Assembly: GCA_023267275.1 (NCBI GenBank)
Contig: JAHFNO010000006.1
Coordinates: 9,519 to 73,518, forward strand
Origin: Candidatus Nomurabacteria bacterium
GTDB taxonomy: Bacteria > Patescibacteriota > Minisyncoccia > Phycocordibacterales > UBA9973
DNA: 64,000 nt
Reading direction: 5' to 3'
The translations under genes and the position numbers were made by a program. Positions 1 to 64,000 of the stretch are shown one piece after another (positions within the stretch are counted from its first letter, which is position 1; each line of letters starts with the position of its first letter). The notes under the pieces are model-generated. The model was given only the letters and a program-made list of their open reading frames with translations, had not been told where the DNA came from and searched no databases.

Positions 1-2
1 AT

Positions 3-1379
3 CAGAATGTACGAGGTGGAACTATCGTTGGTGGTAGTAGTTCATTTACAAGTACCTATACAGGTGGAACAGTGGCAACCCCGCAGATTCCAGATCTTTC
101 AACATCAAATAAAGCTCGTGCTGACATAATGCAAACTGGATATACAGCACTTCAAAATATGTCAGATGTTATTTCAACAGACAATGCTGAATTCCAAAAT
201 GCACAAAGTTACCGTGACAACATATCACAAAAAAAAGCAAATTTAGAAACGAGCCATGCGATTGAGCGACAACTTCTTTCCTTGCTTAAGCGTATTGATT
301 TACTACCAACACTTAGTGGGTATCCAGGACCTACAGGGTCGCTTGATCTTGTTCCAACAATCTCACTTAATGGGGATAAAGTTGTTACAGTAAACCAGGA
401 TGATACCTATACTGATGCTGGAGCAACAGCAAAAGATACAACTGATGGAGATATCACAAACAAAATTATCACGACAAATAACGTAGACACTGCAACCCCA
501 GGAATATACACCATAACCTATGACGTTATAAACAAAGCGGGGATTACGGCAAATCAAGTTACCCGCACTGTTCGCGTGCTTGATCCAAACAACTCGGTTT
601 TACCAGACATACAAAACTATGCGGTAAAAAATGAACCGTTCTCAAAAACAAACCTATTGCCTGACATAGGTACTTTGGATGGATCAGGTACCGGATCAAC
701 ACCTATACGTGATTACAACAAAGACTTGCTTGCAATCAAAAACATGAGAGATATTTCATCTTTTACTGACTACGAACTAGAACTCAGGGCGATCAATAAT
801 ATTTTCAGTCAAATCGCACCATATATTCATGGAGTAGACGATCTCAATAGTGAACAAGCTGTTCTCGATACGATGATGCTCTCTTCAAATAATATTGCGA
901 CCTTTGATAAAACAACAGGGGAACTCACTGGCGGTGTTCTGAATCAATGTATAAAAACAACCACAAAGCCTGGATATAAGGGTCCAACTGCCCGCAAATT
1001 GTTTGCATACCTCGCATCAAATGATGGCACAATTAAAAAATTACCTGAATGGCTCACCACAAAACTTCCTCCGAGTCAGTCATTCCTTCCAGACTGGCAC
1101 TTTGCACAAGGAAACGGACAACAATTGGATGGAAAAAATTGGTTTCCTGGCGATGGAGAACCAGCATATCCACCAGATATACAAGGTAAACAATTTACTT
1201 TCCATAATTATAATGGCAATACAATGAAATTGAATGGGGGCACAATGATTGTAGAAGTAAATGGACCTGTCTCACTTGATGATGATAAACTTATTCGAAA
1301 TGATGATGTCGTCAATATGACCTGGCAACCAGTAATCAATGCAATGAAGGGTATCGAAAATCTCACAGGAATGTATTAG
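3..1379 (+). CDS. Surface protein with bacterial Ig-like (DUF5011-type) domain; 5' end outside window
   Basis: The reading frame is open from position 3, so the gene starts upstream of the window. The motif GDKVVTVNQDDTYTDAGATAKDTTDGDITNKIITTNNVDTATPGIYTITYDVINKAGITANQVTRTVRV matches the DUF5011/Ig-like consensus. Confidence 0.6.
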   Translation, partial: QNVRGGTIVGGSSSFTSTYTGGTVATPQIPDLSTSNKARADIMQTGYTALQNMSDVISTDNAEFQNAQSYRDNISQKKANLETSHAIERQLLSLLKRIDLLPTLSGYPGPTGSLDLVPTISLNGDKVVTVNQDDTYTDAGATAKDTTDGDITNKIITTNNVDTATPGIYTITYDVINKAGITANQVTRTVRVLDPNNSVLPDIQNYAVKNEPFSKTNLLPDIGTLDGSGTGSTPIRDYNKDLLAIKNMRDISSFTDYELELRAINNIFSQIAPYIHGVDDLNSEQAVLDTMMLSSNNIATFDKTTGELTGGVLNQCIKTTTKPGYKGPTARKLFAYLASNDGTIKKLPEWLTTKLPPSQSFLPDWHFAQGNGQQLDGKNWFPGDGEPAYPPDIQGKQFTFHNYNGNTMKLNGGTMIVEVNGPVSLDDDKLIRNDDVVNMTWQPVINAMKGIENLTGMY

Positions 1380-1424
1380 AATCAATAAACAATTGAACAC
1401 GGGAACAAGAAAGCAAAACACACA

Positions 1425-4022
1425 ATGAAACGATTCGCTCCACTTATTTTTACGATAGCCATCCTCGCTAGCACGTTGTTGCCTTTTTCTGCGACACTCA
1501 CTGCAAACCGGGCATATGCAGACAATACAACTTCCGTAAACACCACCTATACTCCGCCACAAGATGTTCAAGGATATCTTGAAGAATGCAGTATAAAAAC
1601 TTTTATTCCAGGATGTCTTGAACAACTAATATATTATATTCCGTACACATTCGGTTCATGGGCAATGTCTGTTGCGGCCGAGGCATTTGACGCAGCGGCA
1701 AATCTTACGCTTTCAAGCACGCTCTATACAACAGGAAGCAATTTCCTTGAAAAAGGATGGACGGTCACCCGCGACTTTGCGAATATTTTCTTTATTCTCA
1801 TTTTGCTTTTCATTGCCTTTTCTTTAGTACTCGACATCGAGATTGGTCACGCAAACCCAAAGAAAATGCTGACCTCTGTTATCTTAGTTGCCATACTTAT
1901 CAACTTCAGCTTTTTTGCTACCGAGGTTGTCATTGATATTTCCAACTCCATGGCGCTCGTCTTCTACAACCAGATCAGCGTGGTAAATGAAAGCGGGGGA
2001 GCAGTAAACAATGATGATGTTAACAAACAGCTAAAAGACACAAACAATCAATATATCAATGCAAGTGCTGTAAAACCACTGAGTGTTGCCTTAGTAAAAG
2101 CATTTACTCCGCAAGTTTTTTCAAACCCGGCGTTTTATGAAAAACTTAAAAAAGTTGGGTCAAGTGGTTTCTTTAATTCGAGTAGCAAAGTAGTAAATAC
2201 AAGCGACAAGATTGAAGCGATGGTCATCATTCCAATCATGCTCATGGTAGGAATGATGTTTCTCGTCGTTGCATATAGTTTTATTGTGGCACTCATCTCA
2301 CTCCTTGGTCGCCTTATTGGGCTTTGGATTGCAATTGTTTTTGCACCGCTCGCCTTTGTTTCCATGATTGTTCCATCCACAAAGGAAATTTCAGGATTTG
2401 GTTGGAATGACTGGAGTAGTTCGCTTCTCACCAATGCATTTGCAGCACCAATCTATTTCTTTTTCTTGCTTCTTATTTCGCTTCTCACACAAATTTCTAT
2501 TGTTCCCAAGACAATTCCTGATTCGCTTTCACCTGGAATACTCCTTGTGCTTGTCATCATCCAATTTGCAATTGTTATGACAATGCTTTTGAAAGCTACT
2601 TCATACGTAAAGAAGGCGGCTGGAGAAATTGGCAACATGGTAATGAAGGGAGCACAGGTACTCGTTGGCGGAGCAGCTGGACTTGCCGCAGGAACAGCAC
2701 TTGGCGCGGTGGCACTTGGCGGACAAGCTACAGTTGGGTTTGTGGGCAAGAGAATTTCTCAATCTGGAATGCTTAATAAATGGGCATCTGGTGAAGGTGG
2801 TGGTGGAAAATTTGGACGAGCCCTTAAGCAATTTACCGGAGAAAATGTTTTGAAGGGTAGCCAATTCCTTTCAAAATCAAGTTTTGATGCACGCCACACT
2901 GGTGTTGCCAACGCGCTCTCTTCTGCAACAGGTATTGGGCTCGGTAGTTTTGGAGCGCTCGCAGCAGCAAAAACCGCGGGTGGTCTTGAGGCCGCTGCAG
3001 CTCGCAAAGCAGAAAAAGATGAAAAGTTTGCAAATAGTCTGCGACAAAATTCCGCTCAAGAAGCAGAATTGAAGAAACTGAAAGGCGCTCGAGAAAAAGA
3101 ACTAGATGAAAAAGAAGCGGAACAAAAACTACAACAAAAATTAAAGGAGAATATTGATGCTGAGGTTCGCACACAAGAAACAATTCGTCGTGAAGCTAGT
3201 GAATTAATGAAAAATCTAAATGCTCAAGGCATTAAACCAGGAGACAAGAGATATGACGATGCACAAAAAGCCTTTGATGAAGCTCTTGTAAAATTAAATG
3301 ATGGACCCAGCGCACTCAAAAAACAAGCTGAGGATGCTCGAAAAGCTGCTCAAAAAATTAAAGAGGAAGCTGATGCAATTAAGCTTGGAAAAAGAAACGC
3401 TGATGGAACTCAAATTAAGGCAACTGAAGGGGAGACTAAAGCCGACGGAACAACAGTTACAAAAAAAGAAGCAGACAGTGGAAAAATTATCAGCAAAGAT
3501 TCTTTGTCCCTTTCAGACCTTGAAAAGCTTGTTGAAAATAGTAAAAAAGCTCCTGCACGCGCATATCTCGCATATCAAGCAGAAACATCTGGCTATCATA
3601 CAAATGTCACCCGAGACAAACTTGGTAACGTAACTGGTTTCCATGTAGACACCAGTCAACCGGGGGAAAGAAATTGGGCACGAGCTGGTATGCGCGTATT
3701 TGGTGCAGCAGCACTTGGCGGGCTTACTGGAAATATTGGACTGCTTACAACGGCTGTTAGTGGAATTGGTGGCGCAGTAACATTTGGTGTTGCAGCGGCA
3801 ATGCGAGATGTACTAGCTGAAATGGGTGGAGGAAAAACAGGTAGTAGTATTGTGGCTGGAGAGGCTGCCCATCACACAGCAGAGCCAGGTGGCAAACACG
3901 AACACGAACATGGTGTCTATCACTCACCAAACAAAGACTTCTTTGATCAGTTGAAATCAATCTTTACTGGCGGTGGAGGAGGTGGAGGTGGATCCAAACC
4001 TGCTGCAGCTGCACATCATTAA
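1425..4022 (+). CDS. VirB6/TrbL-like polytopic membrane protein with long coiled-coil, Gly-rich C-terminal tail
   Basis: An N-terminal signal peptide is followed by at least six hydrophobic helices, a Gly/Ala-rich segment, and a charged coiled-coil region (KAEKDEKFANSLRQNSAQEAELKKLK...). It sits inside a T4SS-like gene cluster. Confidence 0.5.
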   Translation: MKRFAPLIFTIAILASTLLPFSATLTANRAYADNTTSVNTTYTPPQDVQGYLEECSIKTFIPGCLEQLIYYIPYTFGSWAMSVAAEAFDAAANLTLSSTLYTTGSNFLEKGWTVTRDFANIFFILILLFIAFSLVLDIEIGHANPKKMLTSVILVAILINFSFFATEVVIDISNSMALVFYNQISVVNESGGAVNNDDVNKQLKDTNNQYINASAVKPLSVALVKAFTPQVFSNPAFYEKLKKVGSSGFFNSSSKVVNTSDKIEAMVIIPIMLMVGMMFLVVAYSFIVALISLLGRLIGLWIAIVFAPLAFVSMIVPSTKEISGFGWNDWSSSLLTNAFAAPIYFFFLLLISLLTQISIVPKTIPDSLSPGILLVLVIIQFAIVMTMLLKATSYVKKAAGEIGNMVMKGAQVLVGGAAGLAAGTALGAVALGGQATVGFVGKRISQSGMLNKWASGEGGGGKFGRALKQFTGENVLKGSQFLSKSSFDARHTGVANALSSATGIGLGSFGALAAAKTAGGLEAAAARKAEKDEKFANSLRQNSAQEAELKKLKGAREKELDEKEAEQKLQQKLKENIDAEVRTQETIRREASELMKNLNAQGIKPGDKRYDDAQKAFDEALVKLNDGPSALKKQAEDARKAAQKIKEEADAIKLGKRNADGTQIKATEGETKADGTTVTKKEADSGKIISKDSLSLSDLEKLVENSKKAPARAYLAYQAETSGYHTNVTRDKLGNVTGFHVDTSQPGERNWARAGMRVFGAAALGGLTGNIGLLTTAVSGIGGAVTFGVAAAMRDVLAEMGGGKTGSSIVAGEAAHHTAEPGGKHEHEHGVYHSPNKDFFDQLKSIFTGGGGGGGGSKPAAAAHH

Positions 4023-4105
4023 GTAAGCATCTGCTTCCCCTCCTTGTCGAGGAGGGGATTGAGGGGAGGTGATTAAAATTTTTTAAATGCTACAATAATA
4101 AATAT

Positions 4106-4933
4106 ATGGCTGACGAAGTAAAAAAAGTACCTGTTGTCTCTAGTACAACAAACACTCCATCGGTAAACGATCCTCAGTTTGACGAAATAAAAAGTGAGCT
4201 TTTTACTCGTTTCGAACTTCTTCCTGATGATATCAAAAAGGCAATTACTGATGACGGATACCAAACAAAACTCCTCACTATTGCAAAAGAACAAAAAATG
4301 ACCTATGAAGAACTTGGTATACTGGAGACAGAAACAACGATGGTACTTCTTGGAATGACAAAACCTGAAGATTATCGCGATGAACTGCAATTGCAATTGA
4401 AAAAGAACGATGCAGATATCGATACCTTGGTAAAAAAAGTAAATGAACAGGTATTCCTTCCTATCCGCGCATCACTTGAACGAGTATACGCAGCAAAAAA
4501 GGAACCAGCAGATTATATTCCGGAAAGTATTGTTACTGGGGTTGTAGAAAAAACACCTCCCACCACCCCGCCTGGAGTACCAGTCACCCCTCCTCAGGCA
4601 GGAAGGGAAATAATGAGCACACTGTCCACACAAGACAAATCAATTCTTGAAAAAACTGGTGTGGTGATCAATGAAACAAAACCTACTCCCAACCCTGTGC
4701 AAACTGCAGGAGTTGCAAATCGTAATGATTTGCTGAAGGGAATAGAAAACCCTCCAAAAGCACCGGTCATTGGAATGATGGCAAGCAAACTCAACACTAC
4801 CGGGCCAGCCATGCCAACAAAATCGACCGATTACTCAATATTGAAAAATGCGAGTACTCCACCTCCCACAAATATTCCTGTCGCACCAAAAACACAAGGA
4901 TCTGATCCGTATCGGGAACCAATCGGACACTAG
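4106..4933 (+). CDS. hypothetical protein, Pro-rich C-terminus
   Basis: Clean ORF following the terminator hairpin at 4040-4062; no recognisable motif. Confidence 0.5.
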   Translation: MADEVKKVPVVSSTTNTPSVNDPQFDEIKSELFTRFELLPDDIKKAITDDGYQTKLLTIAKEQKMTYEELGILETETTMVLLGMTKPEDYRDELQLQLKKNDADIDTLVKKVNEQVFLPIRASLERVYAAKKEPADYIPESIVTGVVEKTPPTTPPGVPVTPPQAGREIMSTLSTQDKSILEKTGVVINETKPTPNPVQTAGVANRNDLLKGIENPPKAPVIGMMASKLNTTGPAMPTKSTDYSILKNASTPPPTNIPVAPKTQGSDPYREPIGH

Positions 4934-5024
4934 AACAAGAAAACATAAAAACACGAGAACAAAAAATACAATTGTTCTCGTGTTTTGTTTTCATGATCTT
5001 GTGCTCTAGTGATATAATGACTCT

Positions 5025-5429
5025 ATGCGATTTTCTGTTCCACAATTTATTGATGTTGAGGACAAAATTTTTGGACCGCTCACGTTCAAACAATTCGTCT
5101 ATCTTGTAGGTGGGGGAGGAATGGTTTTTCTTTGCTATAAATTCTTGCCTTGGTATCTTTGGATCCCTCTTGGTCTTGGATTCGGCGGTCTCGGATTTGC
5201 ACTCGCCTTTGTTAAGGTAAATGAAAAACCGCTCATCAATACGATAGAGGCAATGTTCAATTACGGTATCAATGACAAGCTCTACGTTTGGAAGAAAGAA
5301 CACCCAACCAAAAAATCACAAGAACAAAAGAACAAGGAACAAGAAGTGCCCGTTCAATTACTCCCCCGAATTTCAGAATCCAAGTTGCACGATATAGCTT
5401 GGGGACTTGATGTTCTTGATAAGAGCTAA
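5025..5429 (+). CDS. PrgI-family (VirB3-like) small membrane protein of T4SS
   Basis: The N-terminus (VPQFIDVEDKIFGPLTFKQFVYL) is followed by two TM helices, and the gene lies immediately upstream of VirB4. A conserved TGnTATAAT promoter module ends 7 nt before the ATG. Confidence 0.5.
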   Translation: MRFSVPQFIDVEDKIFGPLTFKQFVYLVGGGGMVFLCYKFLPWYLWIPLGLGFGGLGFALAFVKVNEKPLINTIEAMFNYGINDKLYVWKKEHPTKKSQEQKNKEQEVPVQLLPRISESKLHDIAWGLDVLDKS

Positions 5430-5472
5430 AAATAAAATAACACAAGAACACTAAAACAAAAGAACAAGATAT

Positions 5473-5838
5473 ATGCAGGGAAATACTTACAGAGAAACAC
5501 TTAAAAATAAAATGGATCAGTATGTTCATTTTATTTATGGGATAACGAAATCATTTCCAAAAGAAGAAATATTCGGTTCAGTTTCTCAAATACGTAGGGC
5601 GGGGCTTTCTGTTGTTTTGAATTATACGGAGGGTTATGCACGAAGAAAACCCTTGGTTCTACTAAACTTTTATGAGATTGCATATGGCTCTCTTCAAGAG
5701 TCAAAATATTTACTTTTGTTTGCAAAAGACGAAAAATATATACCTGAGGATATATACAAAAAAGGAGAAATTATGGCAAACGAAATAGGTGCAATGCTTT
5801 GGAAAGAAATTCAATCAATAGAAAAATCTATTAAATAA
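5473..5838 (+). CDS. four-helix-bundle protein (TIGR02436, 23S rRNA IVS-like protein family)
   Basis: Family signature SQIRRAGLSVVLNYTEGYARRKPLVLLNFYEIAYGSLQESKYLLLFAKDEKYI. Confidence 0.75.
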   Translation: MQGNTYRETLKNKMDQYVHFIYGITKSFPKEEIFGSVSQIRRAGLSVVLNYTEGYARRKPLVLLNFYEIAYGSLQESKYLLLFAKDEKYIPEDIYKKGEIMANEIGAMLWKEIQSIEKSIK

Positions 5839-5884
5839 CAATTTTTGATTTAATGTTCTCTTGTTCTGGTGATATACTGTTCTC

Positions 5885-6541
5885 GTGGCTATCAGCGCAA
5901 CAGCAACTCAAGAATTTGTTCCAATCAAAGAAGTCCGTGAAGGAACCATCGTTCTTAAAGATGGTGGTCTCCGGGCTATTATTGCCGTCTCATCAGTAAA
6001 CCTTGCCCTCAAATCAAGCGACGAGCAAATTGCAACAATCAATCAATTTCAGTCATTTCTCAATTCGATCGATTTTCCTATTCAAATAGTTATTCAATCT
6101 CGCCGTCTTGATATTCGACCATATCTCCTTATGCTCGAAGGCAAAATGAAAGACCAGCACGAACCTCTCCTTAAACTACAGACCGCTGGATATATTAGTT
6201 TCATTCGTGAATTTACCGAACAAGTCGCCATCATGCGCAAATACTTTTACGTAGTTATTCCCTATGAAGAAGCAGCGATTTCAACAAAAAAAGGTTTTTT
6301 GGGTGGAATTTTTGGGAACAAACAATCTGGACAGACAAAACAAATGGCTGAAAATGCAAGCTTTGAAGAAAAGCGAACACAACTTGATGAGCGCGTAAGT
6401 GTGATCGCAAATGGACTTGGCAGTGTTGGTGCTCGTACTGAGCGCCTGCAAACGGAGGAGGTGATCGAGCTCTTCTACAAGACATTCAATCCTGGAGATA
6501 TTCAACCTGCAGTAAAACTCGCCGAAGTAGTAAATCAATAA
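5885..6541 (+). CDS. VirB4/TraE N-terminal domain encoded as a separate gene
   Basis: GTG start. Matches the CagE/TrbE/VirB4 N-domain pattern (EGTIVLKDGGLRAIIAVSSVNLALKSSDEQ ... FPIQIVIQSRRLDIRPYL ... MRKYFYVVIPYEE). It is in a different frame from the downstream ATPase gene and separated from it by a 103-nt intergenic region. Confidence 0.6.
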   Translation: MAISATATQEFVPIKEVREGTIVLKDGGLRAIIAVSSVNLALKSSDEQIATINQFQSFLNSIDFPIQIVIQSRRLDIRPYLLMLEGKMKDQHEPLLKLQTAGYISFIREFTEQVAIMRKYFYVVIPYEEAAISTKKGFLGGIFGNKQSGQTKQMAENASFEEKRTQLDERVSVIANGLGSVGARTERLQTEEVIELFYKTFNPGDIQPAVKLAEVVNQ

Positions 6542-6644
6542 CCAATGAAACGCAAAAACACCAGAACAACTAAACAACAAATGCAAAAACAAGAATGTCT
6601 TTCTGGTTATTATTGTTTTAATGTTTTTATGATTTACTGATTTT

Positions 6645-8495
6645 ATGTTTTCACTATTTGGAAAAAAGAAAAACCCAGCTGGGGAATCAACCCACATTCA
6701 GGCAAACGCAATGCCTATTTTTCCTGAGCAAATTTACGAAGCAGCCTCACTTGAACTCAAAGACATCATCGCTCCTTCAGCACTCAAAATCGAACCAAAA
6801 TCAATCAACCTTGGAGACAAAATTGCACGTACCTATTTTGTTATTTCCTACCCATCAACACTCACCGACAATTGGCTCTCTCCAGTCATCAACCTCGACA
6901 AGGTATTTGATATTTCAATAACAATTCATCCTGTAGAAACTGCACAAATTCTTCGTCAATTTCAAAAGAAAGTAGCCGAGGTACAAAGCCAAATCATGGA
7001 ACGTGAAGCAAAGGGAATGGTGCGCGACCCAATGCTCGATATGGCGAACAAAAATCTTGAGGATTTGCGCGACCGTCTCACTCAAGCACAAGAAAAAATG
7101 TTTGATGTTGGACTCTATCTCACGATTTACGCCGATAACGAAACTGAATTGTATAAAATTGAAAATGAAATCAAATCAATTCTTGAATCAAAACTCATTT
7201 ACTTTAAGCCTGCACTCTTTCAGCAAGATGATGGATTTAAGAGCGTGCTTCCACTTGAAGACGATCGTTTACAGATATACCAAAAGCTCAATTCGGAGCC
7301 ACTCTCGAGTTTTTTCCCATTTGTTTCGTTTGACCTTACGAGTGACAAAGGAATTCTCTACGGTGTAAACCGCCACAATTCCTCACTCATTATTTTTGAC
7401 CGTTTCAGTCTCGACAACTACAACTCAATTATTTTTGCTACATCGGGTGCTGGAAAATCATACGCCACAAAACTCGAAGTGATTCGTTGTCTCATGTTCG
7501 ATACCGAAGTGATTGTTATCGACCCAGAACGTGAATACGAACGTCTCGCCGAAGCACTCGGTGGACGCTACTTCAATATTTCGCTCAACTCTGGAAGTCA
7601 CATCAATCCGTTTGACCTTCCGCTTCCTGGAGAGGGGGAGACGGGTAATGACGTGCTTCGCGGAAATGTCATCAATCTTGTTGGACTCTTTCGTATCATG
7701 CTTGGCGGACTTACTGCCGAAGAAGACGCGCTCGTTGATCGCGCCATAATGGAAACATATGCGGTTAAAGACATCACTCCGGATTCTGATTTTTCTCAAA
7801 TCGAACCGCCGCTTCTTTCCGATTTCGAAATGGTACTCTCGGGCATGGAAGGAACTGAATCAATCGTTTCTCGTCTTTCAAAATATACCCACGGTTCGTG
7901 GGCAGGGTTTATCAACCAGCCATCAAACGTAGACATCAACAAAAAATTTGTGGTTTTCTCTGTGCGCGACATGGAAGACGACCTCAAACCTGCAGCCATG
8001 TATATCGTGACCCACTTCATTTGGAACGAAGTTCGTAAAAATATCAAAAAACGACTGCTTGTAGTGGATGAGGCATGGTGGATGATGAAATCCGACGATA
8101 CTGCCTCGTTCTTGTACTCGATTGCAAAGCGCGGCCGCAAATATTTCTTAGGACTTGCCACAATCACTCAAGACGTCGGAGATTTTATGAAGAGCCCATA
8201 CGGTATTCCAATCGTTACGAACTCATCACTGCAACTTCTCTTGAAACAATCGCCATCAACGGTAGATGTATTGCAAAAAACATTCAACCTCACTGATGAA
8301 GAGAAATATCTGTTGCTTGAATGTAACAAGGGGGAGGGAATCTTCTTTGCTGGACTCAAACATGTGGCGATTAAAGTGATTGCCTCGTACACAGAAGACC
8401 AGCTCATCACAAGCGACCCGTCACAAATCCTAGCATTACAAAAATCAAGAACAGAACTCGCAGAAGCTGTATCTGGAACACCTCCGGTTCAATAA
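6645..8495 (+). CDS. virB4: T4SS ATPase VirB4/TraC/CagE family (C-terminal ATPase half)
   Basis: Walker A ATSGAGKSYATK, Walker B LLVVDEAWWMM, and the VirB4 middle-region motif DIIAPSALKIEPKSINLGDKIARTYFVISYP. Confidence 0.85.
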   Translation: MFSLFGKKKNPAGESTHIQANAMPIFPEQIYEAASLELKDIIAPSALKIEPKSINLGDKIARTYFVISYPSTLTDNWLSPVINLDKVFDISITIHPVETAQILRQFQKKVAEVQSQIMEREAKGMVRDPMLDMANKNLEDLRDRLTQAQEKMFDVGLYLTIYADNETELYKIENEIKSILESKLIYFKPALFQQDDGFKSVLPLEDDRLQIYQKLNSEPLSSFFPFVSFDLTSDKGILYGVNRHNSSLIIFDRFSLDNYNSIIFATSGAGKSYATKLEVIRCLMFDTEVIVIDPEREYERLAEALGGRYFNISLNSGSHINPFDLPLPGEGETGNDVLRGNVINLVGLFRIMLGGLTAEEDALVDRAIMETYAVKDITPDSDFSQIEPPLLSDFEMVLSGMEGTESIVSRLSKYTHGSWAGFINQPSNVDINKKFVVFSVRDMEDDLKPAAMYIVTHFIWNEVRKNIKKRLLVVDEAWWMMKSDDTASFLYSIAKRGRKYFLGLATITQDVGDFMKSPYGIPIVTNSSLQLLLKQSPSTVDVLQKTFNLTDEEKYLLLECNKGEGIFFAGLKHVAIKVIASYTEDQLITSDPSQILALQKSRTELAEAVSGTPPVQ

Positions 8496-8600
8496 AACAA
8501 AAAATCACGAGAACACTAGAGCAAAAAGCCCCGCGCTACGCGCGGGGCTTTTTGTTACTTTTTGTTTTTATGTTCATTGTTCTAGTGATATACTGTTTCT

Positions 8601-9581
8601 ATGATACGCAAAGCGTTGTTTACTCTCACTTTTATTGCAATCGTTGTACCAGCTATTTCATTTGCTCAGGTGAACGATCAAATTTCTGTTTCTACTGATC
8701 CAATAAATCCTGGTGCAAACCAATCCGTCACCGTAACACTCCAAAGTTATTCTCTCGATCTTCAATCGTCTGAAATCGATTGGTCTCTTGATGGAAAACG
8801 AATGAAAGGAGGTATTGGAAACAATACGTTTACTTTCACCACAAAAAGTATCGGTTCACCGTCAACAGTTTCTGTAACAGTTATTCCTATTGGAGTTCCG
8901 CAAATAACCAAAACAATCACCATCAATCCAATGTCGGTGGATATTCTCTGGCAGGCAACCGATTCAATCGTACCTCCGTTGTATAAGGGCAAAGCAATGC
9001 CAACATCAGAATCTCAAATAAAATTTGTGGCTATTCCTCAAGTACAAACTGCTGGAGGATCGCTTGTAGCAAGTAGTTCACTTATCTATGACTGGAAAGA
9101 AAATTACATAAGTGATCAGAGTAATTCCGGTTATGGAAAAGATTTCTTTATCACTGCGATGGACTATCTCAATCCAACAAAAGATGTGAGTGTATCGGTA
9201 GGAACCCGCGATGGAGGAACAGCTACTGATGGCACGGTGGAAATTAAACCGATCAATCCTGAAGTTCTTTGGTATGCATCGAGCCCTCTCTACGGTCCGC
9301 TCTTTTCTGCAGCGCTGGGTGACAGTTACACTGTGGCCGGTAACGAAACTTCTCTCGTTGCAATGCCATACTTCTTTTCACCCTCAAATCCTGCATCAAA
9401 TCTTTTGAGTTACGCATGGCAAATCAATGGAACGGCGGTAGACACACCAACAATCCCAAATTCTCTCTACCTGCACCGCGATTCAAGCTCGACCGGGAGC
9501 GCAACGATCGACCTTTCTATCTCAAACACCACAAAGCTTTTTCAAGAAGCCACTACTCATCTAAATTTGTTGTTGCAATAA
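8601..9581 (+). CDS. secreted hypothetical protein (signal peptide)
   Basis: N-terminal signal peptide MIRKALFTLTFIAIVVPAISFA; the conserved promoter module lies upstream. Confidence 0.5.
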   Translation: MIRKALFTLTFIAIVVPAISFAQVNDQISVSTDPINPGANQSVTVTLQSYSLDLQSSEIDWSLDGKRMKGGIGNNTFTFTTKSIGSPSTVSVTVIPIGVPQITKTITINPMSVDILWQATDSIVPPLYKGKAMPTSESQIKFVAIPQVQTAGGSLVASSSLIYDWKENYISDQSNSGYGKDFFITAMDYLNPTKDVSVSVGTRDGGTATDGTVEIKPINPEVLWYASSPLYGPLFSAALGDSYTVAGNETSLVAMPYFFSPSNPASNLLSYAWQINGTAVDTPTIPNSLYLHRDSSSTGSATIDLSISNTTKLFQEATTHLNLLLQ

Positions 9582-9585
9582 GTAT

Positions 9586-11328
9586 ATGAATAAAAAAATA
9601 TTTATTTTTCTTTTTGTTATACTTTCTTTTTTTGTAAAAATCCCATTTACATCTGCGGGTTTGCAACCATTCCCCAGCCCAACAATAAAAATTGTCTCTC
9701 TGGGTGGAGAAAACTATTCGATCGAGTTAACTTTTACAATGGATTCAGTAACATTAGAATCCATTAAAGACAGTCCGTTCCGTGTATCCCTAGCTCATAA
9801 AAATAGCAAGAAGGGTGCTACTGTATCAGATTCAGATACAATGGAAACATGTGCAAGAGAAGGCTCAACTTCTTTATATACATGCCCAATACAAAACTTA
9901 AAAAATGGGGATACTGAGGTTTTTCAGGTTGGAATAAATAAAAATACAGCTTTGGGTGTTTCCTGGTCTCCTTTATACCAACCAGCAACAACAACAATAA
10001 ATGAACCAGTCTCAACACCTTCATTCACCCTTCAAGGAAAACCTGTGGTAAGTGGAATGACTGCAACTGCTACAGTAAACGCCTCAAACCTTCCAGCTCA
10101 AGGCGGAATATATTACCTTGAATTAGGAGATGCGATGTCAAAATCAGGTGCAAGCAACTACACATGTACAATGAATTCAGGTTTACGTTCACCAGAAATA
10201 CCTGCTGGACATGGAAATCCAAATACCATCAGTTACACATTCACATTGCCACTTCCCGGTGGGTACTGTGTTGGATTGTTACAAAAAAATCTTAATGGGA
10301 GTGTGCGAACCCCCGATGGTGTTCCTGAATATTTTCCTGACTCATTATTTTTTACAGACGGGGTCACTCCACCTCCTGGAGCAACACTTAGTGGAACAGC
10401 AAATAAACTTGGTTGTGTAGCTGGAGACGGCAATAGTGGATACTGTTTACTCGCACCGCTTCCTGGAATTGGAGACCCGAATACTGGATATATCGATGTT
10501 ACCAAAGGCATGGGTAACTATATCAACATGATTATCCGTCTTGTACTTGGTCTCATTGGTGTGCTTGCAGTATTTATGATTATTGTTGGTGGTATCGAAT
10601 ACATGTCGACGGTTTCGCTCGGAGAAAAAGAGGGTGCAAGAACCCGTATTACCAACGCACTATTTGGACTTCTCCTTGCTCTTGCTTCATATATTCTCTT
10701 AAATACAATCAATCCTAACCTTGTAAGTCTGAAAGTGGCTATTCCAAATGCAACTATTGAATATGCCTCAGATGAAGGAAATGAAACAAGCGATATAACC
10801 CCTCCAACTCCAAACATTTCTGGTATTCAAGTTTTCCCAAGCGACACAGCGCAAAATCTGGCAAAACAAATACTGAAAACGCCGGCAATTACCTACCGCA
10901 CACTTCAAGATGAAGCTACAGCAACACCAAAACAAAATATTGAAGATACTGCAGCTGGCAATTCTGCTATGACAAGTAGTAGAGGAGATGTGGGAGCTCA
11001 AAAGGTTGCGTTGGCTGCTCCAATGCTTACTGGATTACTCACAGCTGCAAAATTCTCTTCAATAGAAATTACTGAGATCACTGGGGGAAAACATAGCCCT
11101 GGATCAGCACATTATTTTGGTAGAGCGTTTGATGTTACTGCATCAAAAAATGACACTTCGAGAAATATACAAGTGATGAATGCTTGTCTTGCCGCAAAAG
11201 CAAAAATGAGTCAAATATTTGGACCCTGTTCAGGCTCTTACCGAAGCGATGGAAAATTTACAATATGTGCCGATACAGGGTATCTCACAAACAAAGACCA
11301 TCAAACACATATTCACTGTGGCTGGTAG
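9586..11328 (+). CDS. Secreted protein with pilin-like two-helix membrane hairpin and C-terminal peptidase M15-like (cell-wall hydrolase) domain
   Basis: A signal peptide, then a TM hairpin (NMIIRLVLGLIGVLAVFMIIVGGIEYM ... ITNALFGLLLALASYILLNTINPNLV) reminiscent of VirB2/TrbC pilins. The C-terminus carries an H-x6-D motif (SPGSAHYFGRAFDV) and a terminal HIHCGW, like Zn DD/LD-peptidases. Confidence 0.45.
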   Translation: MNKKIFIFLFVILSFFVKIPFTSAGLQPFPSPTIKIVSLGGENYSIELTFTMDSVTLESIKDSPFRVSLAHKNSKKGATVSDSDTMETCAREGSTSLYTCPIQNLKNGDTEVFQVGINKNTALGVSWSPLYQPATTTINEPVSTPSFTLQGKPVVSGMTATATVNASNLPAQGGIYYLELGDAMSKSGASNYTCTMNSGLRSPEIPAGHGNPNTISYTFTLPLPGGYCVGLLQKNLNGSVRTPDGVPEYFPDSLFFTDGVTPPPGATLSGTANKLGCVAGDGNSGYCLLAPLPGIGDPNTGYIDVTKGMGNYINMIIRLVLGLIGVLAVFMIIVGGIEYMSTVSLGEKEGARTRITNALFGLLLALASYILLNTINPNLVSLKVAIPNATIEYASDEGNETSDITPPTPNISGIQVFPSDTAQNLAKQILKTPAITYRTLQDEATATPKQNIEDTAAGNSAMTSSRGDVGAQKVALAAPMLTGLLTAAKFSSIEITEITGGKHSPGSAHYFGRAFDVTASKNDTSRNIQVMNACLAAKAKMSQIFGPCSGSYRSDGKFTICADTGYLTNKDHQTHIHCGW

Positions 11329-11412
11329 CTCTCGGTTGAATTGAGTCACCCTTTATACTTTATACTTGAGCTTTGCATAAGTGTCCCCTTATACTTTATA
11401 CTTGATTTACCC

Positions 11413-12687
11413 ATGTCTCGAAAAACAATTCTTATTCTCATTGCAATTCTCCTCGTCGCACTCGGTGTGTGGTTCTATTTTTCGAGCGGAACTCCTTCAG
11501 GAACAAATTCTTCTGGAACACAAAAAAGTCTTTTGAGTTCTCTTTTTCCTTTTGGCGCGGGGACCAACAATCAACAGAACATAAAAACACAAGAACAAGG
11601 AACAACAAATCCAACTGAAGAGACTCAGAGCTCGAATACTCCAGATAAACTCATTCAAATATCAAATCGATTGGTTGCTGGTTTTATTCCACTTGTCACA
11701 GACACTACACCCATCATTAAACACGACATTGGTGGCGGACCAGAGTCACAGATTACTCAAAGTATTTTCCCAACAGTTCGTTTTGCCGAAAAAGGCACGG
11801 GGTACATTTACGATATTGATGTAAAAGGACAGAACGAAAAAAAGATTTCTGAAACAGTGATCGCTCGAACAGCAGAAGCTCTTTTTGCAAACGGTGGTGT
11901 CAACGTATTGCTCCGCTATATTAAAACCGACAATACAACTATTGCCTCATTCCTCGGCACTGTTACAGCACCAGCAAATACCAATGCGGTCGGCACACTT
12001 ACTGGAAATTTCCTTGAGGAAAATATTCCGACTGTCACAACATCACCTGACAAAAAGAATTTTCTCTTTTTAATACCAACAAACACGGGTATCGCTGGTA
12101 TCAGTATGAAAGGCGATGGAAGCGGTAAGAAGCAATTGTTTACGAGTTCTTTCTCTGAATGGCTCCTCGATTGGGGAACGAGCCCAATGCTTACCAGCAA
12201 GGCTTCTAGCACTGTTCCTGGCTATGCATACACTGTACTTGCCGGTGGATCACTGCAAAAAGTACTGGGCAATATAGATGGCCTTACTACAAAGATTAGT
12301 CCGGATGGAAAGACACTACTCTATAGCGTTTCTGGTGGAGGAAGTCTCAATTTACACATCCTAACGCTAAAAACCGGAGTTGATACAAATACCGGTCTTA
12401 CAACACTTCCGGAAAAATGTACTTGGAATACAACGAGTACTGTCGTTTATTGCGGAGTAGGTACGGCAATAGTATCAGCAGAATATCCTGACTCATGGTA
12501 CAAAGGTGTCACTCATTTCACAGATTCATTTTGGAAAATAGACACAACCACAAAAACCACGACGGAAATAAATACGGGGGAGGGAAACAATCTTGATGTA
12601 ATAAATCCAAGCATCGACCCAACTAGTCAATATCTTATTTTCATAAACAAAACAAACGGTAGTCTTTGGTCTTTACAACTCAATTAA
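11413..12687 (+). CDS. membrane-anchored protein with TolB-like beta-propeller repeats
   Basis: The ORF track starts at 11341, but the Met at 11413 begins a TM anchor (MSRKTILILIAILLVALGVWFYF). PDGKTLLYS-type repeats are present. Confidence 0.45.
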   Translation: MSRKTILILIAILLVALGVWFYFSSGTPSGTNSSGTQKSLLSSLFPFGAGTNNQQNIKTQEQGTTNPTEETQSSNTPDKLIQISNRLVAGFIPLVTDTTPIIKHDIGGGPESQITQSIFPTVRFAEKGTGYIYDIDVKGQNEKKISETVIARTAEALFANGGVNVLLRYIKTDNTTIASFLGTVTAPANTNAVGTLTGNFLEENIPTVTTSPDKKNFLFLIPTNTGIAGISMKGDGSGKKQLFTSSFSEWLLDWGTSPMLTSKASSTVPGYAYTVLAGGSLQKVLGNIDGLTTKISPDGKTLLYSVSGGGSLNLHILTLKTGVDTNTGLTTLPEKCTWNTTSTVVYCGVGTAIVSAEYPDSWYKGVTHFTDSFWKIDTTTKTTTEINTGEGNNLDVINPSIDPTSQYLIFINKTNGSLWSLQLN

Positions 12688-12705
12688 TCACAAGAGCAAG
12701 AGAAC

Positions 12706-12853
12706 AATGAATTACCCCGAGCTTACGCTCGGGGTATCTTATATAGAAATACAGCAAAGCTGTATTTCCTTGTGTCCAGAGAGCCCAGGACACAAGAACT
12801 CGCTGCATCACGCGACCTTACGGTCGCGGTATTGGGTGGAAGCCCAGCGTAAT
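12706..12853 (+). repeat. 146-nt multi-hairpin repeat, copy 1 (identical copy at 28868-29015)
   Basis: Identical sequence at both loci. Hairpins CCCCGAGC-TTAC-GCTCGGGG, ATACAGC-AAA-GCTGTAT, TTGTGTCC-N10-GGACACAA and GCGACC-TTAC-GGTCGC, plus an outer CGCTG/CAGCG stem. Each copy is followed by a different intrinsic terminator. Confidence 0.7.
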
Positions 12854-12924
12854 AAAACAAAAATCAAAACCGCGCCTGGCGCGGTTTTGATTTAGTGTGT
12901 TTATGATTTCTTGTTCTGGTGTTT

Positions 12925-13431
12925 TTATGTTCTTGTGTCTCGATATCGAATAACAATGTGTCGTTTCATTCCATCACCCGCTGATTCGGTGTACACATCA
13001 GGGACTTCTCCGAGGAACTCGTGAATGATGCGGCGTTCGTGTGGAGGCATTGGGTCGAGATCAACACTTGATTTAAAATACCGTGCGCGTTCTGCCATCA
13101 TGTGTGCGATGGTTTTTAAATTGTCGATTTTCTTTTTCTCAACATTATTTGCATCAATCACCACACGTGGTCGAACTGTTTCTTCACGCATGATTTGTTC
13201 AACAACTTTTGTTGCCAAGTGATTGAGTGCAGTGAGTGCTTCACCATCACGATTTGAAAGAAGGCGAGTGTGCGGGGAAGTAATAGAAAACCAAATAGTA
13301 TTCATTTTCTCATCATACGAAACAGTAACATCAGCCTCAGTAAAACCGAGTTGAGCAAGCATGCCTTTTATATATGTATGTATTTGGTCGTGTTTCATAG
13401 CGTATATCTCAAATCCTATATTTTGTATCAA
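12925..13431 (-). CDS. jag: RNA-binding protein Jag/KhpB (KH + R3H domains)
   Basis: R3H motif ERRIIHEFL; conserved position downstream of yidC. Confidence 0.75.
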   Translation of the reverse strand: MIQNIGFEIYAMKHDQIHTYIKGMLAQLGFTEADVTVSYDEKMNTIWFSITSPHTRLLSNRDGEALTALNHLATKVVEQIMREETVRPRVVIDANNVEKKKIDNLKTIAHMMAERARYFKSSVDLDPMPPHERRIIHEFLGEVPDVYTESAGDGMKRHIVIRYRDTRT

Positions 13432-13471
13432 TTAGAGGAAAGCCCGCCGATAGGCGGGCTTTTAAGAAAGA

Positions 13472-14200
13472 TTAAGCTTGTTTCTTCGCCTTCATCTTGC
13501 TTCGTGTGTAGAGCTCCTGACCTATAGTAAAGATATTACTCGTAATCCAATAAAGCGCAACTGCTGAAGGAAAAAGGAAGTAAGAGAGTCCGGCAGTCAT
13601 AATAGGGAGTCCATAAATCATTTGTACCTGCATATTCTTGGCAAATTCGGCTTGCATACCAGTACCTGTTGGCTTTGCCTGACGACTCTGCATAAGTTTT
13701 GCTTGTACAAACTGTGTTACTCCAACCAAAACAGCAAATACAATACTGTGCTTCACCGAAAGATCGATAAATCCCAAGAAGTGGAGATTGATGAGTGCTG
13801 GCTGGTGTACAAATGAATAGAGTGTCGCTGGTTGAACAATAGTAAGGATTCCAAGAAAGGCTCGATAGAGAGCAATGAGTACCACAGCCTGGATCAAGAG
13901 TGGCATACAACTTGAAAACGGACTGATATTCTTTTCTTTATACAGTGCGAAAATTTGTTTGTTCTGTTCGGTTTTATCAGTAACTTTTTCTTTGATAGCA
14001 GCAACTTCATCTTGCACACTAGTCATTTTGATCTGGCCTTCGATTGCATGCTGGTTGAGCGGGAAGAGGGCGAGTTTGATAATAATTGTAAGAATAATAA
14101 CCGCAAGACCAAGGTCTCCGTGTGGCAAAATACCAATACCAAAGATCAGTGCATTGTAAAAAGGCTGATAAAAAACAGCGGTCCAAAAAGTGTGTAACAT
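13472..14200 (-). CDS. yidC: membrane protein insertase YidC (short form)
   Basis: Polytopic 242-aa protein in the conserved rnpA-yidD-yidC-jag order. Confidence 0.8.
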   Translation of the reverse strand: MLHTFWTAVFYQPFYNALIFGIGILPHGDLGLAVIILTIIIKLALFPLNQHAIEGQIKMTSVQDEVAAIKEKVTDKTEQNKQIFALYKEKNISPFSSCMPLLIQAVVLIALYRAFLGILTIVQPATLYSFVHQPALINLHFLGFIDLSVKHSIVFAVLVGVTQFVQAKLMQSRQAKPTGTGMQAEFAKNMQVQMIYGLPIMTAGLSYFLFPSAVALYWITSNIFTIGQELYTRSKMKAKKQA

Positions 14201-14310
14201 TGGGTCATTATATCACTAGAGCACGAGAACATGAAAACAAATAAAACCACGCCAGGCGCGGTTTTATTATATCGTGTTTTTATGATTTTTTGTTCTGGTG
14301 TTCTTGTGGT

Positions 14311-14592
14311 TCATGGAACCAGGTCTACACCTGGTGTATTGCGTGGATTACAACGAAGAAGTCGTTTTGATCCTAGATAAACACCTTTGATGGTGCCGTG
14401 TTTTTCAATAGCTTGCTTCATATATTCAGAGCATGTCGGGTAGTACATACACACCTTCCGATTAAGACCAAAAAATCGTGGAATACGTCCGGTGTCAAAA
14501 GACAAGAACTTTTGGTAAAAGATAATCAAAAATATAAAGGGTTTCTTAGAAATTGTGGTCACTGTTTTTATGATCTTTTGTTTATTGTTCAT
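14311..14592 (-). CDS. yidD: membrane protein insertion efficiency factor YidD
   Basis: CMYYPTCSEY motif. Confidence 0.8.
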   Translation of the reverse strand: MNNKQKIIKTVTTISKKPFIFLIIFYQKFLSFDTGRIPRFFGLNRKVCMYYPTCSEYMKQAIEKHGTIKGVYLGSKRLLRCNPRNTPGVDLVP

Positions 14593-14935
14593 TGACTCTA
14601 TATATTCGCGCTTGAATAAACGCTTTTTTGAGTTCTTCCCGCATTTCAGGAATGGTTGTCTTGATATCTGGGTTTGTATAAGAAACGAGGGCTACGGCAG
14701 TTGGGGAAAGAAAGGGGATAAGTGGTCGCACAGCATCATACCCTCGTCGGCGAAGCTTATTTCGAAGCACAGCTTTTGGTGCAATCTTCTTTGAGGCGCT
14801 GAAGGATACTTGGGGAGCTGTATGGGAAGGAATTTGTGTATACAAAACAAGAAAGCGCGAAGTTTTTAACCTTCGGCCCTTGAGAAGATGCTTTTCTATC
14901 GTTTGCTTCGTAATACGCGATCTCTTTGGAAGCAT
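14582..14935 (-). CDS. rnpA: ribonuclease P protein component
   Basis: Basic 117-aa protein immediately downstream of rpmH in the conserved context. Confidence 0.75.
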   Translation of the reverse strand: MLPKRSRITKQTIEKHLLKGRRLKTSRFLVLYTQIPSHTAPQVSFSASKKIAPKAVLRNKLRRRGYDAVRPLIPFLSPTAVALVSYTNPDIKTTIPEMREELKKAFIQARIYRVNEQ

Positions 14936-14994
14936 GTAATGAATTTCTAAATCCTAATGTCTAATTTCTAAAAAAGACCTAGGTATAAAGAAAA

Positions 14995-15129
14995 TTAGAG
15001 TGCGATTTTAGCGCGACCTTTCTGGCGTCTCTTTGCCAAGACTTTTCGTCCGGAAGTAGATTTTGAGCGAACGAGGAAACCGTGGGTTTTTGCTCGTTTT
15101 CTCTTTTTTGGCTGGTAGGTAAATGACAT
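14995..15129 (-). CDS. rpmH: 50S ribosomal protein L34
   Basis: [44 protein letters not shown]; the internal Met at 15129 is used rather than the longer ORF start. Confidence 0.9.
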
Positions 15130-15538
15130 AGAGCCAATATAGCACAAGAACATAAAAACACAAGAACAATAAAACAAAAAATATGAAAACCTGACTTATA
15201 GCTATAGGGTGTGTGTTGGTGGTCTAATGTTCCTTTGTTCTTGTGATTATGGTTCTTGTGATCTTGTAATTTAGTGTTCTATTGAATTTTTTGTTTTCAT
15301 GTTCATTTGTTCTTGTGTTATATTGGTTACCCACAGGTTATCAACAGAGATATGCATCGATATTTCTACTCAAAAAAACCTCGGCCTATATAATCGAACT
15401 TATGGATCCCGTAGTAGAAAATGACATTAAAGAAGCGGGACTGTAAGAGTGTGGTAAACATAAAAAGAAAACCGTTACTAGTATTAATTTAGAAAATGGG
15501 TCGCTTCTTTAAGAAGCAATGTCATTTCTCACTACGGG
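15130..15538. promoter_or_regulatory. candidate oriC part 1 / dnaA promoter region
   Basis: Strand switch between rpmH (-) and dnaA (+). DnaA-box-like 9-mers TTACCCACA, TTATCAACA and TGTGGTAAA each carry 1-2 mismatches to TTATCCACA. Multiple GTTCTTGTG repeats are present. Confidence 0.5.
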
Positions 15539-16900
15539 ATGGATACAAAAGAACTCTGGGACCACTGTTTAGTCGAGATTGAAAGTGAAGTTTCAAAGGC
15601 TAATTTCAGTACTTGGTTTAAAAACACTTCATTAGTAAAAGAAGATGCCGGAACGGTGTTTGTTGGTGTGCCAAATGAATTCGTCAAAGACTGGCTTTCA
15701 AACAAATTCCACAAACTCATCATGCGCGTACTCCGAAACGCATGGGAACACACTCGCAATGTTGAATACATGGTAGTAAAAGGCGATCCAAAGTCGCACA
15801 AAATTGAAGTTTCAAGCCAATTGAAGCCAGATTTTGCTATCAGCCAAGAACTTCCTCTCAAAGACCTCTATGTAAACAAGGATGACAACCTCAATCCTCG
15901 TTATACGTTCGATACATTCATCGTTGGACCATTCAACGAGCTCGCATATGCTGCCACACAAGCTGCAGTGGCTCGTCCAGGTAAGCAATACAACCCGCTT
16001 TTCATCTATGGATCGTCTGGTCTTGGAAAAACCCACCTCATTCAAGCAGTAGGGAATGCTATCAAGGAAAAATATCCAGAAAAAAAGGTGTACTACATCA
16101 CGCAGGAAAAATTTACGGTTGATTACATCAACTCAGTACAATCAAACCGTGGTGCTGGAAATACTTTTAAGGAAAAATATCGTAAGTATGATGCGATTAT
16201 TATTGACGACGTACAACTTGTAGGAAAAGCGGAAAAAACCCAAGAAGAATTATTCCATTTATTCAACAGCTATCACGAAGCAGGGAAGCAGATTGTCTTT
16301 TCTTCTGATAAACACCCAAACTTTATTCCGGGATTGGAAGATCGTATGCGCACTCGTTTTGCGCAGGGTATGATAGTGGATATTACCGAGCCTGAATATG
16401 AGTCTCGTCTCGCAATTTTACGTTCAAAAGTACAAGAACTTGGACTCAACCTTCCAGATGAGCTTATGGAATACATTGCAAGCGCTATTGCCGGTAATGT
16501 GCGTGAGCTCGAGGGTAGTTTGAATGCAATCGTGCTTCAATCTCAACTCAAAGGACGTTTTCCAACACTCCTTGAAACAAAAAACCTTCTAAAAAATAGT
16601 ATCAAACAAAAGAAAACCGCTTCCGTAAAAGAAGTAGTGAAGACGATTGCTGACTTTTATAATGTAGAAGAGGCTTCTATTTACGAAAAGACTCGCCGAA
16701 AGGAGATTGTGAAGGTTCGCCAAATCGTGATGTTTATTCTCCGTGAAGATTTTAGTGTGTCATATCCACTTATTGGACAAAAACTCGGGGGAAAAGATCA
16801 CACCACTGTTATCCATTCATGCTTAAAAATAAAGAACGATATGAAAAACGACATGCTTATTGCTCAAGAATTAGATCAAATACGGGCATTGTTCAAATAA
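15539..16900 (+). CDS. dnaA: chromosomal replication initiator DnaA
   Basis: AAA+ Walker A GSSGLGKTHL and a C-terminal DNA-binding domain; characteristic position next to dnaN. Confidence 0.95.
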   Translation: MDTKELWDHCLVEIESEVSKANFSTWFKNTSLVKEDAGTVFVGVPNEFVKDWLSNKFHKLIMRVLRNAWEHTRNVEYMVVKGDPKSHKIEVSSQLKPDFAISQELPLKDLYVNKDDNLNPRYTFDTFIVGPFNELAYAATQAAVARPGKQYNPLFIYGSSGLGKTHLIQAVGNAIKEKYPEKKVYYITQEKFTVDYINSVQSNRGAGNTFKEKYRKYDAIIIDDVQLVGKAEKTQEELFHLFNSYHEAGKQIVFSSDKHPNFIPGLEDRMRTRFAQGMIVDITEPEYESRLAILRSKVQELGLNLPDELMEYIASAIAGNVRELEGSLNAIVLQSQLKGRFPTLLETKNLLKNSIKQKKTASVKEVVKTIADFYNVEEASIYEKTRRKEIVKVRQIVMFILREDFSVSYPLIGQKLGGKDHTTVIHSCLKIKNDMKNDMLIAQELDQIRALFK

Positions 16901-17124
16901 TTGAAGGTTTTGGGTAAAGGTCTGTGGAAAAAGGGTGTGAATATGTGGAATGAATGTGAATAAAAAGAGTGATTTAAAACAAGAAAAAATAGGTGTGTGT
17001 ATAAGATTCTCATTATCAACAGTTGTATAAAAGAAAAAATACAGATTATAGGTTTACAATATAAAGGTATTTCAATCTTATACACATTTCCACAGGGTTA
17101 ATAGTAATAGTAATTTATATATAT
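16901..17124. promoter_or_regulatory. candidate oriC part 2 (dnaA-dnaN intergenic): DnaA-box cluster + AT-rich unwinding element
   Basis: Box-like sites TGTGGAAAA, TGTGGAATG, TGTGAATAA, TTATCAACA and TTTCCACAG, followed by taatagtaatagtaatttatatatat immediately before the dnaN ATG. Confidence 0.5.
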
Positions 17125-18222
17125 ATGATATTCGAAACTACTGTTGAAAAACTCATAACTATAATTGAAAATGCAGATCGTGTGACAGCACGAAATGCAT
17201 CACTCCCAGCACTAAGTACAATTCTTATGATTGTTTCCGGGAGTTCTCTAAAAGTACGAGCAACAAATCTTTCTCTTGGAGTTGAATTTGAAATACCAGT
17301 AAAAAAAGAAAAGGATGGTGTGATTGCACTCGACGGAAAAACACTCTATTCATTTTTAAGTACTCTTCCAAAAAACGAGAAAATAAAAATAGCACACAAT
17401 GAATCAACCCTCACTCTCACCACAGATCACAATCGCACTACAATCAAAACTCACCCATACGAAGATTTTCCTACACTCCCTTCTGTTTCAGGTACTCAAA
17501 TTCAAATACCACAGAAAGAATTTATTCGCGGTATAAAAAACACTTACTTTGCATCCGCTGTTTCTGATATCAAACCCGAGATTGCAAGTGTATTTATGTG
17601 TGCTGAAAAAAACACACTATTTTTTGTGGCTACAGACTCATTCCGTCTTGCTGAAAAGAAAGAAACAATCAAAAAAGCCGTAGAATTTTCTCCGATTCTC
17701 ATTCCATATAAAAACATTATTGAAATTGCTCGTATTCTTGAAAATAAAACAGAAGAAATAACACTTTCTATTAATGAAAATCAAATCGCAATAACGATTC
17801 CAGGAATATATATCACCTCACGACTTACTTCTGGAAGTTTTCCAGATTATAAGCAGATTATCCCCAAGGAATTTCTTACTGAAGTCGTAGTGTTGAAACA
17901 AGATTTACTTACTACACTCAAAACCGCAAACATTTTCTCAGATAAATTTAATCAAATTACGTTTTCTATTACGCCTTCCAAGAAAAAGTTTGAATGTGTA
18001 TCAAAAAATTCTGATGTTGGTGAATATTCTGGAGTAATCGACGCAACCCTCTCCGGAGATGATGTCTCAATCGCTCTCAATCAACGCTATTTGATTGAAT
18101 GTCTCTCATTCATCCCTCAAGACAGTATTACAATTGGACTCAATGGTGGCAGCAAGGCGGTCGTTATACGCGGTGTAGGAGATTCTTCATTCACATACCT
18201 CCTTATGCCGATGAATAGGTAA
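17125..18222 (+). CDS. dnaN: DNA polymerase III beta sliding clamp
   Basis: 365-aa protein directly after dnaA; three-domain clamp-like sequence. Confidence 0.85.
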   Translation: MIFETTVEKLITIIENADRVTARNASLPALSTILMIVSGSSLKVRATNLSLGVEFEIPVKKEKDGVIALDGKTLYSFLSTLPKNEKIKIAHNESTLTLTTDHNRTTIKTHPYEDFPTLPSVSGTQIQIPQKEFIRGIKNTYFASAVSDIKPEIASVFMCAEKNTLFFVATDSFRLAEKKETIKKAVEFSPILIPYKNIIEIARILENKTEEITLSINENQIAITIPGIYITSRLTSGSFPDYKQIIPKEFLTEVVVLKQDLLTTLKTANIFSDKFNQITFSITPSKKKFECVSKNSDVGEYSGVIDATLSGDDVSIALNQRYLIECLSFIPQDSITIGLNGGSKAVVIRGVGDSSFTYLLMPMNR

Positions 18223-18319
18223 ACCCAGGTGTTGGGTGTTTGGTTTTAGGTGTTAGAAAAATACAAATCAATTTTAAGATGATTTACTATTCCCTTAATC
18301 CTAATCCCTTTTCCCTACA

Positions 18320-18580
18320 ATGAAACAACTTAGCGAATTTTTAGAGCGATTTATAAAACTCGCACAATCAAGCGATGATGCAAAACAAGCAATCATTGAT
18401 GCCTTACAACAATCAGGTGTTCGGGTAAATGGGGGATTAGAAAGTGTTGTGATTCGCGGGACGATAGCCACACTTAAACTAAGTCCAATTCAAAAAAGCG
18501 AAGTGTCACTCCGACAAGCAAAAATTATTGCGCTCCTAAAAGAAAATCCCTTAACCAAACACCTCACAGTAGTGAGGTGA
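18320..18580 (+). CDS. small hypothetical protein downstream of dnaN
   Basis: ORF followed by the bidirectional terminator at 18598-18632. Confidence 0.4.
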   Translation: MKQLSEFLERFIKLAQSSDDAKQAIIDALQQSGVRVNGGLESVVIRGTIATLKLSPIQKSEVSLRQAKIIALLKENPLTKHLTVVR

Positions 18581-18678
18581 ACAAAAGAACAATAATTAAA
18601 AAAGCACCGCGGGCGAAGCCCGCGGTGCTTTTGTTCTTGTGTTCATTGTTTTTATGTTCTTCTGAAGATATAAATATT

Positions 18679-21195
18679 TTACTGAATATTTATCTCTTCA
18701 GAAGTGGTCCCTGTGGATTCAACTGTGTCAGTTCCTACCACCATCAATGTATTTGTTCCTGTTTGGAGGTTTGAAATCTGTTCAAGAGGAATCGAGAGGG
18801 TGGGGGTTGATCCATTTGTAGTACCAACATAATTATTGTTCAAGAACACATCCATTTTTTTAAGTGCATATGCTCCAGTAGAAGATATTGAAACAGTGAT
18901 CGTATCTTTTGTTGAAACAGTGCTTCCTTCCATCGGATTTGTTATTTTTATATGTGGTGCATTTGCAAGTGTGTGTACATCGTCATATCCAGCAGGTTTT
19001 TGAGCGAGTGTCACAATAGGGTATTTAGAACTATTTACCTTCCACCAATCCTGCACGGCCGTTTCCCAGTTGTTGTAGAGAGATTCACCTTGAGAGTTTC
19101 CCAAAAATCGATTGCGTGGATCAGTACGATTTACCCAATGAAGAATGTCGTGTACCTCAGTAACCACATATTCTTTTTGAGTTGCCTTTGGAGTCTGTGC
19201 CGTCGCAAGTTTTCCAGAGATAGTATCGACAACAAAACTCGTGTTTCCTTGCCAATATCCACGAAGCACCGGAGGAAGGGTGGCATAATCCGGATCAACC
19301 TCGGGTTTTTCAAATGTTTCAACCGGATAATTTTTTAGTGCCTCTTCCATAAATTGGTGCCAGATCGGTGCAGCAGTAATTCCTTTTCTCATAGCAGTGT
19401 TGTCATTTTTTCCAGCCCATACACCAGCAACGAGCGATGGTGTATATCCAATGGTCCACAAGTCTTTATAATCGTTTGTGGTACCTGTTTTCACTGCAAT
19501 CTGATGGTCGGGGAAGAAGAGTGGAGAAGTCGGGCTGTAGGTCAATCTACGCGCATTGTTGTCGGTGAGCACATCACTAATTTCCAAGGCAGCATTTTTA
19601 GGGAGTACTTGCATTGGATTGTCTTGCCAAGTTTCAAGCGTCGCTCCAGTATTGTCAGTAACCGAAAGAATTCCGTTGTATGGATGACGAACGCCGTTGT
19701 TGGCAAAAACCCCGTATGCACTTACTGCTTCGAGTAGCTTTACTTCACCACCTCCAAGTACAAGCGTTAGACCATAGCGTGACGAATCGGCAAGAGTGGT
19801 AATTCCCATGTCTTGTGCGGTTTTAATTGTATTTTGCACACCCACCATATAGAGCATTTTTACCGCAGGTACGTTCATAGAACTTCCGAGTGATGTGCGA
19901 ATATCGAGCGGGCCATGATAGGTTCCGTCGTAGTTTACTGGCATATAACATTCATCTTGTTTTGTGTTTGCATCTTTTGGATGGCCATATGGATTACAAC
20001 TTGCGTTGAATTCTGTTGGTACATCAAAAAGCACAGTGTCTGGCGTGTAACCATCTTCAAATGCCGTTGCATACATGTATGGTTTGAACGAGGATCCTGG
20101 CTGACGACGAGCTGTCGTCACATTGAAGTTTCCATCGATCTGCGTGTCGAAATAATTTCGGGAACCAACCATGACCAATAGTTGTCCTGTCTTTGGATCA
20201 ATCGCCACAAATCCAGCGTTCAAATCCTCGAGCTGTTTTTTGTCGCCGGTGGTATATTCTGCCACCGCGTTCTCGGCGATTTGCTGGAGATTGTAATCGA
20301 GTGTAGTAATCACTTTGAGTCCGCCAGATTCTACAGTATCGACTCCATATTTTTGTTCAAGATAATCTTTGATGAAAAAAACAAAGTGTGGAGCTTTAAT
20401 GCCTTGTGATTGTTGTGGCTTAAATACAACTTGTTCCGCTTTTGCTTGTGCATATTCTGTATCAGAAATAAATTTCAATTCATGTTCGCGAGCAAGCACG
20501 AGATTTTTGCGTGTTACCAAATCATCTTTATGTGTTCCGTAGGGAGAATAGTGTGTTGGTGCATTGGGAATAGCTGCAAGATAGGCAGCTTCGGCAACAG
20601 TCAAATCTTTTGGATCTTTGCCGAAAAATGTTTGTGATGCTTCTTGAATACCAAAAATATTTCCGCCATACGGAATTTCGTTGAGGTAAATTCCTAAAAT
20701 TTGATCTTTTGAATATGAGCGTTCAAGCTTGAGCGCCAAAATAATTTCCTTGAGTTTGCGTACAATCGTCTTGTCACTCGTGAGAAGACTTTGTTTGATT
20801 ACTTGTTGAGTGATAGTTGATCCACCTTGCACTGCACCCGCATGGGTAATGTTGGCAACAAGTGCGCGAAGCATTGCTTTTGGCTGAACACCAATGTGTT
20901 GATAGAAATTTGAATCTTCAATGGCAACAGTGGCATTTTTTATATTCGCTCCCATATCAGTATAGGGAATAGAGGTGCGGTGTGCGTCACTTCCCAAATC
21001 GTACAACACGATTTGCCCAGTACGGTCATATATTTTTGTGGAATTTACTTGTTTGCGGGAGTCGAACGAAGTGAAGTCGGGAAGCTTCATAAAGCTGATC
21101 CAAATGATGAGCACGCCAAAAATAAACGCCCCGATTCCGAGCACTGCGAATAATGTGTTACGAACATGATGCGTTTTTATGTTTGCTAATGCCAT
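18679..21195 (-). CDS. class A penicillin-binding protein (transglycosylase + transpeptidase)
   Basis: GT51 motifs EDSNFYQHIGV and GGSTITQQ; transpeptidase motifs SSFKP (SxxK) and KTGTT; N-terminal TM anchor. Confidence 0.85.
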   Translation of the reverse strand: MALANIKTHHVRNTLFAVLGIGAFIFGVLIIWISFMKLPDFTSFDSRKQVNSTKIYDRTGQIVLYDLGSDAHRTSIPYTDMGANIKNATVAIEDSNFYQHIGVQPKAMLRALVANITHAGAVQGGSTITQQVIKQSLLTSDKTIVRKLKEIILALKLERSYSKDQILGIYLNEIPYGGNIFGIQEASQTFFGKDPKDLTVAEAAYLAAIPNAPTHYSPYGTHKDDLVTRKNLVLAREHELKFISDTEYAQAKAEQVVFKPQQSQGIKAPHFVFFIKDYLEQKYGVDTVESGGLKVITTLDYNLQQIAENAVAEYTTGDKKQLEDLNAGFVAIDPKTGQLLVMVGSRNYFDTQIDGNFNVTTARRQPGSSFKPYMYATAFEDGYTPDTVLFDVPTEFNASCNPYGHPKDANTKQDECYMPVNYDGTYHGPLDIRTSLGSSMNVPAVKMLYMVGVQNTIKTAQDMGITTLADSSRYGLTLVLGGGEVKLLEAVSAYGVFANNGVRHPYNGILSVTDNTGATLETWQDNPMQVLPKNAALEISDVLTDNNARRLTYSPTSPLFFPDHQIAVKTGTTNDYKDLWTIGYTPSLVAGVWAGKNDNTAMRKGITAAPIWHQFMEEALKNYPVETFEKPEVDPDYATLPPVLRGYWQGNTSFVVDTISGKLATAQTPKATQKEYVVTEVHDILHWVNRTDPRNRFLGNSQGESLYNNWETAVQDWWKVNSSKYPIVTLAQKPAGYDDVHTLANAPHIKITNPMEGSTVSTKDTITVSISSTGAYALKKMDVFLNNNYVGTTNGSTPTLSIPLEQISNLQTGTNTLMVVGTDTVESTGTTSEEINIQ

Positions 21196-21252
21196 TCCAG
21201 TATCATATCACGACCCAAGGACAAAAAAGGGCATTTATGGTACAGTGCTTTT

Positions 21253-22623
21253 ATGAAATCTGTAGATATTGAAGAATTATTTTCTCGCGGAGCTGCGAGT
21301 TTTATAGACCCCGACAATGCATTCCGTAAAAAAGTGGAGGCAAAAATTGCGGGCAACTATCCAGGCGATATTGTTATCAAAATCGGTATGGATCCAACAC
21401 GACCAGACATTCATATCGGCCACGCCGTGATTCTTCGCAAACTTCGTTCATTCCAAGATATCGGCTGTAAGATCATTTTCCTTATCGGCGACTTTACTTC
21501 TCTCATTGGTGATCCGACCGGCAAAAGTAAAACTCGCCCCGAGATTAGTCAGCAAGAAATCGAGAACAATATGAAGACCTACCTCGACCAGGCAGGAAAA
21601 ATTCTTTCACTTGATCCAAAGGTATTTTCTTGGATTCGCAATTCTGATTGGTTTGTTTCTATCAACGACATTCTCGCTCCCGACAATCGAAAAGATCTTT
21701 CTTTTGGAGATATTTCCGTTTCTGTCGACAAACCACTTCCTGGTACACATATTTTGAACAAGGCGAGTTATTGGGTGGAGACACGCATGCAAAAAAATGC
21801 GATTCACAGTTTTTCATTCCTCAACGTTCTTTCTGTGCTTCGTCATGTTACCCACGCACGTCTCATTGAACGTGACATGTTTCAAGATCGTATAGAGAAA
21901 GGGGGAGAACTCTACATGCACGAAATGATGTATCCAGTATTGCAAGGAATCGATTCCACTGTCCTCGCAAACATTTACGGATCATGTGATCTTGAAATCG
22001 GAGGTACCGACCAGACATTCAACATGCTCATGGGACGCGATGTTATGCGTATGAACAAACAAGAAGAGCAATCAGTGCTCTCTATGGATATTCTCGAAGG
22101 ACTTGATGGAAAGGAAAAAATGAGTAAATCACTCGACAACTACATTGGTATCACTGATGAACCAAACAACATGTACGGCAAGGTGCTCTCTATTCCTGAC
22201 GCACTCATTCCACGCTATTTCGCACTTGCCACATACACACCGCTTGCCGAAACAAAAGAAATTGAAAAAACACTCGCGAGTGGAAACACAAATCCGCGTG
22301 ACTTAAAGATGCGCTTGGCACGAGAAATCGTTGCAATATACCACGGTGAATCTGCCGCAGAAGGCGCAGAAAAAAATTTTGTTGAAACGTTTTCACAAAA
22401 AAAGATTCCAGAAAATGTTTTGGAAATCTCTGGAGAATTTACTTCGATTGTTGACGCTATGATGAAAGCCGAAGTTGCTGAATCAAAAACAGATGCACGT
22501 CGTCTGATTGAAGCAGGTGCAGTGACATATCTCGAATCTGATACAAAAATTACTGACGCAACGACTGTACCAGAAAAAGGTACGTATCGTGTTGGAAAGA
22601 TTCGTTTTTTCCGAATCGGGTAG
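21253..22623 (+). CDS. tyrS: tyrosine--tRNA ligase
   Basis: HIGH motif (DIHIGHAV), GDFTSLIGDPTGKS, KMSKS, and a C-terminal S4-like domain. Confidence 0.75.
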   Translation: MKSVDIEELFSRGAASFIDPDNAFRKKVEAKIAGNYPGDIVIKIGMDPTRPDIHIGHAVILRKLRSFQDIGCKIIFLIGDFTSLIGDPTGKSKTRPEISQQEIENNMKTYLDQAGKILSLDPKVFSWIRNSDWFVSINDILAPDNRKDLSFGDISVSVDKPLPGTHILNKASYWVETRMQKNAIHSFSFLNVLSVLRHVTHARLIERDMFQDRIEKGGELYMHEMMYPVLQGIDSTVLANIYGSCDLEIGGTDQTFNMLMGRDVMRMNKQEEQSVLSMDILEGLDGKEKMSKSLDNYIGITDEPNNMYGKVLSIPDALIPRYFALATYTPLAETKEIEKTLASGNTNPRDLKMRLAREIVAIYHGESAAEGAEKNFVETFSQKKIPENVLEISGEFTSIVDAMMKAEVAESKTDARRLIEAGAVTYLESDTKITDATTVPEKGTYRVGKIRFFRIG

Positions 22624-22759
22624 AGTCACAAGAACAAAAGATCATCAGAGTATAAAAACACGAGAGCAGATAATATAAAAACAAAAAATACAAACCCCGC
22701 GCCTGGCGCGGGGTTTGTATTAATGTTCTAGTGATTATTGTTCTCGTGTTCTAGTGATT

Positions 22760-22939
22760 TTACAAGTCTGCTGTAGGCAAATCACTCTCGTCATCGTCTT
22801 CTGTGTCGACATCATCATCGGTGAGGGGAATATCATCTGCTAAAAATTCATCATCGATGTCCGTATCATCTGTCAAAGCAGTTCCGGTAAATTCTGGATC
22901 TTCATCGGATGGGCGAATTGTATCTTCTTCAAATTGCAT
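22760..22939 (-). CDS. small (59 aa) highly acidic hypothetical protein
   Basis: Manual translation gives MQFEEDTIRPSDEDPEFTGTALTDDTDIDDEFLADDIPLTDDDVDTEDDDESDLPTADL. It falls below the 60-aa ORF-track cutoff and sits between two terminator/repeat regions. Confidence 0.35.
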   Translation of the reverse strand: MQFEEDTIRPSDEDPEFTGTALTDDTDIDDEFLADDIPLTDDDVDTEDDDESDLPTADL

Positions 22940-23101
22940 ACTAAGAAAAAATTATAAGTAAGTAAAATAGTTTTCGAGCGACCTAATAACGACCTAATAA
23001 TGTACAGTTGTAACAGATGCAGTTTTTATTAGCAACACCTGTTTTACAAAAAAGTGTGGATATCTAAAAGAGTATGCGTACACAAAATGAATTGGCTCTT
23101 T

Positions 23102-23578
23102 TTATCGAATTTTTGCAATTGCAAAACAAGTGAGCGCTACAGCGATTGCATCCACTTCATCGTCAATCATTTTGCGTTCCGGAAGTTTGATGAGACGTGG
23201 CACCATGTCCATCACTCCGCGCTTGTCACTTTTTCCATAACCAGTAACCGCTACTTTTATTTCAAGTGGTGTGTATTCAAAAATAGGGATGTGCGCTCGA
23301 GCACCTTCATACAAAAGTACACCACGGGCCTCCGCTACCACCATCGCTGTTTTCGTGTTTGTTTCAAAAAACAATTTTTCGATTGCCATACCATCCGGAT
23401 TCCATTCGGTGATCACACGAGCGACTTCTTCTCCCAAGAGAAGAAGTCGCTCGCTGTGCGAAATTTTTGCCGATGTTTTAAAACACTCAGAAAATAAAAA
23501 TGTTTCCTTGTTGCCGATTTTTTCGATTACCGCAATACCGATTCGTTCAATTCCTGGATCAATTCCTAGGATTCTCAT
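23102..23578 (-). CDS. ruvC: Holliday junction resolvase RuvC
   Basis: N-terminus MRILGIDPGIERIGIAVIE. Confidence 0.85.
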   Translation of the reverse strand: MRILGIDPGIERIGIAVIEKIGNKETFLFSECFKTSAKISHSERLLLLGEEVARVITEWNPDGMAIEKLFFETNTKTAMVVAEARGVLLYEGARAHIPIFEYTPLEIKVAVTGYGKSDKRGVMDMVPRLIKLPERKMIDDEVDAIAVALTCFAIAKIR

Positions 23579-23590
23579 AATGTCTAATAA

Positions 23591-23971
23591 CTAATTTCTA
23601 ATTTCTAAAGAATTCGCCTTTGACTTGAGCGAAATGGTAACAAAGATTTTTCGAAGTTCTTCAGCTTCTTTGTATAGTTTTTCTAATTCAGTTCTATGAA
23701 CTTCTGTTTCAATAAGTAGTCGCAACCAGTACTCTGTTTCCTGAGCTTCTTTTTTGCAAATACCAATTTTATGTTCAAAATCCTTTCTTGACTCAGCTCC
23801 ATCAGCCTCATGATAGTTTGCACCAATGCTTGTTCCGGAGCGAATACATTGCAAAATTAAATTTTGGTTTGTCATATTCCTTTGTATTTTTTTGAGAGAA
23901 AAGATTAGATTCTTGCTAAACAAAAAAGTTCTTTCTTTCAAATCATATTTTTTTGTATTGCCATTAGACAT
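23591..23971 (-). CDS. four-helix-bundle protein (TIGR02436 family), second copy
   Basis: Family signature LQCIRSGTSIGANYHEADGAESRKDFEHKIGICKKEAQETEYWLRLL. Confidence 0.75.
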   Translation of the reverse strand: MSNGNTKKYDLKERTFLFSKNLIFSLKKIQRNMTNQNLILQCIRSGTSIGANYHEADGAESRKDFEHKIGICKKEAQETEYWLRLLIETEVHRTELEKLYKEAEELRKIFVTISLKSKANSLEIRN

Positions 23972-23996
23972 TAGAAATTAGAAGTTAGATATTGGG

Positions 23997-24521
23997 TTAC
24001 TCGGCGTTTGTTAGTACTTCTTGCACCTCATTATTGTTTTCTAGTTCATCAATGAGTTTTTCGAGTGCAACACCATCTTCTTCGGAGAGGGGAACAGTCA
24101 TTGTTGGAGTAAGTTCACCATCTACTTTTTGAAATGCCCACATAACACTACCGATGGATCCAAGCGAGGAACCATTTTTATCAAGTATATGACGAATCTC
24201 TTGTGCGGCGCGATTGCGTGAATCGGTAAGTGCTTCAATAATGATTCCGACTCCGCCCGGACCGTAGGCTTCGTAGACGATTGTTTCCAAATCTTTGGCT
24301 TCAGTAGCTTTGCTAATTGCTCGTTCAATAGTATCGACTGGCATATCTGCAGCACGAGCTTTATCGATAGCACTGCGTACTGCTACGGCATTGCGATCGC
24401 CACCAGCCACTTTTACCTGCGCGGAAATCATACGGGAAAGCTTTCCAAAGAGTTGGCTTCGCTTACTATCGCTCGCACCTTTTTGACGTTGTATTTGTGA
24501 CCATTTGTTATGACCTGACAT
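23997..24521 (-). CDS. YebC/PmpR-family transcriptional regulator (short form)
   Basis: MSGHNKWSQIQRQKGASDSKRSQLFGKL ... YEAYGPGGVGIIIEALTDSRNRAAQEIRH; lies between ruvC and ruvB as in many bacteria. Confidence 0.75.
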   Translation of the reverse strand: MSGHNKWSQIQRQKGASDSKRSQLFGKLSRMISAQVKVAGGDRNAVAVRSAIDKARAADMPVDTIERAISKATEAKDLETIVYEAYGPGGVGIIIEALTDSRNRAAQEIRHILDKNGSSLGSIGSVMWAFQKVDGELTPTMTVPLSEEDGVALEKLIDELENNNEVQEVLTNAE

Positions 24522-24607
24522 ATTGCCCAGTATAAATTATCTTTTTCTAAGTAGAAAGGGTTTGACAAATATATAAAAAGGAGGATAATCGAAAAAAACT
24601 AACGCTT

Positions 24608-24862
24608 ATGTATCGCAAACATTTACAGTTTATAACAGAGTTTGGTCCAGCAAACTTTATAATTAGAAAGCAAATAGATCTCGGACACATAGAAGACCAG
24701 GATGTCTTAGATTTTATAAAAATAAGAACCGGAAAAAACTCCTTGGACGAAAACATAAAATATGAGCTGAGGCGCTTACGGAAAAAAGATATTCGATACA
24801 TTCCTTTCGGTGTGATTAATATCACAAAACCCGAATTATGTGTCGAATCTATTGAATGTTAA
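24608..24862 (+). CDS. small hypothetical protein
   Basis: ORF ends 20 nt before the terminator hairpin ATACAGCCCTGCATGCAGGGCTGTAT. Confidence 0.3.
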   Translation: MYRKHLQFITEFGPANFIIRKQIDLGHIEDQDVLDFIKIRTGKNSLDENIKYELRRLRKKDIRYIPFGVINITKPELCVESIEC

Positions 24863-25242
24863 AACGATATTGTATTTATTTATACAGCCCTGCATGCAGG
24901 GCTGTATTTTTTTAAAACCAAATATCCGGGTATTGTATAAACACAGCAACATGCTAGTATTTGTTTCAAATCCACCGCCCATGTTCTCAATACCAATCGC
25001 CCTCCTTATTTACAAATGCCGGCATTTCGTGATGCTTTATTCTGTAAAAGCAATCATTGTCGTCGCCAACTGTATCGATGAATTACACAGATCAAAAACA
25101 GGTATGTTTTTTATCAAAACAGCAGAAGCATTTGCAAAATTATCAATGTAACAGCCTGTCACTCATGATAGGCTGTTTTTCATTTCCAGATTTAGATTGC
25201 TTGTATTCCTTAAAAAGAGTGCTATTGTGAAGAAAAACTATT

Positions 25243-25767
25243 ATGAAACTTATTGATTTTAGAAAAGATCTCGATACATTCAAAAATGAATTACAGGAGA
25301 TTTTTGGAGAAAACTTCTCTCAGATAACAGAATTTCCACTTCCATTGTTTCCCGCGCTCTTCTATTTCAAACAACGGTTTAAATATGGTGAAGAAAAGGA
25401 GTATACAGTGACCCATACCCATCGTATTACGAATATTGATCCATCGAGATACCCATTTCGTGGAGCAATAGGACTCGAGAAGGATTCTTTCTCTTCATGC
25501 AGTTTCGTACTCTACGGCGGAAAATTTGAAAAGAGCGAAGAAGACCAGCTTATGTGGGTGAAAGAGGTGTTCCGATTGCGCGGAGGGATTTTTGATAAAA
25601 ATATGCCAGCTTTGAATGGCGAAGAAAAGCTCAATATCAATGCACAATTTGATTTTTCCTTGTTGCTTGATACAAAAAAAGAATTGCAGTTTATTGCAAA
25701 CATGTTCTCTGAAATAGCAGATTTATATGATTTGATGAATTCAAAAATTGAAAGCGTAAAACTATAA
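25243..25767 (+). CDS. hypothetical protein
   Basis: ORF followed by the terminator AAAAATCCCCATATTACGGGGATTTTT. Confidence 0.5.
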   Translation: MKLIDFRKDLDTFKNELQEIFGENFSQITEFPLPLFPALFYFKQRFKYGEEKEYTVTHTHRITNIDPSRYPFRGAIGLEKDSFSSCSFVLYGGKFEKSEEDQLMWVKEVFRLRGGIFDKNMPALNGEEKLNINAQFDFSLLLDTKKELQFIANMFSEIADLYDLMNSKIESVKL

Positions 25768-25837
25768 AGTAAAAATCCCCATATTACGGGGATTTTTTTG
25801 TTACTCAAACAAGTTTTTTGGAATACCCTAAAGCAAA

Positions 25838-26830
25838 TTATTGCTCGGGCGCGTCGAACCCTAAATGTTCGTAAGCCTTTTTTGTCACCGTGCGTCCGCG
25901 AGTGGTTCGCTCAAGGAGTCCGCGTTGAATGAGATACGGTTCAATCACTTCTTCGATCGTTGCTTCTTCTTCACTCGTCGCTGCCGCAATCGTGTTGAGT
26001 CCCACTGGTCCACCATTGAATTTCTCAATGATTACTTGGAGTACTTGGCGGTCGGATTCTGAAAGACCGAGTTCGTCGATACCCAAGAGGGAAAGTGCAA
26101 GAAATACAGTTTTTTTATCTAAATCTTTTTTATGCACCTGTGCGTAGTCACGGCAACGTTTCAAAAAATAGTTTGCGGTGCGGGGAGTAAAGCGCGCACG
26201 TTTTGCGATTTCTGCTACGGCATCATCGTCAATGGTTACGCCAAGCACTTTTGCTGAGCGATGAATGATCTTCGCAATTTGTTCTTCGGTATAAAATTCC
26301 AAACGAAATGTTCCACCAGAAAAACGTGAGCGGAGTGGGGCAGAAAGAAGCGCGATGCGTGTGGTTGCTGCGATAAGAGTGAATGCAGGAAGGTCGAGTT
26401 GGATTGTACGAGCGCTTGGACCTTTGCCGATAATAATATCGAGTACGCCACTTTCCATGGCAGGGTAGAGGACTTCTTCAATAGTCTTATTCAAGCGATG
26501 AATCTCGTCGACAAACAAAATATCTCCCGGTTGCAGGTTTGTAAGTATGGAAGCAAGGTCGCCAACTTTTTCAATTGCCGGCCCACTCGTCGATTTGAGC
26601 GAGCGTCCAGTTTCTTTTGCAATCAAATGGGCGAGCGTTGTCTTTCCCAATCCTGGTGGACCATAAAAAAGAATATGTTCGGCAGGATGATTGCGTTCCG
26701 AAGCAGCTTGCAAAAGAATTTTTAAATTTTCTTTGATGGATTCCTGACCAATATACTCATCAAATGAGCTTGGGCGGAGTGTCTGGTCAAGATATGAGTC
26801 GTTTTCTTTTTTTTCTTCGTTATTTTCCAT
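25838..26830 (-). CDS. ruvB: Holliday junction branch-migration ATPase RuvB
   Basis: LRPSSFDEYIGQ ... ILFYGPPGLGKTTLA. Confidence 0.9.
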   Translation of the reverse strand: MENNEEKKENDSYLDQTLRPSSFDEYIGQESIKENLKILLQAASERNHPAEHILFYGPPGLGKTTLAHLIAKETGRSLKSTSGPAIEKVGDLASILTNLQPGDILFVDEIHRLNKTIEEVLYPAMESGVLDIIIGKGPSARTIQLDLPAFTLIAATTRIALLSAPLRSRFSGGTFRLEFYTEEQIAKIIHRSAKVLGVTIDDDAVAEIAKRARFTPRTANYFLKRCRDYAQVHKKDLDKKTVFLALSLLGIDELGLSESDRQVLQVIIEKFNGGPVGLNTIAAATSEEEATIEEVIEPYLIQRGLLERTTRGRTVTKKAYEHLGFDAPEQ

Positions 26831-27381
26831 TGTTTTTTAGAATTATTTAGCTTCGTTTTGGTGTTCCTTTAGACATTAGTCATTAGACCTTAGGATTTGG
26901 GTTATAAATGACCACTCTTGACATTTGCAACCTGCTATGCTAGACTAGCAGTAATTAAATCAATACCCACTTTATACACAGGGTATACACACAGTATACC
27001 ACCTGGCCCCATAAATTTCTTTCGGGACTCAGGGTACTATAATTGGGAGGCGATTTTTTATTTTTTAGGATATACATAAATGGCGCATTTCTGAATCAGC
27101 AGATTCACTCTTGGAGGAAGTTGCTTCGCTCGTTTGTTCCCGCAATGTACCCCGTGTACATTTTGGTCACAAGCCTCGCTCGCGCCTCGAACTGCATCCA
27201 TTTCTGTTAAATCCTATTTAAGAAGGCATAAATCTCTAAGTGATCAAGTTTTCGGACTGTATAGGATCTCGTAAAGGACGTTTTGGCTCCCAGGCTCGTT
27301 TCTGGAAGTGCTGCAGCTATCCTCCGCGGTCTCCTTACTTTTAACACCTAGTTGTTGAAAGGATTATTTAGAGATTTATGC

Positions 27382-27520
27382 TTTTTTTGTTGTCAAAATA
27401 GTAAAAAAATATGTCGTTTTGAAAGACACGAAAATTTTTTGCTAAAAATTTTCTCTGTCCGTCGCCGGTCGCTCCTCCCAAGGTCTTTCAAAACGACATA
27501 CTATTTTTACAACAAAAAAA
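27382..27520. repeat. long imperfect inverted repeat (~40-bp arms, ~55-nt spacer)
   Basis: Left arm TTGTTGTCAAAATAGTAAAAAAATATGTCGTTTTGAAAGAC pairs with right arm GTCTTTCAAAACGACATACTATTTTTACAACAA. It lies inside the 0.78-kb gene-free island 26831-27617. Confidence 0.7.
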
Positions 27521-27617
27521 CAAAACTCTCTGGGTGGGGAGATGGGGGAAAATGTGAACCCAATACATTGCTAATGTTGATACTAGTTTTTTATTTATGA
27601 AAAAACCACCCAAATAA

Positions 27618-28223
27618 TTAGGTGGCTTCATTTTTTGCTACAAGCGCTGCAATTGAAAAAATTGCAGATTTACTTTTTTGAGGAAGGATATCTGGAAGAA
27701 GGATATTGCCATAGAGTTCTATTAGTTTTATTGGCATTTTTTCCCACCAGAAACTAAAGCGTTCTTTGTTGCTCATGTGTATAGAGGGTGCTTTTCTTTC
27801 AGATAAAATGACTGCATCTCGCAAAAGACAGATTTTTTCATAGGAATCTCCTTTGTATTTTTCACTCAACCACAGCACATACGGAAGTTTGCGGATCAGG
27901 CATCCTTTGATAAAAACAAGTTTTAATAACTCGGCATACCAGGCAAGAATTTCTTTTTCTTGTTTATTTGGTCCGCGACTTGTTTCCGGATCGATGATAA
28001 GACCAATACAACAATTACTCTCATCTACAATGTTTAGCAAGCTTACATTGAGTTTTTTTATTCCACCTTCAGCTCGCGGGTTTGGTACGAGCCCAAATTG
28101 AGTAATGAGAGCAAGGTTTAATACAAATTGAGCAATCGCTATGTCTAGTATTGGATGTTTTGATTCAACACAGACAATTCCTTTTTTAAGGTCATTTTTA
28201 AGAATCAAAGAAGATGTATTCAT
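27618..28223 (-). CDS. hypothetical protein
   Basis: ORF with a terminator hairpin (CCACC-N10-GGTGG plus T-run) just beyond its stop. Confidence 0.45.
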   Translation of the reverse strand: MNTSSLILKNDLKKGIVCVESKHPILDIAIAQFVLNLALITQFGLVPNPRAEGGIKKLNVSLLNIVDESNCCIGLIIDPETSRGPNKQEKEILAWYAELLKLVFIKGCLIRKLPYVLWLSEKYKGDSYEKICLLRDAVILSERKAPSIHMSNKERFSFWWEKMPIKLIELYGNILLPDILPQKSKSAIFSIAALVAKNEAT

Positions 28224-28329
28224 AAGAGTTGTTTTGCTTACTTATACTCAATCCTGCTCCGTATGTCAAAAATTCATGCATTGCTTTATTTTAGGGAAAG
28301 GTGTTTACTGAAGAAAAATTGACAACAGT

Positions 28330-28872
28330 ATGGAAAATCAAAATGTTCCACCATTGACGCTTGTTCCTCGTGTTATTGATGAGGAGACAGAAAAATGGCT
28401 TAAAAAATGGATAGAGTATATTAAAAATGTTTCTCCACGGATTCTCATTTCATCAATATTAGATGAGGATTTTAAGGAAAGAAGAAGATTGTTGATGGAA
28501 AGTATCCATCTGTATTTATGTGATGGCGACCCTAACGACACTTCAACAATTACAAATCTTAACGAGAATGACATATTATTTTTTCTCGCCATCAATCTTG
28601 CTCTTGGTGCAGAACCCCAAAAATATGCATTTAAGGATATTTGCATTTTTTGTTCAAAAGATAGGGCATTTTTTACTAAATACGAAGGATTCGATTTTGA
28701 AAACGAAAAATTTTTTCTAGGACACCGTCCAGAGGATGAGGACGAACATTGGTCTTCCTCATATTGCCACGATGTTATTTTTAATAAGTGGGAAGTTATA
28801 CTTCCTATGTTTATCAACAGATTCGCTGAGGAGTGGAAAGAAAAAGTACCACCATTTCCCGGTACACAATGA
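28330..28872 (+). CDS. hypothetical protein
   Basis: Plus-strand ORF preferred over the overlapping antisense ORF 28338-28973, which is Ser-rich and runs into the 146-nt repeat. Confidence 0.4.
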   Translation: MENQNVPPLTLVPRVIDEETEKWLKKWIEYIKNVSPRILISSILDEDFKERRRLLMESIHLYLCDGDPNDTSTITNLNENDILFFLAINLALGAEPQKYAFKDICIFCSKDRAFFTKYEGFDFENEKFFLGHRPEDEDEHWSSSYCHDVIFNKWEVILPMFINRFAEEWKEKVPPFPGTQ

Positions 28873-29015
28873 ATTACCCCGAGCTTACGCTCGGGGTATC
28901 TTATATAGAAATACAGCAAAGCTGTATTTCCTTGTGTCCAGAGAGCCCAGGACACAAGAACTCGCTGCATCACGCGACCTTACGGTCGCGGTATTGGGTG
29001 GAAGCCCAGCGTAAT
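28868..29015 (+). repeat. 146-nt multi-hairpin repeat, copy 2
   Basis: Identical to 12706-12853; followed by the terminator AAAAAACGGTTTGCGCTAAGCGCAAACCGTTTTTC. Confidence 0.7.
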
Positions 29016-29093
29016 AAAAAACGGTTTGCGCTAAGCGCAAACCGTTTTTCTTTTTGTATTTTTCTAGAAACTAGACCCTAGAACCTGCCATCA

Positions 29094-30788
29094 CTATTCT
29101 TCCGTGAGGTCGACCACTGACTGCACTTCTTCGATTGAAGTAATTCCTGAGAGAATTTTTACTACACCGTCTTCTTGCATATTAAATATTCCTTGTGTGT
29201 TGGCGACGCGCTTGATTTCGCGTTCACTCGGATTTGTCGGAATAATTTTCTCGATTGCCTCATCTGTTTTGATTGCTTCAAAAATTCCGATACGTCCTTT
29301 AAATCCTGTGCCACTACACTGATCACAACCAGGAGCAGTGTAGAGTTTGATCGGCATATCTGCGGTGAGTTTGTAAGCAGCAAGATCTTTTCCTGCGTCG
29401 CTCGCACCTTTCAAAATTTTCCGAAGCAATGTTTCTTCTTCTGGTTTTATTGGTCGCTCAACTTTACAGTTTGGGCACAATTTTCGCACAAGGCGTTGTG
29501 CCATTGAGAGCGAGAGAGCAGAGACAAGAATTTTTGGATTGACGTCGAGGTCGATGAGGCGGGGGATAACACCAGCAGCATTGTTGGTATGCAATGTTGA
29601 GAACACAATGTGTCCGGTGAGCGCCGATTCCACCGCGATTTTTGCTGTTTCTCCATCACGAATTTCTCCCACCATGATTACATCAGGATCTTGACGCAGT
29701 GCACCACGCAGTCCTTCCAAAAAAGAATAGCCTGGTTCTACTTGTGTTTGAATGATACCCGGCAAATGGTATTCCACTGGATCTTCAATGGTGATGATTT
29801 TTATTTCCGGAGAATAAATTTTGCGCAAGAATGCGTAGAGTGTTGTTGTCTTTCCACTTCCTGTCGGACCGGTAATGAGAATAAGTCCATTTGGTTTTCG
29901 GATTTCTGCATCGATGACGGAAAAGAGGCGTGGTTCAATACCGATATTTGCGAGATCTACCTGAATCGATTTTGGATCAAGAATACGCATCACGATGGAT
30001 TCGCCGTATTCTCCTGGCACAGTAGAAGTACGCATAGAAATTTCCACGCCGTCGAGAATAACACTGAAGCGACCATCCTGCGCGCGAGTGACAATGGTGA
30101 GTTTGAGTCCGGCAACGAGTTTGATGCGCGAGTTCAAAAGGTGATAGAACTTGGGATCAAGAAAAAGAATATCTTGCAGCACACCATCGAGACGATAGCG
30201 CACACGCATGCGTTTTTCTTCTGGCTCGATGTGCACGTCGGAACACTGAAGCGAGATTGCGCCGGCAAGAATCACTTCAAGCAAGTGTGAGGTCGTATGT
30301 ATTTCGTGTGCGGCGGTGATTTGGTCGACGAGTGTTTTGACATCGGCCATTGTTTTGATTTTTTTCTGCAGATCAAGCAATGTATCGCTTGAAACTTCAA
30401 GACCTCCACGACGTGATTCTTCGGCAAAAGAAATTTCTTTGTAGCGCGCCCATGCTCGCTCGAGCGAGGCATGACTTGCCATGTAGGGAATAGCTTTGAA
30501 TCCTTTGCGTCCCAAATCTTCGAGATATGCTTTTGTTGCGTCATCTTCTGGTGAGAGTACGGCAACATGTGCTTCTTTTCCAAAAATTTTAAATGGAGCC
30601 ACCATTATTTTGCGTGCCTCGGCCTCGTCGATGAGGCGAAGTGCCTCATTTTGCACTGCAGTTGTAGACAAATCGACGTACGGAATGCCATATCTGTTGC
30701 TTGCAAGCACGGAAGCGAGCGCTTCCTCTTCTTGGGCTCGATATTCTTCTACTTTTTTATCAATTTTGTCGTCGTAATCCTGGGGCAT
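29094..30788 (-). CDS. pilB: type II secretion/type IV pilus assembly ATPase (GspE/PilB family)
   Basis: T2SE N-terminal domain; Walker A ITGPTGSGKTTT; GEIRDGETAKIAVESALTGHIVFSTLHTN; C-terminal CxxC...CxxC. Confidence 0.85.
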   Translation of the reverse strand: MPQDYDDKIDKKVEEYRAQEEEALASVLASNRYGIPYVDLSTTAVQNEALRLIDEAEARKIMVAPFKIFGKEAHVAVLSPEDDATKAYLEDLGRKGFKAIPYMASHASLERAWARYKEISFAEESRRGGLEVSSDTLLDLQKKIKTMADVKTLVDQITAAHEIHTTSHLLEVILAGAISLQCSDVHIEPEEKRMRVRYRLDGVLQDILFLDPKFYHLLNSRIKLVAGLKLTIVTRAQDGRFSVILDGVEISMRTSTVPGEYGESIVMRILDPKSIQVDLANIGIEPRLFSVIDAEIRKPNGLILITGPTGSGKTTTLYAFLRKIYSPEIKIITIEDPVEYHLPGIIQTQVEPGYSFLEGLRGALRQDPDVIMVGEIRDGETAKIAVESALTGHIVFSTLHTNNAAGVIPRLIDLDVNPKILVSALSLSMAQRLVRKLCPNCKVERPIKPEEETLLRKILKGASDAGKDLAAYKLTADMPIKLYTAPGCDQCSGTGFKGRIGIFEAIKTDEAIEKIIPTNPSEREIKRVANTQGIFNMQEDGVVKILSGITSIEEVQSVVDLTEE

Positions 30789-30991
30789 ATAATTTTTTAT
30801 TGGTTTGGAATTTCACCCTTTAAATACAAGGTGAAAATGAGTTTGTAAGAAGTACTTGTATAGTATAGCGCATAACGAAGCGAGAGGCGATAGACCCCTT
30901 GACTTTTTTCTCAATCTGGTGTAAAATATATTCGAAAATTATATTTATTCTTTAATAAAAAAACAAACAAAAACCATAAAAAACGTAGCTT

Positions 30992-32452
30992 ATGAAGCAG
31001 ATTTTGTTATTCGCCATCTGTGTGATGGTAAGTTTTTTTGCAAATGCAAAAAAAAGGCCGTATGCTGGCCATGTTTACAAACATACGAAACAAGAAATTG
31101 TATCGTGTGCAGATCTGGATTCAGGTCTGACAGATAAAAAATTTTTTACACACCATGCAAGAGGCTGGAACAAGAATCTTGATTCAGTGGCTCTGGTTAC
31201 AAACGGGGAAATAACATCGGAAGGTGTCTATATTCCCGTAGTTGGTGGTGAAAAAAAATTTCTTCATTATGTCGATGTAAACGACATGAAAGAAATATTC
31301 AGTCTTTCCCGAGTGGTTTCCAGCAAAAATATTACGACTGTTATGACCTCTGCTTGGATTTTTGAAGAGCCAGGTTATATCTTTTTTGAAAGGCGATTGC
31401 GTAAGATCAAAATTCCCGAAAAAAAAGATTCTGTTAGTGAAAGTTTTTTAGCAGAAAGTATTGGCGAGTTCTATAAAATACCGGAACTTAACACAATATT
31501 GTTTCTTTTTTGCGGTGATATTTGCTTGAACCCGAATGTTTTGCCAATTTTTCTTCAACCAGAAAAAGTAGAAAAAATGGAGGAAAACCGGCCGTCAAAA
31601 GAGGTAGTACGCGAGAACGTTGAAGATGTGGAAAATATTGAGGATGACAATCAAACCGTGATTGTTAAAAAAGAAACAATTGTCATCGAGTCACAAAACC
31701 CAGCGTATTCAGGAGTGTCTTATGGAGCGTCATCCTATTTGTCGTTTGGTTTGGGTGTGGGTTTGTATTGTGGAGTGTCGAGCACGTACGGTATTTCGTA
31801 TCCGTTTAACTATGGATATCAATATCCACCGTGTTATTACTCAGCATGTTCAAACGGTAGTTATTCTCCGTCTTCAACTACGGTAAATAACAATTTTTAC
31901 AACACGTATGTGGCTAGCACCACAACTCGTGACCATGGTGTTACGCAAAACAGCCCCGGTGTAAATGGGGGAATTCATGGTGTGACACCCAATGGTCATA
32001 GTAATGGCGGAGGTCACAACATTACTCCTGGTGGAAATAATAACAGTGGAAGCCATTCCGGTTTACCCAATGGCTCCGCCGATGGTGGAAACCATGGGAT
32101 CTCACCAAAACCAGGACGTACGAATCGCTCGCTTGCTTCAAATTCGAATCAGAGGCATTATGCGAGTAATGAAAGGCATGGACTGGGACGAGCTCTGTTT
32201 GGCCCATCTCGCTCGCATGGTGACTATGTTCATAGTAACCAGCGCTCTCAAGGAAGAAATTATGGTGGCGGACAGCCGCAAAATTATTCCAATAATGGAA
32301 GAAGTTTTGCAGGTGGAGGCAATGGCGGTCAACGCCAACAGCCAGTAATGATGCAACCACAAAATCGTGGCGGAGGCGGTGGTGTACAACGTATGTCTGC
32401 TCCAGCGCCACAAAGCCGTGGCGGAAATTATGGTGGCGGAGGACGTCGCTAA
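30992..32452 (+). CDS. secreted protein with Gly/Asn/Arg-rich low-complexity C-terminus
   Basis: Signal peptide MKQILLFAICVMVSFFANA; RGG/NGG repeats in the C-terminal third. Confidence 0.5.
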   Translation: MKQILLFAICVMVSFFANAKKRPYAGHVYKHTKQEIVSCADLDSGLTDKKFFTHHARGWNKNLDSVALVTNGEITSEGVYIPVVGGEKKFLHYVDVNDMKEIFSLSRVVSSKNITTVMTSAWIFEEPGYIFFERRLRKIKIPEKKDSVSESFLAESIGEFYKIPELNTILFLFCGDICLNPNVLPIFLQPEKVEKMEENRPSKEVVRENVEDVENIEDDNQTVIVKKETIVIESQNPAYSGVSYGASSYLSFGLGVGLYCGVSSTYGISYPFNYGYQYPPCYYSACSNGSYSPSSTTVNNNFYNTYVASTTTRDHGVTQNSPGVNGGIHGVTPNGHSNGGGHNITPGGNNNSGSHSGLPNGSADGGNHGISPKPGRTNRSLASNSNQRHYASNERHGLGRALFGPSRSHGDYVHSNQRSQGRNYGGGQPQNYSNNGRSFAGGGNGGQRQQPVMMQPQNRGGGGGVQRMSAPAPQSRGGNYGGGGRR

Positions 32453-32588
32453 GTTTAGTTTTTTAAAAAAAGTATCAACCCGAAGTTTTTTGCAAAACAA
32501 AAAACTTCGGGCACTATTTAAATCTTTAATGAGAGTTGAGGATTTAACGGTGCGTTCGAAACACCTACATTATAAAAATATTATTAGT

Positions 32589-35216
32589 ATGAAAAATAAT
32601 TATATGAAAAAAATATATTCATTCGCCTTCGGCTTGCTTATGCTTGCCGGCTTTGTTGTATCTGCACCAGTTGCACATGCTGCATTCAATGACGGTTCGC
32701 TCGGTTCAGATTGTCCAACACTCACTGTTGGCCATGCTCTTTCTGATGGTTGTGCAGGTCTTAGTACCACAGCAACTCCAGGATCTACTGTAAACGTAGT
32801 TTTTTACATTCATAACACCAATGTAAATTCTGCTGACAATGTTGTGCTCCGTCTTTCACCACAGTCTGCAAGTTCTACAACTTCACAGACTTTTTCTGGA
32901 AGTATTACATCAAGTAATGCAGGCAGTACTTCAGGTTCTGCTTCAGTAACTATCAGTTCACCAGCATCGCTTTCATTCAATTCTGCACAGTGGTATACAG
33001 ACAAGAACAGCTACACCACTCCACTTCCGAATGGACAGACTGGTTCTGAAATTTTTGGTAGTGGTCTCAATCTCGGATCAATTCCAGGATATGGAACTTG
33101 TGCCTATGTTGGTGGCGTACGCGACGTATTTTGTCACCAGGGATGGTTGCTCGTTTCGTTCAACGTTTCTGGTACAACCTCAGCTCTCTGTAAAATAAAC
33201 TCATTCACTTCAAGTGCAGGTACAGGCACGATTCCATCTGGATCAAGTGCAACACTTTCTTGGGATGCACCAAACTGTAATCAGTTCTTGCTCTCGGGCG
33301 GAATATTTAACACCACTCCAGCTGGTTCTGGTGTAAGTACTGGTGCGTTGTTTCAAACAACCCCATACACACTCACTGCAATCGGCTCAAATGGTATGCG
33401 CGATACTGCGGTTACCACTGTAAATGTTGGAACAGTTTCTACTGCGTGTTATATCAACAATTTTTCTACAAGTACTCCAACAGTAACTACTGGCGGATAT
33501 GCCACACTCAATTGGAATTCAAATTGTGCGACGGTTACAATTACTGGTCCAAACGCACCAGCAACCTCAAATCCAAATGGTCCAATTACCGTTGGTCCAC
33601 TCTACAGTGCAACAAACACATATAGTATTGTTGGTTACAGCACTTCTGGTCTTTCAACTACAGCTACGCCAGTCACCGTGTATGTAAATACAATCGCAAA
33701 CAACTGTACTGCAAACCTTTCTGCAAATCAGACTTGGGTTTCAAGTGGAATGTCAACAGCACTTACTTGGACAAGTTCAGGTTGTACGTATGTAACAGTT
33801 TCTGGTCCAAACGGAACACTTTCTTCTGGAGCAATGTATGGAACTGTCCAGACTCCTGCAATCTATGGACCAACAGTATTCAATCTTGTTGCGGGTGGTA
33901 CAAACACCGTCAATCAATCAGTTACTGTTTCTGTAAACAATAATCAGACAGGAACAACTCCTGTAGTTTCAACCTATGCAGCAACAGGTGCTGTAGGTAC
34001 TACTGCAACACTCAATGGGTACATTAGTACAAATAATAGTTGTGGATGGCCATACTACTTGTGTGGTTCTTCATACACAAATTATTATTTCCAGTACGGA
34101 ACAAGTCAGTACGCACTCACCATGCAGACTCCTACACAGTCATTCACTCAAAATTCAGGATCTGTATCTGCGTATGTAACAAACTTGCAGCCAAATACAA
34201 CATATTATTTCCAACTTATCGGTTCAAATAGTAATGGTCTTGGATACGGTGGAATTCTTTCATTTAATACATATGGAAATGCATACGTACCAATCACTGC
34301 CATTACATCTGTTGCAACCAATGTTGTTTCAAGCTCAGCTCGTCTCAATGGTGTAGTTACAGCTCCACAAGGAGCAACAAACGTGACTGCTCACTTTGAG
34401 TATGGAATCAGTACAATGCTCGCTCTTCGTACAAACGATCAGATTGTTTCTGGTAATGGTGCGACAAACTACTTCGATACAGTGAATACATTGCCAAATA
34501 CAACCTACTACTACCGCATCGTTGGAATTTCAGGAGGACAAGCATATTACGGAGCAACTGTTTCGTTTACGACACCAGCAGCTGACACCGGTACTGTTGT
34601 TGTTACTCATGTAACTTCTGGAACAGGAAATGGTTCAGCATATGTTTCGCTTTCAATCACTGACCAATCACAAAACGTGTACCCTGGCGATACAATCAAT
34701 TACCTTGTTTCGTACCAAAACATTTCAAAAGTTACACTTAGCAACGCCGTGCTCAATGTTATCTTGCCAACAGGTGTGACATTCCGTCAGTCATCACAAG
34801 GTGTGCTTACAACAAACAACACTGTTGCGGTAACGCTTGGAACACTCATCCCAGCACAACAGGGAACAGTTTCAATCACCGCTGTTGCTGATCAGGGTAT
34901 TGCCGCTGGAAACAATTTTGTAACCACTGCAACACTCGCATTTACAACACCTTCAACCGCACAAGATAGTGCAATCGCATATGTATTGAACAACACAGGA
35001 TCACAAAATAGTCTTGCTGGTCTTGCGCTCTTTGGAACAGGATTCTTCCCAAATTCATTCTTTGGTTGGATTATCCTTCTCCTTCTTGTTCTCATCCTTG
35101 CTCTCATCGCACGATACTTCTATCATCGCGCAAATGAATCAAAGGCCGCTGTACAGCAACCAACGTACAACAACGGAGGACATGGTTCATACCCAAACAA
35201 CAATTTGCCTCACTAA
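32589..35216 (+). CDS. large Ser/Thr/Asn-rich cell-surface protein with FN3-like repeats and C-terminal TM anchor
   Basis: Internal start (MKNNYMKKIYSFAFGLLMLAGFVVSAPVAHA signal peptide) is chosen over the ORF-track start at 32367, which overlaps the upstream gene. Repeated ...TYYFQLIGSN... and ...TYYYRIVGISGG... units; C-terminal GWIILLLLVLILALIARYFY. Confidence 0.55.
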   Translation: MKNNYMKKIYSFAFGLLMLAGFVVSAPVAHAAFNDGSLGSDCPTLTVGHALSDGCAGLSTTATPGSTVNVVFYIHNTNVNSADNVVLRLSPQSASSTTSQTFSGSITSSNAGSTSGSASVTISSPASLSFNSAQWYTDKNSYTTPLPNGQTGSEIFGSGLNLGSIPGYGTCAYVGGVRDVFCHQGWLLVSFNVSGTTSALCKINSFTSSAGTGTIPSGSSATLSWDAPNCNQFLLSGGIFNTTPAGSGVSTGALFQTTPYTLTAIGSNGMRDTAVTTVNVGTVSTACYINNFSTSTPTVTTGGYATLNWNSNCATVTITGPNAPATSNPNGPITVGPLYSATNTYSIVGYSTSGLSTTATPVTVYVNTIANNCTANLSANQTWVSSGMSTALTWTSSGCTYVTVSGPNGTLSSGAMYGTVQTPAIYGPTVFNLVAGGTNTVNQSVTVSVNNNQTGTTPVVSTYAATGAVGTTATLNGYISTNNSCGWPYYLCGSSYTNYYFQYGTSQYALTMQTPTQSFTQNSGSVSAYVTNLQPNTTYYFQLIGSNSNGLGYGGILSFNTYGNAYVPITAITSVATNVVSSSARLNGVVTAPQGATNVTAHFEYGISTMLALRTNDQIVSGNGATNYFDTVNTLPNTTYYYRIVGISGGQAYYGATVSFTTPAADTGTVVVTHVTSGTGNGSAYVSLSITDQSQNVYPGDTINYLVSYQNISKVTLSNAVLNVILPTGVTFRQSSQGVLTTNNTVAVTLGTLIPAQQGTVSITAVADQGIAAGNNFVTTATLAFTTPSTAQDSAIAYVLNNTGSQNSLAGLALFGTGFFPNSFFGWIILLLLVLILALIARYFYHRANESKAAVQQPTYNNGGHGSYPNNNLPH

Positions 35217-35331
35217 GGAACCCAGGCGTTAGGAAATACAACACACGGGGCGCTTTCCAGAGGAAAGCGCCCCGTGCTAGTATTCGGATGTCATCCTGAA
35301 CTTGATTCAGGATCCTGGTCTTGAATTTATT

Positions 35332-35778
35332 ATGCAAAAAACATTTTCAAAAACCGAAATCCCAAAAATCGCCAAGGCGATTTTGGCCTCCCTAAAACCT
35401 AAAACTAAACACCAAACAGCTGGTGGTGCAACTGTAATCACACTCTCCGGCGAGCTCGGAGCAGGGAAGACCACACTCACGCAAACAATCGCTCGTGACC
35501 TTGGCGTGAAAGAGAACGTGATTTCTCCTACCTTTGTGATTATGAAAAGCTACAAGATTGTTGATTCGAGATTTAAAACACTCGTTCATATCGACGCATA
35601 TCGTCTCGATTCTGCAAAAGAACTTGAGCGACTTGGATGGGCTGCATTAATCGCCGACCCAGAAAATTTAATTCTCATTGAATGGCCGGAGCGAGTACCC
35701 GAAGCTATCCCAGCAACCGCACACAAGGTTTTTCTCTCTCATAAAAACGAGGACGAACGCGAAATTCGATTCGTGTAA
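35332..35778 (+). CDS. tsaE: tRNA threonylcarbamoyladenosine biosynthesis protein TsaE
   Basis: P-loop LSGELGAGKTTLTQ; the ORF-track start at 35302 lies inside a conserved palindrome, so the Met at 35332 is preferred. Confidence 0.7.
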   Translation: MQKTFSKTEIPKIAKAILASLKPKTKHQTAGGATVITLSGELGAGKTTLTQTIARDLGVKENVISPTFVIMKSYKIVDSRFKTLVHIDAYRLDSAKELERLGWAALIADPENLILIEWPERVPEAIPATAHKVFLSHKNEDEREIRFV

Positions 35779-35856
35779 TGTGCTTGTAACATTCTGTATT
35801 TGTGCTATTTTGAAGGGGATAATTGGATTTTCAACTTCTTTTAAATATATATAGTT

Positions 35857-36357
35857 ATGAAAGATGCATCAGGAATTTTTTTCGAACCAGGCAAGTGGTC
35901 TGAGTTTAAAAAATATAATTCATCGGTTGTGTATAAGATAAACAACATATATGAACTTGTTTTTGCCGTTGATCAATTTGTCTTTTTTAAGGACGATACT
36001 AAAGATAGTAAAACAGGAATAATAGATATTCCTCACCTCGGAGAAATAAAAAAATCACTTCTTATCGCTTTTCTTGAAAAGAATCCGGACATCGCAGAGA
36101 AGGAAGGAATTATTTTTCAAAAAAGAGAAATTAAAGAGAAGCTCGATCTCTTTGGCTATAAAGATTCAACCAACAGTAATCTTTTAAGTCGGAGTGTTGT
36201 TGTGAAAGGAGTTGGTATGCCAGTGTTTGGTTTTACCTCTTTCATAAAGTTTCATTTATTAAATGAAGAGCAATTTCAAATACTCACCGACCTTGCTCGA
36301 AAAAATGAAATACAATACATCTATAATTTTCTAATCAAATTACTCTATCTTCAATAA
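35857..36357 (+). CDS. hypothetical protein
   Basis: ORF followed by the terminator AAACCAGGCATAGCCTGGTTTTT. Confidence 0.45.
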   Translation: MKDASGIFFEPGKWSEFKKYNSSVVYKINNIYELVFAVDQFVFFKDDTKDSKTGIIDIPHLGEIKKSLLIAFLEKNPDIAEKEGIIFQKREIKEKLDLFGYKDSTNSNLLSRSVVVKGVGMPVFGFTSFIKFHLLNEEQFQILTDLARKNEIQYIYNFLIKLLYLQ

Positions 36358-36436
36358 AACCAGGCATAGCCTGGTTTTTGTTTTGACTTTCCTAAAAAAT
36401 ATTGTAGTATAACCTCAAACAAATTTTTTAAAAAAA

Positions 36437-37564
36437 ATGAAAAAGATATTAGGTATTAAATTTACGGTAACGACAATTATATCCGTAGGATGTTTTCTCG
36501 CGGCCGTAATTATCGGCCTAACGTGTCTTGCAGGAAAAATTTTTTTCAAGACAGAAGATTCAGTATATATAACCCAGTATGTCTGGTTGGGGTATATGGC
36601 TTTTATTTTTTTATTTATAGCCATTATTGTTCCTTTGTTTAGAAGGCTTTGGGTATATTTGAGAATAAAACACAATCCATTGCTCAGAAAGCTGTGGATG
36701 TACTCAAAAATTACACCCTTATTTAGGAGGTTGTTGATGTATTTGAGAATCAAACATAATCCGATTGATGGTCTTGCAACAATATTGCTTGCAGTATTTT
36801 CTTCCATACCACTTGTTTTTTTGTGGTGGATAACTTTTTTTCTTTTAAAAAGGTATCCAATAGGTAAATACAAAATAGTAAGATTTACTTGCAGGGTTAC
36901 AACTATTCTTATCGGAGCGTTTGTATTTATTCATGGTAAACGTGATAAAAATGCACCCTTTGTGATTGCTCCGCACACAGCGTGGCTTGATTACTTGCTC
37001 GGCATACTTATTATGGATGAAGATGAACTATTTAATATTGTATCTGGGATCAATCTAAGCGATCTAAAACTGCAAAAAACAAAACCAACATTTTGGGATA
37101 AATGTATTGCAATTACAATCGGGAGATTGGTGAGGGATTATTCAATACCGATTGATAGAGATGATGAAGAGTCTCGCAAAAGGGTGGCATTGCGAATTAT
37201 TCGTGATGTAAAAGATGGAAGAAGTATTATGCTGTATCCCGAGGGTACACGAATGCTTAAATCTAAAATTAAACAAGGTGTTCTATTGCAAGATTTTCAG
37301 GACGGAATATTTCGAATTGCATTCGAGATAAAAAAACCTATCCAACCCGTTGTGTTTATTTGGCCAGTTATGTGGCGAGGAAAAGGAGATGATTGGTGGG
37401 GTGTTCATCCTGGTCGCACAGACTTGTATTACTTACCTCCAATAAATCCTTGCGAATATGAAAATTACGAAGAATTTCGTGATGCCTGCTGGAATGCAAT
37501 GTATGAAAAACTAAAATCTTCAAAAAAAGTGCAACGTTTTGTAAAAGAATTACAAGTAAATTAG
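36437..37564 (+). CDS. membrane-anchored lysophospholipid acyltransferase (PlsC/LPLAT family)
   Basis: HX4D motif (APHTAWLD) and PEGTR motif; N-terminal TM helices; internal tandem duplication LFRRLWVYLRIKHNP / LFRRLLMYLRIKHNP. Confidence 0.6.
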   Translation: MKKILGIKFTVTTIISVGCFLAAVIIGLTCLAGKIFFKTEDSVYITQYVWLGYMAFIFLFIAIIVPLFRRLWVYLRIKHNPLLRKLWMYSKITPLFRRLLMYLRIKHNPIDGLATILLAVFSSIPLVFLWWITFFLLKRYPIGKYKIVRFTCRVTTILIGAFVFIHGKRDKNAPFVIAPHTAWLDYLLGILIMDEDELFNIVSGINLSDLKLQKTKPTFWDKCIAITIGRLVRDYSIPIDRDDEESRKRVALRIIRDVKDGRSIMLYPEGTRMLKSKIKQGVLLQDFQDGIFRIAFEIKKPIQPVVFIWPVMWRGKGDDWWGVHPGRTDLYYLPPINPCEYENYEEFRDACWNAMYEKLKSSKKVQRFVKELQVN

Positions 37565-37631
37565 TAAAAAGTCCGTACCGAGATAATCGGCCGGACTTTT
37601 TTATTTATCTCAATCCGCGTATACTTTCACC

Positions 37632-40040
37632 ATGCCTGAGAAATCTAAAAAAACTACTAAATCTGCCAAGCCTGCCAAGGCAAAACGACTTGTTTTGCTT
37701 GATGCCCATGCCATCATTCACCGCGCCTATCATGCCATGCCTGAGTTTGCGAGTAGTAATGGTGAGCCCACGGGTGCCCTCTACGGCATTTGCTCTATGC
37801 TCATGAAGATAGTGACCGATCTCAAGCCCGACTATATTGTGGCGTGTTATGACCTTCCACAAAAGACCTTCCGTCATGAAGCCTATGAGGCATACAAAGG
37901 TACTCGTTCAAAAGCTGACGATGGGCTCGTTTCGCAAATAAAGCGTTCACGCAGTATTTTCGAAGCATTTAATATTCCCATGTATGACGTGCCTGGTTTT
38001 GAGGCCGATGATATTTTGGGTACGATTGTTGCGCAAACAAAAGCCGACAAGAACATCAACATTGTGATCGCTTCCGGCGATATGGACACACTGCAACTTG
38101 TGGACGACAAAAAAGTGCAGGTGTTTACTTTGAAAAAAGGATTGAACGATACCGTTATGTATGACGAAGATGCAGTCGTGGCACGCTTCGGTTTTTTACC
38201 GAAACTACTTCCTGACTACAAAGGACTTCGCGGTGATCCTTCCGACAACATTGTTGGTATTGCTGGCATTGGAGAAAAGACAGCTACCGATTTGATTGTG
38301 CAGTTTGGTTCAATCGAAGATTTATATAAAAAATTGAAAAAAGATGAGGCTGCAGTTTTGGCAGTGGTGAAGCCACGCATTGTCGAACTTTTGAAAAATG
38401 GGGAAGAGGAGGCACTCTTTTCAAAAACACTCGCCACGATTCGTCGCGATGCGCCAATCACATTTGAACTTCCAAAAAAAGAATTTATGGAAGGCGTGGA
38501 AGTAGAAAAAATCGAAGCCCTATTTCGTGAGCTCGAATTTCGTGGACTTACTCCACGCGTGCACACTATTTTTGGCAAATCAGAAGCTACCGAAGCAAAG
38601 GAACAAGAAGCGAATGAGATTATTGATCCTGAAGAATTGCGCAAACTCGCTATTGGACTTTGGTTGCTCAATTCTGACCTGACCAATATTGGCTACGGTG
38701 ATATTTCAAGTTATAAGGGTTCGAAAAATTTTGCCGAAGGGAAAGCAAAAATCCTCGCCGATATTAAAGAGCGAAATCTTACTTATGTGTATGAAGACAT
38801 TGAGCTTCCCATCTTGCCTGTCGTTGAATCGATGGAAAAGTACGGTATTAGCGTCGATGTGAAAAAGATGGAGAAACTATCGGTGGAAGGTCACAAAGAA
38901 CTTTCTGTTATTGAGAAAAAAATTTGGGGATATGCTGGACGTGAATTTAATATCAATTCTCCAAAACAGCTCGGTGAAATTTTGTTTGATGAACTCAAAG
39001 TAGGCGAAGGGTCAGGAGTCAAAATGAAGAAGACTGAAGGGGGAGCGCGCTCGACTCGTGAAAGCGAGCTCATGAAATTGCAGGGTATTCATCCGATCAT
39101 TGATGAGATTTTGCAGTATCGCGAACTTTCAAAATTGCTCTCTACCTATATTGATACATTGCCATCACTCGTTGCTCCCGATGGACGGCTCCATGCCACA
39201 TTCAACCAGGCGGGCACTACAACAGGACGATTCAATTCTTCAAATCCGAATTTACAGAATATTCCCGTGGGTGACGGTTTCGCCAAAGAAATCCGCGGAG
39301 CATTTATTGCTGCACCAGGACATACTTTTATTGCATTCGATTATTCGCAAATCGAATTGCGTGTTGCCGCGCTCATGTCTGGCGATGATTATTTGATTGA
39401 TACATTTGAGGCAGGCAAAGATATTCACTCCGCTGTGGCGTCGCGTGTGTTTGGAGTACCGGAAGACAAGGTGACACATGACATGCGTCGTAAGGCAAAG
39501 GTGATTAACTTCGGCATTTTGTATGGAATGGGTGTGACTGCACTGCAACAAAATCTCGGTACCGACAGAAAGGAAGCACAATCATTCCACGACAATTACT
39601 TTGCTAGTTTTCCTGCGATTGCTGGCTACATGGAGAGCACGACTGAATTTGCTAAAAAGAATGGGTATACTGAAACACTCTTTGGTCGTCGCCGTTATTT
39701 TCCATTACTGAAATCACCACTGCCATTTTTGCGTGCTGGTGCTGAGCGTCAGGCAGGGAACGCACCACTGCAGGGTACGGCAGCCGATTGTATCAAGATT
39801 GCCATCCGCGATGCCGACCAGGCACTTCGCAATGAAAACCTTATCGACAAAGCTCACCTTGTACTTCAGGTGCACGACGAGCTCGTGTTTGAGGTGGAAG
39901 AATCAGTCGTAGACAAAGTTTCTGTGCTTGTGGAGAATGCTATGAAAAATGTACTCCCACGAGAATTTTTGAAAGGCAAACGACCTGTGCCACTAGAAGT
40001 CCATGTCTCAGTGGGTAAAAACTGGGGTGAATTAAAGTAA
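37632..40040 (+). CDS. polA: DNA polymerase I
   Basis: 5'-nuclease N-terminus; polymerase motifs DYSQIELRVAA, RRKAKVINFGILYGMG and QVHDELVFE. Confidence 0.9.
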   Translation: MPEKSKKTTKSAKPAKAKRLVLLDAHAIIHRAYHAMPEFASSNGEPTGALYGICSMLMKIVTDLKPDYIVACYDLPQKTFRHEAYEAYKGTRSKADDGLVSQIKRSRSIFEAFNIPMYDVPGFEADDILGTIVAQTKADKNINIVIASGDMDTLQLVDDKKVQVFTLKKGLNDTVMYDEDAVVARFGFLPKLLPDYKGLRGDPSDNIVGIAGIGEKTATDLIVQFGSIEDLYKKLKKDEAAVLAVVKPRIVELLKNGEEEALFSKTLATIRRDAPITFELPKKEFMEGVEVEKIEALFRELEFRGLTPRVHTIFGKSEATEAKEQEANEIIDPEELRKLAIGLWLLNSDLTNIGYGDISSYKGSKNFAEGKAKILADIKERNLTYVYEDIELPILPVVESMEKYGISVDVKKMEKLSVEGHKELSVIEKKIWGYAGREFNINSPKQLGEILFDELKVGEGSGVKMKKTEGGARSTRESELMKLQGIHPIIDEILQYRELSKLLSTYIDTLPSLVAPDGRLHATFNQAGTTTGRFNSSNPNLQNIPVGDGFAKEIRGAFIAAPGHTFIAFDYSQIELRVAALMSGDDYLIDTFEAGKDIHSAVASRVFGVPEDKVTHDMRRKAKVINFGILYGMGVTALQQNLGTDRKEAQSFHDNYFASFPAIAGYMESTTEFAKKNGYTETLFGRRRYFPLLKSPLPFLRAGAERQAGNAPLQGTAADCIKIAIRDADQALRNENLIDKAHLVLQVHDELVFEVEESVVDKVSVLVENAMKNVLPREFLKGKRPVPLEVHVSVGKNWGELK

Positions 40041-40042
40041 AT

Positions 40043-40089
40043 TCCTAAAAGCCCTTATTCGGTTGTCACTTGACAACCGAATAAGGGCT
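40043..40089. terminator. strong intrinsic terminator hairpin after polA
   Basis: AAAGCCCTTATTCGGTTGTCA-CTT-GACAACCGAATAAGGGCTTT: 21-bp perfect stem with an A/T-flanked bidirectional design. Confidence 0.75.
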
Positions 40090-40105
40090 TTGATATTATT
40101 AGCTG

Positions 40106-41893
40106 ATGAATAATAATGACTATATTTCAACAACCGATCTTGCTCGCATACTAGGGGTTACCAGACAAGCCATTCAAAAAAAATTAAAGGGAGAAGATGA
40201 GCTAAAAACCAAAGAAGTTGGTACTGGTTTTTTATATCAAATTGGGAGTTTACCTCAATCTATTAGAGATAGAATAAAAACAGAACAAGAAACAGCCAAG
40301 GAAAAAGCAATTTCGAAAAAAATCGGTGATAACCATCATGATCTTAATTTTGAGAAAGAGCTTTGGGCAGCCGCAGACAAACTCCGTGGAAATATCGATG
40401 TTTCCGAATATAAAAATATTGTTCTCGGACTTCTTTTTTTAAAATATATTTCTGATTCATTTTACAAGCGTCGTGAAGAACTTGAAGTGATGACTCGTGA
40501 TACCAAAAATGAGGATTTTTATGTTCCAAATGATGAATCACGCAAGCAGATTCTTGAGACAAAAGATTTTTACACGAGCGTTGGAGTTTTTTATGTTCCT
40601 GAAAAATCCCGTTGGGAATATCTTCAAACAAAAATATTGAACCCAGAATTGGCAAAAATTCTTGATGGCGCGATGGATTTGATTGAACAAGATAATCGAG
40701 CCCAACTCGAGGGAGTTCTTCCGAAAGTGTATACAAAAACGACTCTTGATCACGCGGTGCTTGGCGAACTAGTTAATATTTTTTCTCGGATTTCTTTTGA
40801 TCACAATTTCGACAGAGAAAAAGATATCCTTGGTCGCATCTATGAATATTTCCTTGGGCAGTTTGCTTCATCCGAGGGAAAACGTGGAGGTGAGTTTTTT
40901 ACTCCACGATCAATCGTTAAACTACTCGTAGAAATTCTTGAACCATATGAAAACGCGCGTGTCTTAGATCCTGCTTGTGGTAGCGGAGGTATGTTTGTAT
41001 CTATGGGTGAATATTTACATACTCATAAAATGGATCCATCAAAACTTTCTATAAGCGGACAGGAAAGCAATCAAACTACGCTTCGTCTTGCGAAAATGAA
41101 TCTTGCAATTCGGGGGCTTTCGGGGAAAATTGAGCTGGGAAACACTTACTATCAGGATAAGTTTCCAAACCTTCAAGCTGATTTTGTGATTGCCAATCCT
41201 CCGTTTAATGGCGAATGGGAACCGTCAAAACTTTCAGATAATGACCCTCGTATTATTCTTGGCACTCCGCCGTCTGGTAATGCAAATTTTATGTGGGTGC
41301 AACATTTTGCTCATCACCTTGCTCCGAATGGTCAGGCAGGGTTTGTTATGCCGAATGGCGCGCTTGCAGTGTCAGGTAAAGAAGGAGATTTGCGAAAAAA
41401 ATTAATCGAGGCAGATTTGGTCGACGTAATCATTTCTTGTCCCGGAAAACTTTTTTATAACGTTTCGCTTCCAGTTTCTTTATGGTTTTTGGCAAAAAAT
41501 AAATCCGGCGACCGCTTTCGTAAACGAAAAGGGGAAACACTCTTTATTGATGCGCGCGACACCTTTGAACAAATTTCACGCAAGCAAGTTGTTTTTAATC
41601 CTAAAAATATTGAGAAAATTACAAATACTGTTCGCGCATGGCGAGGAGAAAAAGGTGCCGATAAGTATGAAAATATTGCCGGTTTTTGTAAATCTGCAGC
41701 TCTGAAGGAAATTGAAAAAAATGGGTATGTACTTACTCCCGGCCGATATGTTGGGCTTGCGGATGTCGAAGATGATGGAATTTCATTTGAAGAAAAAATG
41801 CAAAAGCTTTCCAGCGAACTTCGTGCCGCTTTTCTGAAGGGTCGAGATTTGGAAAAACAGATTGAAAATAATTTGAAAGAATTGGGATTTTAA
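40106..41893 (+). CDS. hsdM: type I restriction-modification system methyltransferase subunit HsdM (with extra N-terminal HTH-like segment)
   Basis: Catalytic NPPFNG motif (VIANPPFNGEW) and an AdoMet-binding region. Confidence 0.85.
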   Translation: MNNNDYISTTDLARILGVTRQAIQKKLKGEDELKTKEVGTGFLYQIGSLPQSIRDRIKTEQETAKEKAISKKIGDNHHDLNFEKELWAAADKLRGNIDVSEYKNIVLGLLFLKYISDSFYKRREELEVMTRDTKNEDFYVPNDESRKQILETKDFYTSVGVFYVPEKSRWEYLQTKILNPELAKILDGAMDLIEQDNRAQLEGVLPKVYTKTTLDHAVLGELVNIFSRISFDHNFDREKDILGRIYEYFLGQFASSEGKRGGEFFTPRSIVKLLVEILEPYENARVLDPACGSGGMFVSMGEYLHTHKMDPSKLSISGQESNQTTLRLAKMNLAIRGLSGKIELGNTYYQDKFPNLQADFVIANPPFNGEWEPSKLSDNDPRIILGTPPSGNANFMWVQHFAHHLAPNGQAGFVMPNGALAVSGKEGDLRKKLIEADLVDVIISCPGKLFYNVSLPVSLWFLAKNKSGDRFRKRKGETLFIDARDTFEQISRKQVVFNPKNIEKITNTVRAWRGEKGADKYENIAGFCKSAALKEIEKNGYVLTPGRYVGLADVEDDGISFEEKMQKLSSELRAAFLKGRDLEKQIENNLKELGF

Positions 41894-41897
41894 ATTT

Positions 41898-42563
41898 ATG
41901 GATTTGCAAGACTTAAAAAAGAAGTTTATCAAAGATGAGCTACAGATCACCGAAGATTACGGGAAGATTTTCGCTTTCATCGATTTCTCAAATGTAAATA
42001 AGTGGTTTCAAAACGACAACCAGGATTGGGAGAACAAACTACTTGCTCTCGATGAAAAGTTATCAATAGACTTAGAAAAACTAAAATTATTCGTGGATAT
42101 TTTTAGTGAGAGAGCTAGAATCTACTATGGAGAAAATCCTAAAAACCAAAAGTCTCTCAGTTTTACCTATGTTATGCGGAAAGTTTTTGGCAAGAGAGAT
42201 GTAATGACCAAAGACATTCAAAAAATTAGGCATTATTTTGAGACGGGCGAACATATTCCTGATAAATATGTTGAAACAGACGCAGATGGTAAAAAATTTA
42301 TAGAAATCAGAAAATCAAATTTTGATGTAGAGATTTCTGTAGATGCACTAAGGATGCTTGAACACTATGATACCTTCTGTATTTTTTCCGGAGATGCTGA
42401 TTTTGTGTATTTAAATAATTACTTAAAACGAAAAGGTAAGAAAGTGATTATAGTGAAGGGTGGATATATTTTGACAAAATTCAGAGAGTCGGCTGATTTA
42501 GTCGTAAATGCGCAGAATATTAAGAAGCATATTGCCAAGGTAGAAAAACAAAAACCTGACTAG
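41898..42563 (+). CDS. NYN/LabA-like (PIN-fold) nuclease-domain protein embedded in type I RM operon
   Basis: FIDFSNV ... EISVDALRMLEHYDTFCIFSGDADFVYLNNYLKRKGKKVIIV fits the NYN-domain acidic-residue pattern. It sits 4 nt after the hsdM stop. Confidence 0.5.
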   Translation: MDLQDLKKKFIKDELQITEDYGKIFAFIDFSNVNKWFQNDNQDWENKLLALDEKLSIDLEKLKLFVDIFSERARIYYGENPKNQKSLSFTYVMRKVFGKRDVMTKDIQKIRHYFETGEHIPDKYVETDADGKKFIEIRKSNFDVEISVDALRMLEHYDTFCIFSGDADFVYLNNYLKRKGKKVIIVKGGYILTKFRESADLVVNAQNIKKHIAKVEKQKPD

Positions 42564-42667
42564 GTCAGGTTTTTGTGGAAAGTCATCCCGAATTGACCTC
42601 GGGCAGGTATGGAAGGAGTATAACATTCACCACCCTCAAAATCAAGAGTTATCAACAGAACAAAAAT

Positions 42668-43912
42668 ATGAGCAAATTATTGGAACAAATAAAAAAAAAT
42701 AAAGAAACCAAGCGATTGGGGGATTTAGTTGTGATCAATCAATCGTCAATCACAAAGGATTTTCCGCATAAAGTCATTGAGTATATTGATACTTCTTCTG
42801 TGACACGAAATTCTTTTGATAAACCAGAAATTCTGAATATAAACGAAGCCCCGAGTCGAGCAAAACGATTGGTTAAAGACGGAGACACGATACTTTCTAC
42901 AGTAAGGCCCAGCCAGCATCATTATGGTTTTATCCGAGCTCCTAAACCAAACACAATTGTTTCAACAGGATTTGCTGTCCTGACTCCCCAAAACGATATT
43001 GATCCATTTTATTTATATTCATATTTAACTCAGGATTCAGTGACAAGTATTCTGAATGCGATAGCCGAAGCAACTACCACGACCTTCCCAGCATTTAGAC
43101 CTGAAGTTCTTTCAGATATGGAAATAGAAATTCCGGATCTACCAACTCAAAAGAAAATTGCAGAAATTTTGGGCGCTTATGACGCAAAGATTGAGAATAA
43201 CAATCAAATAATAAAAAATCTTGAATTGACGGCACAAACTATTTTCGATGAATGGTTTGTAAAATTTCGATTTCCTGGGCATGGGAAAGTGAAAATGGTT
43301 GAGAGTGAAATGGGGGAGATTCCTGAAGGGTGGGAAGTAAAGAAGGTTTCTGATGTTGCTCATCTTAACAAGGGTGTTTCTTATACATCAGCCGAAATAA
43401 ACACTGAGCATAAAGGTGCAGCGTTAATTAATCTAGGAAACTTTCTGAGAGGAGGAGGTTTTAATTCTGATGGAATAAAATATTACACAGGCGAATATAA
43501 ATCAACCCATATTGTAAAACCCGGACAAATTTTAATTGCTATGACTGATTTAACTTCCAACAGAGAAGTCATTGGTCATCCAGCTAGACTGCCTGAAAAT
43601 TTTAAGGAAGCTGTAATTTCTCTTGATGTCTGTTCTCTTAGCCCCGGAAAAGATATATATCTTGAATTTATCTACAATTCTATGCTGAAGAGAAGTTTTT
43701 CTAAATTGATGGCTAGTTGTGCGTCCGGAACAAATGTTTCTCATCTCAAGAAAGAAAACATTGAAGGATATGATCTAATATTTCCCGAGGAATCATTATT
43801 GGTTCAATTTAACAATTTTACGCAACCCGTTTTTACCAAACAAGCTATCTTAGAAGAAGAAAATCAAAGATTAAAACAGTCGAGAGATCAATTACTGGCA
43901 AAACTAATTTAA
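42668..43912 (+). CDS. hsdS: type I RM specificity subunit HsdS (two target-recognition domains)
   Basis: Position between hsdM and hsdR; two-TRD architecture with conserved central and C-terminal coiled regions. The Met at 42668 is preferred to the ORF-track start at 42575. Confidence 0.7.
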   Translation: MSKLLEQIKKNKETKRLGDLVVINQSSITKDFPHKVIEYIDTSSVTRNSFDKPEILNINEAPSRAKRLVKDGDTILSTVRPSQHHYGFIRAPKPNTIVSTGFAVLTPQNDIDPFYLYSYLTQDSVTSILNAIAEATTTTFPAFRPEVLSDMEIEIPDLPTQKKIAEILGAYDAKIENNNQIIKNLELTAQTIFDEWFVKFRFPGHGKVKMVESEMGEIPEGWEVKKVSDVAHLNKGVSYTSAEINTEHKGAALINLGNFLRGGGFNSDGIKYYTGEYKSTHIVKPGQILIAMTDLTSNREVIGHPARLPENFKEAVISLDVCSLSPGKDIYLEFIYNSMLKRSFSKLMASCASGTNVSHLKKENIEGYDLIFPEESLLVQFNNFTQPVFTKQAILEEENQRLKQSRDQLLAKLI

Positions 43913-43917
43913 ATTTT

Positions 43918-44598
43918 ATGGATAAAACTAATTTAACTGAATTCCAACAATACTTATATGATCAACACAAGGAAACATCTGAAATGAGGTCAAAATTCGG
44001 GCGTGAATTCCTGACTATTTTTAGCAATGCCAATAAATCAAGGATTGAACTTTCTAAACATATCACCATGCTCACTGTTGGATTGCTTGCTGTGGGTGTT
44101 TTTTGGCAAACTGGAAGTTTATATGCGAAGGTTGGATTTGGTTTTGCGCTGATAACTATTGTTTTTACCGTATTCTTTCTACGCGAAAGAATTGATCAAG
44201 AGGGAAGAGAAGCTGTAACGATGATAAAGGTTTACAATGCGATGTTTGATAAATACCTTAGCATAATTCTCGCAGCAGTTAAAAAAGATAACCCCAAAGA
44301 ATATTTCCAAAACCTAAATAATTTTCTCGAGAAAGATCCTGATTTTTTGAACATTCAGAATAATTACGAAAGTAGTTTAATTAGAAACGAGATTCTTGAT
44401 TACGGTGGAGAAGTCGTGAATTTTCTATTTCTTTCTACACTAACATTCTATGTATTAGCTTTTTTATCAATCCAGTTTAATTTTATTTTGGTAGTATTAG
44501 TTATCACCCTTACTTTTTCATTTTCAGTATTTGAAACAGCAAGTTTTATTCTCCGACCTTTAAATAGATGGTTAAATAAAAATATATCTAGGAAATAA
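43918..44598 (+). CDS. hypothetical 4-TM membrane protein inside the RM locus
   Basis: Hydrophobic helices (LTVGLLAVGVFW, FGFALITIVFTVFFL, two C-terminal); no known motif. Confidence 0.5.
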   Translation: MDKTNLTEFQQYLYDQHKETSEMRSKFGREFLTIFSNANKSRIELSKHITMLTVGLLAVGVFWQTGSLYAKVGFGFALITIVFTVFFLRERIDQEGREAVTMIKVYNAMFDKYLSIILAAVKKDNPKEYFQNLNNFLEKDPDFLNIQNNYESSLIRNEILDYGGEVVNFLFLSTLTFYVLAFLSIQFNFILVVLVITLTFSFSVFETASFILRPLNRWLNKNISRK

Positions 44599-44599
44599 T

Positions 44600-44666
44600 A
44601 TGAACCCCTCAACGAAAAAAACATAGCGGAAGAATCCCTCATCGACTGGCTGAAAGGTGAGGGGGG
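44600..44666 (+). pseudogene. degenerate duplicate of the hsdR 5' end (frameshifted fragment)
   Basis: About 65 nt are near-identical to 45890-45956 but one C is missing from the C-run, so it reads MNPSTKKT-stop. Confidence 0.7.
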
Positions 44667-44754
44667 TGAATACTCAAAAACCAACTTTTAATATACCTTT
44701 ACTTATTAAAAGTTAAATGCTAAACTTTTAATATAAATAATCATATTATAACTT

Positions 44755-45885
44755 ATGCAACAAATATTTAAAGCAGGTATATATAGACAACAACTGGAAT
44801 ACAAGAGTTTCAGCCCTTTTCCTATCAATAAACAATTTGAGTGGACTGATAAGAAAATAAATATGCTTTCAGATGAGGCTATGCGTCTTTTGGGTGAACT
44901 TAATGCTTATTCCACACTCGTTCCTGATGTGAATTATTTTATAAAAATGCACATCGCAAAAGAAGCGACGAAATCAAGCCGAATTGAAGGTACAAAAACA
45001 AATATCGATGAAGTGCTTCTTTCTAAAGAAGATGTTGATCCTGAACGACGAGATGATTGGAAGGAGGTGCATAATTATATTGTAGCGATGAATCAGGCAA
45101 TAAAAGAACTCTCAACCCTACCACTTTCAATGCGTCTTTTGAAAAACGCTCATAAAATACTTTTAACACACGTGCGCGGAGAGCACAAAACCCCAGGGGA
45201 GATTCGCATCAGTCAAAATTGGATAGGTGGTTCAAGTCTAAAAGACGCGTTCTTTATACCACCTCATCCAAGTGAAGTTGGAGAACTTATTTCTGATCTT
45301 GAAAAATTTTGGCACAACAGAAATCTTGAAATTCCATTCCTAATAAAAATGGCAATAAGTCATTATCAGTTTGAGACAATTCACCCGTTCCTAGATGGCA
45401 ACGGAAGAATAGGACGACTGCTCATTACTTTGCAGTTAGTTGATAAAAAGATACTCCAGAGACCGACCTTGTATCTTTCCGATTTTTTTGAAAGAAACAA
45501 AGGTTCGTATTATGATTCGCTGACCCTTGTTCGTTCTTCTAACAATATAGAGCAATGGATTAAATTTTTTCTTTCAGGTGTAATTGAAACAGCCCATAAG
45601 GGTAAGGAAACATTTGAAAAAATAATCGTATTGCGCCAAAAATATGAGCAAAAAATCATGAAATTGGGTCGTCGAGCCGAACTCGGACAGCGGTTGCTAA
45701 TTAAACTCTTTTCTCAACCGATATTAAATGTAAATCAGATTGCAAAGGAATTGGATATTACATTTCCTACAGCATCGTCGCTTGTGGACGAGTTTGAGCA
45801 AAAAGGCATTCTAAAGGAAGTTACCGGTTTTTCAAGAAACCGTTCTTTTGAGTTGTTTGAGTATGTTGAATTGTTTAGGAATTAA
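44755..45885 (+). CDS. fic: Fic/DOC family protein (AMPylation-type motif)
   Basis: Fic motif [12 protein letters not shown]; C-terminal winged-helix-like region. Confidence 0.85.
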
Positions 45886-45889
45886 TTAT

Positions 45890-48800
45890 ATGAACCCCCT
45901 CAACGAAAAAAACATAGCGGAAGAATCCCTCATCGACTGGCTGAAAGGCGAGGGGTATGAGTATGTAAAAGGTACAGATATCGCCCCGGGGCAGCCTCGT
46001 GCGGAGCGCGAGGATTTCCGGGGTGTGGTTTTAAAAGACCGCCTGCTTGGAGCTATTCGTAGGATCAATCCACAACTGCCTGCTGAACAGGCGGAACAAG
46101 TTGTTGTCGATATTGCCTCGTATCACAATGCTGATTTAATGCTCGGAAACAAGGAGATGTTTTCTTTTATTACAGAAGGAGTAAAAAGGACTTGGCAAGA
46201 ACAAGGAAATGAAAAAACAGAAATAGTAAAGTTGATTGATTTCGAGAATAAAGATGCGAATGAGTTCCTTGTAGTCAATCAATTTACGGTGCAGGGGGTT
46301 GACTCACTCGGTCGTCCCGATGTCGTTATTTTCATAAATGGATTGCCACTTGCGGTGTTCGAGCTGAAGAGCCCGGTACGACAAACCGCTGATATCCGTG
46401 AGGCATACAGAGATATTGAGGATTACAAAAAAGAAATACCGAAACTTTTTTTCTACAACCAGATTGTAGCGATTTCGGATTTATTCCACGCGCATCATGG
46501 AACGATCTCATCTTCGTGGGAACGTTATGGCACATGGAAGGGAATAAAAAATGAAACTGATGTTCCGAAAGATACAGAGGAACTCGAAGTGTTATTGAAA
46601 GGGCTTTTCAATAAGGAGCGGCTTTTGGATGTGATCGAAAACTTTATTGTTTTTGAAGCAAGTGGTGATGGTGATGCCGTAACATATACAAAAAAGATGT
46701 GTTTGTATCATCAGTATTATGGTGTCAATAAAACAATTGAGAGTACGATTCGCTCAGTTCTCGGCAAGCAAGATAGAAAAATCGGCGTATTTTGGCACAC
46801 ACAAGGATCAGGCAAATCGCTCTCAATGGTTTTTTATGTGAACAAAACAAAAAATATACCTGAGCTCAAAAGTCCGGCGTATGTGTTTTTGACTGATCGT
46901 GAAGATTTAGACGACCAGTTGTTTAAGACATTCAATCACACCGGATATGGAACTCTAGCCAAGAAGGCCTCAAGCATCAAAGATTTGCGCAGTCGACTTA
47001 CGTATATTGGCGGGGAACTTATTTTCACGACAATTCAAAAGTTTCAAGAAGATCCTGACGCGCATGAGGCCTTGAGTTTGCGCGAGAACATTATTGTTTT
47101 GGCCGACGAAGCGCACCGCACGCAGTATAGCAATCTGGCAGGCAATGTTCGTCTTGCACTGCCGAATGCGAGTTTTTTGGGAGTCACAGGTACGCCGATT
47201 GCTCGGAATGACAAAGATACAGTACGGGTGTTTGGCCCAGTTGTGAGTTCGTATAAGATCAGTCAATCAGTCAAAGACAAATCAACCGTGCCAATTTATT
47301 ACGAGGGGCGGCTTGTGCCACTCCATCTCGCTGATCAATTAATCGACAGCAAATTCGACGCGGTTCTCGGTGAAGTTGTGCCGGATGATAACGCACGAAT
47401 GCGTAAGGAGTATGCAGTGCTTGAGGAAGTCGTGGGCGCACCGAGCCGAATAGAGAAAATCGCACAGGATGTCATACATCATTTTAATAATCATCCAATT
47501 GAAGGTAAGGCCATGATTGTGACGATGAGCCGCCGAATCGCGGTGCTTATGTATGAGGCCATCCAAAAGATACCTAGTGTTCCAGAAGTGGCAGTCGTGA
47601 TTTCAAACAACGATGAATATAGTTCAAGAATTCAAAAGGAACATAATATAAAAACTTTAGAGCGAAGGTTTAAAGATGACAAAGATCCGCTCAAAATCGC
47701 CATTCTTTGTGATATGTGGCTCACCGGTTTTGACGTTCCGTGTATGCATACACTGTATCTCGATAAGCCTCTCAAAAATCATGGCTTGATGCAGGCGATA
47801 GCTCGCGTGAATCGAGTGTATAAAGACAAGCCAGGAGGTTTGGTTGTGGACTATATTGGTATTGCAGAGAATTTGAAAAAAGCACTTGCGTGGTATGACT
47901 CCGACATACAAAATGATGCGCTTGTTCCTATTTCCGAAGTTGTAGAGCAAATGAATATTCTCCGTGATCAAGTCACCAAATTTTTCGGGAAACTCGACTA
48001 TACTGCATGGAAGAAACTAAAAGGTATTGAGCTTGTCACAATTATGCAGGCAGGAATGAATGAGGTCATCACTCAAGGTGGCATATTAAATGACGAACAG
48101 AAGATGAAATACATGGGTACAGTTTCTAAGCTTTCAAAATTACACGCACTTGTAATGCCGGGGGATGAAGCTATGAAAATAATATCGGATCTCCAATTTT
48201 TTCAGGCTATACGAGAGGCAATTCGCAAACAAACTGTTTTGCCGCATGCGATATTCCCTGAAGAAACGGAAAGCGCGATTCGTAGCCTGATGCATAATTC
48301 AATTCAGGCTGAGGGCATCGTTGATCTTTTTAGCGTCCCAGGAGAAGAGAAGAAAAGTATTTCGATATTTGATGAGAAGTTTATTGAAGGTATCCGAAAA
48401 TCACACTACCAGAATTTTGCAGTCGATTCTGTGCGAAAATTGCTCGATCAGGAAATACGATCACGAATGCGATTGAATAATGCTCGATACGAAACAATGC
48501 TCTCGCTTCTTGAGGGTTTGATTGAAAAATATGAGAACAATGTAATTAGTTCTGCTGAAATTATAAAGCAGTTGCTTGAAATTGCAGATGGTATTAAAAA
48601 GCTAGATCAAGAAAGTAAGGAAACAGGACTCTCGAATGAAGAAATTGTTTTTTATGATTCTTTAGCCACCGACCCTGATCTAAAAAAAGCCGGAATTGAT
48701 ATTAAAGAATTTGTAAAGGAATTAACAAGGCGTATTCGACGTGATTTGGCAATCGATTGGACAAACAATGAAACAATCAAAGCTCGTATTCGTCAGAATG

Positions 48801-48919
48801 TGAGATTACTTTTATTACAAAAAGGGATTGTTGAGGAGATGCAGACGAAGCGACTAATTGAGTCGATATATCAAGAGACAGTAAGAGTATATAGAGGATT
48901 TTTACCTACAGTCTTATAA
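45890..48919 (+). CDS. hsdR: type I restriction enzyme R subunit HsdR
   Basis: N-terminal nuclease region; SF2 helicase motifs (GSGKS-like P-loop, DEAH-box VLADEAHRTQY); ~1010 aa. Confidence 0.85.
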   Translation: MNPLNEKNIAEESLIDWLKGEGYEYVKGTDIAPGQPRAEREDFRGVVLKDRLLGAIRRINPQLPAEQAEQVVVDIASYHNADLMLGNKEMFSFITEGVKRTWQEQGNEKTEIVKLIDFENKDANEFLVVNQFTVQGVDSLGRPDVVIFINGLPLAVFELKSPVRQTADIREAYRDIEDYKKEIPKLFFYNQIVAISDLFHAHHGTISSSWERYGTWKGIKNETDVPKDTEELEVLLKGLFNKERLLDVIENFIVFEASGDGDAVTYTKKMCLYHQYYGVNKTIESTIRSVLGKQDRKIGVFWHTQGSGKSLSMVFYVNKTKNIPELKSPAYVFLTDREDLDDQLFKTFNHTGYGTLAKKASSIKDLRSRLTYIGGELIFTTIQKFQEDPDAHEALSLRENIIVLADEAHRTQYSNLAGNVRLALPNASFLGVTGTPIARNDKDTVRVFGPVVSSYKISQSVKDKSTVPIYYEGRLVPLHLADQLIDSKFDAVLGEVVPDDNARMRKEYAVLEEVVGAPSRIEKIAQDVIHHFNNHPIEGKAMIVTMSRRIAVLMYEAIQKIPSVPEVAVVISNNDEYSSRIQKEHNIKTLERRFKDDKDPLKIAILCDMWLTGFDVPCMHTLYLDKPLKNHGLMQAIARVNRVYKDKPGGLVVDYIGIAENLKKALAWYDSDIQNDALVPISEVVEQMNILRDQVTKFFGKLDYTAWKKLKGIELVTIMQAGMNEVITQGGILNDEQKMKYMGTVSKLSKLHALVMPGDEAMKIISDLQFFQAIREAIRKQTVLPHAIFPEETESAIRSLMHNSIQAEGIVDLFSVPGEEKKSISIFDEKFIEGIRKSHYQNFAVDSVRKLLDQEIRSRMRLNNARYETMLSLLEGLIEKYENNVISSAEIIKQLLEIADGIKKLDQESKETGLSNEEIVFYDSLATDPDLKKAGIDIKEFVKELTRRIRRDLAIDWTNNETIKARIRQNVRLLLLQKGIVEEMQTKRLIESIYQETVRVYRGFLPTVL

Positions 48920-48932
48920 AATGAGGGAAGGG

Positions 48933-48988
48933 TATACCCGCACACTTCCTTTTTTGACCCTTTCCAAAAAGGAAGTGTGCGGGTATAC
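48933..48988. repeat. 23-bp perfect palindrome (arms equal to the inverted repeats flanking the GIY-YIG gene)
   Basis: GTATACCCGCACACTTCCTTTTT-N10-AAAAAGGAAGTGTGCGGGTATAC; the core ACCCGCACACTT(C/A)CTTTTT also flanks 50240-50494. Confidence 0.8.
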
Positions 48989-48995
48989 TTCGCGT

Positions 48996-49481
48996 ATGGA
49001 TCCTATCGAAACACAAAAAAACCCAGGACTTTCTGTGCACCAGATACTGGCTCAAGGGTACTTGATCTACCTCGCTGCTATCGTGGTTGGGTTTGGTGCA
49101 AGCTATCTTTGGCCAGAAACACTCTCATTTCCGTTCGAATCTCCATTTGGTTTTGTGTTGATTGTGCTTGGCACACTCGTAATCTACTGGGCGCAGTATG
49201 CGACAGGTTCTACTTCGGCAAAGCGAAATATACAGGAAGCAGTCATTACCAAGGAACATTTTTTTGTTGGACCGTACAAATATTCTCGTTCACCAACACA
49301 GTACGGACTATTCTTGATGGCGTTTGGACTCGCACTTTTGTACGGGTCACTCTATATGACAATCACTACTGCAATCGCGCTTCTTGTTGGAAAATTCTTT
49401 ATCATCCCGCATGAAGAAAAAAATTTGGCACGCCGATACGGACAGCCCTATTTGGAATATAAAAAAGAAGTTAGACTCTAA
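48996..49481 (+). CDS. isoprenylcysteine carboxyl methyltransferase / PEMT-family membrane methyltransferase
   Basis: GPYKYSRSPTQYGLF ... IIPHEEKNLARRYGQPYLEYKKEV family signature. The Met at 48996 is used because the ORF-track start at 48921 overlaps the palindrome. Confidence 0.65.
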   Translation: MDPIETQKNPGLSVHQILAQGYLIYLAAIVVGFGASYLWPETLSFPFESPFGFVLIVLGTLVIYWAQYATGSTSAKRNIQEAVITKEHFFVGPYKYSRSPTQYGLFLMAFGLALLYGSLYMTITTAIALLVGKFFIIPHEEKNLARRYGQPYLEYKKEVRL

Positions 49482-49487
49482 TTTGTT

Positions 49488-50210
49488 ATGCTCACTGTTC
49501 TTGTAGGAAATGACACTGGAAAACGAGCCAAGCGACTCGATGTACTTCTCGCGCCAGCACAAAAAAGTGGCGGGGATATTCAAGTATTCAGCGACGTAAA
49601 TTTTGATGCAACTATTTTTCGTACGATAGCAGAAAGTATGTCGCTCTTTGGCGGAACAAGTACGGTAATCCTTTCTGGTGTTGGTGATGTTGCAGAGCTT
49701 CGCGACTCGCTCGAAAAAATATTGCCGATACTTTCTGAATCACCACACACATTTATTGTTTCCGAAACAAGTTTGCTCGCTCCTTTTTTGAAGAAGGTTC
49801 AATCAAGTGGGGGAGCGATAGAAAAATTTGAACTTGCAGAAAAAATAAAAAAAGGAGAAGCGTTCAATTCATTTCTTTTGACCGATGCATTTTCCGAACG
49901 GAAGCGTTCTGTTGCGTGGCCACTCTATCGTAAAGCGATTGATCTTGGTGTTGAACCGCGTGAACTCGCCGGCAAAATTTTTTGGGCAACAAAAAATATG
50001 CTTCTCGCAAAAAAAACTACTGGAGCAAGTGAGTCTGGTTTAAATCCATTTGTGTATTCAAAAGCAAAACTTGGGAGTAAAAATTTTTCTGATGCAGAGC
50101 TCGAAAAAATTGCGACCGAGCTCACCATTCTTTTTCATGAATCAATGTTTTCTTCCGTAGAATTTGAACCAGCACTCGAAGCATTTATTTTGCGCGTGCT
50201 CGCAAAATAA
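49488..50210 (+). CDS. holA: DNA polymerase III delta subunit-like (HolA-like, short)
   Basis: Weak clamp-loader delta pattern only: an N-terminal Rossmann-like half and a C-terminal helical domain. Confidence 0.4.
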   Translation: MLTVLVGNDTGKRAKRLDVLLAPAQKSGGDIQVFSDVNFDATIFRTIAESMSLFGGTSTVILSGVGDVAELRDSLEKILPILSESPHTFIVSETSLLAPFLKKVQSSGGAIEKFELAEKIKKGEAFNSFLLTDAFSERKRSVAWPLYRKAIDLGVEPRELAGKIFWATKNMLLAKKTTGASESGLNPFVYSKAKLGSKNFSDAELEKIATELTILFHESMFSSVEFEPALEAFILRVLAK

Positions 50211-50513
50211 ACCCGCACACTTACTTTTTTATTACTCTCATGTTTTATGTATATGTTTTGAAAAGTAAAAAAGATGAAGAATTGTACATTGGTTCAACCA
50301 ATGATCTTAAGCGTAGAATAAAAGAACATGAGAGTGGAGAGAGTTTTTCAACAAAGCTGAGGAGACCTTTTGATTTAATTTATTACGAAGCATATAAAGA
50401 TGAGAAGGACGCAAGAAAGAGAGAGTCATCATTGAAACTTCGTGGAAGGTCTCGTTTTCATTTAATGCAAAGATTAAAAAACTCTCTCCTATAAAAAAGT
50501 AAGTGTGCGGGTA
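50211..50513 (+). mobile_element. GIY-YIG gene bracketed by perfect 20-bp inverted repeats (putative mini mobile element)
   Basis: Left inverted repeat ACCCGCACACTTACTTTTTT at 50211-50230; its exact reverse complement at 50494-50513; the CDS between them is GIY-YIG. Confidence 0.55.
50240..50494 (+). CDS. GIY-YIG (URI-domain) nuclease family protein, 84 aa
   Basis: MFYVYVLKSKKDEELYIGSTNDLKRRIKEHESGE ... matches the short stand-alone GIY-YIG family. Confidence 0.8.
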   Translation: MFYVYVLKSKKDEELYIGSTNDLKRRIKEHESGESFSTKLRRPFDLIYYEAYKDEKDARKRESSLKLRGRSRFHLMQRLKNSLL

Positions 50514-50899
50514 AAAAAAGAGCCTGCGATATATTTCCGAAACTCAGAAACATGTCGCAGGCTCTTTGATATTCGCACTAGCCTTTAGCTGGAGAATGTT
50601 ATTCTCCTTTTTGTTTTGTAAAGAATAGAACAAAGAGTGAGTAGTAATTTTTCAACTGATCAATTTTTTATAATAGCCACTTACTTCTATTATTGAAATC
50701 GTATCTATGAAGTTGAAAGCTCTTTGCGAAATGTGGTTGTAGTATTTGATGTATGTCCCGAAGTGGGTAACTTGAATGCTACAGTACTCCGCTATTTCTG
50801 CTTGCGTCTATTATATCGCATCAAAGAAGAACAAAAGGTGGATAAATAAAATTCTTGTGGATAACTTATTCGTTCGCCACAGCGAGTGCTATTAAACCC

Positions 50900-51436
50900 T
50901 TATTTTGAGCCACGCTTTGCCACAATGAGCAGGAAGAGCAATACAGTGAATCCAATGAGTCCCATTACGGGAATGGTGATAAAACCATATTCATTCACAT
51001 ATTTAATAAGACATGATGGACCGGATGCTTCGCAAGAGAAAGCTGAGTATCCGATGTTTTCTGAAATCACGTGATAGAGACTGACAAGTGTGCCTGCAAT
51101 CGTGAGTACAAGTGTGTAGTCAATAATTCGAAAATCTTTTTTCCAGATAGCCATTCCAAATAGAAAAACTTGCGGATAGAAAAAAATTCGCGCGTACCAA
51201 CACAAGAGGCATGGTGGAAACCCAATGATGTTTGAATAGGTGAGACTAGAGACGAGTGCTACGAGTGAAGTGAAAAATCCAAGAATCAAAATATTTTTTT
51301 GTACAAATAGTTGAATTTGTTTTGCAAAAAAATATTCAGGGACAAAAAGTGTAAATAATAAAACACAGCTTACAATAATGCCGAAGAATACACCCAGGCT
51401 CATTATTTGATTCCAAACGAGAATAAAATGTTCCAT
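50900..51436 (-). CDS. disulfide bond formation protein B (DsbB/BdbC-like)
   Basis: Four TM helices; Cys pairs PCLLC and SCEASGPSC in the predicted loops. Confidence 0.65.
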   Translation of the reverse strand: MEHFILVWNQIMSLGVFFGIIVSCVLLFTLFVPEYFFAKQIQLFVQKNILILGFFTSLVALVSSLTYSNIIGFPPCLLCWYARIFFYPQVFLFGMAIWKKDFRIIDYTLVLTIAGTLVSLYHVISENIGYSAFSCEASGPSCLIKYVNEYGFITIPVMGLIGFTVLLFLLIVAKRGSK

Positions 51437-51439
51437 AGA

Positions 51440-52057
51440 TTATTTTTGTGTATCTTCAACAAGTGGAACACCAGAAATTTCTGAGAGACGTTGCAATGTA
51501 GCCTCACCGCGCAACTGAGCACTTGGAAGAAATGTCCATACATCGCCAGTGTGTGTTGGTGGAACATCACTCGCTACTATTTCACCGGAAGGAAATACCC
51601 AGCGTCTAAAATATTCAGATGCCCAGTTTGTAGTACAACGAGGATCTTCACCGGGAACATTTGGAGCGATAGAACAAATTTCTGGAGCTTTTGCACTTGT
51701 TATAGAAATGCCTTTTGGAAAAGTCCATGTCGGATAACTTTCAATTTTATTTTCATCACAAATAGGGAAGCGGCTTCGATCAGCATGTTCGCATTCTTTA
51801 TACAAACCCTCTGCTGTAAGTTTTTGTCGAGATGCCTCGAACCATTTTTCTTGTTCTTGGCAGTGTGGACACCAAAATGCTCCGTAGAAAGCCACGCCTT
51901 CTTTTACCAATGCTTTTGCAAAAGTATCGTATTTACCCGAAGTTGATGAGCCACGTATAACAATCGTCATCATGACGATGATTGCAACCATGACAAGAAC
52001 GAAAATAATAAGACGCGAATTTTTTGTTTCTGTTTTCATTTGTTGATTATAACCCAC
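51440..52057 (-). CDS. membrane-anchored thioredoxin-fold thiol:disulfide oxidoreductase (DsbA/BdbD-like)
   Basis: N-terminal TM helix plus a WCPHC active site; adjacent to the DsbB-like gene. Confidence 0.65.
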   Translation of the reverse strand: MGYNQQMKTETKNSRLIIFVLVMVAIIVMMTIVIRGSSTSGKYDTFAKALVKEGVAFYGAFWCPHCQEQEKWFEASRQKLTAEGLYKECEHADRSRFPICDENKIESYPTWTFPKGISITSAKAPEICSIAPNVPGEDPRCTTNWASEYFRRWVFPSGEIVASDVPPTHTGDVWTFLPSAQLRGEATLQRLSEISGVPLVEDTQK

Positions 52058-52193
52058 TTTGATTTTGAGCGACAGACAAGTTGTTTCTTGATTTAAAGGT
52101 TGTTTTATGGTATTTTCGAGAGGTTAACAAATATCCCTAAATCCGCGGTAGCGGATCGGGCGAACAAATTCGCTCGAAGAGAATTTGTTTTAG

Positions 52194-52266
52194 CCGCCCG
52201 TAGCTCAGCTGGTAGAGCAGCTCCCTTTTAAGGAGAGGGTCGCAGGTTCGATTCCTGCCGGGCGGA
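52194..52266 (+). tRNA. tRNA-Lys (anticodon UUU)
   Basis: Manual fold: acceptor CCGCCCG/CGGGCGG, D-loop AGCTGGTA, anticodon loop CTTTTAA, T-arm GCAGG-TTCGATT-CCTGC, discriminator A. No CCA is encoded. Confidence 0.85.
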
Positions 52267-52373
52267 CACTTACAAAAATGAGCTCGACTTTTAGGTCGAG
52301 CCATTTTTGTGTGTCCGCCCGGAGAAAGCCAACTTCTCATTCAGCAGAATGACTCTTGGAGTAAGGCTTTCGT

Positions 52374-52463
52374 CAGGAATCGAAAGACTTTTCGTTACCG
52401 AAGTTTACTTCGGTCGAAAAGTATCTGGCGACGTGGTCGCCGATCCGTGTACTCACTTCCTGC
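52374..52463 (+). ncRNA. conserved 90-nt structured element downstream of tRNA (copy 1)
   Basis: Shares CAGGAATCGAAAGACTTTTC ... GAAAAGTAYCTG ... CGATCCGTGTACTCACTTCCTGC with 58335-58424. The two internal hairpins differ at every base pair between copies but stay fully paired. Confidence 0.5.
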
Positions 52464-52505
52464 TGCATTCAATAACTTTCGATAAGAGTACTCGCGATCC
52501 TGCTT

Positions 52506-53255
52506 TTATTTATATTGTATCTGTATTCCACCCGGCACAATTTTCATACCTTTGATCTCTTTCCCAGACTGCATTTTTTTACGGAGCACGTATTTCTTAA
52601 AAATTTCATCGAGTAGAGGGTTTACCTTATCTTTTGCTTTCCAGGTTAAAAGGAGCCCCGCGTCGATCTTTCTTGTTTCTTTTGGTATTGTAAGAAAATC
52701 TCCATTCTGAACAATAGTCCCAGAAACTTTTACATCTACGGTCGAAACAATAGTTGCTTTAAAAGTAAGATGATCACCTTCCTTGTTTATTTCGATATTG
52801 TAGAGTTCCGATTTGTCACCCTTTTCTTTCATACTTGTTACAATCATATCTTCAAAACTTTTTCGAAATTCTGTCAGATTTATCACTACCGGTGGATTTT
52901 CCACTTTTTTCATTTCAGCTTTTTTATCCAGACCCGCAATTATTTTTTCCGGAATCGGTTTTGGCGAGTAGGGAATACTTTCTGTGATGAGCAATTTTGC
53001 TGGTGCGGGTTCTAGTTTGTCGATATAGGTTGCTTCAATTTCTTTTTTCAACGTGTCGTGCGATACAAGCGTGCTTGTAGTATCACTCACTGTTTTTGCA
53101 GATTGCTCGGTTTTAGGTTTTTCAGTTTTGTGATGATTTTGTTGTTCGGAACTTTCGCCAGGGTGCATTAACATAGCTCCTGCGAGCACTGCCGTTTTAA
53201 AAATAGTGCCTCGTTTATTTTCAGCTTCTTTGTGTATTTTTTTGAATCCTTCCAT
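52506..53255 (-). CDS. secreted/membrane-anchored hypothetical protein
   Basis: N-terminal hydrophobic segment AVLAGAMLM; Lys/Glu-rich. Confidence 0.5.
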   Translation of the reverse strand: MEGFKKIHKEAENKRGTIFKTAVLAGAMLMHPGESSEQQNHHKTEKPKTEQSAKTVSDTTSTLVSHDTLKKEIEATYIDKLEPAPAKLLITESIPYSPKPIPEKIIAGLDKKAEMKKVENPPVVINLTEFRKSFEDMIVTSMKEKGDKSELYNIEINKEGDHLTFKATIVSTVDVKVSGTIVQNGDFLTIPKETRKIDAGLLLTWKAKDKVNPLLDEIFKKYVLRKKMQSGKEIKGMKIVPGGIQIQYK

Positions 53256-53312
53256 TCGGCTATTATATGCCTATTTCAAAACTGAATCAAAAGCTTTTTG
53301 TTTTGACAGACT

Positions 53313-53810
53313 TTGTGTATGATGCGAGCGATGACAAAAACACACGAAGCAGTCCTTATTCTTCCCGACATTCGCAGCACACACAATGTGGGTGCTATTT
53401 TCCGTACGGCAGATGCGCTCGGAATTGCAAAGATATATCTTGTTGGAACCACGCCAGCACCGCTCGACCGATTTGGACGAGTGCGGAGCGATATCGCAAA
53501 AACAGCACTTGGTGCTGAAAATACTGTGCCCTGGGAATCAAAGGCCACACTTGCACCGCTACTCACAAAACTAAAAAAAGAAGGATTCACCATCGTCGCA
53601 ATCGAGCAATCAGAAAAATCGGTTGATTACAAAAAAGTAAAATCGAGCGAGAAAACGGTATTTATTGTAGGAACAGAAGTCACTGGTCTGCCAAAATCGG
53701 TTTTGCAAAAATGTGACATTATTGCTGAGATTCCAATGGCGGGAATGAAAGAATCACTCAATGTGTCGGTGGCAACAGGTGTGGCACTGTTTCGTATATT
53801 GGGTAAATAG
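53313..53810 (+). CDS. SpoU/TrmH-family RNA 2'-O-methyltransferase (TrmL-like size)
   Basis: SPOUT motifs NVGAIFRTADALG and a C-terminal SLNVSVATGVALF knot region. Confidence 0.7.
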   Translation: MCMMRAMTKTHEAVLILPDIRSTHNVGAIFRTADALGIAKIYLVGTTPAPLDRFGRVRSDIAKTALGAENTVPWESKATLAPLLTKLKKEGFTIVAIEQSEKSVDYKKVKSSEKTVFIVGTEVTGLPKSVLQKCDIIAEIPMAGMKESLNVSVATGVALFRILGK

Positions 53811-53890
53811 GTACAATTTTTAATTTTGTAAACAATGTTTTAATATCCAAATATTTTAAAAATTAAAAATGGAAAAATTATAAAATTCAT

Positions 53891-54913
53891 TTAGTATTCT
53901 TTTTGATGTACTGGGCAAAAGTGCGCACTGCGTCCGCCAACAACGATGCGGTGAATTGTTCCACTGCATCCGCGTTTTTTACACGGTGTTTTTGCGAGGC
54001 GATAGGCATTGTGCTCGTGACTGAAATCGCCACGCGTGCCATCGATTTGTCGATAGTCACTCGTAGAATCACCACGAAAATCGATGCCTTTTTTAAGTAC
54101 ACTTTGCACCGCATGAAAAAGCGCGAGCGCTTTTTCATGCGGAATTTTTGCCACCACAGAAAGCGGATGAACACCAGCGAGCCAAAGTGCTTCGTCGGAA
54201 TAAATATTGCCAACACCAGAAAGTATCGATTGATCCATGAGTACTGATTTTATTTTTCCTTTTGGTTTGCGATTGATACATTCGCTAAATTGTTTGAAAT
54301 CGAAATGCTTTTCGAGTGGCTCTGGTCCAAGATTGTCGAGATGCCTGCCCGAACGGCTGAAGCCATTCAGTCGGGCGGGTTTTGTAGCGTGTGCATCTAC
54401 TGTGGAGAGGAGAGTGACTTTCGCAAATTTGCGCACATCGGAGAGTACCAAACTTTTTCCATTGGTAAACGTAATTACAAAATGGAGAAATCTATTGAAT
54501 GGATCACGTAATGCACCATTCTTTTCTTTTGGGCTCGGTTCCCAGTATTCAACTTTTGACTTTACGCTTTCAGCTTTAGACCTCTTGATGTACGTTCCGT
54601 ACATCAAGTGCCCAGTCATTTTCATATGAATGAGAATAGTCTTACCCGAGCACGAGCCGTCGTGCTTTAGGGTCTTTTCATTTGAAAGATTGATAAGAAT
54701 ATTTTTTGCTCGGCGTTCAGCAGAAACAATCTTTGCTCCATGCACAGATTTTTTGAACTGCTCGAAAAAGGGGAGATACTTGATTGAATCTTTGTAATCT
54801 GGACGATTGATATTTTTGCGTGCTAAATCAGTCCACACCGCTGAGATGGTGAGTCCAACAACAGTCTTCTTGAGACCGTTCACTGTAGTTTGTACTTCGG
54901 GGAGTTCGGGCAT
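53891..54913 (-). CDS. mutM: formamidopyrimidine-DNA glycosylase (Fpg/Nei family)
   Basis: N-terminus MPELPEV; C-terminal zinc finger ending CPVHQ. Confidence 0.8.
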   Translation of the reverse strand: MPELPEVQTTVNGLKKTVVGLTISAVWTDLARKNINRPDYKDSIKYLPFFEQFKKSVHGAKIVSAERRAKNILINLSNEKTLKHDGSCSGKTILIHMKMTGHLMYGTYIKRSKAESVKSKVEYWEPSPKEKNGALRDPFNRFLHFVITFTNGKSLVLSDVRKFAKVTLLSTVDAHATKPARLNGFSRSGRHLDNLGPEPLEKHFDFKQFSECINRKPKGKIKSVLMDQSILSGVGNIYSDEALWLAGVHPLSVVAKIPHEKALALFHAVQSVLKKGIDFRGDSTSDYRQIDGTRGDFSHEHNAYRLAKTPCKKRGCSGTIHRIVVGGRSAHFCPVHQKEY

Positions 54914-54919
54914 AAAAGG

Positions 54920-55162
54920 TTAATAATCCTGATATGTATTGTCGTCTCGATATCCGACGTCAAGAATTGCAGATTCGTGTCCATCTCTTTGGAAAATGAT
55001 CCGTACCCTCCCTATGCGAACTCGAAACTTATTTTTTGAATCTTTTAATTTCTTGCAATGAAGCCCGGAAAGATCATCCCGTAGGATGCGGGCGACAGTT
55101 TCTTCAATGAGAAGACGCATTCCAGGGTCTATCTTTTTTAAGAACTTATCGATTTTGTTCAT
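54920..55162 (-). CDS. type II toxin, RelE/ParE superfamily
   Basis: FRVRIGRVRIIFQRDGHESAILDVGYRDDNTY matches the RelE/ParE C-terminal pattern; overlaps the upstream antitoxin gene by 17 nt. Confidence 0.55.
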   Translation of the reverse strand: MNKIDKFLKKIDPGMRLLIEETVARILRDDLSGLHCKKLKDSKNKFRVRIGRVRIIFQRDGHESAILDVGYRDDNTYQDY

Positions 55163-55412
55163 GCTTTCTCAGGCGTTTCAAACTCGCCAAAACCTCTTCT
55201 GCGGGGACTCCGCCTTTTCTGATCTTTGTAAAATCAACAAGCGTTTTCCATGCACCTTCGTCACCCCATTCGTCGACAGGAGCGGAGATTTTGAGGATCG
55301 GTTTTGATCTGCGGACAATGGTAAATGACTTGCCGAGAGCCACGGCGTTGATATATTTATCTGAGTTTTCCCGGAATTCTTTAAAACCAATGATATGTGA
55401 TTTGATAGCCAT
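55146..55412 (-). CDS. type II antitoxin, Phd/YefM family
   Basis: IGFKEFRENSDKYINAVALGKSFTIVRRSKPILKI matches the Phd/YefM N-terminal fold pattern. Confidence 0.55.
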   Translation of the reverse strand: MAIKSHIIGFKEFRENSDKYINAVALGKSFTIVRRSKPILKISAPVDEWGDEGAWKTLVDFTKIRKGGVPAEEVLASLKRLRKHEQNR

Positions 55413-55505
55413 ACACAAAGATTATCTTAAGATAATCTTTGTGTCAACCGTTGGTATATTACGCTCTTACTTATTATTATTGACAAAAAGTTTTTATGCA
55501 GTAGT

Positions 55506-56057
55506 GTGAAGAAAAACCATTTCATGAACGAACAAATACTAGCATTTTGGCAATTGTACGATCAATACGTGCAAACAGAAAATAAGGATATAAGACCGAG
55601 ACTCTCAAGTCTTCTTAGTGAGATTGAAGAAAAAGATCGGAGAAAACAGCTTTTACGACCTGAAAAAGGCTGGAATACAATTCTTGCATGGCAGGTATTA
55701 CGTACACAAGAATTTATTTTTTCTGATAACGTAATTTTCAGACTATACACAGGAGATGTTCTTGTTTGGGAACCGCATTGGGATCGTGATATTTTACTCA
55801 CACGATTTCCGATGGAAACCAATATTATTTCAGGAAGAATTTTAAAACCAGGATTTGAGATGACTCACGAAGATAAAGGAGAGCTCTCTGATTACGAATG
55901 GAATCAACAAATACGCAGTCTTGGCATCACAAATGAAAAAGGTCTGTATCTTCCTGTTTATGAATCCGATACGCTCAAAAAGTTTTGCTTGTCACAAATT
56001 GCGGAGATGCAAAAAGGAATATTTTCTTACCTAGGAAAAGAATTAAATATTTTTTAA
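55506..56057 (+). CDS. hypothetical protein
   Basis: ORF with a terminator-like hairpin after its stop. Confidence 0.45.
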   Translation: MKKNHFMNEQILAFWQLYDQYVQTENKDIRPRLSSLLSEIEEKDRRKQLLRPEKGWNTILAWQVLRTQEFIFSDNVIFRLYTGDVLVWEPHWDRDILLTRFPMETNIISGRILKPGFEMTHEDKGELSDYEWNQQIRSLGITNEKGLYLPVYESDTLKKFCLSQIAEMQKGIFSYLGKELNIF

Positions 56058-56086
56058 TTAAAAACCATCCAGAATATCGGGTGGTT

Positions 56087-56671
56087 TTATTTTTTTCCTA
56101 AAATTTTAAGGGCCTCTTTAATACGCGCGTTTGTTCCGATGATTTCGGCAGGCACTTCTTTGAGTGCATCGCGAGCTTCGTTTTGAGAATAGCCGAGTGC
56201 TTTGAGTGCTTCAACAACATCAGACTCGGCGCGGAGTTCATGTGGATTTTCTTTTGTATCGGCATGCGCTTTGAGCTTGTCGCGCAATTCGAGCACTACT
56301 TTTTCTGCAGTCTTGCGGCCGATGCCAGAAACTTTTGTGAGATAACTCGTGTCGCCAGTAGCGATTGCTTTCTTGAGTGTGTTGGTCGATGTTGCACTCA
56401 AAATTGCGAGTGCACCTTTTGGTCCGATACCAGAAACAGAAATAAGGAGCTGAAAAAAATCTTCTTCCTCGCGAGAAACAAATCCGTACAAATCGAGTGC
56501 ATCTTCACGTACGACAAGATAGGTAAAAAGCGATGCCGGTGTATCTTCGCGAAGTTGGGCAAGGGTATCGGTTGAACAATATACTTTGTAGCCAACGCCA
56601 CGAACGTCGATGACTGCAAATTTTTCACTGAGTTCGATGATGGTGCCTGTTAAATGCGATATCATGAACAT
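56087..56671 (-). CDS. ruvA: Holliday junction DNA helicase RuvA
   Basis: MISHLTGTIIE...VIDVRGVGYKV OB-fold N-terminus and HhH motifs (GIGPKGALAIL, GIGRKTAEKV). Confidence 0.85.
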   Translation of the reverse strand: MFMISHLTGTIIELSEKFAVIDVRGVGYKVYCSTDTLAQLREDTPASLFTYLVVREDALDLYGFVSREEEDFFQLLISVSGIGPKGALAILSATSTNTLKKAIATGDTSYLTKVSGIGRKTAEKVVLELRDKLKAHADTKENPHELRAESDVVEALKALGYSQNEARDALKEVPAEIIGTNARIKEALKILGKK

Positions 56672-56834
56672 AGTATACAGTATTCAGTATACGGTATACA
56701 GTATAGGTATCAGACCCTTGAATATCTAAAGTATTTCTGGTATAGTGTTTTTGCCTAAGTATGGTGTCTCGTATTTGGGTCGTTTTATTTCATACTGTAT
56801 ACGAAATACCGTATACTTAATACTAATTCAATCT

Positions 56835-57089
56835 ATGCCAATCACCAGTTCAGCAAAAAAGGCCATTCGCGTTTCAAAGCGCAAGAAGCTCATCAACGAT
56901 CGTCGCACAAAAAACATGAAAGAGGCGATCAAGAAGCTTGAAAAAACACTTAAAGCAGGAACAAAAGAAGAGGCAGCAAAGATGCTCCCAGCTGCGTTCC
57001 AAGCTGTAGACAAGGCTGCAAAGCGCGGTGTTATCAAGAAAAACACAGCATCTCGCAAAAAAGCTCGCCTTGCCCGTCTTACAAAGTAG
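56835..57089 (+). CDS. rpsT: 30S ribosomal protein S20
   Basis: MPITSSAKKAIRVSKRKKLINDRRTKNMKEAIKKLEK...; the internal Met is preferred over the ORF-track start at 56745. Confidence 0.8.
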   Translation: MPITSSAKKAIRVSKRKKLINDRRTKNMKEAIKKLEKTLKAGTKEEAAKMLPAAFQAVDKAAKRGVIKKNTASRKKARLARLTK

Positions 57090-57241
57090 GAATAGGGTCT
57101 CGCCCGTATCATAAAATAATCACGTAAACCACAAGAGTACTAAAACAAGAGAACATAAAAACAACAACAAATGCCCCTAACGGGGCATTTGTTGTATACT
57201 GTTTTTGTATTTATTAGCTAATATCTAGAGCCTAATTATCT

Positions 57242-57499
57242 ATGAGCCTAATAAACTTTTATGGAACCGAATGTCCTCATTGTAAAACAATGGAGCCAAT
57301 CATTGCAGTGTTTGAAAAAGAAACAGGATTGACCGTGGAGCGCAAAGAAGTCTGGCACGATCAAGACAATATGAAAGTCATGGACGGATACGACAAGGGC
57401 GTGTGTGGGGGAGTGCCGTACTTCTTCAATACCGAAACAGGTAAATCGATTTGCGGAGAAGCGACTGTGGAAGAGCTCAAGGAATGGGCTGGAAAATAG
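57242..57499 (+). CDS. glutaredoxin/NrdH-like small redox protein
   Basis: CPHC active-site motif near the N-terminus; 85 aa. Confidence 0.55.
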   Translation: MSLINFYGTECPHCKTMEPIIAVFEKETGLTVERKEVWHDQDNMKVMDGYDKGVCGGVPYFFNTETGKSICGEATVEELKEWAGK

Positions 57500-57599
57500 T
57501 TGTAAAATAAGGATAAAATGATAAAAGCCATATGTATTGACATACGGCTTTTATTGTGCTATCATACGGCTAAACTTTAAAAAACAAAAAAACGCAACG

Positions 57600-58043
57600 A
57601 TGGCAAAAAATTTGAATGTTGACCCAAAAAAGGTTCAATCTATTAAGAGCTTGATTGCAAGCTCACCACTCGCATCAGAGTTCACAAGGAAAATTTGTTT
57701 CCAATTGTTGGAGCAATATCAAAAAACAGGAAATACTGTTTCGATCACACTTTTTGAATCAGAAGAAATTTCCCGTTTTGATATGATTAAGGCAACGGGG
57801 GAGTTTGAAGATTTGAGCAGTAGTGCTCGTTGTACAAAATTAAATACTGTGGTTGCAAAACTCGGTATCTCAATGGAATTTATGGCTGGACTTGGCTACT
57901 ACAACGAAGATCAGCAATTTTTCAACAAGTTTATTCCCACTGAAAATGGGGACAAAGCCGCAACCACTTTTTGGTTCTGCATTCATGGTCAGCATCATAA
58001 AAGTGAGCATCTTATATTTAAAGAAAGGTTTGAAATGGTATAG
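57600..58043 (+). CDS. hypothetical protein
   Basis: The Met at 57600 is preferred over the ORF-track start at 57537. Confidence 0.4.
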   Translation: MAKNLNVDPKKVQSIKSLIASSPLASEFTRKICFQLLEQYQKTGNTVSITLFESEEISRFDMIKATGEFEDLSSSARCTKLNTVVAKLGISMEFMAGLGYYNEDQQFFNKFIPTENGDKAATTFWFCIHGQHHKSEHLIFKERFEMV

Positions 58044-58191
58044 ATAATCATTTTAATCAATTACACAAAACATCCGTATACAACGCGGGTGTTTTTTATT
58101 CTCTATTTACTAATTTAGCAAAATAACGTATAGTCTAACTCTGTATAAGTGTTCCCTTAGCGTGTTAATTCGTTTTTTGGCTAATAAATAT

Positions 58192-58263
58192 GATCCTGTC
58201 GTTCAACGGATAGGACACTCCCCTGCGAAGGGAGAAATGCAGGTTCGATTCCTGCCAGGATCA
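58192..58263 (+). tRNA. tRNA with anticodon GCG (reads Arg codon CGC), variable loop 4 nt
   Basis: Manual fold: acceptor GATCCTG/CAGGATC, D-arm GTTC-AACGGATA-GGAC, anticodon stem CTCCC/GGGAG with loop CTGCGAA, T-arm GCAGG-TTCGATT-CCTGC, discriminator A. Confidence 0.65.
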
Positions 58264-58334
58264 CAAAAAGAAAAAGCACCCATTAGGGTGTTTTTTCTTT
58301 TTGTGTCCTGAGCGAGCCAACTGTTTGGCTCGCG

Positions 58335-58424
58335 GCAGGAATCGAAAGACTTTTCTATGTTTTGTTTACAAAACAAGAAAAGTACCTGCCTATGTAATAG
58401 GCGATCCGTGTACTCACTTCCTGC
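58335..58424 (+). ncRNA. conserved 90-nt structured element downstream of tRNA (copy 2)
   Basis: See 52374-52463. Hairpins TTTTGTT/AACAAAA and CCTAT-GTA-ATAGG replace CCGAAGT/ACTTCGG and GCGAC-GTG-GTCGC. Confidence 0.5.
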
Positions 58425-58578
58425 CAGGATCACCAAGTCGTGACTACTCACGAGGAGCTTAAAATGCTCTAAATATAGCCAAATCAAAAAACTACCCGAT
58501 TGGGTAGTTTTTTGATTTGGCTATTACTGTTTATTTGCGAGAGAAGTAAATTCAAACCCCTGAGGGCTATGACATCCT

Positions 58579-58848
58579 ATGTTTAATGAAACTAAGTACA
58601 CTATCGCCATAAGTATGGGCGAGGCTTTGGAAGAGCATCAAAAACGTCTTGAAGAAGAGATTAGAAAAACATATTATAACGGGCAAAGAGAAAAAGGTGA
58701 TGAGTTGACCCGTGAAAAAGTGAATACGCTTTATGCTTACTTTCCTGTAAAAATAGACCACGAAAATGATTCTAATAATATGTCACTCGTTAAAAGATTT
58801 AATGTGTTAAGACAAGGTATTGAGAAGTTGTTTCGACGGAAAAAATAA
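58579..58848 (+). CDS. hypothetical protein
   Basis: ORF only. Confidence 0.4.
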   Translation: MFNETKYTIAISMGEALEEHQKRLEEEIRKTYYNGQREKGDELTREKVNTLYAYFPVKIDHENDSNNMSLVKRFNVLRQGIEKLFRRKK

Positions 58849-59024
58849 TTTTCACTTTTAATAAAAATACTCAAACATATCAAAATTTCGAGTTTTAAAT
58901 CGGTATCGTTCCAGAAAACATAAGACTACCAAACATGTTGATTTGTTAGGAAATAATTTTACATAATAAAACCCCCTGACAATTTTGCCAGAGGGTTTGA
59001 ATATTTTATTCCCGCTTTACTTAA

Positions 59025-59570
59025 TTACTGCACCGTTTTTTTCCTAAAAACAAGAAAATCCGGTATCAACAATTTTAACGAAACTTCCTTGTTGCCAGCT
59101 TCCTTCATTCTCTCTAATGTTCCGAGTGGGTCAATCAGAAAACTAACACCAACAAGGACAATTAGAAACCCTACTAAAGTGAGGAGAACAAATCTGAAAA
59201 CCTCGTCACCAGCAGTGCTTAAGAAATGATCTTGTCCGGGTGTTATCCCGTGAGAATCATGGTGACACTCAACTTTAATCCCGTTAGGAGTCGATTTTAC
59301 ATAATAAAACCGATGGTCTTCATTAACATTGGGGAAAACCGTAACCCAGCTTTTTTCAACATTTGGATAAAAGTAAGATTTTACTATATCAAATGATGTT
59401 AAATTTAAACCAGCCACCGGAATACCCCGCCCGTTTTCAAAGCTGTATTTTTGAGGCTCAAATCTTTGATTCTCAATGTATGCTTTGATTGGGAAAAGTG
59501 GTAGTACGATTAGAGCTATGCTCATAATACGTAGCAGTGCTGCGCGATGCGCAAGAACAAACTTTTTCAT
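59025..59570 (-). CDS. hypothetical membrane protein (N- and C-terminal TM segments)
   Basis: Hydrophobic segments MSIALIVLPLF and FVLLTLVGFLIVLVGVSFLI. Confidence 0.45.
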   Translation of the reverse strand: MKKFVLAHRAALLRIMSIALIVLPLFPIKAYIENQRFEPQKYSFENGRGIPVAGLNLTSFDIVKSYFYPNVEKSWVTVFPNVNEDHRFYYVKSTPNGIKVECHHDSHGITPGQDHFLSTAGDEVFRFVLLTLVGFLIVLVGVSFLIDPLGTLERMKEAGNKEVSLKLLIPDFLVFRKKTVQ

Positions 59571-59643
59571 TTAATACGTTTTTGAGTTGAACATTGTTTT
59601 GGTGCCTTAGACCCGTGTCTAAGACTATCCGGTAGTTATTTCT

Positions 59644-60135
59644 TTAGGATTTTGGCTTCATTAACGTGTCTTCGTTTATACTCCTCAAGCATTCCAAGTC
59701 GTGTTCCTTTTCAGCAATTTTCTGAAAAGCATTCCTTGTTGCTTGTGGTGTTCGGCCGTTAGATAAATACCAATCATACCCATCTCCGCTAAACCTTTTG
59801 CGGAGAAACCTCGCAGTACTATCCGGCCCCAAAGTCCGCTCAAGTACCAAAATGGCGTCATGCGTAAGCTTGAGGTAGTTTGTGTGGTCTATCCAAGCTA
59901 TACGTGTAAACGCTATTTTAATTGCGCTTGCTTTCAGGGTGTCATTTGGACGCACTAGGTACGTCTTCATGGTGTCCAGGGATAATCGTTCAACTAGCGA
60001 CACTCTTACACCAGGGTAAACCGTAGTGTCGTCAGTGATTATAATTCCAGCGTTACTATTTTTCGCGCTGTTTTTTTGATCGCAATAAGCGATTGTGCCT
60101 ATAACAAGCAAAGCGGCGATGATAAAGCTTCTCAT
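59644..60135 (-). CDS. secreted hypothetical protein
   Basis: The Met at 60135 begins a signal peptide (MRSFIIAALLVIGTIAYC); the ORF-track alternative start is 60201. Confidence 0.45.
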   Translation of the reverse strand: MRSFIIAALLVIGTIAYCDQKNSAKNSNAGIIITDDTTVYPGVRVSLVERLSLDTMKTYLVRPNDTLKASAIKIAFTRIAWIDHTNYLKLTHDAILVLERTLGPDSTARFLRKRFSGDGYDWYLSNGRTPQATRNAFQKIAEKEHDLECLRSINEDTLMKPKS

Positions 60136-60534
60136 ATGTCTATTGTGTTGTTTTTGTGGCGTAAAGCCGTTTTTTGAATTGGTTGCCCCAAGGGCTATCA
60201 AGCCATTCAGGCAACCAATTCAAGTTAAAGCAACCTTATTTTCAAAGGATATACTTATGTTTAGTATAACATATACATCATAAAAAGTCAAGCAAAATAA
60301 CCTTGTAAAATAAGGGTAGAAAAGCTAAGAAGAGTATAAAAATGGGGAATTTTGACCCAAAATCTGCCATAGATTATATTAACTAATCGTTATTTCCTTA
60401 GCGAACTTTTTCAGCAGAAAAAGATTTGTGACCGATACGTGTACTCATTTCCTGTCAGGATCACATCCTCGTGATGGCTCATGAGGAGTTTAAGAAGCTC
60501 TACATAAAGTACCCCCCCAATTGGTTTAAATGTA

Positions 60535-61449
60535 TTACTTTTTTCCTATACTTTCCTTATATATTTTGCTTTGCCTTAAGATAAAATCCCAATATCCTGG
60601 TATGAACTGATGTGCAGCACGCACTGCTACTTCTCCAAGAAATTTGTCAGCTTCATCATTATTAGGATGACGAAAACCCTCAGTTAATTTTTTGACTATT
60701 TCACTATCCAAAGATTCTTGAAATCTAACACCAATGGAAATATAGGAATTACCACGATTGTCAGTCATGTAATTATTGCGAGGTTCCATAGGATCTCCCT
60801 CGAAGCAGCGGACGCGAAATTGCACCAATGCATAAATCCATGGGTCAGATCTAGAGAATTTAGTGTACCCTGTAAAAAGTTCTTTGTCTCCACTAGGTCT
60901 GTCGTCTAAAAATTCTAAACTTCTCGTACTCACCATTTTTTGTTTTTGTTGATCAAAAATACCTCCGCTAGCTCCAGTACCCGAGCCACGTTCTTCGTCC
61001 GTTACATTTCCTATGCCATATGAGACAAAATTGATACGCGGATCATGTTTTATGAGCTCAAGAGTTTTGTTCACTAATTTTTCTTGAAGCGCTCTTTCTA
61101 AAGCTTTAGGATCCTCGGTTGGATCTTCTTTTTTTGGTTCAACAGCGTCAACTGAAGATTTATTGCTTGAGCTCATTTTTAGAATTTCACCACGAATTGC
61201 TTCGGTGGCATACTCATCTGCAGTTTTTCTTGCTTCGTCAGCAATAATATTAAGAGATTCTTTCGATGTCGTTGTAGGAGCCAAGTTTATTTCTTTATCA
61301 TTTGGAATTCTGTCGATATTATTTTTTGCAGCAAGTGCTCCAATCTCCGCCAAGTCTTTATTATCAAGACTAGCTTTGTTTATATCTTCTAGGGTAAATT
61401 TCGCCGGTTCCACGTTTATTATATTACAATGAATTGTAGATTTCGACAA
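60535..61449 (-). CDS. hypothetical protein
   Basis: ORF only; a 2x23-nt tandem repeat lies in its upstream region. Confidence 0.45.
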   Translation of the reverse strand: MSKSTIHCNIINVEPAKFTLEDINKASLDNKDLAEIGALAAKNNIDRIPNDKEINLAPTTTSKESLNIIADEARKTADEYATEAIRGEILKMSSSNKSSVDAVEPKKEDPTEDPKALERALQEKLVNKTLELIKHDPRINFVSYGIGNVTDEERGSGTGASGGIFDQQKQKMVSTRSLEFLDDRPSGDKELFTGYTKFSRSDPWIYALVQFRVRCFEGDPMEPRNNYMTDNRGNSYISIGVRFQESLDSEIVKKLTEGFRHPNNDEADKFLGEVAVRAAHQFIPGYWDFILRQSKIYKESIGKK

Positions 61450-61476
61450 CGATATTTTCGCACCCCATTTTCTGTC

Positions 61477-61523
61477 TAGGTCTTGCCTAGGCTATGCAAT
61501 AGGTCTTGCCTAGGCTATGCAAA
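61477..61523. repeat. tandem direct repeat, 2 x ~23 nt (AGGTCTTGCCTAGGCTATGCAA)
   Basis: Exact tandem copies, each containing a CCTAGG palindrome. The repeat lies between the start of 60535-61449 (-) and the stop of 61487-62239 (-). Confidence 0.8.
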
Positions 61524-62239
61524 TACTCATACGCCTTAGGAATCCACGTATCAATATCCGGATTGTATAACCAAAGCTTTCTTAAATATTCATAATATTT
61601 TTGATGGCCTGGATATCCAAAGTATTCTATTTCTCCTTGCATCTCTTTGAATTCAGGAAGGGTTTGTATTACATCATTAAACAATTCTGCCAACATCCAG
61701 AAGATTCCAGTATTTTTGTCGAGTGTTCCAAAAATCTCTGGAAATTTTTTAACTGCATAATCATAAAAAAAGAAATGCAGTATTTCATGAATTGCAATTT
61801 CATTTGAACCATTTTTGTGTTTGTAAAAAACCTGAAATGTTTTGGTGTCGAGGAATCGGGGATTGCAATTGATTGTCGATATATATCCAACCCATTTACC
61901 ATCAGGTTTGAGGGGATTTTTAAAAACAGTATTCAATTGTTTCGTAAATACATTTTCAATTTTTACCCAGTCGGTTTGAAACTGAGATACATATTGTTCC
62001 AACTCCGTTTTGTGCTCGTCATAATATGTATCAAAATATTCTCCAATAATTCTTTTTTGTTCATCCTCGTGTAAATCTTTTATGCTTGCAAGCGTTGGAT
62101 GAAAATCGGTAACGTTCTTCGAAAAATCAACACCAGCAATTTTGCTGGATTTGTTGAGAAAAACAAAAGCCATTTCTTTGTCGAGTTCTTTATTCAATTC
62201 GAATGTAATGCCTAGATTCATATGCGGAGATTGTACCAT
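61487..62239 (-). CDS. hypothetical protein with HExxH motif (possible metallopeptidase)
   Basis: AIHEILHFFF contains HEILH; no other support. Confidence 0.4.
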   Translation of the reverse strand: MVQSPHMNLGITFELNKELDKEMAFVFLNKSSKIAGVDFSKNVTDFHPTLASIKDLHEDEQKRIIGEYFDTYYDEHKTELEQYVSQFQTDWVKIENVFTKQLNTVFKNPLKPDGKWVGYISTINCNPRFLDTKTFQVFYKHKNGSNEIAIHEILHFFFYDYAVKKFPEIFGTLDKNTGIFWMLAELFNDVIQTLPEFKEMQGEIEYFGYPGHQKYYEYLRKLWLYNPDIDTWIPKAYEYLHSLGKTYCIA

Positions 62240-62267
62240 GACCCCAATAGTATTTTCTTATTTATTA

Positions 62268-62298
62268 CCTGGATCCTGAATCAAGTTCAGGATGACCC
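62268..62298. promoter_or_regulatory. 8-4-8 palindrome ATCCTGAA-N4-TTCAGGAT (second copy at 35288-35320); candidate operator
   Basis: A 29-nt block (GTCATCCTGAACTTGATTCAGGATCC(T/A)GG) is near-identical at the two loci. This copy sits in the divergent marR / HExxH-gene intergenic region. Confidence 0.45.
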
Positions 62299-62392
62299 AG
62301 AAACCCATGAATCAAAGCAGGGGAATTTGCCAAATCCGCCCGAATACGTTATATTAGTTTAGCTAATTATTAGATAAACTAACTATTTACCC

Positions 62393-62818
62393 ATGGCCAC
62401 ACATGAACATACAACGGTCACTTTGGAGGATCTCATTCTGACATTTCGCCGAAAAATTATCGACGTGTGTCGCAGAGAGGGTTTGCCATACGACCTCACA
62501 CTTTCTCAAGCAGAAATTGTTCGCTACATCGGTATGACAGGGCATGTTCCTATGAAGGACATTGCCGAGCATTTGAAAATTACTCCACCATCGGCCACTG
62601 TTGCCATTGCCGAACTAGAGAAGAAAGGAGTTGTCATGCGAGTATCTGACAAAAATGATCGCCGAATCGTTTCCATATCACTCACAAAGAAAGCTGAAAA
62701 AATATATCACTCAATGCAAAAGCATAAAGAGACCGTGCTCAAAGAAATGCTTTCACGATTGAATGAAGCCGACAAAAAAACACTTGAACGAATTATTACT
62801 ATTCTTATAAAAGACTAA
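62393..62818 (+). CDS. MarR-family transcriptional regulator
   Basis: Winged-helix region LSQAEIVRYIGMTGHVPMKDIAEHLKITPPSATVAIAELEKKGVVMRVSDKNDRR. Confidence 0.8.
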   Translation: MATHEHTTVTLEDLILTFRRKIIDVCRREGLPYDLTLSQAEIVRYIGMTGHVPMKDIAEHLKITPPSATVAIAELEKKGVVMRVSDKNDRRIVSISLTKKAEKIYHSMQKHKETVLKEMLSRLNEADKKTLERIITILIKD

Positions 62819-62823
62819 TCAGT

Positions 62824-64000
62824 ATGAAACAAAAATTGCACACATTTATCAATACACCAAACCATGTAGCTATGACCTCAATCGCGATTGCGCTTTTGAT
62901 TGGTATTTTTGGCTACATGCAAATTCACCGCGCGCCAACATATACATTTGCAACTGCGGGAGCGGGAACAATTGCACAACTCTCTGGAAATCAATCAACA
63001 CGTAGTCTGACACTCGGATTTGTTTCTGGTGGACGCATTGCAACTGTTTCGGTAAAAGTAGGCGACAGTGTAAGGAAGGGAGCAGTACTCGCTTCGCTTG
63101 ATGCAGGCAATGCTGCCGGCGTTCTCGCGCAAGCAAAAGCGAATTATCAAAAAGTAGTGAATGGCGCTACGAGTCCAGCTATTGATGTGGCGAAGGCAAC
63201 AGTAAATAGTGCGCAAGTAGCACTCACTGAGGCAACAAAACAACAGACAACGCTTGTTGGAAATGCACTCCGCACATTGCTCAATTCATCACTCGTTGCA
63301 GAAAATACAACGAACGCAACACTGACTCCACCAACAATTTCTGGAACATACACTGGCACAGAACAGGGAACAATTTCATTTACGATTCATCAGACTGGAA
63401 GTGCAGCGTACGCAACACTTTCAGGAATGGTTTCCGGAACAGAAAACCTGGTTTCAGGGGGAGCTACACCGATTGCTGACACAGGGCTCTTTCTTACCGT
63501 ATCAAACCTGAGTGCATATGCCGATACACAATGGAATATTCAGATTCCAAACGTAAAAGCGGTTAGTTATGTTGCAAATTACAACGCATATCAATCTGCA
63601 CTTCAGACAAAAAGTCAGGTGCTCGCAAGTGCGCAGGCAAATCTTGATCAGGCAAATGCAGCACTCACTGCGCTTGTAAGTGCGGCGCGACCAGAAGATA
63701 TTGCGGGAGCTCAAGCACAAGTAGAAATTGCGCAGGCTGCGTATGAAAATACCGTCATTGTTGCTCCAGCAGATGGCACGGTCACTGCAGTACTTGTTGC
63801 ACCAGGACAGATTGCCACAGCAAACGCAGGAGCTATTGAATTGCAGGCACTTTCTACTGAAAAAAATGTTGCCATTGCTGTGCCAGTAAGTGCAATCTTT
63901 TCTCGTAATGGAATCTCTTATGTGCTTTTGCAGAAAGGCAACAGTGTTGTGGAGCAGGCAGTAACGCTCGGTGATAAAGATGCAGTGCTTGTTGAAATCA
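62824..64000 (+). CDS. efflux transporter periplasmic adaptor (HlyD/membrane-fusion protein family); 3' end outside window
   Basis: Absent from the ORF track because no stop falls in the window. Manual translation of frame 1 from ATG 62824 stays open to position 64000. It has an N-terminal TM segment, a lipoyl-like hairpin (GRIATVSVKVGDSVRKGAVLASLD), a coiled coil, and TVIVAPADGTVTAVLVAPGQIA. Confidence 0.7.
   Translation, partial: MKQKLHTFINTPNHVAMTSIAIALLIGIFGYMQIHRAPTYTFATAGAGTIAQLSGNQSTRSLTLGFVSGGRIATVSVKVGDSVRKGAVLASLDAGNAAGVLAQAKANYQKVVNGATSPAIDVAKATVNSAQVALTEATKQQTTLVGNALRTLLNSSLVAENTTNATLTPPTISGTYTGTEQGTISFTIHQTGSAAYATLSGMVSGTENLVSGGATPIADTGLFLTVSNLSAYADTQWNIQIPNVKAVSYVANYNAYQSALQTKSQVLASAQANLDQANAALTALVSAARPEDIAGAQAQVEIAQAAYENTVIVAPADGTVTAVLVAPGQIATANAGAIELQALSTEKNVAIAVPVSAIFSRNGISYVLLQKGNSVVEQAVTLGDKDAVLVEI

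Follow-up and report, generated by a model that had tools for sequence, protein, structure and literature searches.

The co-directional gene cluster beside the replication origin in the 64-kb window (the whole stretch of DNA analysed) is, with a probability of roughly 85%, a chromosomal and non-conjugative T4SS of the Patescibacteria (CPR), belonging to Paceibacteria (Parcubacteria/Nomurabacteria-like), descended from monoderm (MPF-FATA) conjugation systems and working by the mechanism proposed below. T4SSs of this kind, found beside the origin of ultra-small Paceibacteria and not on a plasmid, were already described (Wang 2023, Cell; Quinonero-Coronel 2025, Microb Genom; a 2025 FEMS review) and publications on Patescibacteria in general had come to the same conclusions (PMC12102498, PMC10633639, PMC12857230), so the interpretation is right but not new. 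The new detail is that the predicted cell-wall hydrolase fold C-terminal to the pilin-like hairpin differs among related species. A preliminary description was partly confirmed. The cluster is real, and the core reading of a minimal Gram-positive-type T4SS-derived apparatus, chromosomal, next to oriC, in an episymbiont-like organism and unlikely to serve plasmid transfer was borne out in every test run; its gene count, its "three secreted proteins", its inclusion of a four-helix-bundle gene and its left boundary had to be corrected.

Nine plausible ORFs occupy 1425–12687:

1425–4022, plus strand: ORF of 865 aa, VirB6-like
4106–4933, plus strand: ORF of 275 aa
5025–5429, plus strand: ORF of 134 aa, PrgI/VirB3-like
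5473–5838, plus strand: ORF of 121 aa, four-helix-bundle
5885–6541, plus strand: ORF of 218 aa, TrsD-like
6645–8495, plus strand: ORF of 616 aa, VirB4
8601–9581, plus strand: ORF of 326 aa
9586–11328, plus strand: ORF of 580 aa, hairpin/peptidase fusion
11341–12687, plus strand: ORF of 448 aa, opening with TTG at 11341; the likelier start is ATG 11413, giving about 424 aa

Intergenic gaps of 4–106 nt leave no space for extra ORFs, and therefore of the eleven co-directional genes claimed before, the shared orientation stands and the number does not. Nor is 1425 the left boundary, as the VirB6-like gene is preceded by another two conserved genes, the nearer of which reaches into the window:

1–1379, plus strand: 3′ part (last ~459 codons) of the gene for a 1130-aa secreted/surface protein, whose start lies ~2 kb upstream of the window

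The ORF at 72–1379 corresponds to the C-terminal 435 aa of this protein, the full contig gene ending at window position 1379. The protein has a signal peptide, a conserved orphan N-domain, a Gly-zipper hydrophobic segment (554–590) and a Bact_surface_Ig-like domain (PF16403, E=2e-20). Its residues ~130–530 have a conserved counterpart immediately before the VirB6-like gene in 42 related loci, and no relatives of the N-domain were found in PDB or Pfam. The gene is preceded by that of a 292-aa membrane-anchored protein, conserved there in 34 related loci.

The VirB4, TrsD, PrgI, VirB6 and pilin assignments were all recovered by profile or structure. The co-directional cluster unites these components with envelope proteins specific to the lineage, namely the 1130-aa surface protein, the 275-aa and 326-aa proteins and the probable anchored propeller. 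The 616-aa VirB4, comprising the middle and C-terminal P-loop domains, matches NCBIfam conju_CD1110 over profile positions 181–733 of 752 (E=5.6e-114, 382 bits, cutoff 325) as well as P-loop_TraG and AAA_10 (Pfam); a P-loop ATSGAGKS at about residue 262 was read from the translation and Walker B is LLVVDE at residue 471. The 218-aa protein matches the VirB4_plasma profile (positions 103–233, E=6.5e-11), TrsD (E=1.5e-7) and conju_CD1110 positions 2–75 (NCBIfam), and its precomputed annotation is PF26593 TraC-like. Judged from its sequence, it is TrsD-like, the N-terminal domain of VirB4 as its own polypeptide, and both parts of the previously noted split VirB4 were thus found by profile. The PrgI/VirB3-like call likewise held: the 134-aa protein matches PF12666 (Pfam, E=6.7e-8, 33.4 bits, cutoff 27) and has one hydrophobic segment (residues 45–65).

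For the comparison with relatives, 80 loci were kept out of at least 591 confirmed matches, chosen by VirB4 similarity; all come from Paceibacteria-type/Nomurabacteria MAGs and their VirB4 identity is 73–89%. The order VirB6-275-PrgI-TrsD-VirB4-326-hairpin/hydrolase-propeller, then jag-yidC-rnpA and dnaA-dnaN, recurs in nearly all kept loci with enough flank, so that synteny is fixed in about 80 species from this selection, with PrgI just upstream of TrsD in 76 of the 80. Median identity in the same genomes is 77% for VirB4, 63% for DnaA, 47% for DnaN and 42% for YidC, a comparison slightly favouring VirB4 through the VirB4-based choice of loci. The sequence comparison indicates core-gene-like purifying selection on VirB4, and the excess over DnaA together with the conserved gene order is evidence against a mobile element.

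These conservation data contradict the idea of an ordinary or decaying integrative conjugative element with a frameshifted VirB4 pseudogene, which we regard as very improbable. VirB4 does pass the threshold of conju_CD1110, a family of conjugative elements, and its N-domain and remainder lie in separate ORFs 104 nt apart. However, the TrsD-like protein has its own ORF in all 80 loci kept of at least 591, with a length of 210–234 aa in 74 of 76 complete ORFs, and the split is therefore conserved and not a frameshift. A passenger gene sits within the cluster, yet in tens of species the cluster as a whole keeps its synteny with ksgA and jag-yidC-rnpA-dnaA, and its G+C content (about 0.39–0.43) is similar to that of the flanks. 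The Pfam/NCBIfam scan, which took in window ORFs including all of at least 300 aa, gave zero matches to relaxase, VirD4/TcpA, VirB11, VirB9 or VirB10, in agreement with the absences listed in the preliminary description, and found no integrase among the same ORFs. No VirB8-like protein was recognised. A coupling protein or relaxase could be encoded elsewhere in the genome; VirD4-like genes are far from virB4 in most Patescibacteria (PMC12102498).

The 865-aa protein has a signal peptide, 6–7 hydrophobic helices between residues 112 and 431, a coiled-coil/helical region of ~200 aa (520–720) and a Gly-rich, His-rich C-terminus. Pfam gave zero matches on the protein itself. Its distant homologues bear PF04610/PF19590, and the protein P0060 aligns to residues 70–648 (E=5e-36) and matches TrbL in the aligned region (27.5 bits, cutoff 25.9). 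The AF2 model has a pLDDT of 80, and its top three PDB fold matches in Foldseek are TrwI/VirB6 of R388, all weak (E 0.19–0.37, TM-scores <0.4). The transitive TrbL match and the fold indirectly support a polytopic membrane protein of an extended VirB6/TrbL-like type, and its tail is long and helical, as had been proposed.

The other structural component is the 580-aa fusion. It consists of a signal peptide, two Ig/FN3-like beta-sandwiches (33–240), a VirB2/T4SS-pilin-like TM hairpin (310–375) and a predicted LAS/M15 (Hedgehog-N-like) zinc peptidase domain (residues about 420–580) with the motifs SAHYFGRAFD (507–516) and HQTHIHCGW (572–580). The hairpin matches PF18895 below the Pfam cutoff (E=2.7e-4, 21.4 bits, cutoff 26.6) and the Mbov_0395 pilin-like family of NCBIfam (E=2.3e-4), while all 58 homologues match PF18895 (best E=1.5e-12) and seven match TrbC/VirB2. 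The AF2 model (pLDDT 87) has tandem FN3/Ig fold matches (E=5e-6). A C-domain profile matches Hedgehog N-domains across the zinc ligands (E=2.4e-4), and the zinc-site His, Asp and His-x-His are invariant in the alignment, in line with the pilin-hairpin/M15-peptidase fusion described earlier. A C-terminal extension of 150–277 aa is present in 70 of 76 orthologous hairpin proteins, and its predicted hydrolase fold varies: Pfam assigned NlpC/P60 to 15, VanY to 10, Amidase_5 to 7, YkuD to 5, M15_4, SLT, SLT_2 and CHAP to 3 each, SLT_3 to 2, and Amidase_2, 3D and SLT_4 to 1 each.

Because ~300 aa lie N-terminal and 200 aa C-terminal to it, the hairpin may be only a membrane anchor. The 580-aa protein would then be a VirB1-type hydrolase that cuts the cell's own wall for channel assembly, like PrgK, TraG of pIP501 and TcpG of Gram-positive-like T4SSs, and there would be no pilus; we rate this as a real possibility with somewhat less than an even chance. 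Monoderm T4SSs need membrane-anchored hydrolases of various catalytic folds (PMC12102498), and the organism makes peptidoglycan, with a class A PBP encoded at 18679–21195. Bulky domains at both termini disfavour close filament packing, and the fusion gene is the sole hairpin gene in the window, with one per locus and no pilin array. On the other hand, no other part of the protein is as conserved as the hairpin, and some orthologues (171–203 aa) are little beyond a signal peptide and hairpin. At least six unrelated muralytic folds have been exchanged while VirB4 stayed 73–89% identical, which seems beyond the upkeep of the organism's own wall; this turnover fits adaptation to differing target walls.

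The preferred reading, a Patescibacteria T4SS, agrees with the architecture in PMC12102498, where TrsD lies beside VirB4 together with PrgI, VirB6 and VirB2-like pilins and few relaxases are found; the cluster here shares TrsD next to VirB4, PrgI, VirB6 and a VirB2-like hairpin. We propose that VirB4/TrsD, tethered by PrgI, would power an envelope-spanning structure on the VirB6 platform, and that the VirB2-like hairpin would dock on this platform or polymerise from it. Its two extracellular appendages, the Ig-like domains and the peptidoglycan hydrolase (LAS/M15 zinc peptidase), would thereby be placed at the tip of the machine, where the hydrolase would open the cell wall, whether that of the organism itself, the host's or both. 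After this, a conduit to the host cell could form in a contact-dependent way, and its cargo could be exported effectors or host nucleic acids and nutrients taken up. The pilus conduit is also a speculation in PMC12857230, and tubular structures at the interface between a parasite and its host are reported in a 2026 preprint. Epibiotic growth of Saccharibacteria requires their counterpart of this system (PMC10633639), the essentiality data being from Saccharimonadia and not Paceibacteria. The preliminary suggestion of DNA uptake or host interaction agrees with published speculation.

As to the direction of transport, which does not touch the identity of the cluster, the apparatus may tentatively be viewed as an uptake system comparable to ComB of Helicobacter or Ced of Sulfolobales, importing host nucleic acids or other macromolecules and so feeding an organism unable to make nucleotides, although we rate this as less likely than not. 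Relaxase and T4CP, needed for DNA export, are absent from the cluster, but so are genes for a nuclease, a nucleic-acid-binding protein and a ComEC-like channel. VirB4 weakly matches CedB (E=7.6e-8) and CedD, two ATPases of archaeal DNA import, far below cutoff and over the shared P-loop region only. Since S. epibionticum can do without ComEC, the T4SS was proposed as a route of nucleotide acquisition (PMC11665869), and the same 2026 preprint describes a cultured Minisyncoccota parasite that feeds on host RNA and may have T4SS pili; yet import has been demonstrated for very few T4SSs, and sequence gives no direction of transport.

Of the three secreted proteins listed before, just one, the 326-aa protein, carries a plain signal peptide (cleavable type, residues 1–25). 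Its gene directly follows virB4 in 78 of the 80 loci kept from at least 591 matches, with a tightly conserved length of ~320–335 aa, and three repeated W-containing segments appear in it by eye. The family, a lineage-specific orphan, has >650 clusters, all hypothetical proteins without a Pfam domain from Paceibacteria/Nomurabacteria; no relative was found in PDB. The fast-evolving 275-aa protein combines an N-terminal helical domain with a Pro-rich linker and a C-terminal DPY(RE) motif, whose D267, P268 and Y269 do not vary among 37 orthologues. It was detected at the same position in 38 of the 80 loci kept from at least 591 matches. It has no hydrophobic segment and is predicted to be soluble and not secreted; no Pfam/NCBIfam family or PDB relative was found. 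The 448-aa ORF carries an N-terminal membrane anchor (hydrophobic segment 19–52, long-ORF numbering), as described before, whereas its propeller is weakly matched: PD40 scores 18.2 bits (Pfam cutoff 20.9), the profile against TolB 7mx5 gives E=0.017, and 5 of 42 orthologues match PD40, with PG_binding_1 in 2 of 42 (E=8e-9). It is probably a membrane-anchored TolB/PD40-like beta-propeller, and such a gene is the last before jag in 68 of the 80 loci (kept of at least 591).

The cluster is followed directly by genes of the origin region, and terminator-like and promoter-like elements were found in and behind it:

4972–5024, plus strand: promoter-like element before prgI, a TTGTTCTCGTG motif then an extended -10 (TGATATAAT) ending 6 nt 5′ of ATG
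8520–8556, plus strand: strong intrinsic-terminator-like hairpin with a 17-bp stem and a T-run, directly behind virB4
12861–12893, reported on both strands: bidirectional terminator hairpin (15-bp stem) closing the cluster
12925–14935, minus strand: jag, yidC, rnpA
15539–16900: dnaA
17125–18222: dnaN

With five DnaA-box-like 9-mers in the dnaA-dnaN spacer and a switch in GC skew sign at ~12 kb, the position next to the replication origin noted earlier is upheld; dnaA/dnaN/rnpA/ksgA are neighbours of the T4SS in Paceibacteria (PMC12102498). The spacer at 12690–12900, at the end of which the bidirectional hairpin lies, is hairpin-rich (200 nt, MFE z=-10.6). The hairpin at 8520–8556 probably separates two or more transcription units within the cluster, and elements like that before prgI are predicted ahead of trsD (5861–5884) and the 326-aa gene (8577–8600).

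The 121-aa protein belongs to the 23S-rRNA-IVP/four-helix-bundle (bAvd-like) family (PF05635, E=4.9e-25; TIGR02436, E=1.4e-24). It was rejected as a T4SS component, being present in only 8 of the 80 loci kept of at least 591 and usually elsewhere in the locus (upstream of PrgI in 7 of the 8), and is a passenger unrelated to the T4SS. A 29-nt imperfect inverted repeat flanks the gene (5441–5469 / 5859–5887).

The T4SS-like cluster at 1425-12687 consists of nine plus-strand ORFs with 4-106 nt between them, not of the eleven genes counted in the preliminary description, and dnaA lies 2.9 kb from its end.

1425-4022, plus strand: VirB6-like protein (865 aa)
4106-4933, plus strand: 275-aa protein
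5025-5429, plus strand: PrgI/VirB3 (134 aa)
5473-5838, plus strand: 121-aa four-helix-bundle protein
5885-6541, plus strand: TrsD-like protein (218 aa)
6645-8495, plus strand: VirB4 (616 aa)
8601-9581, plus strand: 326-aa protein
9586-11328, plus strand: 580-aa hairpin-hydrolase protein
11341-12687, plus strand: 448-aa propeller candidate
downstream of the cluster, minus strand: jag (R3H), yidC, rnpA
15539-16900, plus strand: dnaA, with dnaN next on the same strand

The dnaA-dnaN spacer contains five DnaA-box-like 9-mers, and the sign of the GC skew switches at around 12 kb; together with the position of dnaA and dnaN, this places the cluster next to the replication origin, as had been proposed. 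Transcription of the whole cluster (window 1-12687) runs towards the origin (about 15-17 kb) on the lagging-strand template and meets the leftward fork head-on, an unusual orientation for an operon of high conservation and presumably high expression. The jag-yidC-rnpA genes, unlike the adjoining T4SS cluster, are co-directional with the fork, and the same layout is found in nearly all related loci. On the other side, the exact source contig (L081), which reaches upstream of window position 1, revealed that ORF 72-1379 encodes just the C-terminal part of a surface protein of 1130 aa. The order on this contig is uvrD, ksgA, a gene for a 292-aa anchored protein, the 1130-aa gene (L081 5560-9955 for these two) and the VirB6-like gene. 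The 1130-aa protein is conserved at the same position in 42 related loci and the 292-aa protein in 34, therefore the conserved cluster comprises ten genes and starts outside the window.

A VirB4 scan of one genome per species yielded at least 591 relatives, and the best 80 of these, with 73-89% identity, are all Patescibacteria (Paceibacteria/Nomurabacteria/Yonathbacteria MAGs). Every window protein was then searched by tblastn against these best 80 of at least 591 loci. The gene order VirB6-like, 275, PrgI, TrsD, VirB4, 326, hairpin, propeller, jag-yidC-rnpA (minus strand) and dnaA-dnaN was kept almost everywhere, so that the comparison across relatives suggested in the preliminary description came out in favor of a conserved cluster.

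Table. Median identity of window proteins in the same genomes (L001-L080), whose loci were picked by VirB4 similarity
VirB4: 77% (range 73-89)
DnaA: 63%
TrsD: 58%
DnaN: 47%
PrgI: 46%
YidC: 42%

In this set picked by VirB4 similarity, VirB4 (77%) is more conserved than DnaA (63%) and DnaN (47%), thus constraint on the motor equals or exceeds that on core replication genes. Pfam and NCBIfam scans covering all window ORFs of at least 300 aa and most of the shorter ones gave no match to relaxase, VirD4/TcpA, VirB11, VirB9 or VirB10 in the scanned ORFs of the 64-kb window, in agreement with the absences noted before. For relaxase, the result was the same in 8.6 kb upstream of the window. A type IV coupling protein (T4CP) was not matched in the same scans, the sole other secretion ATPase in the window being of the T2SSE/PilB type (29094-30788). 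The cluster does not behave as a mobile element, since its synteny with core genes is fixed in tens of species and VirB4 is more conserved than DnaA. An integrative conjugative element or a pseudogenised T4SS was rejected in view of this conservation, which includes the syntenic cluster and a separate trsD in 80/80 loci.

VirB4 matched the NCBIfam family conju_CD1110 above its cutoff (382 bits against 325, E=5.6e-114, profile positions 181-733 of 752), which gives it an MPF-FATA affinity, as well as Pfam P-loop_TraG and AAA_10. Walker B is present and the P-loop was read from the translation. The TrsD-like protein encoded just upstream matched VirB4_plasma over positions 103-233 (E=6.5e-11) and TrsD (E=1.5e-7), and it supplies the N-domain missing from the 616-aa VirB4. 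Since trsD is a separate ORF in every one of the 80 loci, with 210-234 aa in 74 of the 76 complete ORFs, the split VirB4 described earlier is a general property of these loci. PrgI/VirB3, encoded near virB4, reached 33.4 bits against the cutoff of 27 for PF12666, and its assignment was likewise upheld.

Direct Pfam and NCBIfam searches assigned the 865-aa protein to no family, and it had no sequence match in the PDB. A profile built from 70 sequences of its family returned only coiled-coil noise from the tail and no VirB6 when searched against the PDB. Its database homologue P0060, which aligns to residues 70-648 (E=5e-36), scored above the TrbL/VirB6 cutoff exactly within the aligned membrane region. 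Structure prediction, proposed earlier for this protein and the 580-aa protein, was performed on both. The AlphaFold model of the 865-aa protein (pLDDT 80) retrieved R388 TrwI/VirB6 (7o3v, 8rtd chains) as the three best PDB folds and DotA as the fourth, the TrwI/VirB6 matches being weak (E 0.19-0.37). The TrbL match of P0060 and these weak TrwI folds are consistent with the earlier description of a VirB6/TrbL-like polytopic protein. Six to seven hydrophobic helices are followed by a hydrophilic tail of roughly 400 aa. VirB6 typically has ~300 aa in MPF-FATA and 700-900 aa in MPF-FA systems (PMC12857230), and the 865-aa protein appears to be an 'extended VirB6' in the sense of that review.

The AlphaFold model of the 580-aa protein (pLDDT 87) shows a four-part fusion composed of a signal peptide, two Ig/FN3-like sandwiches, a two-helix transmembrane hairpin and an alpha/beta C-domain with pLDDT above 90. 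The hairpin corresponds to T4SS_pilin (PF18895), matched by 58/58 homologues (best E=1.5e-12), while the 580-aa protein alone reached 21.4 bits, below the 26.6 cutoff; seven homologues match TrbC/VirB2. The VirB2-like pilin domain near virB4 is therefore present as a fusion and not as a free pilin. The top 50 Foldseek matches of the model were exclusively Ig/FN3, because the two N-terminal beta-sandwiches dominate the search, therefore the peptidase domain was tested by sequence profile. The C-domain profile matched Hedgehog N-domains (E=2.4e-4) across both zinc motifs, and the motifs S-x-H-x-x-G-x-A-x-D and H-x-H are invariant in 13 orthologues. The zinc ligands, H-x6-D and a C-terminal H-x-H on the alpha/beta fold, align with the Hedgehog-N zinc site. 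None of the curated cutoffs (Peptidase_M15*, VanY, HH_signal) was passed by the C-domain, HH_signal alone being registered at 14.8-17.1 bits against 22.1. The likeness to LAS/MEROPS M15 peptidases (VanY, VanX, Hedgehog N-domain, phage endolysins) lies in the zinc-ligand motifs, whereas four invariant Cys residues and a C-terminal HCGW set the domain apart. Other orthologues carry bona fide VanY or Peptidase_M15_4 domains at the same position. Of the pilin-hairpin/M15-peptidase fusion in the preliminary description, the hairpin stands; the zinc motifs are invariant, but no M15 family cutoff was reached; the C-domain is a putative peptidase of a divergent LAS/M15 subfamily.

The window has one hairpin gene and so, usually, does each related locus; in every case it follows the 326-aa gene. 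Its orthologues vary in length from 171 to 733 aa, and 70 of 76 hairpin proteins have a C-terminal extension of 150-277 aa. By their Pfam assignments, the extensions are predicted to be muralytic families of unrelated folds, and the database homologues of the hairpin protein show the same pattern of varied hydrolases.

Table. Pfam families of the C-terminal extensions of hairpin proteins (number of extensions)
NlpC/P60: 15
VanY: 10
Amidase_5: 7
YkuD: 5
Peptidase_M15_4: 3
SLT: 3
SLT_2: 3
CHAP: 3
SLT_3: 2
Amidase_2: 1
3D: 1
SLT_4: 1
ELLD: 1

At least six unrelated folds (NlpC/P60; CHAP/Amidase_5; VanY/M15/LAS; YkuD; SLT-type lysozymes; Amidase_2; 3D) have replaced one another as the muralytic domain, while VirB4 identity remains at 73-89%. 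It is possible that the 580-aa protein is a VirB1-type hydrolase of a monoderm T4SS which is held by a pilin-derived hairpin anchor and acts on the cell's own wall; MPF-FATA systems also have membrane-anchored muralytic enzymes, PrgK, TraG and TcpG, to which it is analogous. It is also possible that the hairpin is displayed by the VirB6 platform and bears a wall-breaching enzyme to the host, and the fast turnover of the predicted catalytic fold beside a highly conserved motor would favor such an adaptation to varied target walls. We give roughly one chance in four to the full form of this host-directed reading, in which the Paceibacteria VirB2-like hairpin is a modular 'warhead' carrier at the cell-cell interface and its muralytic domain breaches host peptidoglycan for a feeding or secretion conduit. 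If the warhead reading is true, the hydrolase type would track host wall chemistry in each species and help to determine host range. The interchangeable hydrolase provides a testable hypothesis of how the machine crosses the cell wall and possibly of its host specificity.

The conserved accessory proteins of the cluster are lineage-specific. The 448-aa protein was previously called an anchored beta-propeller. Its N-terminal anchor was confirmed, and the propeller was seen only in sub-threshold matches, namely one PD40 repeat (18.2 bits, cutoff 20.9) and TolB (E=0.017); PD40 was matched by 5/42 orthologues and two orthologues contain a peptidoglycan-binding domain. Three secreted proteins had also been listed, but the 275-aa protein is soluble and not secreted, whereas the 326-aa protein, a member of a large orphan family, carries a signal peptide. 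Neither the 326-aa nor the 275-aa protein matched a family in direct Pfam and NCBIfam searches. Family profiles searched against the PDB gave only six sub-threshold matches for the 326-aa family (best E=0.033) and nothing credible for the 275-aa family. In the latter, a variable linker rich in proline precedes an invariant D-P-Y(-R-E) motif at the C-terminus; this motif may dock on the ATPase or the VirB6 tail, or act as a secretion signal. The 292-aa protein is anchored at its N-terminus. In the 1130-aa protein, the N-domain (residues ~130-530) is conserved, with two invariant Cys residues and a T-P-G motif; it had no match in a PDB profile search and no Pfam family in 25 orthologues. Between prgI and trsD, a 29-nt imperfect inverted repeat (5441-5469 / 5859-5887) brackets the 121-aa gene, which is of the 23S-rRNA-IVP/four-helix-bundle (bAvd-like) type. 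Such a gene was found in 8 of 80 related loci, upstream of prgI in seven of them, suggesting repeated independent insertion of this CPR-abundant family. Its role as a T4SS or DGR-Avd component was rejected given 27 bits against the Avd cutoff of 80, no nearby reverse transcriptase and its presence in 8/80 loci.

The locus has a defined parts list, a conserved chromosomal position and no conjugation-specific genes nearby. In the mechanism that we propose, VirB4 with TrsD, tethered by PrgI, would energise assembly on the VirB6 platform. The hairpin protein would dock or polymerise there, with its Ig-like domains and its hydrolase exposed on the outside. The extracellular part might be formed or guided by the 326-aa secreted protein, the propeller candidate with its anchor, the 292-aa protein and the 1130-aa surface protein, and the soluble 275-aa protein might be an adaptor or a substrate.

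The analysis confirms that the cluster exists and that its conservation is high. The interpretation in the preliminary description is correct and independently matches the literature, therefore it is not novel. Systems of this kind were published in 2023-2025; the cluster adds one more member and no new kind. Quinonero-Coronel et al. 2025 (PMC12102498) described a Patescibacteria-specific VirB4 clade nested in MPF-FATA, with TrsD as the commonest VirB4 neighbour, PrgI/VirB3, VirB6 and VirB2-like pilins also present, very few relaxases, T4CP genes far from virB4 and, in Paceibacteria and Microgenomatia, a frequent location beside dnaA, dnaN, rnpA and ksgA. In Saccharibacteria, a T4SS without recognisable coupling and relaxase proteins was essential for epibiotic growth of S. 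epibionticum in Tn-seq (Wang et al. 2023, PMC10633639). The function is called unknown in a FEMS review (PMC12857230) and in PMC11665869, in which effector delivery or uptake via a pilus-like conduit is discussed, and a June 2026 preprint reported tubular structures at the parasite-host interface. With these Patescibacteria systems (PMC12102498; Southlakia epibionticum SEML1_0006-0019, PMC10633639) the present locus shares VirB4 with a separate TrsD, PrgI/VirB3, VirB6, a VirB2-like pilin domain, the lack of a nearby relaxase or T4CP and a monoderm-type set without VirB7/9/10/11. It also shares the chromosomal site near dnaA, dnaN, rnpA and ksgA reported for Paceibacteria. Downstream of virB4, Saccharimonadia encode an array of about six free pilins, with peptidase and lysozyme as genes of their own. 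The Paceibacteria locus studied here instead has only one hairpin gene, whose product also contains the Ig-like domains and the hydrolase. Essentiality has been shown only for the Saccharibacteria system.

Among the MPF-FATA systems of Firmicutes/Tenericutes (CTn2/CD1110 of C. difficile, pCF10 Prg, pGO1 Trs and Mycoplasma ICE Mbov_0395/0397), VirB4 has its best matches in the families CD1110 and Mycoplasma ICE, and TrsD resembles the pGO1 type. Like them, the locus has a PrgI, and its hairpin matches the Mycoplasma ICE Mbov_0395 family below cutoff (E=2.3e-4). In contrast to these systems, the present locus has no relaxase, T4CP, oriT or integrase, no recognisable VirB8-like PrgL/TraM, an extended VirB6 (865 aa) and a fixed chromosomal position in many species. 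It contains the same four-protein set of VirB2, VirB3, VirB4 and VirB6 that assembles the pilus on the VirB6 platform in the R388/Agrobacterium VirB system (MPF-T), but it lacks an outer-membrane core (VirB7/9/10), VirB5, VirB8 and VirB11. Its pilin bears large extra domains, and the fold similarity to R388 is weak.

What the analysis adds is the hairpin-hydrolase modularity and a list of conserved accessory proteins. The accessory genes (326, propeller, 275, 292 and 1130 aa) are not discussed in PMC12102498 or PMC10633639. PMC12102498 makes no mention of 'propeller', 'M15' or pilin fusions, and no pilin-hydrolase fusions were found in the further literature searched. Patescibacteria account for much of bacterial diversity, their way of drawing resources from host cells is a standing question, and the T4SS is essential in the sole species tested. 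As a Paceibacteria example the window is complete and clean, and the 80 loci compared with it yield lineage-specific partners (292, 1130, 275 and 326 aa and the probable propeller), an ATPase more constrained than DnaA, and an interchangeable hydrolase.

Several transcription signals are predicted for the cluster from sequence only. A putative terminator with a 17-bp stem follows virB4 (8520-8556) and a putative bidirectional terminator lies at the cluster end. Extended -10 boxes end 6 nt before three start codons, which points to leaderless transcription from three or more promoters within the cluster.

5010-5018, plus strand: predicted TGATATAMT box ahead of prgI
5870-5878, plus strand: predicted TGATATAMT box ahead of trsD
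8586-8594, plus strand: predicted TGATATAMT box ahead of the 326-aa gene
4952/4972, 5861, 6559, 8506/8578, 12911, 14222/14291, 15159-15317, 18631, 22627-22748: examples of TTGTTCTNGTG sites

The 11-mer TTGTTCTNGTG has 16 exact copies in the window against 0.2 expected, all within 4.9-22.8 kb (window 4928-22748), nearly all intergenic and often in inverted pairs around GC-rich terminator hairpins. In forward orientation it overlaps the extended -10 boxes 6 nt before the starts of prgI, trsD, the 326-aa gene and rpmH. It is absent from window 23-64 kb and from 1.4 Mb of related loci, and is therefore specific to this species and to the region of the origin and the T4SS. This absence from related species argues against a conserved T4SS operator; a promoter/operator set, a REP-like element or origin-proximal binding sites are candidates. 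The spacer between the last T4SS gene and the convergent jag (12690-12900) contains 200 nt with five near-perfect hairpins (MFE -97 kcal/mol, z=-10.6), ends in the bidirectional terminator and matched no Rfam family. A 62-aa ORF within this terminator/hairpin region (12707-12895) has no homologue in 80 loci and is probably spurious.

Elsewhere in the window, ARAGORN called a 'tRNA-Stop, anticodon tta' at 52194-52267, with the anticodon loop CUUUUAA and D and T arms resembling tRNA-Lys. It is most likely a tRNA-Lys(UUU) whose anticodon was mis-registered by one base, and a UAA-suppressor tRNA was rejected because the loop is that of tRNA-Lys(UUU). At about 50240-50900, a short plus-strand ORF starts with MFYVYVLKSKKDEELYIGSTNDLKRRIKEHESGE, a putative GIY-YIG nuclease motif read from sequence only. 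The ATPase at 29094-30788 is of the PilB/T2SSE type with a MshEN domain (type IV pilus motor), and a 949-aa protein (32367-35216) has a DUF11-type repeat (23.0 bits, cutoff 24) and a weak purple-acid-phosphatase-N match; both are candidate surface-apparatus components relevant to an episymbiotic lifestyle. Finally, a type I restriction-modification operon (hsdM, hsdS, hsdR) at 40106-48919 is interrupted by an NYN-domain gene (41898-42563), a 226-aa gene and a Fic/DOC gene (44755-45885).

Follow-up and report, generated by a model that had tools for sequence, protein, structure and literature searches.

The DNA analysed here (the window, 64,000 nt) carries around oriC a T4SS-like gene cluster, the jag-yidC-yidD-rnpA genes, dnaA-dnaN and a gene for a class A PBP. 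All of these are syntenic in most of 80 related species, and for this reason we consider the locus to be core chromosome beside oriC. Four near-identical blocks, all present as the first-pass annotation had quoted them, are located directly before the start codons of a PrgI-family gene, a TraC-like gene (g5885), the gene of a secreted protein (g8601) and, on the minus strand, yidC (Table 1). Each contains an extended -10 element with the TG one base before the hexamer, and in 4/4 cases the gap between hexamer and start codon is exactly 6 nt. The hexamers stand in a TGnTATAAT or TGnTATACT context (TGATATAAT and TGATATACT, n=2 each), and exact matches to GTGATATAMTG are found at 5009(+), 5869(+), 8585(+) and 14206(-). 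The longer motif TCTNGTGATATAMTG has four exact matches against 0.00 expected (100 dinucleotide shuffles), always with its hexamer 6 nt before the start (4/4). The blocks of PrgI and yidC are 91% identical across 44 nt; the yidC promoter reads TATAGAAT in relatives, and in this genome it is identical to the PrgI copy. The four start codons are correctly assigned, since the ortholog alignments (tblastn, up to 80 related genomes) open at residue 1 (72 loci for PrgI, 72 for g5885, 34 for YidC and 14 for g8601). The only other assembly of the species, obtained independently from the same population and stored at ENA, is 99.95% identical to the window over 12717-24200 (contig L081), and its 12979-14256 part is matched at 100% by another contig (L082), thus reproducing the yidC module and the arrays within that span.

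The claim that at least four genes share this module held for the four but was an undercount, as the rpmH, dnaA, PBP and VirB4 sites also carry the module or its kin. The rpmH gene is preceded by the same module (TGCTATATT-6-ATG), TGTTATATT at 15316-15324 faces dnaA, a related TGATATGAT-6-ATG lies ahead of the PBP gene, and a degenerate module copy (6603-6647) precedes VirB4. The tyrS gene (21253), divergent from the PBP gene, shows TGGTACAGT-6-ATG.

Table 1. Modules, arrays of 8-bp units (octads) and associated genes, in window coordinates.
Feature	Position	Strand	Description
Left arm of element e4916	4927..4983	+	reverse-complement octads CACTAGAACA, CACGAGAACA
Hairpin of e4916	within 4927..4983	+	ACACGAGAACA...TGTTCTCGTGT, then TTTTG; predicted terminator after gene 4106-4933
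Module 1 (right arm of e4916)	4984..5027	+	octads TGTTTTCA / TGATCTTG / TGCTCTAG
Module 1 extended -10	TG 5010-5011, TATAAT 5013-5018	+	6 nt to ATG 5025 of PrgI-family gene (5025-5429)
Reverse-orientation octad array	5436..5466	-	directly upstream of S23p/IVP gene
IVP1 gene (23S-rRNA-intervening-sequence protein, S23p, PF05635)	5473..5838	+	between inverted octad arrays, within PrgI-g5885 junction
Module 2	5854..5887	+	octads TGTTCTCT / TGTTCTGG
Module 2 extended -10	TG 5870-5871, TATACT 5873-5878	+	6 nt to GTG 5885 of TraC-like 218-aa gene (5885-6541)
Degenerate element, g5885-VirB4 junction	6545..6647	+	left-arm octads 6551-6568; right arm TGTTTTAATGTTTTTATGATTTACT, hexamer without A2
Left-arm octads after VirB4	8506..8556	+	CACGAGAACACTAGAGCA; with 17-bp GC-rich predicted intrinsic terminator 8520-8556
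Module 3 right arm	8557..8603	+	TGTTTTTA / TGTTCAT / TGTTCTAG
Module 3 extended -10	TG 8586-8587, TATACT 8589-8594	+	6 nt to ATG 8601 of 326-aa secreted protein (8601-9581)
Element at convergent g11341-jag junction	12689..12937	+	left arm 12689-12706; predicted bidirectional terminator 12861-12893; right arm 12912-12937
Module 4	14198..14241	-	octads TGTTCTCG / TGCTCTAG
Module 4 extended -10	TG 14214-14215, TATAAT 14207-14212	-	6 nt to yidC ATG (14200-14198)
Predicted terminator hairpin (14240-14268) and reverse-orientation octads	14240..14312	-	yidD-yidC junction; octads 14291-14308 on plus strand
Left end of palindromic element e15134	15127..15180	-	octads, TGCTATATT (hexamer 15136-15141), 6 nt, rpmH ATG 15129
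Right end of e15134, rpmH-dnaA (oriC) spacer	15225..15324	+	several octads, TGTTATATT toward DnaA boxes and dnaA
Element at convergent small ORF-PBP junction	18582..18680	+	left-arm octad; predicted terminator 18600-18632; right arm with degraded -10 equivalent GATATAAAT; no downstream gene
Related promoter of class A PBP gene (18679-21195)	21196..21210	-	TGATATGAT, hexamer 21202-21207, 6 nt to ATG 21195
Element at convergent junction past tyrS	22627..22756	+	left-arm octads; predicted terminator 22687-22721; three right-arm octads ending GTGATTTTAC (dead -10); no downstream gene

The blocks have the aspect of promoters in which the start codon follows without a leader. The predicted start point of transcription, at the canonical 7 nt past the hexamer, would fall on the first base of the start codon (A or G), and the 6-nt gap leaves no room for a Shine-Dalgarno (SD) sequence, which is missing from the four leaders as had been proposed. 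The best -35 candidate at the four sites was TTCATG (3/6) and a two-hexamer scan called 0/4. In extended -10 promoters (TGnTATAAT) the TG at -15/-14 stands beside a consensus hexamer and a -35 is unnecessary; the core is the same here and only its placement flush with the ORF differs.

We searched for the same geometry in 1.45 Mb of loci from 80 related Paceibacteria (Patescibacteria/CPR). The hexamer TA[TC]A[AC]T was found 140, 83 and 44 times at 6, 7 and 8 nt from an ATG or GTG opening an ORF of at least 80 codons, against a background of about 17, with 9 cases at spacing 5 and 29 at spacing 9. The window alone has 9 such pairs at spacing 6. A -10 matching in at least 5/6 positions, located 4-9 nt upstream, was present at 12/58 annotated starts of the window and at 7/502 internal ATG/GTG codons; half of the at least 12 window genes with a flush -10 lack the shared block. 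Among orthologs, a -10 of at least 4/6 was in place in 33/34 cases for YidC, 35/40 for DnaA and 13/14 for g8601, while none of the 40 orthologs of the operon-internal control RnpA reached 5/6. Conservation falls on T1, A2 and T6, as in a -10, together with TG at -15/-14. Besides, 35 intrinsic terminators were predicted against 15.2 expected, with strong ones directly upstream of the modules. A positional SD peak was sought with GGAGG, AGGAG, GGAG and GAGG in the window and the 80 loci, giving codon periodicity and no peak. No rRNA gene was found within the window, nor a 16S in the window or the related loci, so that the loss of the anti-SD in this lineage rests on the missing SD peak and on the literature, where absence of the motif has already been published for one Parcubacteria subgroup (PMC9297842).

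It could be argued that the promoter likeness is incidental to AT-rich DNA, and that these genes use distant promoters and ordinary leaders, with translation independent of SD but dependent on the leader. The operon-internal genes rnpA and g9586, evidently translated without SD or -10, would fit such a situation. However, the sharp positional peak described above, the conservation of precisely the -10 signature and the terminators located immediately upstream of the modules make this explanation very improbable. Geometry and comparative statistics suggest instead that the four genes probably give rise to leaderless mRNA. The first-pass annotation had proposed leaderless translation of T4SS genes and yidC; the geometry is indeed kept in the orthologs of yidC, g8601 and dnaA, but it appears to be a general mode of the lineage and not something special to these genes. 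A flush -10 as the ordinary expression mode of first-in-unit genes in this SD-less Paceibacteria lineage is well supported by the sequence comparisons, and we have found no report of leaderless genes in Patescibacteria or Paceibacteria in the literature searched.

There is prior evidence of similar promoters in other bacteria. Leaderless genes are recognised by a TANNNT motif lying some 12 nt ahead of their start (PMC3160421; PMC3898074; PMC12340547). The TA-led leaderless genes of Actinobacteria and Deinococcus-Thermus (Zheng 2011, PMC3160421; Cortes 2013, PMC3898074; de Groot 2014, PMC4007540; PMC12340547) have in common with those described here the flush -10 and the lack of SD. In them transcription starts on the start codon, and this applies to a sizeable share of the genes that are first in their unit, a situation that we infer for the present genes. 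They differ in that SD use is mixed there and apparently absent altogether here, and in that the motif there is a loose TANNNT, whereas here it is a full TATAAT with TG extension.

Flush promoters in general do not account for the near-identity of the four sites, which we attribute to each being the right-hand end of one copy of a palindromic element. The element starts with reverse-orientation 8-bp units (CNAGAACA), an A-rich stretch and a GC hairpin (a predicted intrinsic terminator), and ends with a T-rich stretch and forward units (TGTTTTYA, TGTTCTNG), the last of which, TGATATAA, is the extended -10 itself. Alignment of six copies gave a common consensus, and the hairpin core CCGCGCCTGGCGCGG is common to three copies. 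At one mismatch or less, TGTTCTNGTG occurs 71 times against 16.5 expected. There are 25 exact octad copies, all within 4.0-23.6 kb; 21/25 are intergenic, with intergenic DNA making up 11% of that region, 4/25 are in coding sequence, and none is found in the 24-64 kb part of the window. Octads on the same strand are spaced by 8 nt (n=13) or 16 nt (n=5), two repeat families (D1 and D2) show 8-nt register shifts, and inverted pairs (I1-I17) were detected. In this window of one genome the octads make up about nine elements within 4.9-22.8 kb, i.e., about 18 kb around oriC.

Octads are also found reversed across terminators and at convergent gene ends where there is no gene to drive. The A2 and T6 of the -10 are intact in 6/6 gene-adjacent right arms and in 0/3 gene-less ones; at the g11341-jag junction, where a 154-nt insertion (12704-12857) interrupts the element, the -10 equivalent is dead (TGTTTTTAT). 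An intact TGnTATAAT-type box is seen at six gene-proximal element ends and, as read from the sequence, at both ends of e15134. Whole-element folds gave z values of -6 to -10 (-33.5 kcal/mol, z -6.0 for e4916; -54.9 kcal/mol, z -10.3 for the element past tyrS). A search for target-site duplications, a transposase or clear boundaries of the element gave none, so that gene conversion or local expansion would account equally well for what we describe as insertion or copying. Rfam gave no family at threshold in the window, with terminator-like noise only at E<=5 in 12.6-15.6 kb, and a metagenome scan with the 19-mer TGCTCTAGTGATATAATGA recovered four unrelated contigs, none with octads; the collection scanned does not contain the species.

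The comparison with relatives indicates that the element belongs to this genome. Five junctions measured 91-455 nt here against family medians of 16-45 nt, the octad-bearing ones being 60-425 nt longer than the medians; the g5885-VirB4 spacer measures 103 nt (family median, 16 nt), and the median PrgI-g5885 spacer in relatives is 30 nt. Tandem octad pairs number 10 in the window and 2 in the 1.45 Mb of relatives. The description of the block as a conserved promoter cassette had to be abandoned, since tandem TGTTCTNG arrays are present in 0/80 related species and this genome holds inverted and gene-less copies. The synteny of the locus also led us to reject the octad zone as a mobile T4SS conjugative element. 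At the ortholog of g5885 the closest relative (L001) has GTGCTCCAGTGATATAAT-6-GTG, so that the promoter core may be ancestral at one site and may have been copied from there, not brought by a mobile element.

Three other roles for the octads were discarded. A -35 or UP element of a housekeeping promoter does not agree with the other leaderless promoters of the window, which lack octads (the one at 40106 has a canonical TTGACA), nor with inverted copies and promoter-less junctions. All-frame stop arrays were dismissed as TGTTCTNG is mostly devoid of TAG/TAA; the 7- or 8-nt repeats of relatives and the TTAGAAA heptads do have TAG or TAA in every unit. The main stop codon is TAA (43/58 window genes). 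A suppressor tRNA was also rejected: what ARAGORN calls a tRNA-Stop(tta) (52194-52267) makes a better tRNA-Lys(UUU) when placed in the canonical register, with stem GCUCC/GGAGA and loop CUUUUAA. Finally, the octads could be DNA uptake sequences, species-specific words that accumulate as inverted, terminator-forming pairs. In Neisseria and Pasteurellaceae uptake sequences do so, and CPR bacteria presumably rely on taking up DNA; the octad is likewise species-specific, strongly over-represented and found as inverted pairs around terminators. But uptake words are dense and spread fairly evenly over a genome, coding sequence included, while the octad has zero copies in 40 kb of the same window, which already suggests restriction to a few loci and an overall density far below about 1 per kb. 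It is also nearly missing from coding sequence, and tandem 8-nt arrays phased with a -10 are foreign to uptake sequences, which makes this idea hardly credible.

A different view would be that a sequence-specific DNA-binding protein coats the octads, 8 bp apart in direct and inverted orientation, as its operators or centromere-like sites and co-regulates the oriC-proximal promoters (T4SS-like, yidC, rpmH and dnaA). The omega repressor heptads of inc18 plasmids and the ParG tetramer boxes of TP228, the latter spaced 8 bp apart, are units at 7-8-bp spacing in direct and inverted orientation over promoters and act as operator and centromere. Tandem direct and inverted units overlapping promoters are common to both cases, and here they follow a strict 8-nt register, overlap promoter positions -16 to -48 and occur in both orientations. 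The variable N of the unit shows no co-variation between paired arms and cognate arms are no better paired than others, as fits a motif read on DNA. The arrays are limited to about 18 kb around oriC, including the rpmH-dnaA spacer, and the corresponding junctions of relatives have 7-8-bp units of their own with unrelated sequence (e.g., TTCGTAA in L065 and L049), as expected of a co-evolving protein-site pair. Unlike in the omega and ParG systems, the context is chromosomal, no cognate small DNA-binding protein was found nearby, and arrays flank terminators and promoter-less junctions. Pfam detected no ribbon-helix-helix, HTH or other regulator near the arrays (40 proteins, 72-45885), although proteins without a Pfam match remain candidates. 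Arrays are also placed at convergent gene ends with nothing to regulate, and the expanded junctions and common hairpin cores indicate copying of whole elements. We consider operators somewhat unlikely, and equally so the corollary that, with the leaderless promoters unchanged, the shared block is the signature of a regulon and not a repeat element.

The other feature of the locus is the presence of S23p/IVS-protein genes within repeat arms. IVP1 has PF05635 at E 4.9e-25 and matches PDB 2gsc, and a second PF05635 gene, IVP2 (23591-23971), lies inside heptad arms at the yebC-ruvC junction. Both are located between protein genes, outside 23S rRNA, and the predicted duplexes of their arms have energies of -23.3 and -21.6 kcal/mol (-12.0 and -7.7 after shuffling). 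The S23p-type IVS in the 23S rRNA of Coxiella and Leptospira (PMC4990558) also has a PF05635 ORF inside stem-forming terminal inverted repeats, tandem 7-nt repeats in the arms and short ORF-less versions; those elements occupy 23S helices 25 or 45, whereas these are between protein-coding genes with arms that overlap promoters.

This anatomy raises the alternative that the inverted arms act in RNA, forming long stems around a terminator or an S23p ORF in read-through or polycistronic transcripts. RNase III would cut these stems, so that 5' ends at or beside the start codons come partly or wholly from processing and not from initiation at the TGnTATAAT box. One octad and one heptad copy each enclose a PF05635 gene with arms that pair better than shuffled ones, the Coxiella IVS, which RNase III excises, is built in the same way and has tandem heptamers in its arm as well (PMC4990558), and whole elements fold as strongly as indicated above. 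Moreover, in several relatives (L026, L030 and L056) the IVP-adjacent arm abuts the PrgI ATG with no recognisable -10. However, a -10 at 6 nt is kept in orthologs without any arms and, within this genome, only where a gene follows, which speaks for a genuine promoter. Cognate arms show no compensatory changes, and the left and right arms of one copy do not pair better than those taken from separate copies (-23.8 vs -25.0 kcal/mol), leaving a hairpin-extension role of the arms without independent support. We regard processing of this kind as unlikely. As a side observation, a second family of CCCGT-ended hairpin elements is located exactly after codon 2, with ATGNNN repeated. A broader version, which we hold to be quite improbable, would have species-specific S23p/IVS-type palindromes, with tandem 7-8-bp repeats as arms, colonising the junctions of this SD-less lineage with outward promoters and RNase III-cut stems, 5' ends arising at start codons by both processing and initiation, and the CCCGT hairpins taking part in the same economy of start-codon-adjacent mobile RNA structures. 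If true, the processing reading would give bacteria a counterpart of the punctuation by which mitochondria obtain leaderless mRNAs.

The explanation that we favour, and consider likely as a whole, is that of leaderless extended -10 promoters at the right ends of copied, genome-specific palindromic elements. The block would be an extended -10 promoter without usable -35. With its hexamer 6 nt away from the start codon, it would direct a sigma-70-type RNA polymerase to begin the transcript on the first base of that codon (A or G), and ribosomes would engage the 5'-terminal AUG or GUG directly. Insertion or copying would have brought the element to about nine junctions between genes near oriC, where it may end the upstream transcript and supply, or overwrite, an outward leaderless promoter for the next gene. 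One copy would have promoters at both ends (rpmH and dnaA), and in another an S23p/IVS-protein gene would replace the hairpin.

Judged by likeness, the closest analogues of the octad elements are the Correia elements and the S23p-type intervening sequences. The Correia CREE of Neisseria (PMC2649163) are also small (about 100-150 nt) dispersed palindromes in gene junctions, with outward promoters at one or both ends and terminator action, for which the counterpart here is predicted, and their RNA stems are bound or cut by RNase III (PMC2649163). The sequences are unrelated, with a unique 26-bp inverted repeat there and tandem 8-bp units here; neither TA target duplication nor IHF site was seen here, the promoter is placed for leaderless mRNA, and the copies are found in about 18 kb only. 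Taken singly, leaderless genes, extended -10 promoters and palindromic repeats that carry promoters are of known kinds, and nothing here is revolutionary.

Much of bacterial diversity belongs to the Patescibacteria, which are almost entirely uncultured, so that their transcription and translation starts are known mainly from sequence. The picture suggested for one large family is that of no SD use, a flush -10 at first-in-unit genes and orthologous promoters kept across 80 species. It has consequences for start-codon choice in CPR gene calling, for operon prediction and for heterologous expression. Through the octad elements, the S23p/IVS-protein genes, still an enigma, become connected with palindromes that have repeat arms and lie outside rRNA. 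Where genomes are this compact, units of terminator plus promoter that are copied as blocks may rewire operons; yidC, VirB4 and g8601 each lie behind one.

The four near-identical blocks that the first-pass annotation had described before the PrgI gene (5025), the TraC-like gene g5885, the secreted protein gene g8601 and yidC (14200, minus strand) are all present in the window exactly as quoted. We found exact matches to GTGATATAMTG at 5009(+), 5869(+), 8585(+) and 14206(-), while TCTNGTGATATAMTG had four exact matches in the window versus none in 100 dinucleotide shuffles. Each of the four blocks contains TG, one base and a TATAAT or TATACT hexamer, and the gap to the start codon is exactly 6 nt in 4/4, therefore placing the hexamer at -12 to -7 when the first base of the start codon (A or G) is numbered +1, as is canonical for sigma-70 promoters. 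ORF calling has not misplaced the start codons: in tblastn, all four proteins aligned with orthologs in related genomes from residue 1 onward. An independent ENA assembly from the same population reproduced 12717-24200, yidC module included, at 99.95% identity, and contigs from ENA samples of this population also encode an identical PrgI protein.

Over 80 related loci (1.45 Mb), we counted TA[TC]A[AC]T boxes in front of ORFs of at least 80 codons that start with ATG or GTG. Spacings of 6, 7 and 8 nt gave 140, 83 and 44 matches against a background of about 17, with 9 and 29 at spacings 5 and 9; the window had nine at spacing 6. The same count for Shine-Dalgarno words gave codon periodicity only, with no peak at any spacing. 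Within the window, a -10 (at least 5/6) lies at 4-9 nt from 12 of the 58 gene starts, without re-assignment of starts, compared to 7 of 502 internal ATG/GTG codons, and half of those 12 (e.g., 37632, 40106, 52506) do not have the shared block. Ortholog by ortholog (at least 4/6, 4-9 nt before the start), a -10 was found for YidC in 33/34 (consensus TATAGAAT-6-ATG), DnaA in 35/40 (TAGTATAAT-7/8-ATG), g8601 in 13/14, PrgI in 39/71 and g5885 in 46/72; of RnpA orthologs, the operon-internal control, 0/40 reached 5/6. This placement agrees with the hallmark that has been published for leaderless genes, a TANNNT some 12 nt ahead of the start codon (PMC3160421, PMC3898074, PMC4007540, PMC12340547), and the SD-less pattern with the anti-SD loss reported in a Parcubacteria subgroup (PMC9297842). 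In our literature search, no paper connected Parcubacteria or Patescibacteria with leaderless genes. The leaderless reading of the four blocks, with their predicted transcription starts, is thus well supported in silico by geometry, statistics and conservation among orthologs, but not as a peculiarity of T4SS genes and yidC: predicted leaderless expression is generic for the lineage.

Neither is the shared block a "conserved promoter cassette". Its unit arrays and their absence in relatives indicate that it belongs to a genome-specific palindromic element of octad repeats, of which it forms the end with the promoter. The sequence 5' of the -10 consists of 8-bp units each beginning with TG (e.g., TGTTTTCA/TGTTCTCG/TGCTCTAG/TGATATAA/TGACCCAA/TG); the extended -10 is one such unit, and the start codon is in phase with them. 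With up to one mismatch, TGTTCTNGTG was observed 71 times in the window (16.5 expected). The 25 exact copies all lie within 4.0-23.6 kb of the 64-kb window, 21 of them in the intergenic 11% of that stretch. In the window, octads are restricted to ca. 18 kb around oriC. Same-strand neighbours are spaced by 8 nt (13 times) or 16 nt (five times). Units occur in both orientations in a fixed layout: reverse units, A-rich run, GC hairpin with T-run (a predicted strong intrinsic terminator), T-rich run, forward units and -10. About nine elements were found, three of them between convergent genes, with nothing there to transcribe.

Features of the window and of related Paceibacteria loci (L numbers)
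Feature	Sequence	Coordinates	Remarks
Octad element	window	4916-5024	
Octad element	window	5436-5887	encloses PF05635 gene
Octad element	window	6545-6647	
Octad element	window	8490-8600	
Octad element	window	12689-12937	
Octad element	window	14198-14312	
Octad element	window	15134-15324	promoter at both ends; rpmH-dnaA spacer
Octad element	window	18582-18680	
Octad element	window	22627-22756	
TTAGNNA heptad arrays	window	14942-14975, 23579-23608, 23964-23993, 26869-26900	
Arrays around PF05635 gene upstream of PrgI	L022, L075		unit CTTTATAA
Arrays around PF05635 gene upstream of PrgI	L026, L030, L056		unit GCCTAGAG
Arrays around PF05635 gene upstream of PrgI	L065		unit TTCGTAA
Relatives' 7-8-bp arrays	L065	3212-11431	
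Relatives' 7-8-bp arrays	L049	8262-15715	
Relatives' 7-8-bp arrays	L022	6452-6907	
Relatives' 7-8-bp arrays	L026, L030, L056		upstream of PrgI
Start-codon hairpin element	window	15385-15545	
Start-codon hairpin elements	L005	1285-1408, 4815-4931(-)	
Start-codon hairpin elements	L009	9865-9985, 5361-5477(-)	
Start-codon hairpin element	L033	17647-17717	
Start-codon hairpin element	L038	9213-9334	
Start-codon hairpin element	L049	7322-7440	
Start-codon hairpin element	L079	12877-12958	
Related segments 3' of tRNA genes	window	52416-52463, 58377-58424	83% identity over 48 nt
T4SS-like cluster	window	4106-12687	compared with L002-L079
Origin region	window	12925-22623	compared with L002-L079

A separate repeat, a perfect 154-nt direct duplicate (12704-12857 and 28866-29019), folds as four consecutive hairpins (-69.6 kcal/mol). 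One copy splits an octad element between left arm and terminator, and the independent ENA contig stops 13 nt into the repeat, at 12717. It had no Rfam match and no homolog among the 80 related loci, and could be either a structured RNA or a small mobile element.

The hairpin core CCGCGCCTGGCGCGG recurs in three octad elements, which suggests that they were copied and did not arise independently. The 80 related species all lack tandem octads (2 pairs in 1.45 Mb versus 10 in the window), and the five octad-bearing junctions measured are 91-455 nt long versus family medians of 16-45 nt. The yidC promoter, TATAGAAT in relatives, is in the window 91% identical over 44 nt to that of PrgI. In the closest relative (L001 9286-9319; VirB4 89% identical) the g5885 ortholog is preceded by CGTGCTCCAGTGATATAAT-6-GTG, which is nearly the A-type module GTGCTCTAGTGATATAAT; in the window, that module lies before PrgI and yidC instead. 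Possibly, the core of the promoter is ancestral at a single junction and was copied to others. Right ends facing a gene keep A2 and T6 of the hexamer in 6/6 (TATAAT, TATACT and TATATT, twice each), versus TTTTAC, TATAAA and TTTTAT at the three that face none, and the rpmH-dnaA spacer element has an A2/T6-type promoter at both ends. From these hexamers, promoter function appears to be selected only where used.

In the octad element at 5436-5887 a gene of PF05635 (23S rRNA intervening-sequence protein, S23p) replaces the hairpin. A second, very divergent PF05635 gene (27% identity, 64 aligned residues) lies at 23591-23971, between yebC and ruvC, and the inverted arrays that enclose it are built from another unit, the heptad TTAGAAA. 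The arms of both genes are complementary beyond shuffled controls. In relatives, the PF05635 gene upstream of PrgI is also flanked on both sides by genome-specific 7-8-bp arrays, and in L065 the TTCGTAA arrays occupy four junctions that bear octads in the window. The Coxiella 23S IVS, which RNase III excises, shares this anatomy: it has an S23p ORF, a stem formed by terminal inverted repeats, and an arm that contains tandem heptamers (PMC4990558). Among described elements, those nearest in function are the Neisseria Correia elements, which generate promoters at their termini, stop transcription and serve as RNase III substrates (PMC2649163).

As for the arrays themselves, the three-unit TTAGNNA pattern has 13 matches in the window (0.3 expected). 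The right heptad arm of the second gene directly adjoins the ruvC ATG, and solo arrays are found upstream of ruvB and between rpmH and rnpA. As TAG recurs every 7 nt, a stretch of three units puts a stop codon in all three frames. The relatives' own tandem repeats (TTCGTAA, CTTTATAA, GCCTAGAG, AAGCTAA) are unrelated in sequence and form inverted arrays at the corresponding T4SS-cluster junctions and around S23p/IVP genes, conserved in position and not in sequence.

What the octads do may be answered in three ways. They may act as an RNA stem for RNase III; cognate arms pair at -23.8 versus -25.0 kcal/mol for non-cognate ones, and the N position of the octad does not co-vary between cognate arms, therefore cis pairing is not specifically maintained. 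They may be an operator or centromere array for a putative DNA-binding protein, but the neighbouring genes scanned included no recognised regulator. Or they may be selfish or neutral copies of a terminator-promoter block.

Another kind of element, a hairpin, is found in genes precisely behind codon 2. Before dnaA the predicted ancestral leaderless promoter is kept (TATATAAT at 15387-15394, 7 nt, ATGGAT at 15402-15407), followed by a 131-nt element (15408-15538) whose ends are inverted, CCCGTAGTAG...CTACGGG (fold -44.9 kcal/mol, z -6); a second ATGGAT then follows as the actual dnaA start (15539). Searching without bias for perfect inverted ends of 10 nt next to the ATG of a long ORF, we found eight further copies in six species. 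All begin with CCCGT, ATGNNN is duplicated in nearly all, and the target consensus is ATGRRT; there was no Rfam match. Most likely, this is a MITE targeting ATGGAT-like sites and surviving only where the duplication regenerates the start codon, although RNA-level removal or uORF-coupled re-initiation may be involved.

Elsewhere in the window, the ARAGORN call of a tRNA-Stop (anticodon TTA) at 52194-52267 was rejected: the canonical cloverleaf register (anticodon stem GCUCC/GGAGA, loop CUUUUAA, 5-nt variable loop) gives tRNA-Lys(UUU), and TAA being the stop codon of 43/58 genes argues against a UAA suppressor. This tRNA gene and that at 58192-58264 are each followed by a terminator and a related segment of ca. 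150 nt, and in the tRNA-Arg case the tRNA 3' end (TTCCTGCCAGGATCAC, 58415-58435) recurs at the end of this segment. The segment resembles a small element that has inserted at the 3' ends of tRNAs, or what remains of one. A 37-nt inverted pair (35290-35326 and 62260-62296, 89% complementary, containing the palindrome CCTGAACTTGATTCAGG) lies just upstream of tsaE (35302) and of the gene 61487-62239(-), and may be a shared candidate operator. Repeat runs containing GTATAC are found at 56672-56745 (tatactgtataccgtatactgaatactgtatact, the divergent spacer between 56087-56671(-) and 56745-57089(+)) and at 26960-27002 (the similar GGTATACTGTGTGTATACCCTGTGTATAAAG, upstream of ruvB).

The components described here (leaderless genes, extended -10 promoters, promoter-bearing palindromic repeats or IVS elements) are all of known kinds; new are their combination and the lineage. 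The 80 loci, retrieved with the VirB4-like protein (6645-8495) as query at 73-89% identity, all come from Patescibacteria/CPR MAGs (labelled Paceibacterota, Nomurabacteria and similar). In the window, a T4SS-like cluster coding for PrgI-family, TraC-like, VirB4 and pilin-like proteins adjoins the origin region (rpmH-rnpA-yidD-yidC-jag on the minus strand, dnaA-dnaN on the plus strand), and this gene order is conserved in most of the 80 Paceibacteria species. A mobile island was rejected on this synteny; the locus is therefore core chromosome, and this Paceibacteria family has its secretion or uptake apparatus encoded at a core locus close to the origin.

What the first reader, a model, noticed from the sequence alone, without database searches (positions are those of the whole stretch)
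5885..8495. VirB4 ATPase split into two separate genes (N-domain gene + ATPase gene)
The 218-aa product of 5885-6541 carries the VirB4/CagE/TrbE N-terminal domain signatures. The 616-aa product of 6645-8495 carries the middle and ATPase domains with Walker A and B motifs. The two genes are in different frames and are separated by a 103-nt intergenic region, and the second gene has its own start codon. In characterised conjugation and type IV secretion systems VirB4 is a single polypeptide of roughly 800 aa, so a genuine split would be unusual. It may also show how the N-domain, which contacts VirB3 and the membrane, works as an independent subunit.
Basis: partly seen in the sequence, partly recalled or inferred. 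Interest (0 to 1): 0.55.

Follow-up and report, generated by a model that had tools for sequence, protein, structure and literature searches.

The report
Two-gene VirB4 (TrsD-like plus ATPase)
The type IV secretion ATPase VirB4 really is encoded here as two conserved genes, but this TrsD-like plus short-VirB4 arrangement is the normal, already published state in Patescibacteria and in staphylococcal pGO1/pSK41-type plasmids, so it is ordinary.

Summary
ORFs 5885-6541 (218 aa) and 6645-8495 (616 aa) exist, lie in different frames and are 103 nt apart. Together they tile a full-length VirB4. The 218-aa protein aligns end to end with residues 1-221 of a single-chain 797-aa VirB4 from Ca. Colwellbacteria, and the 616-aa protein aligns with residues 230-791.

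It is not an assembly error. In all 70 related species-level genomes where both genes are visible, the same two genes sit next to each other, always with a stop codon between them and in every relative frame. Both are under strong purifying selection.

It is not unusual either. The 218-aa protein is a TrsD-like protein (Pfam PF26593 "TraC-like"). pSK41 has the same trsC-trsD-trsE order with the same breakpoint. A 2025 paper (PMC12102498) reports TrsD as the most abundant T4SS component of Patescibacteria, usually next to virB4, and describes it as remotely homologous to the VirB4 N-terminus.

The cut lies inside the VirB4 N-terminal domain, not between that domain and the ATPase. The likely mechanism, which is inferred, is that the detached module re-associates with the short VirB4 and with the VirB3-like PrgI at the membrane.

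Verdict: real, already known, low interest.

The parts
5025..5429 (+). PrgI-family (VirB3-like) small membrane protein, 134 aa. It is the expected membrane partner of the VirB4 N-terminus.
   Evidence: Pfam PF12666 PrgI, E 6.7e-08, 33.4 bits against a cut-off of 27. One hydrophobic segment was found by a simple hydropathy scan. A PrgI homologue lies directly upstream of the TrsD-like gene in nearly all of the 80 related loci.
5864..5881 (+). Promoter-like element TTCTGGTGATATACTGTT (extended -10, TGnTATACT) that ends 3 nt before the GTG start. The -10 hexamer is 6 nt from the start codon, so the mRNA may be leaderless.
   Evidence: The same 18-mer pattern recurs at 8580-8597 in front of the 8601 gene, against 0.01 matches expected by chance. 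A related exact 18-mer lies in front of PrgI and yidC. The upstream contexts are listed. Function is inferred, not shown.
5885..6541 (+). TrsD-like gene, 218 aa. It encodes the detached N-terminal module of VirB4 (Pfam PF26593 'TraC-like'). No transmembrane segment is predicted.
   Evidence: NCBIfam hits: NF045975 VirB4_plasma positions 103-233 (E 6.5e-11), NF041427 TrsD/TraD (E 1.5e-07) and TIGR00929 positions 3-175. It aligns over residues 1-218 with residues 1-221 of the fused 797-aa VirB4 P0251 (E 7e-41). It aligns over residues 9-203 with residues 53-220 of the Anaerococcus CD1110-family VirB4 (E 6e-08). There are 6285 homologues; the top 120 are all 189-232 aa and carry PF26593. All of the top 14 Foldseek PDB hits are TrwK/VirB4 chains. 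dN is 0.08-0.19 with saturated dS.
6542..6644 (+). 103-nt spacer between the two genes. It is longer than the 1-12 nt typical of relatives and holds a weaker -10-like TGATTTACT placed 6 nt before the ATG.
   Evidence: Stop codons occur in all frames. The closest relative, L001, has a 3-nt spacer. No significant RNA structure was found (z = -1.43).
6645..8495 (+). Short VirB4 (TrsE-like), 616 aa. It holds the remainder of the N-terminal domain (about residues 1-230) and the C-terminal RecA-like ATPase domain.
   Evidence: NF045971 conju_CD1110 scores 382 bits against a cut-off of 325, over profile positions 181-733 of 752. Pfam P-loop_TraG E 1.9e-25 and AAA_10 E 2.5e-10. PDB 4AG5 VirB4 C-terminal domain E 1e-40 over residues 234-589. 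pSK41 TrsE E 2e-32, aligned from residue 1. Fused P0251 is 54% identical over residues 38-598.
7446..7460 (+). Walker A motif (GAGKS, residues 268-272 of the 616-aa protein).
   Evidence: Read directly from the translation.
8055..8078 (+). Walker B motif (LLVVDEAW, residues 471-478).
   Evidence: Read directly from the translation.
1425..4022 (+). 865-aa protein with a signal-like N-terminus and about 7 hydrophobic segments. It is a candidate VirB6-like polytopic membrane component of the same cluster (context only).
   Evidence: Hydropathy scan. No Pfam or NCBIfam assignment was obtained. The VirB6 role is an inference from position and topology.
9586..11328 (+). 580-aa protein with a T4SS-pilin-like hydrophobic hairpin (residues ~305-375). 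It is part of the same T4SS cluster (context).
   Evidence: Pfam T4SS_pilin E 2.7e-04, below the cut-off. NF045849 Mbov_0395 pilin-like E 2.3e-04. Hydrophobic segments at residues 309-345 and 354-373.

Best explanation
This is the chromosomal type IV secretion cluster of a Patescibacterium (Paceibacteria/Nomurabacteria-like), located next to the replication origin. The signature ATPase VirB4 is encoded as two separately translated proteins. One is a 218-aa TrsD-like protein that equals the first ~200 residues of a full-length VirB4. The other is a 616-aa short VirB4 (TrsE-like) that carries the rest of the N-terminal domain and the ATPase domain.

Shown here: the two genes are collinear and complementary with single-chain VirB4s. 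The stop codon between them is conserved across the lineage. Both genes are under purifying selection. The breakpoint is the same as in pSK41 TrsD/TrsE. A fused version exists in Ca. Colwellbacteria.

Inferred mechanism: the two polypeptides re-associate non-covalently to rebuild the VirB4 N-terminal domain. In the R388 structure that domain mediates VirB4 dimerisation and is wrapped by VirB3. The TrsD-like module would therefore be the part that docks the ATPase hexamer onto the VirB3-like PrgI and the membrane, while the 616-aa protein supplies ATP hydrolysis.
For: Tiling on profiles: the 218-aa protein covers TIGR00929 positions 3-175 and the 616-aa protein covers positions 250-726. On NF045975 they cover 103-233 and 282-893.

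Tiling on real fused proteins: in P0251 (797 aa, three Colwellbacteria MAGs), residues 1-221 match the 218-aa protein (E 7e-41) and residues 230-791 match the 616-aa protein at 54% identity. In the Anaerococcus pAPRE01 VirB4, residues 53-220 and 262-805 match the two proteins respectively.

Conservation: 70 of 70 species-level loci with both genes visible have the two-gene state. Gaps are mostly 1-12 nt and frame offsets 0, 1 and 2 all occur. The C-terminus of the small protein is conserved. dN/dS is far below 1 for both genes.

Same architecture elsewhere: pSK41 has trsC-trsD-trsE, and TrsE aligns from residue 1. Geobacillus and C. perfringens megaplasmids have PrgI, then a TrsD-like gene, then a DUF87 ATPase gene.

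Structure: the AF2 model's top 14 Foldseek PDB hits are all TrwK/VirB4 chains, with probability up to 0.97.

Literature: TrsD homologues are the most abundant T4SS component in Patescibacteria, are mostly adjacent to virB4, are remotely homologous to the VirB4 N-terminus, and the TrsD homologue of S. epibionticum ML1 is listed as essential (PMC12102498). In R388 the VirB4 N-terminal domain mediates the VirB4 dimer interface and is wrapped by VirB3 (PMC9259494; PMC12857230).
Against: No physical interaction between the two products, or with PrgI, was tested or can be tested with these tools.

The AF2 model has modest confidence (mean pLDDT 61.7), and no Foldseek hit reaches E <= 0.001.

The 218-aa protein falls far below the curated cut-off of the NCBIfam TrsD/TraD model (31.4 against 200 bits). 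Its pairwise similarity to pSK41 TrsD is weak (E 4e-04 over 41 residues).

Here a 23S-rRNA-IVP-family gene separates PrgI from the TrsD-like gene, and a 103-nt spacer with its own promoter-like element separates the two VirB4 genes. Tight translational coupling is therefore not obligatory.

PMC12102498 notes that TrsD homologues in Gracilibacteria are not associated with virB4.
Confidence: 0.85

Rival explanations
1. The TrsD-like protein is an independent accessory or regulatory factor that merely descends from the VirB4 N-terminus. It could be an assembly chaperone, an inhibitor or a substrate adaptor. On this reading it is not a structural piece that rebuilds the VirB4 N-terminal domain.
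For: [quoted passage not shown] The small protein evolves about 2-2.5 times faster at non-synonymous sites than the ATPase. Many representatives carry extra C-terminal extensions, giving lengths of 280-443 aa, as does the 318-aa Geobacillus homologue. In a haloarchaeal plasmid the domain sits at the C-terminus of a 1075-aa protein.
Against: The short VirB4 lacks exactly the profile positions that the small protein supplies. Fused single-chain proteins exist with only an ~8-residue linker between the two parts. The gene order PrgI, TrsD-like, VirB4 is nearly invariant, with 1-12 nt gaps.
Confidence: 0.12
2. Assembly or sequencing frameshift, or a recent pseudogenisation, of a single full-length virB4 gene.
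For: The two ORFs are in different frames, and the spacer in this genome is unusually long (103 nt against 1-12 nt in most relatives).
Against: The two-gene state with an intervening stop is present in 70 of 70 independent related assemblies, with frame offsets of 0, 1 and 2. The exact 218-aa and 616-aa sequences are catalogued on an 81.9-kb contig. There are 6285 homologues, and the top 120 are all 189-232 aa. Purifying selection acts on both genes. The spacer has stops in all frames, so a single indel cannot join the ORFs.
Confidence: 0.01
3. Programmed recoding (frameshifting or stop read-through) joins the two ORFs into one polypeptide during translation.
For: In many relatives the genes are only 1-6 nt apart.
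Against: Frame relationships vary among relatives (0, 1 and 2), so no single recoding event is conserved. In this window 103 nt with several stops in every frame would have to be crossed. No significant RNA structure is present in the spacer.
Confidence: 0.01

Closest known systems
TrsD + TrsE of staphylococcal conjugative plasmids pGO1/pSK41 (MPF_FATA subclass pGO1). NCBIfam groups TrsD with TraD as the 'TrsD/TraD family'; the pIP501 TraD/TraE pair is recalled from memory and was not examined here.
   Same: The gene order is the same: VirB3-like (TrsC or PrgI), then a ~220-aa TrsD, then a ~620-670-aa VirB4-type ATPase. The breakpoint is the same, because the 616-aa protein aligns from residue 1 to TrsE residue 1 (E 2e-32). 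The 218-aa protein hits the TrsD/TraD profile (E 1.5e-07).
   Different: The sequences are very divergent. The score is 31 bits against the model's 200-bit cut-off, and pairwise E is 4e-04. The locus here is chromosomal, next to dnaA, and no relaxase was detected among the cluster proteins scanned. PMC12102498 reports that most Patescibacteria T4SS clusters lack a relaxase, so the system is probably not conjugative.
Patescibacteria T4SS as catalogued by Quinonero-Coronel et al. 2025 (PMC12102498)
   Same: The window shows a TrsD homologue adjacent to virB4, PrgI/VirB3 upstream, a VirB2-like pilin domain nearby, and a location near dnaA/dnaN/rnpA. This is the arrangement described for Paceibacteria.
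   Different: Nothing substantive differs. The paper calls the similarity 'remote homology' and assigns no function. The analysis here adds the explicit complementarity of the two genes, the shared breakpoint with TrsE, and fused forms in Colwellbacteria.
Single-chain VirB4 (TrwK of R388; CD1110-family VirB4 of Firmicutes ICEs and plasmids; 797-aa VirB4 of Ca. Colwellbacteria)
   Same: All domains are present and collinear, and Walker A and B motifs are present. The 616-aa protein passes the CD1110-family cut-off (382 against 325 bits).
   Different: The first ~200 residues are on a separate polypeptide. The cut lies inside the N-terminal domain, which spans residues 15-400 in TrwK according to PMC9259494.
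VirB3-VirB4 fusions reported in some conjugative systems (cited in PMC12102498)
   Same: These fusions show that domain boundaries at the N-terminal side of VirB4 are evolutionarily plastic, and that VirB3 and the VirB4 N-terminus work together.
   Different: The direction is opposite: fusion there, fission here. No VirB3-VirB4 fusion is seen in this window or in the related loci.

Membership tests
VirB4 family ATPase (616-aa product) | C-terminal RecA-like P-loop ATPase domain of the VirB4/TraC type with Walker A and Walker B motifs | tested here: met
   Pfam P-loop_TraG scores 89.8 bits (cut-off 25.8) and AAA_10 scores 40.4 bits (cut-off 27.5). PDB 4AG5 VirB4 C-terminal domain E 1e-40. GAGKS at residues 268-272 and LLVVDEAW at residues 471-478.
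VirB4 family ATPase (616-aa product) | Passes a curated whole-protein VirB4 model | tested here: met
   NF045971 (VirB4-like conjugal transfer ATPase, CD1110 family) scores 382 bits against a cut-off of 325. The match covers only profile positions 181-733 of 752. TIGR00929 scores 109.9 bits, below its cut-off of 643.
VirB4 family ATPase (616-aa product) | Complete N-terminal domain on the same polypeptide | tested here: not met
   Profile positions ~1-180 (CD1110), 1-250 (TIGR00929) and 1-281 (VirB4_plasma) are absent from the 616-aa protein. They are supplied by the 218-aa protein.
VirB4 family ATPase (616-aa product) | Encoded next to a VirB3-like small membrane protein | tested here: met
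   PrgI-family gene at 5025-5429. It is separated from the VirB4 genes by an IVP-family gene in this window and lies directly upstream in relatives.
TrsD/TraD family (NCBIfam NF041427) / CONJscan TrsD | Score above the curated cut-off of NF041427 | tested here: not met
   31.4 bits against a cut-off of 200, E 1.5e-07, profile positions 16-142 of 201. The protein is homologous but is not a member of the narrow staphylococcal/enterococcal subfamily.
TrsD/TraD family (NCBIfam NF041427) / CONJscan TrsD | A ~200-230-aa protein encoded between the VirB3-like gene and a short (~600-670 aa) VirB4 gene | tested here: met
   Window layout compared with pSK41 trsC-trsD-trsE, with the same breakpoint.
TrsD/TraD family (NCBIfam NF041427) / CONJscan TrsD | Detected by the CONJscan TrsD HMM used in PMC12102498 | not testable with these tools
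   That profile is not among the libraries offered. The paper reports 2,272 hits in Patescibacteria.
Pfam PF26593 (TraC-like domain) | Significant match to the PF26593 model | tested here: inconclusive
   The precomputed annotation lists PF26593.2 for P0001, which is 100% identical to the window protein, and for all of the top 120 homologues. One search gives the name 'TraC-like'. The model is not in the local Pfam library, so the hit could not be reproduced.

The most novel reading that the evidence does not exclude
The detached TrsD-like module is more than a passive fragment. Separating it from the ATPase would let the cell set its stoichiometry independently of VirB4. For example, only the VirB3-bound 'central' protomers might carry it. 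That would give monoderm and Patescibacteria T4SSs an inner-membrane complex architecture different from the R388 hexamer of dimers. On this reading the repeated fission and fusion (split in most lineages, fused in Colwellbacteria and CD1110-type systems) marks switches between the two architectures.
Probability: 0.12. Interest if true: 0.5.

Novelty: already known. Interest (0 to 1): 0.2.

Why it matters
The T4SS is reported as essential for epibiotic growth of the cultivated Saccharibacterium S. epibionticum. [quoted passage not shown] TrsD plus the short VirB4 are collinear with, and complementary to, single-chain VirB4s. They share one breakpoint from staphylococcal plasmids to Patescibacteria and are re-fused in Colwellbacteria. 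This gives TrsD a concrete, testable role as the VirB3-docking and dimerisation module of VirB4. That is a modest clarification of a known arrangement, not a discovery.

Tried and rejected
- **Local Pfam scan of the 218-aa protein.** It gave no hit even at E <= 10. PF26593 is missing from that library.
- **Sequence search of the 218-aa protein against PDB chains.** It gave only a chance hit, E 0.31.
- **The 103-nt spacer.** I looked for a structured RNA, terminator or mobile element. Folding is not better than shuffles (z = -1.43). The spacer shares no sequence with the palindromic spacer elements seen in relatives.
- **Literature on pIP501 TraD/TraE and on 'split VirB4'.** No paper was found that explicitly describes the split. 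The main text of Guglielmini et al. 2014 does not mention TrsD by name. The statement of homology is taken from PMC12102498.
- **Assembly frameshift, recoding, and 'extra paralogue beside a full-length VirB4'.** All three were rejected on the evidence.
Full report
**1. What is in the sequence**

The two ORFs exist as described. ORF 5885-6541 is on the + strand, starts with GTG and encodes 218 aa. ORF 6645-8495 is on the + strand, starts with ATG and encodes 616 aa. They are in different frames. The 103-nt spacer has stop codons in all three frames, including an in-frame stop for the second ORF at 6630-6632. Walker A (GAGKS, residues 268-272) and Walker B (LLVVDEAW, residues 471-478) are in the 616-aa product.

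**2. Do the two products make one VirB4?**

Profile searches say yes.
- The 616-aa protein matches Pfam P-loop_TraG (1.9e-25), AAA_10 and DUF87.
- It matches the crystallised VirB4 C-terminal domain 4AG5 (1e-40, residues 234-589).
- It matches NCBIfam VirB4 models, but only from internal profile positions onward: CD1110 family 181-733 of 752 (5.6e-114, above the curated cut-off), VirB4_plasma 282-893 of 894, and TIGR00929 250-726 of 792.
- The 218-aa protein matches the missing N-terminal positions of the same models: VirB4_plasma 103-233 (6.5e-11), TIGR00929 3-175 and CD1110 2-75. It also matches the TrsD/TraD family model (1.5e-07).

The local Pfam library gives the 218-aa protein no hit. 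The weak CagE_TrbE_VirB signal (E 0.038) lies in the 616-aa protein. The cut lies inside the VirB4 N-terminal domain, leaving about 230 residues of it on the ATPase gene.

Real fused proteins confirm the tiling.
- A CD1110-family VirB4 of Anaerococcus pAPRE01 (807 aa) aligns with the 218-aa protein over its residues 53-220 (6e-08). It aligns with the 616-aa protein over its residues 262-805 (7e-57).
- A 797-aa VirB4 (P0251) is found in three Ca. Colwellbacteria MAGs, preceded by PrgI and close to dnaA. Over its residues 1-221 it aligns with the whole 218-aa protein (7e-41). Over its residues 230-791 it aligns with residues 38-598 of the 616-aa protein at 54% identity.
- The window's two genes therefore equal one polypeptide of a related Patescibacterium, with only a short linker between the parts.

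**3. Is it an artefact?**

No.
- The 218-aa protein has 6285 homologues at E <= 1e-3. The top 120 are all 189-232 aa, come from Patescibacteria MAGs and carry PF26593, which is named 'TraC-like'.
- The homologues share a conserved C-terminus.
- A scan of GTDB species representatives returned 80 loci. In all 70 loci where both genes are visible, a 210-247-aa TrsD-like gene is followed directly by a VirB4 gene of mostly 608-696 aa (one, L066, appears truncated or disrupted). Gaps are mostly 1-12 nt, apparent overlaps come from maximal ORF starts, and relative frames 0, 1 and 2 all occur.
- Non-synonymous divergence is low (dN 0.08-0.19 for the small gene, 0.04-0.11 for the ATPase) while synonymous sites are saturated.
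- A profile search of 1.84 billion cluster representatives found 3214 clusters at E <= 1e-3. Of the best 150, only two are long fused proteins.

**4. Is it unusual?**

No.
- pSK41 has trsC (VirB3-like), trsD (227 aa) and trsE (672 aa) in the same order. The 616-aa protein aligns with TrsE from residue 1 of both proteins (2e-32). The breakpoint is therefore shared.
- tblastn on plasmids found 151 records. Among them, Geobacillus pGspE55-1 and C. perfringens pJFP838A have PrgI, then a ~315-aa TrsD-like protein, then a DUF87 ATPase. In a haloarchaeal plasmid the domain ends a 1075-aa protein that precedes a DUF87 ATPase.
- PMC12102498 (Microb Genom 2025) states that TrsD is 'the most abundant T4SS component' in Patescibacteria. 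It reports 2,272 homologues in 2,221 assemblies, with 1,664 associated with virB4. [quoted passage not shown]
- The same paper notes that the T4SS lies near dnaA in Paceibacteria. The window has Jag/R3H, YidC, YidD, RnpA, DnaA and DnaN at 12.9-18.2 kb.

**5. How it most likely works**

The genetic architecture above is shown. The following mechanism is inferred.
- In the R388 T4SS the VirB4 N-terminal domain (residues 15-400) mediates the central/outside VirB4 dimer interface and is wrapped by VirB3 (PMC9259494; PMC12857230).
- The 218-aa protein corresponds to the first half of that domain and has no predicted transmembrane segment. Its AF2 model (pLDDT 61.7) finds TrwK/VirB4 chains as all of its top 14 Foldseek PDB hits. 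Probability reaches 0.97, but E is only 0.016-0.25.
- I therefore propose that it re-associates non-covalently with the short VirB4 to complete the N-terminal domain, and that it docks the ATPase onto PrgI at the membrane.
- The main rival is that it acts as an independent accessory or regulatory protein. This is weakened by the exact complementarity and by the natural fusions, but it is not excluded.

**6. Local peculiarities**

- In this genome the spacer is 103 nt, against 3 nt in the closest relative L001. It carries a -10-like TGATTTACT placed 6 nt before the ATG.
- PrgI, the TrsD-like gene, the 8601 gene and yidC each have a strong extended -10 (TGATATAAT or TGATATACT) exactly 6 nt before the start codon, inside longer conserved 18-mers. 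Chance expectation is 0.01-0.04 matches against 2 + 2 observed. This suggests leaderless transcripts.
- A 23S-rRNA-IVP-family gene sits between PrgI and the TrsD-like gene, flanked by an imperfect inverted repeat.
- In relatives, the TrsD-VirB4 junction is repeatedly occupied by palindromic cassettes, some carrying IVP-like or GIY-YIG-like ORFs.

**7. Verdict**

The arrangement is already catalogued as TrsD + VirB4. The increment here is the explicit complementarity of the two genes, the shared breakpoint with TrsE, and the natural fused forms in Colwellbacteria. Interest is low.

Noticed in passing
window 5473-5838 (flanks 5441-5469 and 5859-5887); L003 6661-7140: A 23S-rRNA-intervening-sequence-protein family gene (PF05635, E 4.9e-25; weaker bAvd-like hit) sits between PrgI and the TrsD-like gene, flanked by an imperfect 29-nt inverted repeat. 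In relatives the IVP gene lies elsewhere, upstream of PrgI. In L003 a second IVP-like ORF, flanked by aattaggaatta.../...taattcctaatt inverted repeats, fills the TrsD-VirB4 spacer. It looks like a small mobile cassette.
   Followed up: partly
L019 2441-2566, L043 6655-6776, L049, L053, L063, L069 (119-130 nt); L045 6649-6931: In several related genomes the TrsD-VirB4 junction holds a ~120-nt palindromic element (cccgttagaag.cgcgatc ... gatcgcg..cttctaacggg). Its ends pair into a long stem (z down to -4.2). In L045 the same termini enclose a GIY-YIG-like ORF. These are MITE-like or IVS-like hairpin cassettes that repeatedly land exactly between the two VirB4 genes.
   Followed up: partly
window 5004-5021 (+), 14204-14221 (-), 5864-5881 (+), 8580-8597 (+); weaker at 6628-6644: Conserved 18-mers contain an extended -10 box (TGATATAAT or TGATATACT) placed 6 nt before the start codons of PrgI, yidC, the TrsD-like gene and the 326-aa gene. 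Two exact copies occur of each variant, against 0.01-0.04 expected. No Shine-Dalgarno sequence is visible. This suggests leaderless mRNAs and co-regulation of the T4SS genes with yidC.
   Followed up: partly
window 12925-18222: The T4SS cluster lies next to the origin-region genes: Jag/R3H, YidC, YidD and RnpA on the - strand, then DnaA (15539-16900) and DnaN (17125-18222). This matches the published observation that Patescibacteria T4SS loci sit near dnaA.
   Followed up: yes
L086 544-2937 (Ca. Colwellbacteria, GCA_964615945.1) and P0247 (898 aa): Natural single-chain versions (TrsD-like part, ~8-residue linker, VirB4) exist within Patescibacteria. The 797-aa form is present in three independent MAGs. 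Fission or fusion has therefore happened within the phylum.
   Followed up: partly
L066 2341-2632: In one related MAG the VirB4 gene appears disrupted. Its N-terminal ~70 codons are in another frame and a segment is missing. This is either a pseudogene or an assembly error in that MAG.
   Followed up: no
window 4950-4995: A perfect hairpin (ACACGAGAACAA ... TTGTTCTCGTGT) followed by TTTTGTTTT lies after the 275-aa gene and just before the PrgI promoter-like motif. It looks like an intrinsic terminator separating transcription units within the cluster.
   Followed up: no
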